DNA from: Flavobacteriaceae bacterium
GTDB taxonomy: Bacteria > Bacteroidota > Bacteroidia > Flavobacteriales > Flavobacteriaceae
Reading direction: 5' to 3'
Assembly (NCBI GenBank): GCA_965224465.1
Contig: OZ245049.1
Coordinates: 4,410,001 to 4,442,000, forward strand
Length of the DNA stretch: 32,000 bases
Below the pieces are notes generated by a model that was not told the DNA's origin, made no database searches, and saw nothing but the letters and a program-made list of their open reading frames with translations. The translations under genes were made by a program, and so were the position numbers. This document shows, piece by piece, positions 1 through 32,000 of the stretch (positions within the stretch are counted from its first letter, which is position 1; the number at the start of each line of letters is the position of its first letter).

Positions 1-101
1 TATTTAGCCGCTCAAAAAGCAGCCTATAATGAACTCAAAAACTTATCAACACCCAAGGTAGCATAATCTCTTTTTTAGAGAAAATTATGCGTAACATGAG
101 T
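1..101 (+). mobile_element. Window-truncated 3-prime end of an IS4/IS701-like insertion sequence (copy 1)
   Basis: 1..101 is the perfect reverse complement of 25975..26075 of the complete copy. It holds the transposase C-terminus (..YLAAQKAAYNELKNLSTPKVA, stop at 64..66) and the terminal inverted repeat ending ..GCGTAACATGAGT at 101. Confidence 0.85.
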
Positions 102-108
102 AAGTAAT

Positions 109-148
109 AAAAAAAAGCTGAATGATGATTGATACCATCACTCAGCTT
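109..148 (-). terminator. Rho-independent terminator downstream of lipoprotein gene 195..599
   Basis: 13-bp stem (115..127 pairs with 136..148, one mismatch) and an 8-nt loop. On the minus strand it is followed by a T-run (A-run 109..116 on plus). Confidence 0.6.
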
Positions 149-194
149 TAAGTTATAAATATTCACATTGACTATATAATATATATTATAAAAT

Positions 195-599
195 TTAATA
201 ACTGTAAAGATTAGATTTAATATTATAAGTTGTTTTTTTCCCATATATATCCACCAATTCAACAGAACTATTTGTTATACCCACGGAATTAAAAGATATC
301 TTGATATAATTATCTACCTCATAATAATGTAACGTTTCAAAATCATCAAATGTATCATGAGAAATAGTAAATTTAGAAAAAGTTTCTGCATCTATACTCA
401 TTTTCTCAAATGATATTATAATGCTCCATTTATCATTGGTAATATTAAAATTTTCCAATAAAGGACTATCATCATGAGAAGAGATAATACTTTCAATAGA
501 TGATTCCATAATGTAATCTTTATCCTCCTTATTACAAGAAGTTAGAACAAGACCTGAAAAAATAACTAATCCCAAAAGTTTTAAAAATTGTGTTTTCAT
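195..599 (-). CDS. Hypothetical lipoprotein, 134 aa
   Basis: The ORF has an N-terminal signal peptide and lipobox (..GLVLTSCNKED). No recognisable domain. Confidence 0.6.
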   Translation of the reverse strand: MKTQFLKLLGLVIFSGLVLTSCNKEDKDYIMESSIESIISSHDDSPLLENFNITNDKWSIIISFEKMSIDAETFSKFTISHDTFDDFETLHYYEVDNYIKISFNSVGITNSSVELVDIYGKKTTYNIKSNLYSY

Positions 600-692
600 A
601 GTAAAATATTTTAAAGTTTTATAAATTAAGTAATTATATATGAGAATAGTATAAAATAAAATACAAACTCTGCTAAAATAGTATACGTTTAA

Positions 693-1930
693 CAGGGCAA
701 ACTCACACTTTAATGCTTAATACTTTTAACAGGTATGCTTGATTCCAGCCTGCTTTAAGTCTTTTTCCAGCAATACCTTGTTTCTCCGTTTTTTCGTTTC
801 TCAATAGATTCAGGGCAATTTTCAATAGTATTGAATAGTTTTGAGCTGCATTTTTATTTCTTTTTCTAGAGGCATCCTCTGAGAATGCAACATCCAATGT
901 CCAATGTAATTTATTCTCTACACCCCAATGAGAACGAATATGACTTTGATGATTTACAGCGGTATCTTTTAAGCTAGAAATGTAATATCTAGTTGCCTTT
1001 TCTGTTTGTTTATCACTGTTTTTGAACTCCCTTATACTTTCTATTTTTATAACTTGAGTCAACTTATTCCATTTATTATCTGCGTTCTTAATAAATTGAA
1101 AATCAGAAATTACGCTACATTTTCTAGTTTCAATTCTTCCATGACCAAGGTCAAAGTCTGTATCTATTTCTATGTTTTTTGAGAATTTGAATTCGTCCTT
1201 TATTTCCTCTAGTAGTTGTTTTTGATTTCCCTTTACGGCAAGTATGTAATTGGCATCATTTTTTATAATCTTATCCGCAATATCAGTTTGAGTTCCCATT
1301 GCGTCTATTGTAATTATATTGCCTTCTATACACAAAGTATCAAGTAATTCCGGGATCGCAGTTATCTCATTAGATTTTTCATTGACTCTAATTTGACCCA
1401 AAACTAAATTGTTTTGATCAGCCCATGCACTCACCATATGTACAGGTGATTTTTTTCCATTTGATTTTGCTCCTCTAAGCGCTTTTCCATCAATAGCTAT
1501 TACCTGCCCTTTTGATATAGTTGAAATAGTTGAAATAGAATTGACCCATTCTATGAAACATGTTTCAAGCTGAGAACTGTCTATCGACGAGAATACCCTG
1601 TTAATAGTGTCTTCTGATGGTATTCCATTTGGTAATTGTAGAAATTTCCTTAAAAAACCTTCTTTTGAACAAGCAAACTCAACCATTTGTTTCCATGTTT
1701 CTGCTCCACAAATGACTGAAATTATCCCAATAAGGAGGATGTCAACCAAGTTGTGCAACTTGTTTATATCGCTTCTAGGGTCTTCTATATTGCCAAAAAT
1801 ACTCATTATTTTACTGTCTGAATTCATATCGTTACCTATCTAATTATAAGTATAATATACTGATAATTAATTAGATAAGCAACTTAAATTCAATGAGATT
1901 AACTTAAAAATAGTATGAGTTTGCCCTGAT
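693..1930 (-). mobile_element. Complete ISAs1-family insertion sequence (~1238 bp)
   Basis: 13-bp perfect terminal inverted repeat CAGGGCAAACTCA (693..705, and its reverse complement at 1916..1928). 8-bp direct repeat ACGTTTAA at 685..692 and 1931..1938, taken as the target-site duplication. One transposase ORF fills the element. Confidence 0.8.
703..1827 (-). CDS. ISAs1-family (H-repeat-associated type) DDE transposase, 374 aa
   Basis: The N-terminus IEDPRSDINKLHNLVDILLIGIISVICGAETWKQMVEF and the C-terminus HWGVENKLHWTLDVAFSEDASR are hallmarks of ISAs1/YhhI-type transposases. Confidence 0.9.
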   Translation of the reverse strand: MNSDSKIMSIFGNIEDPRSDINKLHNLVDILLIGIISVICGAETWKQMVEFACSKEGFLRKFLQLPNGIPSEDTINRVFSSIDSSQLETCFIEWVNSISTISTISKGQVIAIDGKALRGAKSNGKKSPVHMVSAWADQNNLVLGQIRVNEKSNEITAIPELLDTLCIEGNIITIDAMGTQTDIADKIIKNDANYILAVKGNQKQLLEEIKDEFKFSKNIEIDTDFDLGHGRIETRKCSVISDFQFIKNADNKWNKLTQVIKIESIREFKNSDKQTEKATRYYISSLKDTAVNHQSHIRSHWGVENKLHWTLDVAFSEDASRKRNKNAAQNYSILLKIALNLLRNEKTEKQGIAGKRLKAGWNQAYLLKVLSIKV

Positions 1931-1968
1931 ACGTTTAATCTCAATAGTGTAATTACGAACAACAAATA

Positions 1969-2014
1969 TACAGTAATAACTGTACCTAAACAAAAAAAAA
2001 CAGTAATAACTGTA
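1969..2014 (+). promoter_or_regulatory. Two copies of a palindromic box ACAGTAATAACTGTA, candidate operators, next to a TAnnTTTG-type box
   Basis: TACAGTAATAACTGTA at 1969..1984 and ACAGTAATAACTGTA at 2000..2014, with starts 30 bp apart. The arms ACAGT/ACTGT are inverted. TATATTTG at 2022..2029 matches the Bacteroidota -7 consensus TAnnTTTG, just upstream of the ATG at 2033. Confidence 0.45.
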
Positions 2015-2026
2015 TTTTTTATATAT

Positions 2027-2275
2027 TTGTTTATGGTTAGAAAACAAATAAAAAAGATTGCAAAGCGTAAAGGGCTTTCTATAAACCAAATTATTGATAA
2101 AATTGGTTTCACTAAATCAGCTTATTACCAACTAAATAACCCATCGTTAAATAGGTTACTAACTATAGCACAGTCTTTACAATGTGATGTACATGAACTC
2201 TTACCAATATCAGAAGAATTTGAACATATTTACACGGGCAGCCAATGGATAGGAATAAAAATGAAAGAAAGATAA
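2027..2275 (+). CDS. XRE/Cro-C1-type helix-turn-helix transcriptional regulator (~80 aa; the ATG at 2033 is a more likely start than the TTG at 2027)
   Basis: IAKRKGLSINQIIDKIGFTKSAYYQLNNPSLNRLLTIAQSLQCDVHELL fits the HTH_XRE pattern. Confidence 0.75.
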   Translation: MFMVRKQIKKIAKRKGLSINQIIDKIGFTKSAYYQLNNPSLNRLLTIAQSLQCDVHELLPISEEFEHIYTGSQWIGIKMKER

Positions 2276-2492
2276 AAATTTAGTTAGAAGTAAAAATTAT
2301 AAAAACATTTCAGCCATACTTAACGGTTCAGGTATAAACGACTATGATAAGCTTCAGTATATACCATGCATAAATCCTTTAAACCCAAAGAACCTTATTT
2401 ATGAAGATTGTTTTTTACAATAAGTTTACATTTTGAATGTTCTTTTTGCCACCGCCAATGTTCCTTGTATTGAACTGATCGGTTATTTAGAC

Positions 2493-2686
2493 TTACTTTT
2501 TAATTAATGATGGATAAAGATGATATTTAACTTCATCATATTCTTTTTTAAACATATCCCAATTTTGACTTAAACTTAAATTTTTTTCTTTTGCCCAAAA
2601 AGTTGGTGCTATACCATAATCCTCTTCCCTAAATACAATTGTAAAGAAACCAACACTATATTTAATTTCTGGAAGTAATGGAGTTT
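2493..2686 (-). pseudogene. 3-prime fragment (~63 codons plus stop) of the HEPN-domain gene split by IS30 copy A
   Basis: After removing IS30 copy A and one copy of its TTT duplication, frame 3807..4235 continues without a stop: ..CLLKE-TPLLPEIKYSVGFFTIVFREEDYGIAPTFWAKEKNLSLSQNWDMFKKEYDEVKYHLYPSLIKK, ending at TAA 2493..2495. Confidence 0.7.
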
Positions 2687-3811
2687 GCTGAATTCAAGTC
2701 ACAAACGCAACTTTTAGTTAAATAATAATTGTTCCATTACAAATATAGGGTTTTCGTATTTATGTCTCTTCCTAGGTCTGTTATTTAATTTTGTTTCTAC
2801 CTCTTTGATTCTTTGATCTGTTAGGTTTGTAAAGTCACTTCCTTTGGCAAAATATTGTCTAATCAAACCATTTAAATTTTCGTTAGATCCTCTTTCCCAA
2901 GAGTGATATGGATGCGCAAAAAAGTAATCAATACATAAATTTTCTGCAACCTGCTCATGGCCTGCAAATTCTTTTCCATTATCAGCTGTTATAGTATGTA
3001 GATAAGGCTTCCAGTCTTCTAATATTTCATTGATAGCTTTGGTGACAACAACTGCTTCTTTAGAGCTTACTTTTTTCATTTTAAGCATTCCAGAAGCTCT
3101 ATCATTTACGGTAAGTATGGCTTGATTATGGTTTTTACCTATGATTAAATCGACCTCTAAATCTCCAAATCGATTTCTTTGTTCAACAACTTCAGGTCGT
3201 TGTTCTATACTAATGCGATTCTTTATAACCCCTCTAGAATCCTTTGATGAGCCACGTTTTCTATATCTCCTTCCCTGTCTGCGAAGGTGTGTATGTAAAT
3301 CACCATCATTCCTCTTGTCTTCCCTAATATGCTGATATATACGCTCAATAGACACCGTTTCTTTACCTTGTTTTTTTAGGATACCAACTACTTGCTCAGG
3401 ACTATAATCGTCTCGCAATAACAATTCTATTGCTTGTTGAATATCTTCTGTAAAGCGTTTTCTTTTAGGCTTTTCTTTATGACGTTTAGCATACTTTTTT
3501 TGGGCTAATTCATGCTTGTAAACTCCATTTCTTTTGTCTGAATTACGCTTAATCTCTTTGCTAATAACAGACTTGTCTTTTCCTATAGCAGCTGCTATCT
3601 CAACCTGTTTATAACCTTGTTTTAACATGCAGCAAATTGTGTATCTTTGTGCTTGGGTGATGTGTTTCATACAACTTCTTTTTTCGAGATTTGAGACCGT
3701 AAGATACATATCCATCAAGACAAGAAAGGTAGGTTTTCCTACTTTTCTGTTTTGAAAATATAACCATCATAGAATCAAATCGAAAAGTTGCGTTTATTAG
3801 TTGAATTTAAG
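2687..3811 (-). mobile_element. IS30-family insertion sequence, copy A (1125 bp)
   Basis: Near-identical to copy B at 8792..9916. Imperfect ~28-bp terminal inverted repeats (GCTGAATTCAAGTCACAAACGCAACTTTT versus the reverse complement of AAAAGTTGCGTTTATTAGTTGAATTTAAG). 3-bp target duplication TTT at 2684..2686 and 3812..3814. Confidence 0.9.
2714..3718 (-). CDS. IS30-family transposase, 334 aa
   Basis: N-terminal HTH (ITQAQRYTICCMLKQGYKQVEIAAAIGKDKSVISKEIKRN) and a DDE core (..DLIIG.., ..TADNGKEF.., ..SWERGSNENLNGLIRQY) typical of IS30. Confidence 0.9.
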   Translation of the reverse strand: MMDMYLTVSNLEKRSCMKHITQAQRYTICCMLKQGYKQVEIAAAIGKDKSVISKEIKRNSDKRNGVYKHELAQKKYAKRHKEKPKRKRFTEDIQQAIELLLRDDYSPEQVVGILKKQGKETVSIERIYQHIREDKRNDGDLHTHLRRQGRRYRKRGSSKDSRGVIKNRISIEQRPEVVEQRNRFGDLEVDLIIGKNHNQAILTVNDRASGMLKMKKVSSKEAVVVTKAINEILEDWKPYLHTITADNGKEFAGHEQVAENLCIDYFFAHPYHSWERGSNENLNGLIRQYFAKGSDFTNLTDQRIKEVETKLNNRPRKRHKYENPIFVMEQLLFN

Positions 3812-4235
3812 TTTCTTTTAATAAACACATAAAGTATTCATCTATTTTATTTATTTCAGAACCTCCCCAGCAACCTAAACTTCCGCCTTTTCCTGTTTTA
3901 GGGTAGTTATCAGGATATCTAAACATACTATATGAAATGTTCAATTTATTATTTATTTCCCGGAAAGATTTTAGATTGATGTCTTTACTTACCTCATAAA
4001 AAAGTCTATCAAGGTCATGAGTCCTACTTACTTTTCCATTTTTTAATAATAATATACTTTTCAACATTTTTTCAATTGCTTGTGCTGCCAAAATATATGA
4101 TTGCTCGGTCATATCATTAAAAAAACATAATCTTGAAGCTATATAATCATGACACGCAATGTCATATTGGCCAACTATGTCTGTTTTTTCCCTAGCATAT
4201 TTTTGTAATTCCTTACCATTCATTGTTAATACCAT
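3807..4235 (-). pseudogene. 5-prime part of a HEPN-domain protein gene. The frame runs into IS30 copy A, which supplies the stop.
   Basis: AIEKMLKSILLLKNGKVSRTHDLDRLF matches the classical HEPN helix and the (R)xxHDLxxL motif. The annotated stop at 3807..3809 lies inside the IS30 terminal repeat. Confidence 0.65.
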
Positions 4236-4298
4236 AGAGTTTTTATTTGTAATTGAAACGTATCCGTCCGACGAAGTACGTATAGGAATTAAAAATAC

Positions 4299-4330
4299 AT
4301 AAAAAAACCTCGATTTATTGATCGAGGTTT
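4299..4330 (-). terminator. Hairpin plus T-run at the end of IS66 tnpC
   Basis: AAACCTCGA (4305..4313) pairs with TCGAGGTTT (4322..4330) around an 8-nt loop. On the minus strand a T-run follows. The hairpin overlaps the tnpC stop. Confidence 0.4.
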
Positions 4331-6000
4331 AAATTTTGTGGAAATAGCTCACTTAATTTTTGAGCATTGTAATCAGGGATTATATCCAGTATTTTTTTCA
4401 TCCATTTATAGGGGTTTACTTGGTGTTTTTTACAAGTCCCAAAAAAGGAATAGAACATCGCTGCATTTTTTGCAGCATCATGGCTACCTGCAAATAAATA
4501 ATTTTTACGTCCAATAGCTAATGTTCTGATAGATCCTTCTACTAGGTTATTATCTAGTTCTAAAGTACCGTCATACAGGTAGGCTTTTAAGTAGTCCCAT
4601 CGTTTTAATGTATAAGTAATTGCTTTTCCTAGTGGACTTTTCGGTAAGCTTCCTTGGGTGTTATGGATCAACCATTTTATAAATGTATCCATTATTGGTT
4701 GTGCTTTATCTAGGCGATAAGCATGCCGTTGCTCAGGAGTAAATTCCTGTTTTTTACAATGTCGCTCAATGGCATATAATTGTTGAATGAGTACCATCGC
4801 ATGACTCGCTTTTACTTTGTCATAGTCTAGTGCTTTCTCAAAATAACGACGTGCATGTGCCATACACCCTACTAAAGTGACATCTTTTTTATGTGCAAAT
4901 TCATCATATACAGCGTAGCCATCTGTTTGTAAATACCCTTTAAAGTTTTTAAGCATTTCTCTAGGTCCATGTTTAGATCTAGAGGGACGATAATCAAACA
5001 ATACCATTTTTTGTATGGGTGAATAGTACACCCAATGATATCCAGTATGAGTTTTTCCTTTTTTCTGTTTGTCTAGCACTGGAATAGTTGATTCATCGGC
5101 CTGTACATATCCTTGTGACAGCACCGTGTTTTTCATAGCCTGATACAGCGGCTTAAGTAAGTGTCCTAAGCTGTTTTGCCATCCATTTATTGTAGATGAA
5201 CTTATAGAGATTCCTTCTCGTTTAAAACGTTCTATCTGTCGATAATACGGTAAGTGATCTAAGAATTTATCAATCAATAGCTGTGCTAGCAGGCTGTTTG
5301 ATGCTACAGATTTTTCAATAGCAAAACTTGGTAAATCAGCCATAATAACGGTCTTAATACCTAAAGGGTTTCCATTGTCAATCAATGTGTCTTGTACTTT
5401 CTTTTTTAAGGCGTATTTTGGTCTGACATATCGTTTTATGTATAGCTTTGTGGGTACAAGTTCTAATTTATCTGTAATTTCTTCACCTATTTTTATTCGG
5501 TTCTCTATAGTCTCTTTAGGCTCTAAATTAATAATTTCAACAGGTAAATGACTGGGGAGATTTAAACTTCCAATCGTTCTTTTTTTAGCCTTTTTACGTT
5601 GATATGTAATGTTTACAGGAGCTTCTTCTTCCTGGGGCATCTCTTTTAAAACTTCGAAAGGGAGTTGCATTTGAAAAGGGTTATTAGCCATTATAAAACG
5701 CTCACGTTTTGTCCCAAAAATCATACGACGTAATTGCTCTAATTGAAATTGTCCATATCCGTATTTTGTCTCTAATTCTTTATATTGAGCTTCTAGGATA
5801 GCCTTTTGTAAAGTAACGTCTTTTGTCTTTATAGTAAGTAACTCATTCTTTGCGCTAAGAGAACTTGTCTTTGTATTAAGTAACTCATTCTTTGAGCTAA
5901 GAGAATTTGTCTTTTTGATAAGTAAATCTGACTTAGAATTAGCCTCCTGTAATAGGGCTATAAGTGCTTTTTTTGATAGCTGTTCTAAGTCTTTTTCCAT
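4315..6000 (-). CDS. tnpC: IS66-family transposase (TnpC), 561 aa
   Basis: N-terminal coiled-coil/leucine zipper, then the DDE region with LDHLPYYRQ, VQADESTIPVL and CMAHARRYF motifs typical of IS66 TnpC. Confidence 0.9.
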   Translation of the reverse strand: MEKDLEQLSKKALIALLQEANSKSDLLIKKTNSLSSKNELLNTKTSSLSAKNELLTIKTKDVTLQKAILEAQYKELETKYGYGQFQLEQLRRMIFGTKRERFIMANNPFQMQLPFEVLKEMPQEEEAPVNITYQRKKAKKRTIGSLNLPSHLPVEIINLEPKETIENRIKIGEEITDKLELVPTKLYIKRYVRPKYALKKKVQDTLIDNGNPLGIKTVIMADLPSFAIEKSVASNSLLAQLLIDKFLDHLPYYRQIERFKREGISISSSTINGWQNSLGHLLKPLYQAMKNTVLSQGYVQADESTIPVLDKQKKGKTHTGYHWVYYSPIQKMVLFDYRPSRSKHGPREMLKNFKGYLQTDGYAVYDEFAHKKDVTLVGCMAHARRYFEKALDYDKVKASHAMVLIQQLYAIERHCKKQEFTPEQRHAYRLDKAQPIMDTFIKWLIHNTQGSLPKSPLGKAITYTLKRWDYLKAYLYDGTLELDNNLVEGSIRTLAIGRKNYLFAGSHDAAKNAAMFYSFFGTCKKHQVNPYKWMKKILDIIPDYNAQKLSELFPQNLNLDQ

Positions 6001-6068
6001 ACATTAAATATACGAAAAATATACATGAACAGCCTGGTTTTATTAGGTTTTTTACCTGTAAAAAGACA

Positions 6069-6410
6069 TTAATAACGTTTCCTTTGTTGGATGTTTTTTA
6101 TAGACAGTCCATCAAGAAGCATCACCATTTGGCTGTATTTCATTTGTATACTTCCTTTCAGATTATCATACACCGGAAGTTCAAAAGTACCTCGTTCCAA
6201 TCGTTTATAATACAGTACAAATCCACCTGCTTGCCAATGCAATAGTTTTATTTTGTTTCGAGGTTTATTTATGAAGATAAAAACAGCTCCATTACTAGGA
6301 TCCTCTTCTAAATTATTACGGATAACACCTGACAAACCATTAAATCCTTTACGCATATCTGTGGGTTCTAGGTACAGATGAAAATCAAGTTCACTTGAAA
6401 GATTTAGCAT
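6069..6410 (-). CDS. tnpB: IS66 Orf2 accessory protein (TnpB), 113 aa
   Basis: LYLEPTDMRKGFNGLSGVI...IFINKPRNKIKLLHWQAGGFVLYYKRLERGTF is the conserved IS66 Orf2 signature. Confidence 0.9.
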   Translation of the reverse strand: MLNLSSELDFHLYLEPTDMRKGFNGLSGVIRNNLEEDPSNGAVFIFINKPRNKIKLLHWQAGGFVLYYKRLERGTFELPVYDNLKGSIQMKYSQMVMLLDGLSIKNIQQRKRY

Positions 6411-6411
6411 A

Positions 6412-6720
6412 TTACAAATGAATTAAATTTTGTAAATCGATAAGTGTAATCTCTTTGTTAATGACCAAATTTACACCTGTTGGATACTCGATTTTAAAAC
6501 TATCTAAAATAGAATTTCTGCTGTTTTCAATAGGAGCATCAATAAGTTCAACCTTTGAAAATCCACTGGCATTTTTGGAGGTCAATTTCTTATTCCAGTA
6601 CCTAAATTTACAAAGTGTAATTTTATGACTTTTACAATAATCTTCCAAGGTTAAATCACTCAACTTCCAATCGGAAACAACAGCTGTCATATAGGCTCGT
6701 TTTTCTTCGTTTTTTCTCAT
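6412..6720 (-). CDS. tnpA: IS66 Orf1 (TnpA-like) protein, 102 aa
   Basis: Its position and size match the first ORF of the IS66 tnpA-tnpB-tnpC operon. It is separated by 1 nt from Orf2. Confidence 0.7.
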   Translation of the reverse strand: MRKNEEKRAYMTAVVSDWKLSDLTLEDYCKSHKITLCKFRYWNKKLTSKNASGFSKVELIDAPIENSRNSILDSFKIEYPTGVNLVINKEITLIDLQNLIHL

Positions 6721-6815
6721 GCGTCAAAAATAGAAGCTATTTTTCCACTAAAAAATATGGGGATGGTCGGACGGATACATTGAAACAGGGAGAACTGAAC
6801 AGTTGTTTATACTTT

Positions 6816-6966
6816 TGTCAGCGTTCATTTAAAATAGAGAACAGATTTCATTTAAATTCTATAAAACTGATAACAATTAACTTACGGATAGCCTTTATTA
6901 CACCATAACTGTCAGTGTTCATTTAAAATAGAGAATAGATCTCATTTAAATTCTATAAAACTAATA
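6816..6966. repeat. Two 57-bp direct repeats (6816..6872 and 6910..6966), 94 bp apart start to start
   Basis: TGTCAGYGTTCATTTAAAATAGAGAAYAGATYTCATTTAAATTCTATAAAACTRATA occurs twice with 4 mismatches. Each copy contains an internal TCATTTAAA duplication. Confidence 0.7.
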
Positions 6967-7007
6967 GCTATGATCTTATTTGGACCAGGTGTAATTCATA
7001 TGGTTAA

Positions 7008-7053
7008 GTGGTATACTTTTCGGTTAATAGGTGGTATGGTTTTCGGTTAACAT
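7008..7053. repeat. Tandem 23-bp repeat, two units
   Basis: GTGGTATACTTTTCGGTTAATAG (7008..7030) is directly followed by GTGGTATGGTTTTCGGTTAACAT (7031..7053). Confidence 0.6.
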
Positions 7054-7058
7054 ATACA

Positions 7059-7237
7059 GGACTTATAAAAACACCAAGTAAACCCCTATAAATGGCTGAA
7101 AAAAGTACTGGATATAATCCCTGATTACAATGCTCTAAAATTAAATGAGCTATTTCCACAAAATTTAAACCTCGATCAATAAATCGAGGTTTTTTTATGT
7201 ATTTTTAATTCCTATACGTACTTCGTCGGACGGATAC
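7059..7237 (+). mobile_element. Remnant (~179 bp) of a second, diverged IS66 copy in opposite orientation
   Basis: It matches the reverse complement of ~4260..4438 (last ~35 codons of tnpC, the hairpin, and the terminal repeat ..GTCGGACGGATAC ending at 7237) with several substitutions. There is no similarity upstream of ~7059. Confidence 0.85.
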
Positions 7238-7359
7238 AAAAATATTAGGGAAACTAGCGGGCAAGCATATAACAATATCCAAACTGATTATGACAAAATT
7301 TTTATAACAACGCTAAATGCTAGTTGAGCCAATTCAATCAATAATACAAAAATAAGTTT

Positions 7360-8436
7360 TTAAAATGAATATTTAGTTTCCAAATAGTCATCTAACACAA
7401 AATCTTTAATATTTATTTTATCTATTGTTTCTTTGTTTACTATTAATGTATGAACAGGAGAACTTCCAATAATTTCTTTAGTGAAAATAATTTTATTTAA
7501 ATATAAATGTTCATCAAAATAGTATACTCTTTTTATTATTTGTTTATCAGGAGATAAATATACACTGCTAAATTGTAGTTTACTATTACTATAGGATATA
7601 TCTAAATAATTATCTGCATTACCATAGCAACAGGCAGATGGAAGAACGGTCGTATTGTATGAATAAAGTTTAAACTTGTTATTTTCTGTACCTTCAAGAA
7701 TCAGAATTGGTTTTACGCCAATTTTATTATTAGAACAATCAAAATTTTCTTTATAATCGAATGTTATTATTTTATCTTGGAACTTATCATTATTAAAATT
7801 TAATGTGATTTCATTAGATTTCACCATCTTTGAAAGCTTATACTCTTTAATAAAACTGTTTATTGATTTTGCATTTGTCTCTTCTTTTATTGGAAAACGT
7901 TTTTCTATTAATTCTTTTTTGACAACTATTCTTCCGTTTTTATCATTTATTTTATATTTTTTCCATTTACTAATATATGTCCCTTCTTCATCTTTAAAGA
8001 AATCTAAAATCCATAAATCCAAATTTTGATTTAGATAGAAGTATTTATATATAGCAGAATAATCATTAAAAGATTCTTTAAAAACTAATATTGAGTCTAT
8101 TACTTTATTTTCTTTTTTTGAAAATAGAAAAATTTCTTTATTTAATGTTTTATAATGTGGAGATGTTTCTTTTTTTAAATTAGAGTGTCTTAATAAAAAA
8201 TATAATTTAATGTTGTTTTTTAATATTATTTTTTCTTTTGATATTTTTTTATAAGAATACTTTAAGTTAAATAATGAACTACATTTATTATTAACTCCTT
8301 TACAAGTTTTATCTATATTATCTATAAATTTTTTTTGACTTATTTCTATATTACCTATTTCTTGTATTGGTTTGATTTTCTTACATGAAATTAAAAGTAT
8401 TATTATTATTATTATTATGGGTAAATGTTTTTTCAT
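7360..8436 (-). CDS. Very AT-rich lipoprotein, 358 aa; candidate cognate immunity protein of the upstream effector
   Basis: Signal peptide and lipobox (IIIIIIILLISCKK). Its ATG (8434..8436) overlaps the TGA (8433..8435) of the effector reading frame in an ATGA arrangement. No recognisable domain. Confidence 0.7.
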   Translation of the reverse strand: MKKHLPIIIIIIILLISCKKIKPIQEIGNIEISQKKFIDNIDKTCKGVNNKCSSLFNLKYSYKKISKEKIILKNNIKLYFLLRHSNLKKETSPHYKTLNKEIFLFSKKENKVIDSILVFKESFNDYSAIYKYFYLNQNLDLWILDFFKDEEGTYISKWKKYKINDKNGRIVVKKELIEKRFPIKEETNAKSINSFIKEYKLSKMVKSNEITLNFNNDKFQDKIITFDYKENFDCSNNKIGVKPILILEGTENNKFKLYSYNTTVLPSACCYGNADNYLDISYSNSKLQFSSVYLSPDKQIIKRVYYFDEHLYLNKIIFTKEIIGSSPVHTLIVNKETIDKINIKDFVLDDYLETKYSF

Positions 8437-8791
8437 TTTTCTTTAACTATTATTACTGAATCTTCATCAAATGAAGAATGTAAATGTGAATTATGTAAAC
8501 TGCCACCATCATTGGTATGCTTGAATTTTTTTGATTTTGAACCTCTTAAATGTTTTACAAAACCAAATTTTTGTAAGGCATCAATAAATTTTTGCTCATC
8601 TGAATTATTCAAATATTTTGTGTCAATACTTTTTCCATTTGAATGATCATAACTTGGAAATGCTGATCCTTCTTTAAAACAACTTCCTGTAGTAATGATA
8701 GAAAAGTTATTATCTGCAAGAGCTCCAATAAATGCACCTAAATGACCAGGACTAGTATATCTACGTTTTGTATTTGTAAAAGTATATTTAA
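8433..8791 (-). pseudogene. Distal C-terminal segment of the disrupted effector: LAS/M15-like metallopeptidase motifs
   Basis: Translation: KYTFTNTKRRYTSPGHLGAFIGALADNNFSIITTGSCFKEGSAFPSYDHSNGKSIDTKYLNNSDEQKFIDALQKFGFVKHLRGSKSKKFKHTNDGGSLHNSHLHSSFDEDSVIIVKEK. HSNGKSID fits HxxGxAxD (with A replaced by S), and a downstream HxxHxH cluster is present. The segment is in frame with 9917..10451 once IS30 copy B is removed. Confidence 0.6.
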
Positions 8792-9916
8792 GCTGAATTC
8801 AAGTCACAAACGCAACTTTTAGTTAAATAATAATTGTTCCATTACAAATATAGGGTTTTGATATTTATGTCTCTTCCTAGGTCTGTTATTTAATTTTGTT
8901 TCTACCTCTTTGATTCTTTGATCTGTTAGGTTTGTAAAGTCACTTCCTTTGGCAAAATATTGTCTAATCAAACCATTTAAATTTTCGTTAGATCCTCTTT
9001 CCCAAGAGTGATATGGATGCGCAAAAAAGTAATCAATACATAAATTTTCTGCAACCTGCTCATGGCCTGCAAATTCTTTTCCATTATCAGCTGTTATAGT
9101 ATGTAGATAAGGCTTCCAGTCTTCTAATATTTCATTGATAGCTTTAGTGACAACAACTGCTTCTTTAGAGCTTACTTTTTTCATTTTAAGCATTCCAGAA
9201 GCTCTATCATTTACGGTAAGTATGGCTTGATTATGGTTTTTACCTATGATTAAATCGACCTCTAAATCTCCAAATCGATTTCTTTGTTCAACAACTTCAG
9301 GGCGTTGTTCTATACTAATACGATTCTTTATAACCCCTCTAGAATCCTTTGATGAGCCACGTTTTCTATATCTCCTTCCCTGTCTGCGAAGGTGTGTATG
9401 TAAATCACCATCATTCCTCTTGTCTTCCCTAATATGCTGATATATACGCTCAATAGACACCGTTTCTTTACCTTGTTTTTTTAGGACACCAACTACTTGC
9501 TCAGGACTATAATCGTCTCGCAATAACAACTCTATTGCTTGTTGAATATCTTCTGTAAAGCGTTTTCTTTTAGGCTTTTCTTTATGACGTTTAGCATACT
9601 TTTTTTGGGCTAATTCATGCTTGTAAACTCCATTTCTTTTGTCTGAATTACGCTTAATCTCTTTGCTAATAACAGACTTGTCTTTTCCTATAGCAGCTGC
9701 TATCTCAACCTGTTTATAACCTTGTTTTAACATGCAACAAATTGTGTATCTTTGCGCTTGGGTGATGTGTTTCATACAACTTCTTTTTTCGAGATTTGAG
9801 ACCGTAAGATACATATCCATCAAGACAAGAAAGGTAGGTTTTCCTACTTTTCTGTTTTGAAAATATAACCATCATAGAATCAAATCGAAAAGTTGCGTTT
9901 ATTAGTTGAATTTAAG
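8792..9916 (-). mobile_element. IS30-family insertion sequence, copy B (1125 bp)
   Basis: Same ends as copy A. 3-bp target duplication TAA at 8789..8791 and 9917..9919. Only a few substitutions relative to copy A (the transposases differ at two residues, I/V and E/Q). Confidence 0.9.
8819..9823 (-). CDS. IS30-family transposase, 334 aa (copy B)
   Basis: Differs from the 2714..3718 product at two positions only. Confidence 0.9.
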   Translation of the reverse strand: MMDMYLTVSNLEKRSCMKHITQAQRYTICCMLKQGYKQVEIAAAIGKDKSVISKEIKRNSDKRNGVYKHELAQKKYAKRHKEKPKRKRFTEDIQQAIELLLRDDYSPEQVVGVLKKQGKETVSIERIYQHIREDKRNDGDLHTHLRRQGRRYRKRGSSKDSRGVIKNRISIEQRPEVVEQRNRFGDLEVDLIIGKNHNQAILTVNDRASGMLKMKKVSSKEAVVVTKAINEILEDWKPYLHTITADNGKEFAGHEQVAENLCIDYFFAHPYHSWERGSNENLNGLIRQYFAKGSDFTNLTDQRIKEVETKLNNRPRKRHKYQNPIFVMEQLLFN

Positions 9917-10451
9917 TAATATTAAAATCACTTTTCGAAACATCCAATGAGTTGGGCATTCTCACTAGCTCAATATCTTCATTTCCTGCGATATACAATC
10001 TCCATATTTTTCCTTTACTAGGATGGCTTCCATATTCTGCAATATCTCCATTTTGATATTTCACTCTCCTAGTTGTATTCCCGTCAGAAACAATGTTATC
10101 AGATGTGATAACGCTGTGTATTGGCTTAGAACTTTTTAAATGCCCTACACTTTTTTTCTTTGTAGTATTCCATTCAACAACACAAATTTCTGTTTCTATA
10201 TTTTTTTTATCATGGTATATATATTTGAATTTAGTTTTAAATTCTTCTTTTATATTTTTTGGTATATGTTTTTCAATTTCACCTTGCGAATAAATTCTAA
10301 ATGTAATAAGATCTTCTGCGTTAAAAGGAGGAGGAGTACATTGATTTGTTTTAAATGTTTTAAAGGCATTTTTCGTATAATTAATAGCTTTTGAGTTATT
10401 TCTGTCATAATAGTTTATAATAGCTCTAACTTTAGAAACATCTTTATACTT
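9917..10451 (-). pseudogene. Effector reading frame continuing after the in-frame TAA (about 178 codons, no canonical start for ~140 codons)
   Basis: Same frame as 10452..13595 and immediately after its TAA: KYKDVSKVRAIINYYDRNNSKAINYTKNAFKTFKTNQCTPPPFNAEDLITFRIYSQGEIEK...DVSKSDFNI, then IS30 copy B. The first ATG/GTG/TTG in this frame is about 50 codons before the IS. Confidence 0.6.
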
Positions 10452-13400
10452 TTATACTTTTTTAGCTTTTACATATACTTCTTTACCTTCCCAAAATGCA
10501 ATTGCGCTAAGAACAGCATATTTAATGTCAGAGACTTTCTGATAATTTAATTCTAAATCTAAATATTCATCAGAAAAAACTTTTTTCAGGTATGTAGATG
10601 CATTTTTATAGTTGCTTTTTCCTGTTAATTGAATAAGACCTCGCCCTCTATAATTCCAACCATCATCACCTCCTTTATTTCCGTTTTTACTTCCATATAC
10701 GGTGTTGAGAAGTTGTTTTTGGGGTCTTTCGGAAGCGATACTCACAATGGTTCCATTATTTACCATTTTTTTATATTCTGCACCCCAAAGGGCTTTAATA
10801 TTATTTTTAGAGTAATAAGGAGAACTGTTCCCTTCAGTTAATTTTATTTTTAACAATCCAGTTTCTGTGGTTATTTGACTTATAAAATGGGCTTTTAATA
10901 AACAGGTATTTATATGCAGTTCATTTGCTGTTCCTTTTCTTTTATTAATATATTCATTTATAAGTGTAACTATTTGTTTTCGGTAATCTTGATCATTTTT
11001 GTTACCAACGGTTTCATTAAGATTTTCAACAGTTATTTCTTCTTGACATCTTGGGCATTTTTCATCTCCAAAAACCCTCCGCATCTGCTCCACCCAAGCA
11101 ATAGGATGAAAGTGATGTACTATATTGCTTTTAGGAAACATACGTTTTGGTGGTACTTCTTTTTCTTCTACTTTAGTTTCTGGTGCTGGAGCAGCGGTTG
11201 TACTTGTCGTTGGTATACTATCTTCCGTTGGTTTAGCATCTGGTTTAGCTGCTGTTGTTTTATTGTCTAAAGGTACAACATCTTTTTGTGGTATTTCTTC
11301 TACCACTGTACCTTCTGGCAACATAGAAGGTCTTTTGGTACTACTCGTTTTTGTTTTATCTTCTTCTTTTATGGGTGCTGTGTAGGTTTTTTTACTTGCC
11401 TCATCCCACCACATTAAATTTTCTATTTTGGTTTCCATTTTGGCTAAACTATCATCCCTTTCGGTTTCTAGTTTTTGTTTTTCGGCTGTAACTTCTTCTA
11501 ATTGTATACCAAAATCATAGAGTTCTTTTACTTCTGGTTTTATTTCGTCCATAGTATAAGACCATTCATTTTTATGCTTACATACCAAACGAGATAGTTT
11601 TTGTGCTATTTCCGGTTTACTAAACGCTCTAATAAGCTCTAGTATATCTAATACTTTATTGCCATCTGTATCTATTGTTTTATCCCAAATTTCGGTTACA
11701 AAAGCGGCACTATCTGTTGCCTTACATAAGTCTTTTACAGAGTATATGTATTCATTACCTGCGTCTAGATCTTTAAAACCAAATTTTTGCCAATCGTAAG
11801 CGCTAAATTTGTCAAGATCCTTTTCTTTTACCCAGCCTTTTACTGCTACACATTGGCCACTAGTTGTATCATCTAATACTACTTTATACCAAAGGTCTTT
11901 TTTATCGTCTTTTGCTTTTTTAAATTTACGTAAGTCAACTACTTTTTCTTTTTCTACAGTTACTTCTTCTACATCGGTTCTAAAAGGGACTTCGATATAT
12001 GCCTTACATACATCTACATATAATGTAGTTTTTTCTCCTGTTTTGGCTTCTCTTTCAACTGTATCGTATTTTTGTTCTTCTGTTAAAAAATAGTCAGGAG
12101 TAATTGAGACAAATATACCTGCTTTTTTTTTGGTTTTTTCTGTTATTTTGGAAATAAATGTTTTTTCTACCCAAAACACTTTACCATAGCCATTTGGGTA
12201 AAAGGTAACAGTTCTGTTTAAATTTGTTCTCCAATTTCTTGGTGCTTTTACTTGTTTTGTATTGAATGTGGCATCTTTAGTTGCAAGACCATTAAATGCT
12301 TTATTAACCGTAGTAAGATTTTTGATAGTATAAAGTTTATTGCTATTAAATGGTTTTACGTTATCATTAATATCGGTATCTCTAACTAAGGTTGCAGTAA
12401 TAGATGTTACTTTTATTTGTGCATAATCTCCTTTAATTTTAAGTACTTTTATGGGTGTATTTGCTTTAATATCTACTTTGTAAGATAGGCTTGTTTTTAA
12501 TTTTGTGCCTGCTATAATATTTGTAAAATATTGTTCTTCTTTTCCATCTTTTTTTTCATTACTTAAAAACTCAAAAACATCATCTGTTGTAAATACTTCT
12601 AAGTGGGTTGCTTTATATCCTTTGTACCCTTTAAAACCTAAGTTACCTGTATAGCCAATGGTTACACCTGCTTTTATTGGTATATCACAAGCTGTAATTT
12701 CGTCTAGTTTTCCTTTGGAATTATCAAATGTAATTTTTGTTGTGAAACCAGAGTTATGTATAAAGCCAGATCCATCTTTTAATTTTTTCCAATTACCTTT
12801 TACTGTTTCATCTATTTCTAATACCTCATCATAAGGCACTATTTTTATAATTTTGGATGATGACTTTCCACTTTCTCTTACTCTAGCTCCTAAAACAGAT
12901 TTATTTTCTGTTTCATCTTCTGTAGTAATTATTTCTAAGGTATTTTCTGTTATTTTTTTTACTTGTTTTCCGATTTTTACATATATATAAATATCGGTAT
13001 ATGTTTTACCATCTTTATCTGTGTAGTTAATTCGCTTGTAACTTCCAGTGTTTATTTTGTTGTCTTCTAAAGGAGCTAAATTTACAGTACTTCCTTTAGG
13101 TATTACTACAGACACTCCTTTTTCAGATATATCTATTTTATTGTTTTTTAAAACTCTTGCATTAAGCCCTTCAATTGGTATGCCTTCTTTACTTATTATA
13201 ATATAAGAACTTTTACTTAAAAACTTAGGTATTTTTGCACTGTTTTCATCACTAATAATATCCGATTCGGGCATTAATTGATGATACAAACTATAAAAGG
13301 TCATTTTTTGTTTTTCTTTACTTTTATAATCGTGTTGTATGAGTATAAATCCGTTGGAATATAAGTGATCCGTATTGTTTATTATCGTTTTTTTATACTC

Positions 13401-13595
13401 TTTTGCAAAGCGGTAGGCAATTATACGACCTTGCGCAATGCATTGTATTTCTCTACTTGCACCTTCTAAATGTATACCACCATGCCAAGCATTATGCGCT
13501 CCAATAGGGTATTTTCCAAAAAGGTTACGATTCCCCAAATAATTTTTTGCTTCGGCATCAGTACTAATATCTTTTAGCGGATAACTTACTCTCAT
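10452..13595 (-). CDS. Large multi-domain peptidoglycan-hydrolase effector (1047 aa as annotated): split LytM/M23-like motifs, a Pro/Thr/Ala-rich linker and a GH19-type lysozyme/chitinase-like domain
   Basis: N-terminal YPIGAHNAWHGGIHLEG, and about 300 aa later IKAGVTIGYTGNLGFKGYKGYKATHLEVF (M23 HxxxD / G-x-T-G...HxH-like pattern). Linker AAKPDAKPTEDSIPTTSTTAAPAPETKVEEKEVPP. C-terminal GDDGWNYRGRGLIQLTGKSNY, the hallmark of GH19-like phage and T6SS muramidases. It starts 11 nt downstream of the PAAR gene. Confidence 0.75.
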   Translation of the reverse strand: MRVSYPLKDISTDAEAKNYLGNRNLFGKYPIGAHNAWHGGIHLEGASREIQCIAQGRIIAYRFAKEYKKTIINNTDHLYSNGFILIQHDYKSKEKQKMTFYSLYHQLMPESDIISDENSAKIPKFLSKSSYIIISKEGIPIEGLNARVLKNNKIDISEKGVSVVIPKGSTVNLAPLEDNKINTGSYKRINYTDKDGKTYTDIYIYVKIGKQVKKITENTLEIITTEDETENKSVLGARVRESGKSSSKIIKIVPYDEVLEIDETVKGNWKKLKDGSGFIHNSGFTTKITFDNSKGKLDEITACDIPIKAGVTIGYTGNLGFKGYKGYKATHLEVFTTDDVFEFLSNEKKDGKEEQYFTNIIAGTKLKTSLSYKVDIKANTPIKVLKIKGDYAQIKVTSITATLVRDTDINDNVKPFNSNKLYTIKNLTTVNKAFNGLATKDATFNTKQVKAPRNWRTNLNRTVTFYPNGYGKVFWVEKTFISKITEKTKKKAGIFVSITPDYFLTEEQKYDTVEREAKTGEKTTLYVDVCKAYIEVPFRTDVEEVTVEKEKVVDLRKFKKAKDDKKDLWYKVVLDDTTSGQCVAVKGWVKEKDLDKFSAYDWQKFGFKDLDAGNEYIYSVKDLCKATDSAAFVTEIWDKTIDTDGNKVLDILELIRAFSKPEIAQKLSRLVCKHKNEWSYTMDEIKPEVKELYDFGIQLEEVTAEKQKLETERDDSLAKMETKIENLMWWDEASKKTYTAPIKEEDKTKTSSTKRPSMLPEGTVVEEIPQKDVVPLDNKTTAAKPDAKPTEDSIPTTSTTAAPAPETKVEEKEVPPKRMFPKSNIVHHFHPIAWVEQMRRVFGDEKCPRCQEEITVENLNETVGNKNDQDYRKQIVTLINEYINKRKGTANELHINTCLLKAHFISQITTETGLLKIKLTEGNSSPYYSKNNIKALWGAEYKKMVNNGTIVSIASERPQKQLLNTVYGSKNGNKGGDDGWNYRGRGLIQLTGKSNYKNASTYLKKVFSDEYLDLELNYQKVSDIKYAVLSAIAFWEGKEVYVKAKKV

Positions 13596-13606
13596 AGATT
13601 TTCATT

Positions 13607-14068
13607 TTAGATACTTAAATTAAAATCACTAAGATATCCATGTTTCTTAGCTTCTTCTTTTATTTTTTCTTGGTTTTCTTGCGCTTGACTTGTATTCCCT
13701 AATATTCTATTAATTAGAGTGATTTTAGGAAAAGGTATTTGACTCAAAGGCATTATTGCGGTAGGAGCACTACATCTTGTACCAATAAGTACAGTAGTAT
13801 TTCCAATGCTTACTTCGCCTCCATGACCTGTTTTTGATCCCATAGTAGCTGCGGGTCTCCCGCCAATTAATACGGTAGAAACACCTTCTACAATTACATC
13901 GGGTGGTCCCGAACAGGTACATTGATCCCCCATTACTGCGGCAGGTTTTCCTCCTATTAAAACTGTTGGCACTCCCGGGCCTATAATGGGGCCGCCAGTA
14001 TGTGGGCTTGTTCCACTATACATAGGGCATGTGTGCATGTGTGATATTGTTGCTGCTGGTCCTGGCAT
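13607..14068 (-). CDS. PAAR-domain spike-tip protein with a ~60-aa C-terminal extension, 153 aa
   Basis: Repeated PAAR motifs (VLIGGKPAAVMGDQCTC, VLIGGRPAATMGSKTGHGG, TVLIG) and the Cys/His pattern HMHTCPM. Confidence 0.85.
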   Translation of the reverse strand: MPGPAATISHMHTCPMYSGTSPHTGGPIIGPGVPTVLIGGKPAAVMGDQCTCSGPPDVIVEGVSTVLIGGRPAATMGSKTGHGGEVSIGNTTVLIGTRCSAPTAIMPLSQIPFPKITLINRILGNTSQAQENQEKIKEEAKKHGYLSDFNLSI

Positions 14069-14476
14069 AATTTTTTGTTTTTTATGTTATGTTCTACCGC
14101 TTGAGTGCGTTAAATTACTTAAAATCCCATATTCTCACAGTAGCAGTGCTAAACAAGATGTCATATCCATTTAACCTACGATGTAGCATTGGGTTATTTT
14201 ATTATTCAGACGTATATATGTATAAGCAGTCTTCAAATGTACAAAAAATAGTTATACGCACGTGTTTTTTGTGTTTTAATTCTAGGTATTAGTGTTTGCA
14301 TGGTTGGACTAAAGGCAGGATTCCTGTTTTTCTGCTTTTTAAAAGCATGAATTAAGGAAGGCTCTAACTAGAAAAGAGTCTTCTAATCTAACAAAATAAA
14401 CAATAATTGCTATGGATACGCTTCGCTTATGACACAACGGTTATGAGTACTTAATGGATGTATTTAAGCGAGTTAT

Positions 14477-14541
14477 CTGTTTTGAAAATATAACCATCAA
14501 ATAATCAAATCTAAAAGTTGCGTTTATTAGTTGAATTTAAG
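14477..14541 (-). mobile_element. Solo end remnant (~65 bp) of the IS30 element
   Basis: CTGTTTTGAAAATATAACCATCA.ATAATCAAATCTAAAAGTTGCGTTTATTAGTTGAATTTAAG matches the last ~65 bp of copies A and B (3747..3811 and 9852..9916) with a few substitutions. The rest of the element is absent. Confidence 0.8.
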
Positions 14542-14588
14542 TAAGGAAAGTGCGGCTATTATGAAAAACCTTAAAAAATTGATAAAGA

Positions 14589-14906
14589 ATGATTAAGGAT
14601 ACTAAAACAGTTTCACCTGATGGTTGGGAATTAAAAGAATGGAATGACGTTCTTGAGATAAGAAGTGGAAGAAACCAGAAAGTCGTTGAAAATCCAAACG
14701 GAAAATATAGGATCATTGGAAGTGCGGGGAAAATTATGGGGTATGCTGATAAGTATATTTGTGAAGAAAATACAACTATTATTGGACGTAAGGGAACTAT
14801 AAATTCGCCATTATTTATAGAACACAAGTTCTGGAATGTTGATACAGCTTTTGGCTTGCATTCTAAAGAGCAACTCGATAATGGCTCCATACCAAAAATT
14901 GTATAA
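14589..14906 (+). pseudogene. hsdS: Truncated Type I restriction-modification specificity subunit (HsdS): a single partial target-recognition domain, 105 aa
   Basis: VSPDGWELKEWNDVLEIRSGRNQK ... IIGSAGKIMGYADKY ... TIIGRKGTINSPLFIEHKFWNVDTAFGL follows the conserved HsdS N-terminus/TRD pattern. The ORF stops before the central conserved region and the second TRD. A 17-codon ORF tail enters from the IS30 scar and overlaps its start by 8 nt. Confidence 0.6.
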
Positions 14907-14990
14907 AATGTCCATTAGCCTAAAAATTACTATCTCCAACTAGTAAAAATTATTAAGATATTACTTTGTGTTTAATTTAAGAATCAAATG

Positions 14991-15022
14991 ACTTTAGACA
15001 AAATCAGTCTTTTGTCTAAAGT
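14991..15022. promoter_or_regulatory. Perfect palindrome with 13-bp arms and a 6-bp spacer; candidate recombinase core site (or terminator hairpin)
   Basis: ACTTTAGACAAAA-TCAGTC-TTTTGTCTAAAGT. A third half-site, TGTCTAAAGT, sits at 15090..15099 directly against the ATG of the recombinase gene. Confidence 0.5.
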
Positions 15023-15099
15023 TGCGTATATTTGGAAGCGGTTCTATTGGCGATTTCAAACAATTTTGAAACATGACCAACAGGCGTAATGTCTAAAGT

Positions 15100-15678
15100 A
15101 TGAAAAACAGCAAAGAGCTTCCCGTTAATTTCCATGAGAAAGGAAAATTCTATTTAACAGAAAACGAAGTAGAACAATTGATCCTGGCATCTAAAAATAG
15201 CCGGCACCCTATTAGAAACTCTTTAATGATTCTTATGATGTTTCGTCATGGTTTACGAGTATCGGAACTTATCAATCTCCGGATCAAAAGTATAAATTTT
15301 GAAAACAACCTGATTTGGATAAATAGGTTAAAAGGTGGATTATCTTTGGAACACCCAATTCTGGGTGATGAAAAGCGTGCAATCAAACGTTATTTGAGAA
15401 CCAGGGAAAAAACAGACAATTCTCCTTATCTTTTTATCAATGAACGCATGGATCAATTCTCCCGTAAAACAATCAATTACATAATCAAGACCGCAGCTAA
15501 AAAAGCAACCCTAGATAATGTACACCCACACACATTAAGGCATTCCTGTGGCTATTATATGGCTAACAAAGGGACAGACTTAAGAACTATGCAAGACTAT
15601 TTAGGACATCGAGACCCTAAACATACGGTTATATATACGCAAATTAGTGGGAGCCGGTTTGAAAGTATTTGGGAATAA
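15100..15678 (+). CDS. Small (192 aa) catalytic-domain-only tyrosine recombinase, Fim/invertase-like
   Basis: RHGLRVSEL (catalytic Arg), HPHTLRHSCG (HxxR) and LGHRDPKHTVIYT (His..Tyr) give a complete R-H-R-H-Y set. There is no N-terminal core-binding domain. Confidence 0.85.
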   Translation: MKNSKELPVNFHEKGKFYLTENEVEQLILASKNSRHPIRNSLMILMMFRHGLRVSELINLRIKSINFENNLIWINRLKGGLSLEHPILGDEKRAIKRYLRTREKTDNSPYLFINERMDQFSRKTINYIIKTAAKKATLDNVHPHTLRHSCGYYMANKGTDLRTMQDYLGHRDPKHTVIYTQISGSRFESIWE

Positions 15679-15788
15679 GTAAAAATATACTCAAAAACAT
15701 AAAATAAATAAATATCTTTATCAAATAAAACATACGAAGAATATTACTGATATAAGAGATATATCGTCAACTTAGTAGAAAACTGTAG

Positions 15789-16667
15789 ATGTACAGGTGT
15801 TGTTGCATAATTAAAAAAGAACCCCCAAAATTGACTAAATTACATTACAAAGAGAAATTCCTAATTGAGAAATTATTTGAAATGCCATCAGGGTATGTGA
15901 TGGATTTTTCCAACAGAACCTTTGAGGAATTCATTTACGACAGTATTTGTATCAATATTTATGACGACAAATACTTTTATGCGAGTGGTTCGAAAGCAAA
16001 TAGACTTAGAGGCTTTTTTAGTGAAGAGCCGAGCTACAAAATCGGAGAACTTTTGACCGCACTTTTAGATTATTGGCATACTAAAGCAATTGCAAAAGAA
16101 TATGGATTCGATTTTGAGAAAAATGAAAACATTTATAAAGAATGTTTAAAAATTGCAAGTAGATTAAAAGAAGAAACAATTGTTGAAGAAATTGATGTAA
16201 TAAAGGAAATTGAGGATGATAGAGATTTCAGTTTACTTGCCAAGTCTATTCGAGAAAGTATAAATAAAAATGAACCTGAAGTTGCTTTAGATAGATTACA
16301 TACATACGTTATGAAATTCATCAGGCAATTATGTGAGAATCATAAAATTGAAATTAAAAAAGAGGAATCTCTTAATGCAATATTTGGCAAGTATGTAAAG
16401 TTCATTGTAGCAAATGAAAAAATTGAGTCTAAAATGGCTGAAAGAATTTTAAAATATTCTATCCACGTCATAGAAGCCTTTAATGATATTAGAAACAATA
16501 GAAGCTTTGCTCACGATAATCAAATTTTGAATTATTCCGAGAGTGTTCTTATTTTCAATAATGTCACAAATTCGATAAAGTTTATTGAGACTATTGAAAA
16601 AACAATAGAACAGGAAAACAAAAAAAATGAAGTAGAAACGGCTGATTGGGAAGATTTACCGTTTTAA
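15789..16667 (+). CDS. AbiJ/Abi_C-like abortive-infection protein with a C-terminal HEPN motif, ~290 aa (start uncertain)
   Basis: The C-terminal helix bundle with AFNDIRNNRSFAHDN carries the Rx4-6H HEPN signature as found in the Abi_C family. The N-terminal region has GYVMDFSNRTFEEF...SKANRLRGFF. Confidence 0.5.
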   Translation: MYRCCCIIKKEPPKLTKLHYKEKFLIEKLFEMPSGYVMDFSNRTFEEFIYDSICINIYDDKYFYASGSKANRLRGFFSEEPSYKIGELLTALLDYWHTKAIAKEYGFDFEKNENIYKECLKIASRLKEETIVEEIDVIKEIEDDRDFSLLAKSIRESINKNEPEVALDRLHTYVMKFIRQLCENHKIEIKKEESLNAIFGKYVKFIVANEKIESKMAERILKYSIHVIEAFNDIRNNRSFAHDNQILNYSESVLIFNNVTNSIKFIETIEKTIEQENKKNEVETADWEDLPF

Positions 16668-16887
16668 AAATATTTAAGAACCTATGCAACAAAGTAGAAT
16701 TAGTAACCAGTTATCTATTTGACCTCAGTCAATTTCTATTCTTCACATTAGCAATAGTGCTTGTTGAATTGATAAAATCTGTAATTATGGAAAAATTGAA
16801 AATGATTATTCGTGAAGCGACCCTCGTGTGAAGAATGGAGCCTTTGCTTTGGAATGTTAGTAACTGACGGAAATTATACTTTTTTAG

Positions 16888-16928
16888 GACTGAGGGTTAA
16901 AGGGGTTCGAGTCCCCTGCTTCACACCA
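16888..16928 (+). other. tRNA 3-prime fragment (T-arm, acceptor 3-prime strand and CCA); possible att-site scar
   Basis: AGGGG-TTCGAGT-CCCCT is a canonical T-stem/T-loop. It is followed by GCTTCAC, then A, then CCA. No D-arm or anticodon arm can be folded upstream. Confidence 0.55.
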
Positions 16929-17073
16929 TTTAAAAACAACTATGCAGAACACTTGCGCTATGCATAATGTTAAAAAAAAATCCGAACATAAAATAAACAT
17001 CCTTAATTATGGAAAACCGTAAATAAAATATAAATCGTTTTCGGAATTTTGAAACTAACTAAACCAAAAAATT

Positions 17074-17289
17074 ATGTCAAAAATTATTGTCACCATAGGT
17101 ATTATTATTGCTTTCATTTTCTTATTTGGAGTAATTGTAGCAGCAAATAAAGGAAGTGGAACACCTGGGTTTTTAGGATTAATTCTTTTTGCTGGAATGG
17201 TTGCTGGAATTCGAGCAGTTTGGAAAAAACCTGCGGTCAAAAATGAGATGACAGAAACGGATAAACATCAACTTGACAAAAGAGACTAA
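17074..17289 (+). CDS. Small two-TM membrane protein, 71 aa
   Basis: Two hydrophobic segments (IIVTIGIIIAFIFLFGVIVAA and FLGLILFAGMVAGI). Its stop is 2 nt before the next gene. Confidence 0.55.
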   Translation: MSKIIVTIGIIIAFIFLFGVIVAANKGSGTPGFLGLILFAGMVAGIRAVWKKPAVKNEMTETDKHQLDKRD

Positions 17290-17291
17290 TT

Positions 17292-17792
17292 GTGTTTAAA
17301 TATTATTATTCTATTCTCGAAATTCCTCAAACCGCAACTCAAGCAGACATAAAACTTGCCTTTAAAACTCAAGCTATAAAGTGGCATCCTGACAAAAATA
17401 TTGGTACTGACACTACAACAAAAATGCAAGAAATAAATGAAGCTTATCTAATTCTTAAAGACATTGATGCAAGAAGAAGGTATGATATTGAATATTCAAA
17501 GTATAAAGAGTTCAAAAAACAAACACAATATCAACGTCCAAAAAAGAATAAAGAAAAACAAGAAAACACAAAATCAAGAAGTTATGAATATAAAATAAAA
17601 GATGAAACTTTAGAGAAATGGATTCGAAATGCACAAAAACAAGCGGTGGATTTAGCAAAACAAACTTTAAAGGAAATTGGAGAATTAAGTGTCGAAGCAA
17701 CTAAACAGGCTGGAGCGAAAATGTTTCAAATGCTTATTTTTTATTCAATTTCAGGATTTATAATTATGCTTTTATTTAAGGCTTGCAACTAA
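17292..17792 (+). CDS. J-domain (DnaJ-like) protein with a charged coiled region and a C-terminal TM anchor, 166 aa
   Basis: YYSILEIPQTATQADIKLAFKTQAIKWHPDKN...INEAYLILKDIDARRRYD carries the HPD motif. The C-terminus MFQMLIFYSISGFIIMLLF is hydrophobic. There is no Gly/Phe or zinc-finger region. Confidence 0.8.
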   Translation: MFKYYYSILEIPQTATQADIKLAFKTQAIKWHPDKNIGTDTTTKMQEINEAYLILKDIDARRRYDIEYSKYKEFKKQTQYQRPKKNKEKQENTKSRSYEYKIKDETLEKWIRNAQKQAVDLAKQTLKEIGELSVEATKQAGAKMFQMLIFYSISGFIIMLLFKACN

Positions 17793-17803
17793 AACTTACC
17801 AAT

Positions 17804-18814
17804 ATGAAAAATCTAAATAATTATTTTACTGTCTTTTTATTAATCCTATTTCTAAATTCCTGTGACCAAAAAAGAAATACATCATTTGAGAAGTTCGATT
17901 TTGGAAATGGCTATTCAATTGATTTGCCAGAAAAATATAGCAAAACCAATGAATTAACTTGGCAAGCAGGCGAACACTCTTATTTTAACATTAATATAGG
18001 TCAAATTGGGAATTCAGATTTAGAAACAGAGCTGGCAGATTATTTAGCTTCTCGAAATATTAGTGATTTATTTGATAACAGCAAATTTATAAAGACAGAA
18101 GATTTTGAAGAAAACGGACTTAAAGGAGTTGTTTCCTTCTATGAAGAAGACTTGAAAAAACAAGGTGCTGGAATTGTTACCTTAACTTCTTACGGAGTTT
18201 TTGCAATAGTACGAAATGACACAGATCAATTTACAATTAATTCTATGGCATTAAGCGACAATAATTTTGTTCAAATAGCTAAAGGTATAAAATCTATTAC
18301 AATGAAAGAAAATGCTTTGAACATTCCTATTGCAAATAAATTTGACAAGAATAAAGCAATAGAAAATGGCTACCAAGTATTTCAAGAAGACGGTTTTATG
18401 GTCAAATGCAATAAAGAAATAAAACTCGATAGATTAAGAATACAACAAATGAAACAAAATGGAATGGATGATAATTCAAGACCATTTCACGTTTACGATA
18501 ATGGAATAGATTATAATATTAATGTAAGCAGTTATCATAGTGTACTTGCAGGACAAACTGGACAAGAAATAACCGATTATAATAAAACCGATTTAGATTA
18601 TTACCAAACTAAATTTGATGAAATGTCAATAAATAATAATCGAGGTAAATTTAAGAAATTTGATGCAGTATATTACGATAACACGCAAAACGGAAGAACT
18701 ACAAAAGCAGTGTTTTTTCATCATAAAATGAAAAGTTATATGCTTCAAGTTACATACGATAATAATGTTGAAAAGAAATTTCAGGATTTTATAAAAACAT
18801 TCGAAATAATATAA
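17804..18814 (+). CDS. Hypothetical lipoprotein, 336 aa (ATG at 17804 preferred over TTG at 17783)
   Basis: Signal peptide and lipobox MKNLNNYFTVFLLILFLNSCDQK. It starts 12 nt after the J-domain gene stop. Confidence 0.65.
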   Translation: MKNLNNYFTVFLLILFLNSCDQKRNTSFEKFDFGNGYSIDLPEKYSKTNELTWQAGEHSYFNINIGQIGNSDLETELADYLASRNISDLFDNSKFIKTEDFEENGLKGVVSFYEEDLKKQGAGIVTLTSYGVFAIVRNDTDQFTINSMALSDNNFVQIAKGIKSITMKENALNIPIANKFDKNKAIENGYQVFQEDGFMVKCNKEIKLDRLRIQQMKQNGMDDNSRPFHVYDNGIDYNINVSSYHSVLAGQTGQEITDYNKTDLDYYQTKFDEMSINNNRGKFKKFDAVYYDNTQNGRTTKAVFFHHKMKSYMLQVTYDNNVEKKFQDFIKTFEII

Positions 18815-18877
18815 AAAGCGGGAAAGCACTATGCACAGTCGAGTAAGTAAGGGGAGTTTCACCCCAAACTTCTCACA

Positions 18878-18911
18878 GAACCGTACGTGAACCTCTCAAT
18901 TCATACGGCTC
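18878..18911 (-). ncRNA. Group II intron domain V (34 nt)
   Basis: Minus strand reads GAGCCGTATGAATTGAGAGGTTCACGTACGGTTC. It has the conserved GAGCCGUAU...ACGUACGGUUC lower helix and a 5-bp upper helix closed by a GAGA (GNRA) tetraloop. Confidence 0.8.
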
Positions 18912-18929
18912 TTATTATGCAGTCAATAC

Positions 18930-19151
18930 TTAGGTTAAGTGATAACCTAATGCCCAATGATAAAACATATTTGGATAATCTTTCGTAACACGTCTTAACC
19001 ATTTTACAGCTAAAACGCGACTTCTTTTGAAGCGTTTATACTTGTTCAAAATCCTTTTAATAATTCGATGATGGAGATAATAAAAGACAGGTTTTAGAGA
19101 GTTACGCTTTATTTTCCCATAATAATTTATCCAACCCCTTAGTTTAGCCCC
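18930..19151 (-). pseudogene. C-terminal fragment (73 aa) of a group II intron reverse transcriptase/maturase
   Basis: GAKLRGWINYYGKIKRNSLKPVFYYLHHRIIKRILNKYKRFKRSRVLAVKWLRRVTKDYPNMFYHWALGYHLT. The GWxNYYG motif and the basic tail are typical of the IEP maturase domain. A stop codon lies immediately upstream. Confidence 0.75.
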
Positions 19152-19213
19152 CTAAAAGCTCGGAGTAAATGTTGGATATAAAACATTAACTTTGAAAATA
19201 TGAAATACAAGAG

Positions 19214-19585
19214 GTGGACCTTACTGTTATTAAGAATCCCGATGAGCGAAAGTATTTACAAACACTATTAAATAATATCTCAGAACTACAAGTCATCCGA
19301 AAATTGGTACAGATTTTTAAAACGATGTTAAAAAGAGGGCATGGTAATATAATCCGATGGATTGATTTTATAAAACGATCGAAATACAAGATGACAGGAT
19401 TAATTACTTTTGCCAATGGATTATTAAGAGACATTAAAGCCGTTAAAAACGGAATTAATATGTCTTGGAGTAATGGTGCTGTGGAAGGTCATGTAAATCG
19501 GATAAAAAGTATCAAGAGGCAAATGTATGGCAGGGCTAGCTTTGATCTATTACGCAAGAAAGTGATATTGTCTCAAACGGGATGA
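19214..19585 (+). pseudogene. C-terminal fragment of an ISL3-family transposase
   Basis: FANGLLRDIKAVKNGINMSWSNGAVEGHVNRIKSIKRQMYGRASFDLLRKKVIL is the conserved ISL3 transposase C-terminus. The N-terminal ~300 aa are missing. Confidence 0.8.
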
Positions 19586-19683
19586 TAATTCCCCAAATCT
19601 GAAGAAGAACCTGTTTGACCATAATAGCCAAGAAGGATAAATTCATCAAATAATTATAAAAATAAAATCTTTAAACATAAAAT

Positions 19684-20028
19684 ATGGGCACATTTTTAGC
19701 AATACTACTTGTAGTTATTTTGGTTGTATATCTATATAACAATGGAAAAGAGCATACAATGGTTGATCCCGATGTACATAGCTATTACCTTGCACAAACA
19801 GATACTGGAGAATGGGTAAATTTCCCAACAATATTTAAACTAACTGGAAATAACGATATAATAATTTCTACTCCAAACGAGAGAATACTTGTATTAAATG
19901 TTATTGAGATTGAACCGAATACGTATACTGGTACTTTAGCTTCCTTAGGAGTTTTCACAACTGTATTTATGAGTGATGAAAAAGCATATTTCCATATTAT
20001 GGGAAATACAATGAAAAATTACAAATAA
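19684..20028 (+). CDS. Hypothetical membrane-anchored protein, 114 aa
   Basis: N-terminal TM segment (FLAILLVVILVVYLY). No known motif. Its 3-prime end overlaps the convergent gene by 10 nt. Confidence 0.45.
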   Translation: MGTFLAILLVVILVVYLYNNGKEHTMVDPDVHSYYLAQTDTGEWVNFPTIFKLTGNNDIIISTPNERILVLNVIEIEPNTYTGTLASLGVFTTVFMSDEKAYFHIMGNTMKNYK

Positions 20029-22688
20029 TAATATTCTGGAAATTCAACTTCCAATTTTTTATTATCAGAGAACAAACTTGTATTTAATTTTCTATTAGTC
20101 AAAATTATTTTTTTCAAATTATACAGATTGGAAATAGGGCTTAAGTCATAAATAAGAAACTTATAATTTCTTTCTTCCATATTAATTTCCTTAAGATTTT
20201 TTAAATTAGAAAGGGGATTTAAGTTTGAAATTTCGTTATTCTTTAAATTAAGGTGAGTAAGATTTTTTAAATTAGAAAGGGGATTTAAGTTTGAAATTTC
20301 GTTATTCTTTAAATTAAGGTGAGTAAGATTTACTAAATTAGAAAGACTATCTAATGAGCCTATATCATTGCTTTCCAAATTCAATTTTTCTAATTTAGTT
20401 AAATTAGTAATAATTAATTCTAAATTTACGATATTATTACTAGATAAATCAAGTTCTCTTAAATTTAATAAACTAGATATTGAGGAAAAGTCTATTTCAT
20501 CAAGTTCGCTTATAAATTTAATTAGCCCCCTCGGATCACCACCTAATTCCGGTATTCCATCTAAATCCACCATATAATTTAAATTAAGAATTTCAAGATT
20601 TATCAATTTTGAAATAGGATTTAAATTAAGATTTTCACCACTTAACTTTAATTCTTTCAAACCAATTAAGTTTTTAATAGGACTCAAATTTGAATTACAT
20701 AATTCTAATTCAAGATGTTTTAACTCTGTTAAATTCGATAAAGGATTTAAATCTAAACCTAATTCAAATTCAGAGTTTACAGGTGTCCTTGTATTTGAAA
20801 TTTTTAAATAAATAAGCTTTTCTAATTTCTCTATGAAATTAATATCAGTAATAAAGCCATTTATTTCAATTTTTTCTAAATTGACAAGACATGACAACTT
20901 GTCGACAGATCCTTTTATTTGGCTATTTAAACTATGGATAACGATCTCATTTATACTGATTAAGCTTGACAGTTTGTTTAGGTCGAACGTGTGAGAGATT
21001 AATTCGCTGTCCCATTTGTCAAAATCAGATTGGTAGTCAAAAGTGTGGCTTATTTCTAATTTATTTAAGTTTTTTAAATTTTTCAATAAATTTAATTCCA
21101 TTATAGTCTTGCAAACATTTAACTTTGTAAGGTTTGTTAATTTTTCTAATGAAATAATCTCTCCCCTATGCCCAAATAGGGTTAGTTCTTTTAATTTTGA
21201 TAGTGATATTAAGTTTAGTGATGATCTACTTTTGTTGTTCCATAAGTGTAATTCGATGAGATTGGTCATGCTATTAATAGCACTGTAGTCTACATTACTA
21301 CTCCATATATTTAAACTTTTAAGATTAATTAATTTAGATAATGGTTTTAAATCGCATATTCTACCTGAAAAACCTTGGATAAAGAAACGCTGTAATTCCC
21401 AAACCTTACTTAAAATTTCATCTGTATCGGTCTCATTTAATTCGAGAGTGCTGTCATATTTCAAACATGCAACCACATTTGTGTAGCTGTAATATTCGGT
21501 ATCATAAGTATTGATGGATTGTTTATATTTTTTATTGTTATATGTGTGTGGAACGAAATTAATATTATATAAAATAAGTTTCTTCCATTCTGGCGATAAA
21601 TTATTCCACCATTCTTCTGTTAAATTATTATTTTTTAGTATACGATTATCTATACATTTATTATCATCTTTGTAAATACCTCTCTCTTTTAAATAACCAT
21701 TTTCATAATACTCTTCAAAGTGACCTTGTTTTAAATTATTTTTATAAAAAGACTTTTCTTCTAATTGTCCATTTTCATAATATACCTCACTAACCCCATC
21801 TCTTTTATCATTAATAAAATAACTTTTACTTAATAGGTTTCCATTTTTATAATACTCATAGTGATAACCTAACAATTTATCTGAAATAAAATTTGTCTTA
21901 TTTTTTAATTTACCATTGTTAAAGTAAAGACAGCCTTCTCCCTCCAATTTACCATCCAGATAATATAATTTTTCTTTTAATTGACCATTTTCATAATACT
22001 CTTCACAAATTCCATTTTTTATTCCACTCTTATAGGATATTTTAGTACTTAAGTTGCCGTTTTCATTGTAATTTGTCCATTCACCATCTCTTTCACCATT
22101 TCTAATTATATATCTTTCCCACAATTGTCCGTTTAAATATCGTCTTTCAAAAAGTGTATATAAAACATCATCTTCAAACACCTCTTTCTTTTTAAGATAA
22201 CCTATTCCATCATTACAATCCACAAATGGTTTATCAAAACGTATATTTTTTTTTGAACTCATTACATTCTTCTTATGATTTTCTATAACAATTAACATTT
22301 GACTTATCATTTCTTCTCCAATTTCCTGTTGTTCGAAAATACTTAAGTTTCTAACATTATTAAATTGTCTTTCATATACTATTTCTTTCTGATAATATTT
22401 ATATCGCCATATTATTGTTAAATGACCAGTACTATAATGAAATTTAATAATTTGATTTCTTCCTTCTTCGTAAAGATTAAATTCTCTAGAATCAATTTTC
22501 GTAATAACCCCGACCCCATCAAAAAAGGTGTTATTTATTATGCCAACTATTATACTGAATTTTTTATCAAGAGGGAGTTTTCTAAGTTCTTGATTGTCTT
22601 TGTTTAAGCCTAAAAAAAAAGAAATTAAATAACCTATTATTAAAATAATAATAATAATAATCCAATACATAAGCAAGTAGTTTAGCAA
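20019..22688 (-). CDS. Membrane-anchored MORN-repeat plus leucine-rich-repeat (LRR) protein, 889 aa
   Basis: N-terminal TM segment. About 7 MORN/YwqK-like repeats (YYENGQLKEKLYYLDGKLEGEG..). The C-terminal half consists of ~22-aa LRRs (LSNLKNLTHLNLKNNEISNLNP). Confidence 0.8.
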   Translation of the reverse strand: MLNYLLMYWIIIIIILIIGYLISFFLGLNKDNQELRKLPLDKKFSIIVGIINNTFFDGVGVITKIDSREFNLYEEGRNQIIKFHYSTGHLTIIWRYKYYQKEIVYERQFNNVRNLSIFEQQEIGEEMISQMLIVIENHKKNVMSSKKNIRFDKPFVDCNDGIGYLKKKEVFEDDVLYTLFERRYLNGQLWERYIIRNGERDGEWTNYNENGNLSTKISYKSGIKNGICEEYYENGQLKEKLYYLDGKLEGEGCLYFNNGKLKNKTNFISDKLLGYHYEYYKNGNLLSKSYFINDKRDGVSEVYYENGQLEEKSFYKNNLKQGHFEEYYENGYLKERGIYKDDNKCIDNRILKNNNLTEEWWNNLSPEWKKLILYNINFVPHTYNNKKYKQSINTYDTEYYSYTNVVACLKYDSTLELNETDTDEILSKVWELQRFFIQGFSGRICDLKPLSKLINLKSLNIWSSNVDYSAINSMTNLIELHLWNNKSRSSLNLISLSKLKELTLFGHRGEIISLEKLTNLTKLNVCKTIMELNLLKNLKNLNKLEISHTFDYQSDFDKWDSELISHTFDLNKLSSLISINEIVIHSLNSQIKGSVDKLSCLVNLEKIEINGFITDINFIEKLEKLIYLKISNTRTPVNSEFELGLDLNPLSNLTELKHLELELCNSNLSPIKNLIGLKELKLSGENLNLNPISKLINLEILNLNYMVDLDGIPELGGDPRGLIKFISELDEIDFSSISSLLNLRELDLSSNNIVNLELIITNLTKLEKLNLESNDIGSLDSLSNLVNLTHLNLKNNEISNLNPLSNLKNLTHLNLKNNEISNLNPLSNLKNLKEINMEERNYKFLIYDLSPISNLYNLKKIILTNRKLNTSLFSDNKKLEVEFPEYYYL
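20195..20326 (-). repeat. Perfect 66-bp tandem duplication (two units), each unit encoding one LRR
   Basis: 20195..20260 is identical to 20261..20326. A diverged third unit follows. Confidence 0.9.
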
Positions 22689-22827
22689 GATAAATGTAGT
22701 TGTTTTTTTTGAATAGTTGTTGAAAATTTAAAAGGTTTGTTGTTAATCAAATTATTTATAAAATAAATAATTTGATATTATGTAATTGAATATAATTTCT
22801 GTATTATTATAACTGTAAGCTATTTAT

Positions 22828-23562
22828 ATGAAAACAAATATCAACTCAGTCTCTTTTGAACCATTTGAAATAGAATATGATATTCCTAAATATTTACAGG
22901 CAGCTACAGCGTGGAGTTGGAATGAGTTGTATGGCTATTATTTTATTTATCAAAAAGGAACGAAAGAGTTTATAAAAAAAATATTTTTATGTTCAAGTGA
23001 TAAAAAATATAAAGAAATTGCCCAATTAACATATAATTGTTTCCTTAAATCTGACGAATATTTGGTGCTTGTCCCATTACCGGGGCATATTAGCTTGTAT
23101 GAAATGGTAAATAATGTACCTATTCTGGTGCAAGAAGTAAATGAATATGATTTAAATATGTACAATATTTTTACTTTCCCCCTAGAGAAGACAAATGAAA
23201 TTGTCGATGTTTATAATTTATCCAATTCTACATTGTATATTTATAAATATCACGCTCAAGAAATCCCTCGTTTTTTAATTGAGTCCATAAGTGATTTGGC
23301 ATGTAGCAGTCCTGGTTTTGTTTTTGATGCTATTGATGGAAATTGCCTTTATGAAATAGATATGTTTCATTTCCCTCCTTGTGGTGGTGGCTATTCTAGA
23401 GGTATTAGTGATTCATATTCTATTAGGCAAAAATATTTGGAGTCATTTGATTTAGATCCTAGATATCTACGACTAGAATTAATTGGTATATCTGAAGGAG
23501 GGCTTTATATTTTTGAAAAAGAATCTGTAGAATGCGTATTTAAACATTTCTACTTCGATTAA
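22828..23562 (+). CDS. Hypothetical protein, 244 aa
   Basis: Long ORF divergent from the LRR gene. No recognisable motif. Confidence 0.5.
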   Translation: MKTNINSVSFEPFEIEYDIPKYLQAATAWSWNELYGYYFIYQKGTKEFIKKIFLCSSDKKYKEIAQLTYNCFLKSDEYLVLVPLPGHISLYEMVNNVPILVQEVNEYDLNMYNIFTFPLEKTNEIVDVYNLSNSTLYIYKYHAQEIPRFLIESISDLACSSPGFVFDAIDGNCLYEIDMFHFPPCGGGYSRGISDSYSIRQKYLESFDLDPRYLRLELIGISEGGLYIFEKESVECVFKHFYFD

Positions 23563-23598
23563 ATGAAAATGTTAATTTTTTTTAAAATACATTAGGTT

Positions 23599-24222
23599 AT
23601 GAATGCGAATAGAAATGTATTTCTCGTGCTGTTATTTTTTACGTTAATTTCAAATGGTCAAAATAATTTTGTAAAGATAGAATCTATTGCTAAAAAAGGT
23701 TTAGCTGAAGGGGAATATCATTTAGGATACATGTACTACTATGGAGAGGAGGTAGCTCAAGACGTAGAGAAAGGCTTTTATTGGATGAAAAAAAGCGCAA
23801 AACAAGGATTTGTAAAAGCTGAATTTCGTTTGGGAATCATGTTTTATGACACAGCTAAAAATGAAGAGTCCTATTATTGGATTAAGAAAAGTGCAGTAAA
23901 TGGAAATTCAGATGCACAGTTTTTTCTGGGTTTAATGTTTTTTAATCGTAAGAATAAAAAAGCACTGTACTGGGCTTTGAAAAGTGCAAATCAAGGAAAT
24001 TTAAAAGCACAACACTTTGTAGGTCTATTGTATTTTAGTGGGGGTTTAATTTTATCAGATAAAGAAAAAGCACTTTTTTGGTTTGAAAAAAGCGGAAAAT
24101 CAGGTTATAAAAAGTCACAATATCTACTCGGAAGTATTTATTTCAAGGGAGAAGGCGTTAAAAAAGACATAGAGAAATCAAAATATTGGATGCATAGGTA
24201 TGATATAAACGAGCAAAAATAA
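23599..24222 (+). CDS. Secreted Sel1-like (SLR/TPR-family) repeat protein, 207 aa
   Basis: Signal peptide, then about 5 repeats of the type A.Y.LG.MY..G.GV..D..KA..W..KSA.QG. Confidence 0.8.
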   Translation: MNANRNVFLVLLFFTLISNGQNNFVKIESIAKKGLAEGEYHLGYMYYYGEEVAQDVEKGFYWMKKSAKQGFVKAEFRLGIMFYDTAKNEESYYWIKKSAVNGNSDAQFFLGLMFFNRKNKKALYWALKSANQGNLKAQHFVGLLYFSGGLILSDKEKALFWFEKSGKSGYKKSQYLLGSIYFKGEGVKKDIEKSKYWMHRYDINEQK

Positions 24223-24230
24223 ATTTAAAA

Positions 24231-24437
24231 TTGAAAGAAATAATTCAAATTTTTAGCGATTTTAAAAAATATTATGGACTTAATACAAGTAATTCCAAAA
24301 AGGAGTGTGATAAACTTATATTGGACTTTGAGTTGATACTTAAAAGTAACTTAGATGTAAAAGGGGGACTGTTTCCTGTTTCTGAAAATATATATATGCC
24401 GATGATTAATCACTTAAAACTATACCAACAAAACTAG
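24231..24437 (+). CDS. Hypothetical small protein, 68 aa (TTG start)
   Basis: ORF only, 8 nt after the Sel1 gene stop. No motif. Confidence 0.3.
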   Translation: MKEIIQIFSDFKKYYGLNTSNSKKECDKLILDFELILKSNLDVKGGLFPVSENIYMPMINHLKLYQQN

Positions 24438-24660
24438 ACATTCCAATAATGACTATACAGTAGATAGAATAGATTCCAAAAAGATCACAAAATCATTTCT
24501 GCTCTTCATTGAAGTATAGAGGTTGATATTGTTTGATTGTAAATAATGTCATAAACACCAATTAGTATTAACAAAAATATTAGTTTTTATTAAATTTATT
24601 GCCATAATATTTAAGTTGGAGCTTTTTAATATACTGCTATATTCTATACCCAATAGTTCG

Positions 24661-25257
24661 TTAATCCCACATTTTTCTAGCAATTTCTGCTTCCTCTTTC
24701 CCTATGGCATTGGCATAAATTGAGGTAGTTGCAATATCTGCATGTCCCATCCATTTTTGCAACATATTAATCGGGATTCCTTTTGATATAGCGTTAACAC
24801 CATATGCATGACGTAGTCCTTTAGGTGATCTATGCTTCCCTTCGGAGATTCCAGCATCAATCATTACCTTTTTAATAAGTTCATAAGCGTGTTGTCTTGA
24901 CCATGACCATAAAAGAACCTTAGAATCTTTTACTTTCTTTTGTTTTTTTATAAGTTCATGCCCTATAGTTAATAGATCAATTAATTGATGTGGTACAGGA
25001 ACTGTTCTAAAAACATCACCTCTCCTTTTTTTTAAACTATTAAAAACTATTCTATTTGATTCTCGTTCAATACTCCTTGTAGTTAACTGTAAGGCTTCCG
25101 AAATTCTACAACCAGTATATGCCATGGTTTCAGCAAGAGTTCTTATTTTAGGGTTTTGTTCTTTTGCAGATTTTAAAAAATTATCCATTTCGGCAGAATT
25201 CAAATATAGACGATTTCCGTCTGGGTCAAAAAGTCTCATTTCGCTCATATCTGACAA
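24661..25257 (-). CDS. Small (~195 aa) catalytic-domain-only tyrosine recombinase, second type
   Basis: TGCRISEAL (Arg), KGLRHAYG (xxR-H) and MGHADIATTSIYA (His..Tyr). The TTG at 25257 or the in-frame ATG at 25248 or 25239 could be the start. It shows no close similarity to the 15100..15678 recombinase. Confidence 0.8.
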   Translation of the reverse strand: MSDMSEMRLFDPDGNRLYLNSAEMDNFLKSAKEQNPKIRTLAETMAYTGCRISEALQLTTRSIERESNRIVFNSLKKRRGDVFRTVPVPHQLIDLLTIGHELIKKQKKVKDSKVLLWSWSRQHAYELIKKVMIDAGISEGKHRSPKGLRHAYGVNAISKGIPINMLQKWMGHADIATTSIYANAIGKEEAEIARKMWD

Positions 25258-25278
25258 AACTAAAGAATTTTGTCAGAT
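25249..25278. promoter_or_regulatory. Palindrome with 11-bp arms and an 8-bp spacer overlapping the recombinase 5-prime end; candidate core recombination site
   Basis: ATCTGACAAAA-CTAAAGAA-TTTTGTCAGAT. It shares the GACAAAA...TTTTGTC core and a CTTTAG/CTAAAG word with the palindrome at 14991..15022. Confidence 0.5.
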
Positions 25279-25432
25279 TTTAAGTATTGTAATATGACGA
25301 AAGTGAACAAACTATTCATAAAACTTAAATTTACTTGACACTATTAGTAATAATGTCAAGTGTTAAATATAAGTATCCTAACGGAAATTTTGCGTATTAT
25401 TGGTATGAAGTCAAGGTGATCTAAATCAAATC

Positions 25433-25894
25433 TTATTTATTTCTTTTCATCTTTCGCCACAGATAAGGATTAATTGGATTTTGATCTTTCCATAACCCTA
25501 ATTTAGAAGAACGAGCTTCATTTTCTAAGCTTTGAAAATATTCACTATCAGAATAATAAGAATAATGCCAGGCTAATCCTTTTTTTAAAAGTTCTTCAGA
25601 AAGGTTTTTACCATCGTAATAAACATATCCAATAATTCTACCGTAATGATCTTTAGATTTGATATCTACATAGACCTGTTTTCTATAAATTTCTTTAGAA
25701 ACAAACTTCTTAGCTTTTTTTGAAAAAGGCTACTTATACTCTGGACAATCAATGTCAGCTATACGAATGGTGTGTTGATTAAAAAGACTGTCTAAAACCA
25801 CTATAGTATCACCATCTTTGACACGAATAACCTTTCCTTTAATTTGTCCCCAAACAAAAACAGGTATAAACAGTAAAAAAAGGAAATACTTCAT
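25433..25894 (-). pseudogene. Thermonuclease (staphylococcal-nuclease-like) gene with an in-frame TAG at codon 55
   Basis: MKYFLFLLFIPVFVWGQIKGKVIRVKDGDTIVVLDSLFNQHTIRIADIDCPEYK-TAG(25730..25732)-PFSKKAKKFVSKEIYRKQVYVDIKSKDHYGRIIGYVYYDGKNLSEELLKKGLAWHYSYY...GLWKD. The SNase motifs DGDT, R..IDCPE, D.YGR and GLA span the stop in one frame. Confidence 0.75.
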
Positions 25895-25974
25895 CTTAAT
25901 AATTGATTTAAATTTTTTTTTTAGTTTTTAAAATAATCATTAAATGTATCAATGTTTTAGCATTGAATTTAGTA

Positions 25975-27144
25975 ACTCATGTTACGCATAATTTTCTCTA
26001 AAAAAGAGATTATGCTACCTTGGGTGTTGATAAGTTTTTGAGTTCATTATAGGCTGCTTTTTGAGCGGCTAAATAAATTTGTGTTTTCATGGCAAAGTGA
26101 TTTTTTCCTGTCCTTTGTTTTAGCCACTCCAACTTTATATATGCTACAATGGATAAGACAAAATGATTCATTTGAGTTTCTATTTTTTTTGTTGGAGATT
26201 TAGCAAATCCTGTATTGCTTTTAATCGATTTGTGATATTCTTCTACTGCCCACCGTTTTTTGTAGATTGTAGTTATTTGGTCATACGCTAAACTTAAATC
26301 ACTACAAGCCAAATACAACTCGCCGACTGTACCATTCTCGTTTTTGAAAATTTGCTTTGTAAGCAACAGCGGAAAGTCTAGTTTTTCAAACCAAACTTCC
26401 ACGGTCTGCTGTTCTGGCTGTAATGTTTTAATATTCACGTATATTCCTTTTTGCTTATCTTCTAATGATAAGGCTACTCTTCGATTGCTTTTTAAAGCAA
26501 TAATAAAATTATTTTTTAATGCTGTTTTACAGCATATCATATTTTCTACAGATGAAAACCAACTATCAGCCAAAACATAATCAAAGCGTATTTTGCTACT
26601 ACATTCTCGCAACATATCTCTAAATAATTCATTCTTGGTTTTGCTGCTTTTACGCTTTTGTTTTCCTGTTTTTTTATCGGTTACCCAAAGGTCTTTCTTT
26701 ATAAACTCTACACCACAAGGCAAACGCATACCGGCTACTTCTATTAAAGCTGTTAGAAAATTAACTCCTTTTACAGACCTCCCAAACACGTGGTCAAAAT
26801 GCCAAGTGTTAAGTTCACTTTCTTTTGTATATTGTTTTTCTTGTATAGAATCATCAAAACTTAAAATAACGGTTTCTTTTGATTGTGTCAATTCTTCAAT
26901 ATAAGTTTTTGCCGTTTTCCATAGAAATTTACTGTCGTAAACACCTGTTGACAATGCTCTTGTTATTTTATCATGTTTTATGCAAAGCAAGTGAGACATT
27001 CCTGTTGCTGTAGTATAAGAACTTGAACTTATCAAATAATCGGTATATAAATCAACAAAATTATCCATCTTTTTTCTTCTCAAAGTTATTAACAATATAG
27101 ACAATTATTTCCTTAAATCTAAATTATTATTGCGTAAGGTGAGT
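25975..27144 (-). mobile_element. Complete IS4/IS701-like insertion sequence (copy 2, 1170 bp), inverted relative to copy 1
   Basis: Imperfect terminal inverted repeats: ACTCATGTTACGCATAAT at 25975.. and the reverse complement of ATTATTGCGTAAGGTGAGT ending at 27144. I could not find a flanking target duplication. Confidence 0.8.
26010..27068 (-). CDS. IS4/IS701-like DDE transposase (352 aa from the ATG at 27068; the ORF track extends to a TTG at 27104)
   Basis: N-terminal MDNFVDLYTDYLISSSSYTTATGMSHLL and the C-terminal YKKRWAVEEYHKSIKSNTGF (Y-x2-R-x3-E-x6-K type) motif. Confidence 0.8.
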   Translation of the reverse strand: MDNFVDLYTDYLISSSSYTTATGMSHLLCIKHDKITRALSTGVYDSKFLWKTAKTYIEELTQSKETVILSFDDSIQEKQYTKESELNTWHFDHVFGRSVKGVNFLTALIEVAGMRLPCGVEFIKKDLWVTDKKTGKQKRKSSKTKNELFRDMLRECSSKIRFDYVLADSWFSSVENMICCKTALKNNFIIALKSNRRVALSLEDKQKGIYVNIKTLQPEQQTVEVWFEKLDFPLLLTKQIFKNENGTVGELYLACSDLSLAYDQITTIYKKRWAVEEYHKSIKSNTGFAKSPTKKIETQMNHFVLSIVAYIKLEWLKQRTGKNHFAMKTQIYLAAQKAAYNELKNLSTPKVA

Positions 27145-27145
27145 A

Positions 27146-27610
27146 AATAATTATGAGAATTTTGTTAGAGTACAATCAGATGCAGCGGTGCGTAAATTGG
27201 CAAGTTTGTATCCGTATGATAATTTTGAAGATGATGGTAAGGAAGAAGAAATTACTTTGAGAGCCAGTGTAAATGAAGTAAATATAGCCTTAGAAAAAGA
27301 ACTTTCCGAACGCTTAGAGATGGCAGGTATTGAGGTTTTAGAAGCTAGAATTGGTTACTTAGCGTATGCTCAAGAGATTGCTAATGCCATGTTAAAAAGG
27401 CAACAAGCAACAGCCATTATCGCAGCACGCCATAAAATAGTTGAAGGTGCGGTAAGTATGGTAGAAATGGCCATCAATCAGTTGAATAAAAATGGTATTG
27501 TGTCACTGGACGAAGAACGAAAAGCTGCGATGGTGAGTAATTTGATGGTGGTGCTATGTTCTGATAAGGATGCGACACCTATTGTAAATACAGGGACATT
27601 GAATCATTAA
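27146..27610 (+). pseudogene. 5-prime-truncated SPFH/band-7 family gene (C-terminal ~154 aa only)
   Basis: The frame is open right from the IS boundary: NNYENFVRVQSDAAVRKLASLYPYD...LEARIGYLAYAQEIANAMLKRQQATAIIAARHKIVEGAV. This is the typical distal part of an SPFH domain plus the coiled tail. No N-terminal half lies on the other side of the IS. Confidence 0.65.
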
Positions 27611-27821
27611 GCTCTTGTTAAGGATTGGAAAACAGGAAGTATTTGATAGATGTAAATTAGGAAGTGTTGTAGCAATTGAGCCTTATAATGTTACATGCGA
27701 TGGTTTCTTTTTCACAACTTATTTTAACGTTTATCTTGTAAATAATAATTCAATATAAGTATCGGACTTTAGAAAAATAAAGGGCTATTGTTAAGGCAGT
27801 GATGATGCGTGATAAGAACCG

Positions 27822-28010
27822 TTGACAATGTCTTTAAATATTTATAGAATTTTGAGACGCGTTTTACCTGTAATTGCTGTAGTTTTGGCAATCAATAGAA
27901 GTGAAACTTCCCTGGCAATCTGTTTTGGTTGTTTCTTGGTTACTATCGGACTACGATGGTTGATAGATAAGAAAACAGGTGATTGTTCCACAAAAAATGA
28001 ATTAAAATGA
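27822..28010 (+). CDS. Small membrane protein, ~60 aa
   Basis: Two hydrophobic segments. Its TGA overlaps the ATG of the next ORF (ATGA). Confidence 0.4.
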   Translation: MTMSLNIYRILRRVLPVIAVVLAINRSETSLAICFGCFLVTIGLRWLIDKKTGDCSTKNELK

Positions 28011-28171
28011 AAGAATATAGATTTATCAGTCAGAAAAGAACACCTATCAAAAAAGATGAGGATTTTGAAGCCTTGTTAAATAGTTATGCAAAAACAGGAT
28101 GGCAAGTATTGAATACATTTGTGCATCGAGGAGTTGTGAAAGCTGTGTTGGAGCGCGATAAAAAAGAATAA
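28007..28171 (+). CDS. DUF4177-like small protein, 54 aa (not in the ORF track, below its size cut-off)
   Basis: MKEYRFISQKRTPIKKDEDFEALLNSYAKTGWQVLNTFVHRGVVKAVLERDKKE. The pattern ..LN.YA..GW.V....... is that of DUF4177. Confidence 0.5.
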   Translation: MKEYRFISQKRTPIKKDEDFEALLNSYAKTGWQVLNTFVHRGVVKAVLERDKKE

Positions 28172-28178
28172 GAATAAG

Positions 28179-28343
28179 ATGGCCAAGAAAAAAGCTTTTG
28201 CTTTACGCATTAATGAGGACATGCTCAAATCTATTGAGAAGTGGGCAGCCGACGAATTCCGTTCCACCAATGGTCAATTGGAGTGGATGTTGCACAAATG
28301 TCTGAAAGATGCCAATAGACAACCTAAACAAAAAGAAAATTAA
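28179..28343 (+). CDS. Arc-like ribbon-helix-helix DNA-binding protein, 54 aa (not in the ORF track)
   Basis: MAKKKAFALRINEDMLKSIEKWAADEFRSTNGQLEWMLHKCLKDANRQPKQKEN resembles the Arc-family proteins common in Bacteroidota. Confidence 0.55.
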   Translation: MAKKKAFALRINEDMLKSIEKWAADEFRSTNGQLEWMLHKCLKDANRQPKQKEN

Positions 28344-28350
28344 GACTACC

Positions 28351-29271
28351 ATGTTTCAGATTATTGAAAGTCCCCATTCCAATTCCTTACTAAATCAACT
28401 TATAATTAGTCATTCAGATACTAATTTTAAAGCCATTATTTATCCAAATTTAGGAGCTTCGTTACAGCAATTAAGTTTCGGAAAAACAGCATTAATAGAT
28501 GGGCTTTCTCAGGATGTAGAAGGTTTAAATAGCTATAAAGGTACTTATAGTTCATCGTTTTTATTTCCTTTCCCGAATAGGATTGCAAAAGGAAAGTATA
28601 CATTTGAAGATGCGAATTACCAACTTTCCTGTAATGAAAACGGACGGGAAAATGCGATACATGGCTGTTTAGATCATGCCGCCTTTACAGTGCAATCCCA
28701 AGAATGTACAAAAGCGTATGTGGAGGTTTTATTGAAGTATAAACATACTGTAAAAGTAACTGGATTTCCTTTTACTTTTGATTGTTTGGTTCGCTATCGT
28801 TTTTCAACATCTTCTGTGTTTATTTCTCTTACGGTTAATAATACAGGTCTCGCTAGTTTTCCTTACGGATTTGGCTGGCATCCTTATTTTTTAATGGATA
28901 GTTTTAATGATACAGTACTAAGTTTTGACGGAGAAGATCAAGTAGATTGTGATGCTGCAATGATTCCTGTTGGACGTAGTAAACATGGTCTTCCAAATGC
29001 TTTTAAGTTAGAAAATCATCAATTTGATACTGGTTTTATTCAGCATACAAGTGCCAGTTCTTTAGAAACAAATTCTTATAAAGTGTCCTTTTCTACATCG
29101 GATAATCTAGAGAGTTATTTGCAAGTGTACACGCCTCCGCACGGTAAAAGTATTGCCTTAGAACCTATGACTTGTATCGCGGATAGTTTTAATAATAAAA
29201 CAGGATTGCGTGTGTTGCAGGCTAACGAAGCTGTGACCTGGGATATAAAAATGGATATCCATATCAAGTAA
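28351..29271 (+). CDS. Aldose 1-epimerase (galactose mutarotase-like) family protein, 306 aa from the ATG at 28351
   Basis: FLFPFPNRIAKGKYTFEDANYQL..NE....AIHGC, GFGWHPYF and ALEPMT motifs are typical of the aldose epimerase superfamily. Confidence 0.75.
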   Translation: MFQIIESPHSNSLLNQLIISHSDTNFKAIIYPNLGASLQQLSFGKTALIDGLSQDVEGLNSYKGTYSSSFLFPFPNRIAKGKYTFEDANYQLSCNENGRENAIHGCLDHAAFTVQSQECTKAYVEVLLKYKHTVKVTGFPFTFDCLVRYRFSTSSVFISLTVNNTGLASFPYGFGWHPYFLMDSFNDTVLSFDGEDQVDCDAAMIPVGRSKHGLPNAFKLENHQFDTGFIQHTSASSLETNSYKVSFSTSDNLESYLQVYTPPHGKSIALEPMTCIADSFNNKTGLRVLQANEAVTWDIKMDIHIK

Positions 29272-30119
29272 CTAAAAACTGCCATTCACCATCACCTCGG
29301 ACAATTAAAGCCATAGGTTTAACTATTTCGAGGTGTTGGTTTGGAATGTGTCAGACGCAGGGTTTTTTATGTGCTGTTGAACAAATCGTTTGATAAAGTA
29401 TGTTTATTCCCTTATTGTGAGGTTAATTCCCCGAAGCTCTGCCTCGAAATAGAAAATAGTCTATCGGAAGTAATATCAAATGTATTTCCAAGTGACGGTT
29501 TAGAAATGGAATTGTTTTTTGTTTTAGCTAGGCGTAAATTCTTAGGATTTAGCTATCGTTCTGTTTTTAACAACGCTAAAACGTAAAACAAACTATTTAT
29601 ATCGGTCATTTTGAATTGTAATTGGTGTAATCTCGTTCTCTTGGGGCGAGTCTGTTGATTGTTTGTGTTTTTCTTGTTCTTTTGAGAGAAAATACAATCT
29701 TGAATTAAAGTCCACGTTAAGTATGGAGGGTTTTGTTGTTCCTGCAAGAAGGGGGGAATGCCAAATGTATTTCCGTTTTTTTAACAGCAAAAGAATAGTT
29801 TTTAGTGTAATTACATGTGAAATAGGGGGGTAGGAATTGTGATTTATCTTTTAGTTTGTTTTTAGTCACCAATCACCAGTTATTAGTCACCTGTTATTGT
29901 GCATTACTAGCAATAGTATTCTACCATAAACGAACACTTTATTAACATTTATTAGTGTACTTAATACCCTTAATGTATTTTTATACCGATAGTTAACCGT
30001 TATTATAAAATTTCGATTGCAGGTATTTAGGGTGTATTCATGTTTAAAGGGTGTATTTCACTCGTTGATAGCATTCTTTTTAAGGTATCGTTGGATCGAT
30101 TTAATAAAAAAGAAAAAAT

Positions 30120-32000
30120 ATGAAGAATTACCTTTTTACTCTTGTTTTAGGCGTGTTTTTAATCATTTCTTGTAAGAACTCTTCCAGTGAAGTTCCTTTG
30201 ATGAATTCTAATTATGTTGCCGAAACAGTCAATACATTAAATTATATTGGAGAACCGTTGGAGCCTAAAGACAGGTCTATGTTAATGTTTTCTGATCAAG
30301 GTGCTTGGTTTGGCTACAGCCTTCCAAAGAACATGAGATTAGGATTTTCGGGTCCTTTTTTAATGACCCAACAGAATGGTGTTTGGGCAAGTCCTATGCT
30401 TTTGGAGCTTGAAATTATTGAAAACGGGAATCCAGTAACGTTTAATTCACATAAGAATGATGGTTTTTTGAGTCACCTAGAACAAATATTGGTGAATGAC
30501 CATTTAAAAGTACGTCAACAATTGTTTTTTAGCAGTGGACATACAGCGATTCTTCAAACTTTTATTACCAATGTTTCTGAGGAAAAAGTGGTTTTACGAA
30601 CAAATTGGAAAGGGGCTTTGTTTGGTGGTTTAGGCTTAGAAATAACATCAGAAGGCAAAAACGAACTCATTATTAACAGTACGAAATCTCAAGCGGTAGG
30701 ACATTTTATATTTGATTCTGAAACGGTCTTGTCTGTAACTGATAGTAGTTATATCAGTCAAGGGTATAATTTCACCCTCCTTCCTAAGGAGCAAAAAGAA
30801 TTGCGAGTTTCTCAAACATTTATTTTCCCAGAATACAATTGGGAAGATGAAAAAAAGAGTATAAAAACTTCTGGTTTTGGATGTAATTTGTCCGATAGGA
30901 TTGAAGATAAAGAGATTCAATTGGCGAGATTGTTTTACGCTAGAAAGGAAATACTAAGAGATAGTATTTATAAAATACCTTTAGCAAAAACGGTGTTTAC
31001 ATTGCAAAATAATTGGCGTATTGCGGCAGGTGAATTAAAGGTTGAGGGATTATTTCCTAGTTATCACTACAAGTGGTTTCATGGGTTTTGGGCTTGGGAT
31101 TCTTGGAAACATGCTGTGGGATTGGCTAAATTTAATGTGGAATTGGCAAAAAACCAAATGCGTACGATGTTTGATTATCAGTCAGAAAATGGTTTTATAG
31201 TGGATTGTATTTTTAGAGACACTACGGTAGAAAAACACAATTATAGAGATACAAAACCTCCATTAGCTGCGTGGGCGGTTTCTAAAATTATTGCAGAGGA
31301 TTCAGATGTAGCGTTTATAAAAGAAATGTATCCAAAATTAAAATTATACCATAGTTGGTGGTATAAAGATAGAGATTATGATCAGGATGGTTTATGCGAG
31401 TACGGATCTACCGATGGTAGTTTGGTGGCTGCCAAATGGGAAAGCGGGATGGACAATGCTGTACGTTTTGATGATAGTAAAATGTTAAAAACGTCTAATA
31501 CTGCTTATTCTTTAGATCAGGAAAGTGTAGATCTAAATGCGTATTTGTATGCAGAAAAATTATTTTTGAGTGGATTGGCAGAAAAAATCGGATTGCTAGC
31601 GGATAGCAAACAATATAAAAGCGAAGCGGCTCTTCTTAAAGAGAAGATTCAAACGCAGTTTTACGATGAGGTGGATGGTTGGTTTTACGATACTTCGTTA
31701 GACGGGAAAACAAAAATAAAAGTAAAAGGATGTGAAGGTTGGTTGCCTTTATGGGCCAATGTAGCTACACAGGATCAAGCAGAAAAAGTAAAAAATGTGA
31801 TGATGAATCCAGCGACGTTTTTTACGAAAGTTCCTTTCCAAACCCTTGCGGCAAATCATCCTAAATTTAATCCACTTGAAGGGTATTGGCGTGGTCCTAA
31901 TTGGTTGGATCAATCTTATTTTGGAATTGTAGGACTGCATAATTACGGGTTTGATACCGAGGCTACCAAGGCAACTGTACAGTTGTTAAAAGGAGCTGAA
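30120..32000 (+). CDS. Lipoprotein glycoside hydrolase, GH63/MGH1 (YgjK/trehalase-like), 5-prime-complete and running off the window
   Basis: The frame is open from the ATG at 30120 to the window end (627 codons); it is absent from the ORF track because it has no stop. Lipobox LIISCKN. Motifs FHGFWAWDSWKH, WESGMDNAVRFD and GYWRGPNWLDQSYF are characteristic of (alpha/alpha)6 GH63/GH37-like glucosidases. Confidence 0.75.
   Translation, partial: MKNYLFTLVLGVFLIISCKNSSSEVPLMNSNYVAETVNTLNYIGEPLEPKDRSMLMFSDQGAWFGYSLPKNMRLGFSGPFLMTQQNGVWASPMLLELEIIENGNPVTFNSHKNDGFLSHLEQILVNDHLKVRQQLFFSSGHTAILQTFITNVSEEKVVLRTNWKGALFGGLGLEITSEGKNELIINSTKSQAVGHFIFDSETVLSVTDSSYISQGYNFTLLPKEQKELRVSQTFIFPEYNWEDEKKSIKTSGFGCNLSDRIEDKEIQLARLFYARKEILRDSIYKIPLAKTVFTLQNNWRIAAGELKVEGLFPSYHYKWFHGFWAWDSWKHAVGLAKFNVELAKNQMRTMFDYQSENGFIVDCIFRDTTVEKHNYRDTKPPLAAWAVSKIIAEDSDVAFIKEMYPKLKLYHSWWYKDRDYDQDGLCEYGSTDGSLVAAKWESGMDNAVRFDDSKMLKTSNTAYSLDQESVDLNAYLYAEKLFLSGLAEKIGLLADSKQYKSEAALLKEKIQTQFYDEVDGWFYDTSLDGKTKIKVKGCEGWLPLWANVATQDQAEKVKNVMMNPATFFTKVPFQTLAANHPKFNPLEGYWRGPNWLDQSYFGIVGLHNYGFDTEATKATVQLLKGAE

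Follow-up and report, generated by a model that had tools for sequence, protein, structure and literature searches.

A probable relic of a Bacteroidota T6SS-iii cargo module with a PAAR protein, a TseP-like effector and an immunity lipoprotein

We analysed a 32,000-nucleotide stretch of Flavobacteriaceae DNA (the window), one region of which is most probably the relic of a Bacteroidota T6SS-iii cargo module composed of a PAAR protein, a TseP-like effector and an immunity lipoprotein. An earlier note, made from the letters alone, had described this region as an orphan contractile-injection module of unusual architecture, with an effector of no described family. Only part of that interpretation holds, since there is nothing unusual about the architecture: the dedicated PAAR gene, a spacing of 10-12 nt and multi-enzyme tips recur among Bacteroidota relatives, and the effector belongs to the TseP family (PMC11893102). 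The combination of a T6SS PAAR protein with a TseP-like cell-wall toxin is widespread in Bacteroidota, and the window holds an inactivated, fairly ordinary member of it; a genome scan yielded 310 relatives. A full-text literature search found no published description of this PAAR/TseP-like cargo family in Bacteroidota.

All features of the locus lie on the minus strand. The gene for a 153-aa PAAR protein (13607..14068) stands 11 nt upstream of the effector frame (8433..13595), as originally read, and the effector TGA (8433..8435) indeed shares bases with the start codon of a 358-aa lipoprotein gene (7360..8436), in the arrangement ATGA. The effector frame is broken twice. An in-frame TAA at 10452..10454 limits the upstream ORF to 1047 aa (10452..13595), and an IS30-family element, copy B (8792..9916; transposase ORF 8819..9823), is inserted further downstream and flanked by a 3-bp target duplication, TAA, at 8789-8791 and 9917-9919. 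Compared with copy A (2687..3814), copy B shows 11 differences over 1128 compared positions (the IS plus the 3-bp duplication), two of which fall within the duplication. The neighbourhood of the locus is crowded with gene fragments and IS elements.

Deletion of 8792..9919 and read-through of the TAA gave the 1345 codons (4035 nt) that the earlier note had proposed, which correspond to a repaired protein of 1344 aa with 57 homologues. This reconstruction was validated by three related contigs (L081-L083, 84-86% DNA identity), in which the same region is unbroken. They carry a lysine codon at the position of the TAA (KAKKVKKY), and their sequence across the IS junction (SNFNIKYTFTNTKRRY) agrees with the in-silico repair without gaps. 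The nonsense codon, which would have arisen by an AAA to TAA change, cuts the GH19-type lysozyme domain and deletes about 35 final residues of its fold, and the IS30 insertion disrupts the terminal toxin. Because it is doubly inactivated, the window copy is a pseudogene and a relic, not a working module.

A possible but unlikely alternative is that the damaged locus still works: the 1047-aa product would keep the amidase and loading functions of the N-domain and be fired with the PAAR protein, and the lipoprotein would guard against the LAS-type toxin of paralogue P0009 or of kin cells. No break affects the PAAR gene, the first 1047 codons or the lipoprotein ORF, P0009 does bear a beta-module and LAS tip, and Aeromonas TseP-N is secreted on its own and suffices to restore T6SS assembly (PMC11893102). 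However, the stop takes off the end of the lysozyme fold, after the insertion the lipoprotein is no longer coupled to the translation of an upstream frame, and the packing of the surroundings with gene fragments and IS elements also argues for a relic.

The assignment to T6SS-iii comes from the gene neighbourhoods of relatives. The PAAR ORF matches Pfam PAAR_motif (E=1e-20), and its PAAR domain of about 96 aa is followed by a C-terminal extension of about 57 aa, which is present in 55/55 aligned PAAR proteins with moderate conservation. In 49 of the 57 Bacteroidota-type loci, the effector homologue is immediately preceded, at a distance of 2-28 nt, by a PAAR homologue (E 1e-74 to 1e-30). VgrG adjoins and precedes the PAAR gene in 21/41 loci and is absent next to the PAAR-effector pair in 20/41, so that the orphan state noted earlier is common to about half of the loci. 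In one relative (L031), the genes for TssN, TssK, TssO, ClpV, TssE, TssF and VgrG precede the pair; L013 and L022 contain these markers too, and several further loci have some of them. Some of the loci with VgrG thus form complete T6SS-iii clusters. These clusters support the earlier view of a contractile-injection cargo and immunity module and specify its type as T6SS-iii, through which, by analogy with these relatives, the working form of the module would be secreted. The small PAAR protein would then cap the VgrG spike in working relatives and carry the effector, probably via its C-terminal extension. No T6SS structural gene was found within the 32-kb window, in line with the reported lack of sheath, tube, VgrG and baseplate genes, and IS-mediated rearrangements may have removed any upstream VgrG context.

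The spikes of eCIS and phages, too, can contain PAAR domains. The locus might instead stem from an eCIS/Afp/PVC-like system or a phage-tail-like bacteriocin, in which the PAAR protein would sharpen the particle spike and the hydrolase would be the payload; the absence of T6SS genes from the window would fit, as would the eukaryote-like LRR/MORN and Sel1 proteins of the host, which resemble those of some eCIS-bearing symbionts. We consider this very improbable, since relatives of both genes directly follow VgrG in TssN/TssO/TssK/TssE/TssF/ClpV clusters, TssN and TssO occur specifically in the T6SS-iii of Bacteroidota, and eCIS sheath, tube or baseplate genes stood beside 0/80 loci examined for such markers.

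The effector of the T6SS-iii relatives is predicted to be a cytoplasmic protein of about 1000-1350 aa without a signal peptide, with a conserved 840-aa body homologous to TseP-N, a fixed junction and an exchangeable tip. In the window, the N-domain (aa 1-345; 12561..13595) consists of variant M23-like halves, marked by the motifs WHGGIH (13470..13487) and HLEVF (12591..12605) and split by an inserted beta/SH3 region with a Pfam SH3_3 match (12750..12890). Residues W37, H38, G39, G40, H42, H88 and F335 are invariant in 30 sequences. Weak Pfam M23 matches were obtained for 6/18 N-domains and hhalign gave a probability of 87%, while Foldseek returned no significant match for this domain. By BLASTP, an Aeromonas TseP homologue (P0045) matches the N-terminus (aa 1-109, 34% identity, E=2e-19), the EF-hand region and the HLEVF motif, and the match at aa 582-678 reaches E=2e-10. 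The conserved middle region (11082..12560) contains an EF-hand-like motif with a weak Pfam EF-hand match (11616..11678) and a P/T/A-rich linker (about 11151..11363), and ends with the junction motif VHHFHPIAWVEQM (11082..11120), at which paralogues cease to be homologous.

Beyond this junction, paralogue P0004, near-identical up to the motif, becomes divergent, and the tips of relatives vary between CHAP, GH24, M23, GH19 and LAS types and also occur as orphan cassettes. One such cassette (L081) begins inside the conserved middle region, at window position 11447, and the same GH19+LAS tip as in the window is borne by a DUF4280 (PAAR-like) protein in L090. These observations uphold the proposal of a swapped, polymorphic tip cassette, and recombination within the conserved pre-toxin stretch may have brought in the tip and immunity genes together. 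The AT-richness that had been attributed to the tip as well is confined to the lipoprotein gene (0.20 GC), every effector segment lying at 0.27-0.32.

The tip of the window copy runs from a lysozyme through a beta-rich module to a zinc peptidase of the LAS type. The lysozyme domain (10341..11048) is of the GH19-type SPN1S endolysin/TseP-C kind, as revealed by phmmer against the PDB (4OK7, E=3.9e-11; 9EOI, 8e-10; 8P8E, 2e-8; 8XCL, TseP-C, 1.4e-6). The beta-rich module (aa about 1095-1225; 9920..10313), which precedes the IS, was modelled by AF2 with a pLDDT of 91.6 and is conserved with L031, L028, P0009 and 32 more proteins. The remaining segment (8433..8791) holds the end of this module and a LAS-like domain of the Hedgehog/DD-peptidase fold, with the invariant motifs PS..H..G...D and H..HLH and the invariant residues H195, D202, H245, H248 and H250 (21-25 sequences). 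No match to this domain was found at the sequence level in Pfam or the PDB. Foldseek placed Hedgehog N-domains in the top eight PDB positions (prob 0.57-0.87), and in BFVD a phage cell-wall hydrolase and a Peptidase M15A were matched with prob up to 1.0, the best E of 2e-3 falling short of the usual significance cut-off. Homologues of the LAS-type toxin adjoin VgrG or TssC in Apibacter and Chryseobacterium, and candidate cargo genes in Gilliamella. The suggested profile searches with M23, GH19 and M15 gave no match for the window protein in Pfam and NCBIfam; nevertheless, the three cell-wall-hydrolase-like modules first noted are borne out, GH19 by sequence, LAS by motif and structure prediction, and M23 more weakly. 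With a lysozyme and a LAS peptidase in one tip, the intact protein, once injected into the periplasm of a rival, would attack the cell wall in its glycan as well as its peptide parts, these specificities being predicted from sequence and models.

Such modules are also typical of phage lysins, and the locus could be read as a prophage or tail-associated lysin remnant (a virion-associated peptidoglycan hydrolase or endolysin fusion), in which case the lipoprotein would be a superinfection-exclusion factor or some unrelated lipoprotein of the phage. In the PDB and BFVD, phage endolysins, a phage cell-wall hydrolase and a tape-measure protein rank as the best matches, and integrase and Abi genes lie close by. 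This origin is hardly credible, as capsid, tail, terminase and portal genes are absent from the window, PAAR and VgrG rather than phage genes are the conserved partners, the 840-aa body shares homology with an effector of proven T6SS delivery, and the lipoprotein co-varies with the toxin tip over different delivery scaffolds.

This co-variation supports the earlier idea of a downstream immunity gene, as the lipoprotein behaves as a cognate partner of the tip. It has a signal peptide and a lipobox (..LLISC) and two domains, the N-domain (about 7897..8382) pairing with the LAS-like toxin and the C-domain (about 7363..7896) proposed to pair with the GH19 lysozyme. Homologues of the N-domain lie downstream of LAS-only toxins in six contexts (L028, L031, L084, L086, L087, and L088 by motif only), and two-domain homologues exclusively downstream of GH19+LAS toxins (L081-83 and L090-95, four clusters). 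This distribution suggests that the two-domain lipoprotein is a fused double immunity protein, a division of labour that, like the immunity role itself, is drawn from gene-neighbourhood correlation in four clusters versus six contexts. Stand-alone C-domain proteins also exist (P0094, with a lipobox, and P0095), but in L089 a stand-alone C-domain lipoprotein has no lysozyme toxin beside it, which speaks against this reading. The translationally coupled lipoprotein would sit in the periplasm of the producer and neutralise the tip, probably with its N-domain directed at the LAS peptidase and its C-domain at the lysozyme. It had been described as lacking a recognisable family; no curated family covers it, but it does form a small, conserved one of 25 clusters. 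Both the terminal toxin domain and the immunity protein thus represent families outside every curated database.

Among known systems, the relatives end tssN-tssK-tssO-clpV-tssE-tssF-vgrG clusters of the Bacteroidota T6SS-iii (Russell et al. 2014; Bongiovanni et al. 2024, PMC10781749), whereas the window is without any structural gene. The closest effector is TseP of Aeromonas dhakensis SSU, a chimeric amidase-lysozyme T6SS effector with the immunity protein TsiP, whose N-terminal part, TseP-N, is a Zn-dependent peptidoglycan amidase and a structural loading domain; Bacteroidota go unmentioned in that work (Wang et al., eLife 2025, PMC11893102). The two share a homologous N-terminal body (WHGGIH, QH(D/E), FYSLY.HL, HLEVF and the EF-hand region), a C-terminal lysozyme of the SPN1S endolysin type that matches the TseP-C crystal structure 8XCL, VgrG-linked cargo, a downstream immunity gene and a chimeric N/C origin. 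In contrast to the Aeromonas and Pseudomonas TseP loci, where VgrG is directly upstream and a PAAR homologue was not detected, the Bacteroidota branch has a dedicated PAAR protein with a C-terminal extension in front and belongs to T6SS-iii clusters. It also differs by a 250-aa insert (SH3), a P/T-rich linker, the fixed junction motif and exchangeable tips (CHAP, GH24, M23, GH19, LAS), found in orphan tip arrays as well, and the window copy adds a LAS-type third module and the two-domain lipoprotein outside curated families.

Rhs and CdiA-CT are polymorphic toxin systems with orphan C-terminal-tip/immunity cassettes. They resemble the present family in the conserved delivery body, the sharp homology break at a fixed motif, the variable tips each with an immunity gene, and the displaced tips that keep a conserved pre-toxin stretch for recombination. 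However, the body here is a TseP-N-like enzyme and not Rhs/YD or filamentous haemagglutinin repeats, and the junction is VHHFHPIAWVEQM rather than PxxxxDPxGL or VENN. Last, the terminal domain shares with LAS peptidases (MEROPS M15: VanY, VanX; phage L-Ala-D-Glu peptidases; the Hedgehog N-domain) the H-x6-D and H-x-H metal/catalytic motifs, which are invariant here, and its predicted fold is nearest to Hedgehog N-domains and phage M15A-type hydrolases. It differs from them in that a beta-rich module of about 140 aa, specific to the family, stands before it, and in its occurrence as T6SS cargo in Bacteroidota.

The minus strand of the window encodes ORFs of 153 aa (PAAR gene, 13607..14068), 1047 aa (10452..13595, the broken effector frame), and 358 aa (lipoprotein gene, 7360..8436). 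When 8792..9919 was deleted and the TAA at 10452..10454 was read through, the effector frame measured 4035 nt, which is exactly the 1345 codons claimed in the earlier note once this stop and the second IS30 copy (copy B) are removed. Two further claims were borne out by the sequence: the PAAR stop is separated from the effector ATG by 11 nt, and the effector TGA (8433..8435) shares bases with the lipoprotein ATG (8434..8436). IS30 copy B occupies 8792..9916 and is bordered by the two copies of a 3-bp duplication (TAA; 8789-8791 and 9917-9919). The repair was validated beyond arithmetic because relatives carry uninterrupted matching sequence: three metagenome contigs (L081-L083) are continuous across the region and show 84-86% DNA identity to window 11447..7331. 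In these contigs, the TAA of the window is a Lys codon (KAKKVKKYTNVSKV), and the sequence across the insertion site reads SNFNIKYTFTNTKRRY, identical to the repaired window. The window copy is a pseudogene, a doubly inactivated relic in a region under dismantling by IS elements.

The effector had also been described as ending in an AT-rich, swapped toxin tip. The GC content was 0.27-0.32 in all effector segments and 0.20 in the lipoprotein gene, which alone is strikingly AT-rich. An AT-rich tip as described is thus ruled out, and the AT-richness holds for the immunity gene but not for the effector. A scan for promoters and terminators gave counts equal to the shuffled expectation.

IS30 copies A (2687..3814) and B are flanked by 3-bp target duplications (TTT and TAA, respectively). 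Over 1128 compared positions they show 11 differences, two of which fall in the target duplication. At ~400 bp upstream of the PAAR gene there is a solo IS30 end of 72 nt (14473..14544; 94% identical). The two near-identical copies and the solo end indicate recent IS30 activity and IS-mediated deletion. On the other side, an IS66-family element (4260..7237) begins 122 bp downstream of the lipoprotein gene and contains three ORFs, including a 561-aa DDE_Tnp_IS66 transposase; its boundaries are unusually long 171-nt inverted repeats that are 98% complementary. No target duplication was found flanking this element, which suggests recombination between copies rather than simple insertion. Because the module is flanked by a solo IS30 end, a restriction-modification (R-M) fragment, and an IS66 element without duplication, its original context has been rearranged. 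The R-M fragment, part of a type I specificity subunit (Methylase_S, 14589..14906), is positioned beyond the solo IS30 end and beside a 192-aa tyrosine recombinase (15100..15678), and a second recombinase of 198 aa is encoded at 24661..25257. Together, the fragment and the recombinases recall phase-variable hsdS shufflons, apparently degraded.

Further mobile elements in the window include an ISL3 fragment (19214..19585) and a transposase of the IS4/IS5-like type (703..1827). The left edge of the window (1..107) and the stretch 25969..26075, at the end of a DDE transposase gene (26010..27104), form a 107-nt inverted repeat (98%). This IS probably has a second copy that extends leftward out of the window. 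We also found an 889-aa protein with MORN and leucine-rich repeats (20019..22688), whose gene contains 66-nt tandem DNA repeats (20181..20378), and, near it, a Sel1-repeat protein (23599..24222). Eukaryote-like repeat proteins of this kind typify host-associated bacteria, and they are in keeping with the heavy IS load. A HEPN-domain protein gene (3807..4235), abutted at its 3' end by IS30 copy A, and an abortive infection (Abi_C) protein gene (15789..16667) represent defence-island-like content around the effector relic.

The PAAR ORF exceeded the gathering threshold of the Pfam PAAR_motif profile (PF05488; 74.1 bits, cutoff 27, E=1e-20), and it matched NCBIfam T6SS_PAAR_dom only partially (34.6 versus a cutoff of 124). 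A scan of species-representative genomes yielded 310 relatives, and 80 of these loci were retrieved. With the window PAAR as query, a PAAR protein of ~155 aa was found directly upstream of the effector in 49 of the 57 Bacteroidota-type loci with enough upstream sequence. The gaps between the two genes ranged from 2 to 28 nt and were most often 10-12 nt; thus, the 11-nt gap of the window is typical. Of 41 loci with sufficient further sequence, 21 had an adjacent VgrG and 20 contained a PAAR-effector pair without one. Such "orphan" pairs are therefore common. In the 32-kb window, we found no VgrG, other T6SS gene, or VgrG remnant. The gene order in the related Cellulophaga locus L031 is TssN, TssK, TssO, ClpV, TssE, TssF, VgrG, PAAR, effector, and lipoprotein; the same marker set is present in loci L013 and L022, and partial sets in several others. 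TssN and TssO are specific to T6SS-iii, and their presence in the clusters of relatives argues against an origin of the module from an extracellular contractile injection system (eCIS) or a phage. The Aeromonas and Pseudomonas loci have VgrG directly upstream of the effector, and a search with the window PAAR as query detected no homologue in them.

Because the effector protein matched Pfam and NCBIfam only at an SH3_3 domain and, weakly, at an EF-hand, its three enzyme assignments required other tests. A homologue search returned 57 proteins, most of 900-1350 aa, from Flavobacteriia and Cytophagia, with hosts including Tenacibaculum maritimum, Aquimarina, Tamlana, and Fulvivirga. These proteins are alike over the first ~840 residues and diverge beyond, where their tips include CHAP, M23, GH24 lysozyme, and GH19 domains. 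The remoter homologues include 835-aa Aeromonas proteins annotated as pesticin-like muramidases, which are homologues of TseP. In Aeromonas dhakensis, the N-domain of TseP is a Zn-dependent peptidoglycan amidase that is also structurally required for T6SS assembly, its C-domain is a lysozyme, its carrier is VgrG2, and TsiP neutralises it (PMC11893102). T6SS-dependent secretion and Zn-dependent amidase activity have been demonstrated for the Aeromonas and Pseudomonas proteins only. BLASTP of the window ORF against an Aeromonas dhakensis TseP homologue (P0045) aligned the N terminus (aa 1-109; 34%, E=2e-19), the EF-hand region (aa 582-678; 33%, E=2e-10), and the IGY.G...HLEVF segment (E=0.002). 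In an alignment of 30 sequences, W37, H38, G39, G40, H42, H88, and F335 were invariant. We attempted to map the mutated TseP residues (H19, H23, H109, and others) onto the Aeromonas homologue; no simple offset fitted the numbering, and we therefore claim no residue equivalence with the TseP paper.

The N-domain had been read as a split LytM/M23-like pair, a reading that survived as resemblance but not as membership. In favor of it, sub-threshold Pfam M23 matches were found in 6 of 18 related N-domains (best E=2e-4), and hhalign of the spliced N-domain core reached 87% probability across 37 columns when compared with an M23 alignment that included LytM and lysostaphin sequences. However, the motifs are not canonical, with HxxxH (WHGGIH) where M23 has HxxxD and HxE (HLE) where M23 has HxH, and Pfam PF01551 (M23) did not match the window effector. 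An AF2 model of the N-domain (pLDDT 83.6) gave no significant Foldseek match in the PDB, only SH3 pieces, likely because the M23-like halves are parted by a ~190-residue insert that holds the SH3 domain. A whole-family profile searched against PDB sequences returned non-significant EF-hand matches only. The N-domain is therefore M23-like by resemblance and TseP-N-like by homology, rather than a canonical M23 member.

The proposed GH19-type signature was upheld by matches to sequences of known structure but not by Pfam. The segment following the P/T-rich linker matched the SPN1S endolysin 4OK7 (phmmer E=3.9e-11), the GH19-type endolysins 9EOI, 8P8E, and 9MS6 (E values up to 7e-8), and 8XCL (phmmer E=1.4e-6), the crystal structure of TseP-C, which was determined through molecular replacement using 4OK7. 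The segment contains TETG, in the catalytic Glu region, and YRGRGLIQLTG, which corresponds to the RG(R/K)G.(I/L/M)Q(L/I)T motif, and this places it among SPN1S-type enzymes. Pfam PF00182 (GH19) did not match the window protein, and it did match the relatives P0043 and P0050. In the window copy, the TAA deletes roughly the last 35 residues of this domain.

The last 250 residues of the effector define a family with 32 further members. Pfam found no relevant domain in this family, with no M15/VanY match in any of 21 members. The earlier LAS/M15-like call for the HxxGxSxD and His-cluster segment is supported by motif and predicted fold: P191, S192, H195, G198, D202, H245, H248, L249, and H250 are invariant across 21-25 sequences and fit the LAS pattern of H-x6-D plus H-x-H. 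In the confident AF2 model (pLDDT 91.6, pTM 0.89), a beta-rich module precedes an alpha/beta domain of ~110 residues. The eight best PDB fold matches of this model by Foldseek are all Hedgehog N-terminal domains (probability 0.57-0.87), the Hedgehog N-terminal domain being the "S" of LAS. Among viral structures (BFVD), the model best matched a phage cell-wall hydrolase, a tape-measure protein, a "Peptidase", and a "Peptidase M15A" (probability up to 1.0, E=2e-3), and none of the fold matches reaches E=0.001. The prediction of a LAS-type zinc peptidase is supported by the motif in combination with the consistent fold family. The profile of the terminal toxin searched against PDB sequences yielded only non-significant matches to G5 domains. 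These were to the G5 domains of staphylococcal Aap (E=0.5-2) and fell in the beta-rich module (9920..10313; aa ~1140-1190 of the repaired protein). G5 domains are found in cell-wall-binding proteins, and the beta-rich module might be a peptidoglycan-binding element.

The tip carried by the window effector recurs, whole or in part, in other contexts, and tips are exchanged between related bodies. In a putative paralogue (P0004), whose own N-domain is lost, the sequence between aa 338 and the motif VHHFHPIAWVEQM is near-identical to the window protein, and a different tip (lysozyme-like plus CHAP) follows. Another putative paralogue, the apparently intact 1033-aa family member P0009, has the beta-rich and LAS module (beta+LAS) as its sole tip. 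The GH19+LAS tip of L081 forms an orphan cassette whose 626-aa ORF starts inside the conserved pre-toxin region. The GH19+beta+LAS tip is fused to a DUF4280 (PAAR-like) N terminus in a 1356-aa protein of L090 (1926..5996). Toxins of the beta+LAS type also occur on short proteins, beside VgrG in Apibacter and near TssC in Chryseobacterium, and were found in Gilliamella and T. maritimum as well. Among 82 full-length effectors in the fetched loci, we identified CHAP tips in 13 (and, in one more, CHAP joined to a second module), GH19 in 5, GH24 in 4, and LAS in 3, with the remaining tips unclassified; none of the 82 combined GH19 with LAS. Two-enzyme tips are present among the 57 homologues, in P0007 (M23 plus GH24) and P0003 (lysozyme-like plus CHAP). 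Thus, the architecture is not the undescribed one that had been supposed: body and lysozyme are TseP-like, and PAAR coupling and exchangeable, sometimes two-enzyme tips recur in the Bacteroidota branch. Among the features that characterize polymorphic toxin/immunity systems, we found a conserved body, a sharp homology break, variable tips, a co-varying downstream immunity gene, and orphan cassettes.

The array in L081 (398..2109 and 5177..5788) also includes a CHAP-ended ORF with two small lipoprotein genes upstream of the GH19+LAS cassette and its lipoprotein, and, after that cassette, the start of another, again opening with the conserved pre-toxin region. In a second assembly (L091, 2036..5996), the DUF4280 fusion gene is split into ORFs of 716 and 577 aa, a break that may reflect either a further copy in decay or a frameshift of the assembly.

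The lipoprotein has a signal peptide and a lipobox (LLISC), and no relative was found in Pfam, NCBIfam, or the PDB, including by a family-wide Pfam scan and a PDB profile search. Its N-domain (~aa 20-180) is homologous to the gene directly downstream of every beta+LAS toxin examined, with 34-36% identity in L031 and L028 and E values of 3e-32 (L084), 4e-27 (L087), and 9e-16 (L086); in L088, only a visible motif shows the resemblance. When 1.84 billion representatives were searched exhaustively with HMMER, only 25 clusters were returned, comprising N-domain-only proteins of ~200 aa, two-domain proteins of ~350 aa, and the C-domain-only proteins P0094 (with lipobox) and P0095. All four two-domain clusters (window/P0091, P0092, P0093, and P0096) are encoded directly after a GH19+beta+LAS toxin, whereas the six LAS-only toxin contexts all lacked the C-domain. 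From this correlation, we propose a fused double immunity protein. For the stand-alone C-domain proteins a single context was retrieved, that of the lipoprotein P0094 (L089), and no lysozyme toxin was found near it. Overall, toxin and lipoprotein co-occur in about 10 independent contexts.

On balance, we lean toward a reading in which the lipoprotein consists of two fused immunity modules that mirror the toxin tip, the N-domain acting against the undescribed beta+LAS zinc peptidase and the C-domain against the GH19-type lysozyme. All but the lysozyme would be uncurated families, moving as one cassette among T6SS scaffolds (TseP-like bodies, DUF4280/PAAR-like proteins, and short proteins beside VgrG/TssC), with the LAS toxin and N-domain immunity also in Gilliamella (Gammaproteobacteria), outside Bacteroidota. 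The earlier note's general idea of an injected cell-wall toxin with its immunity protein is probably right. Relative to the literature searched, what is new is a PAAR-coupled, polymorphic T6SS-iii branch of the TseP family, an uncurated beta+LAS toxin, and an uncurated immunity family that is apparently fused to a second immunity domain. For this particular genome, the module matters less because the copy is a pseudogene in an IS-dismantled region. More broadly, it points to two uncharacterised families, one a LAS-type toxin domain and the other an immunity protein, and would offer a clean natural example of parallel evolution in which toxin-domain and immunity-domain fusions go together.

As compared to TseP-type effectors, the window locus does not show adjacency to VgrG or a T6SS cluster. 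At the level of sequence homology, the window effector shares the conserved His motifs and EF-hand region of TseP-N, and its lysozyme, cut by the TAA in this copy, is homologous to TseP-C (8XCL). The recently defined TseP effector family is thereby extended from Proteobacteria to the T6SS-iii of Bacteroidota, where its branch is coupled to PAAR and acts like a polymorphic toxin system in which the tips that degrade the cell wall can be exchanged.
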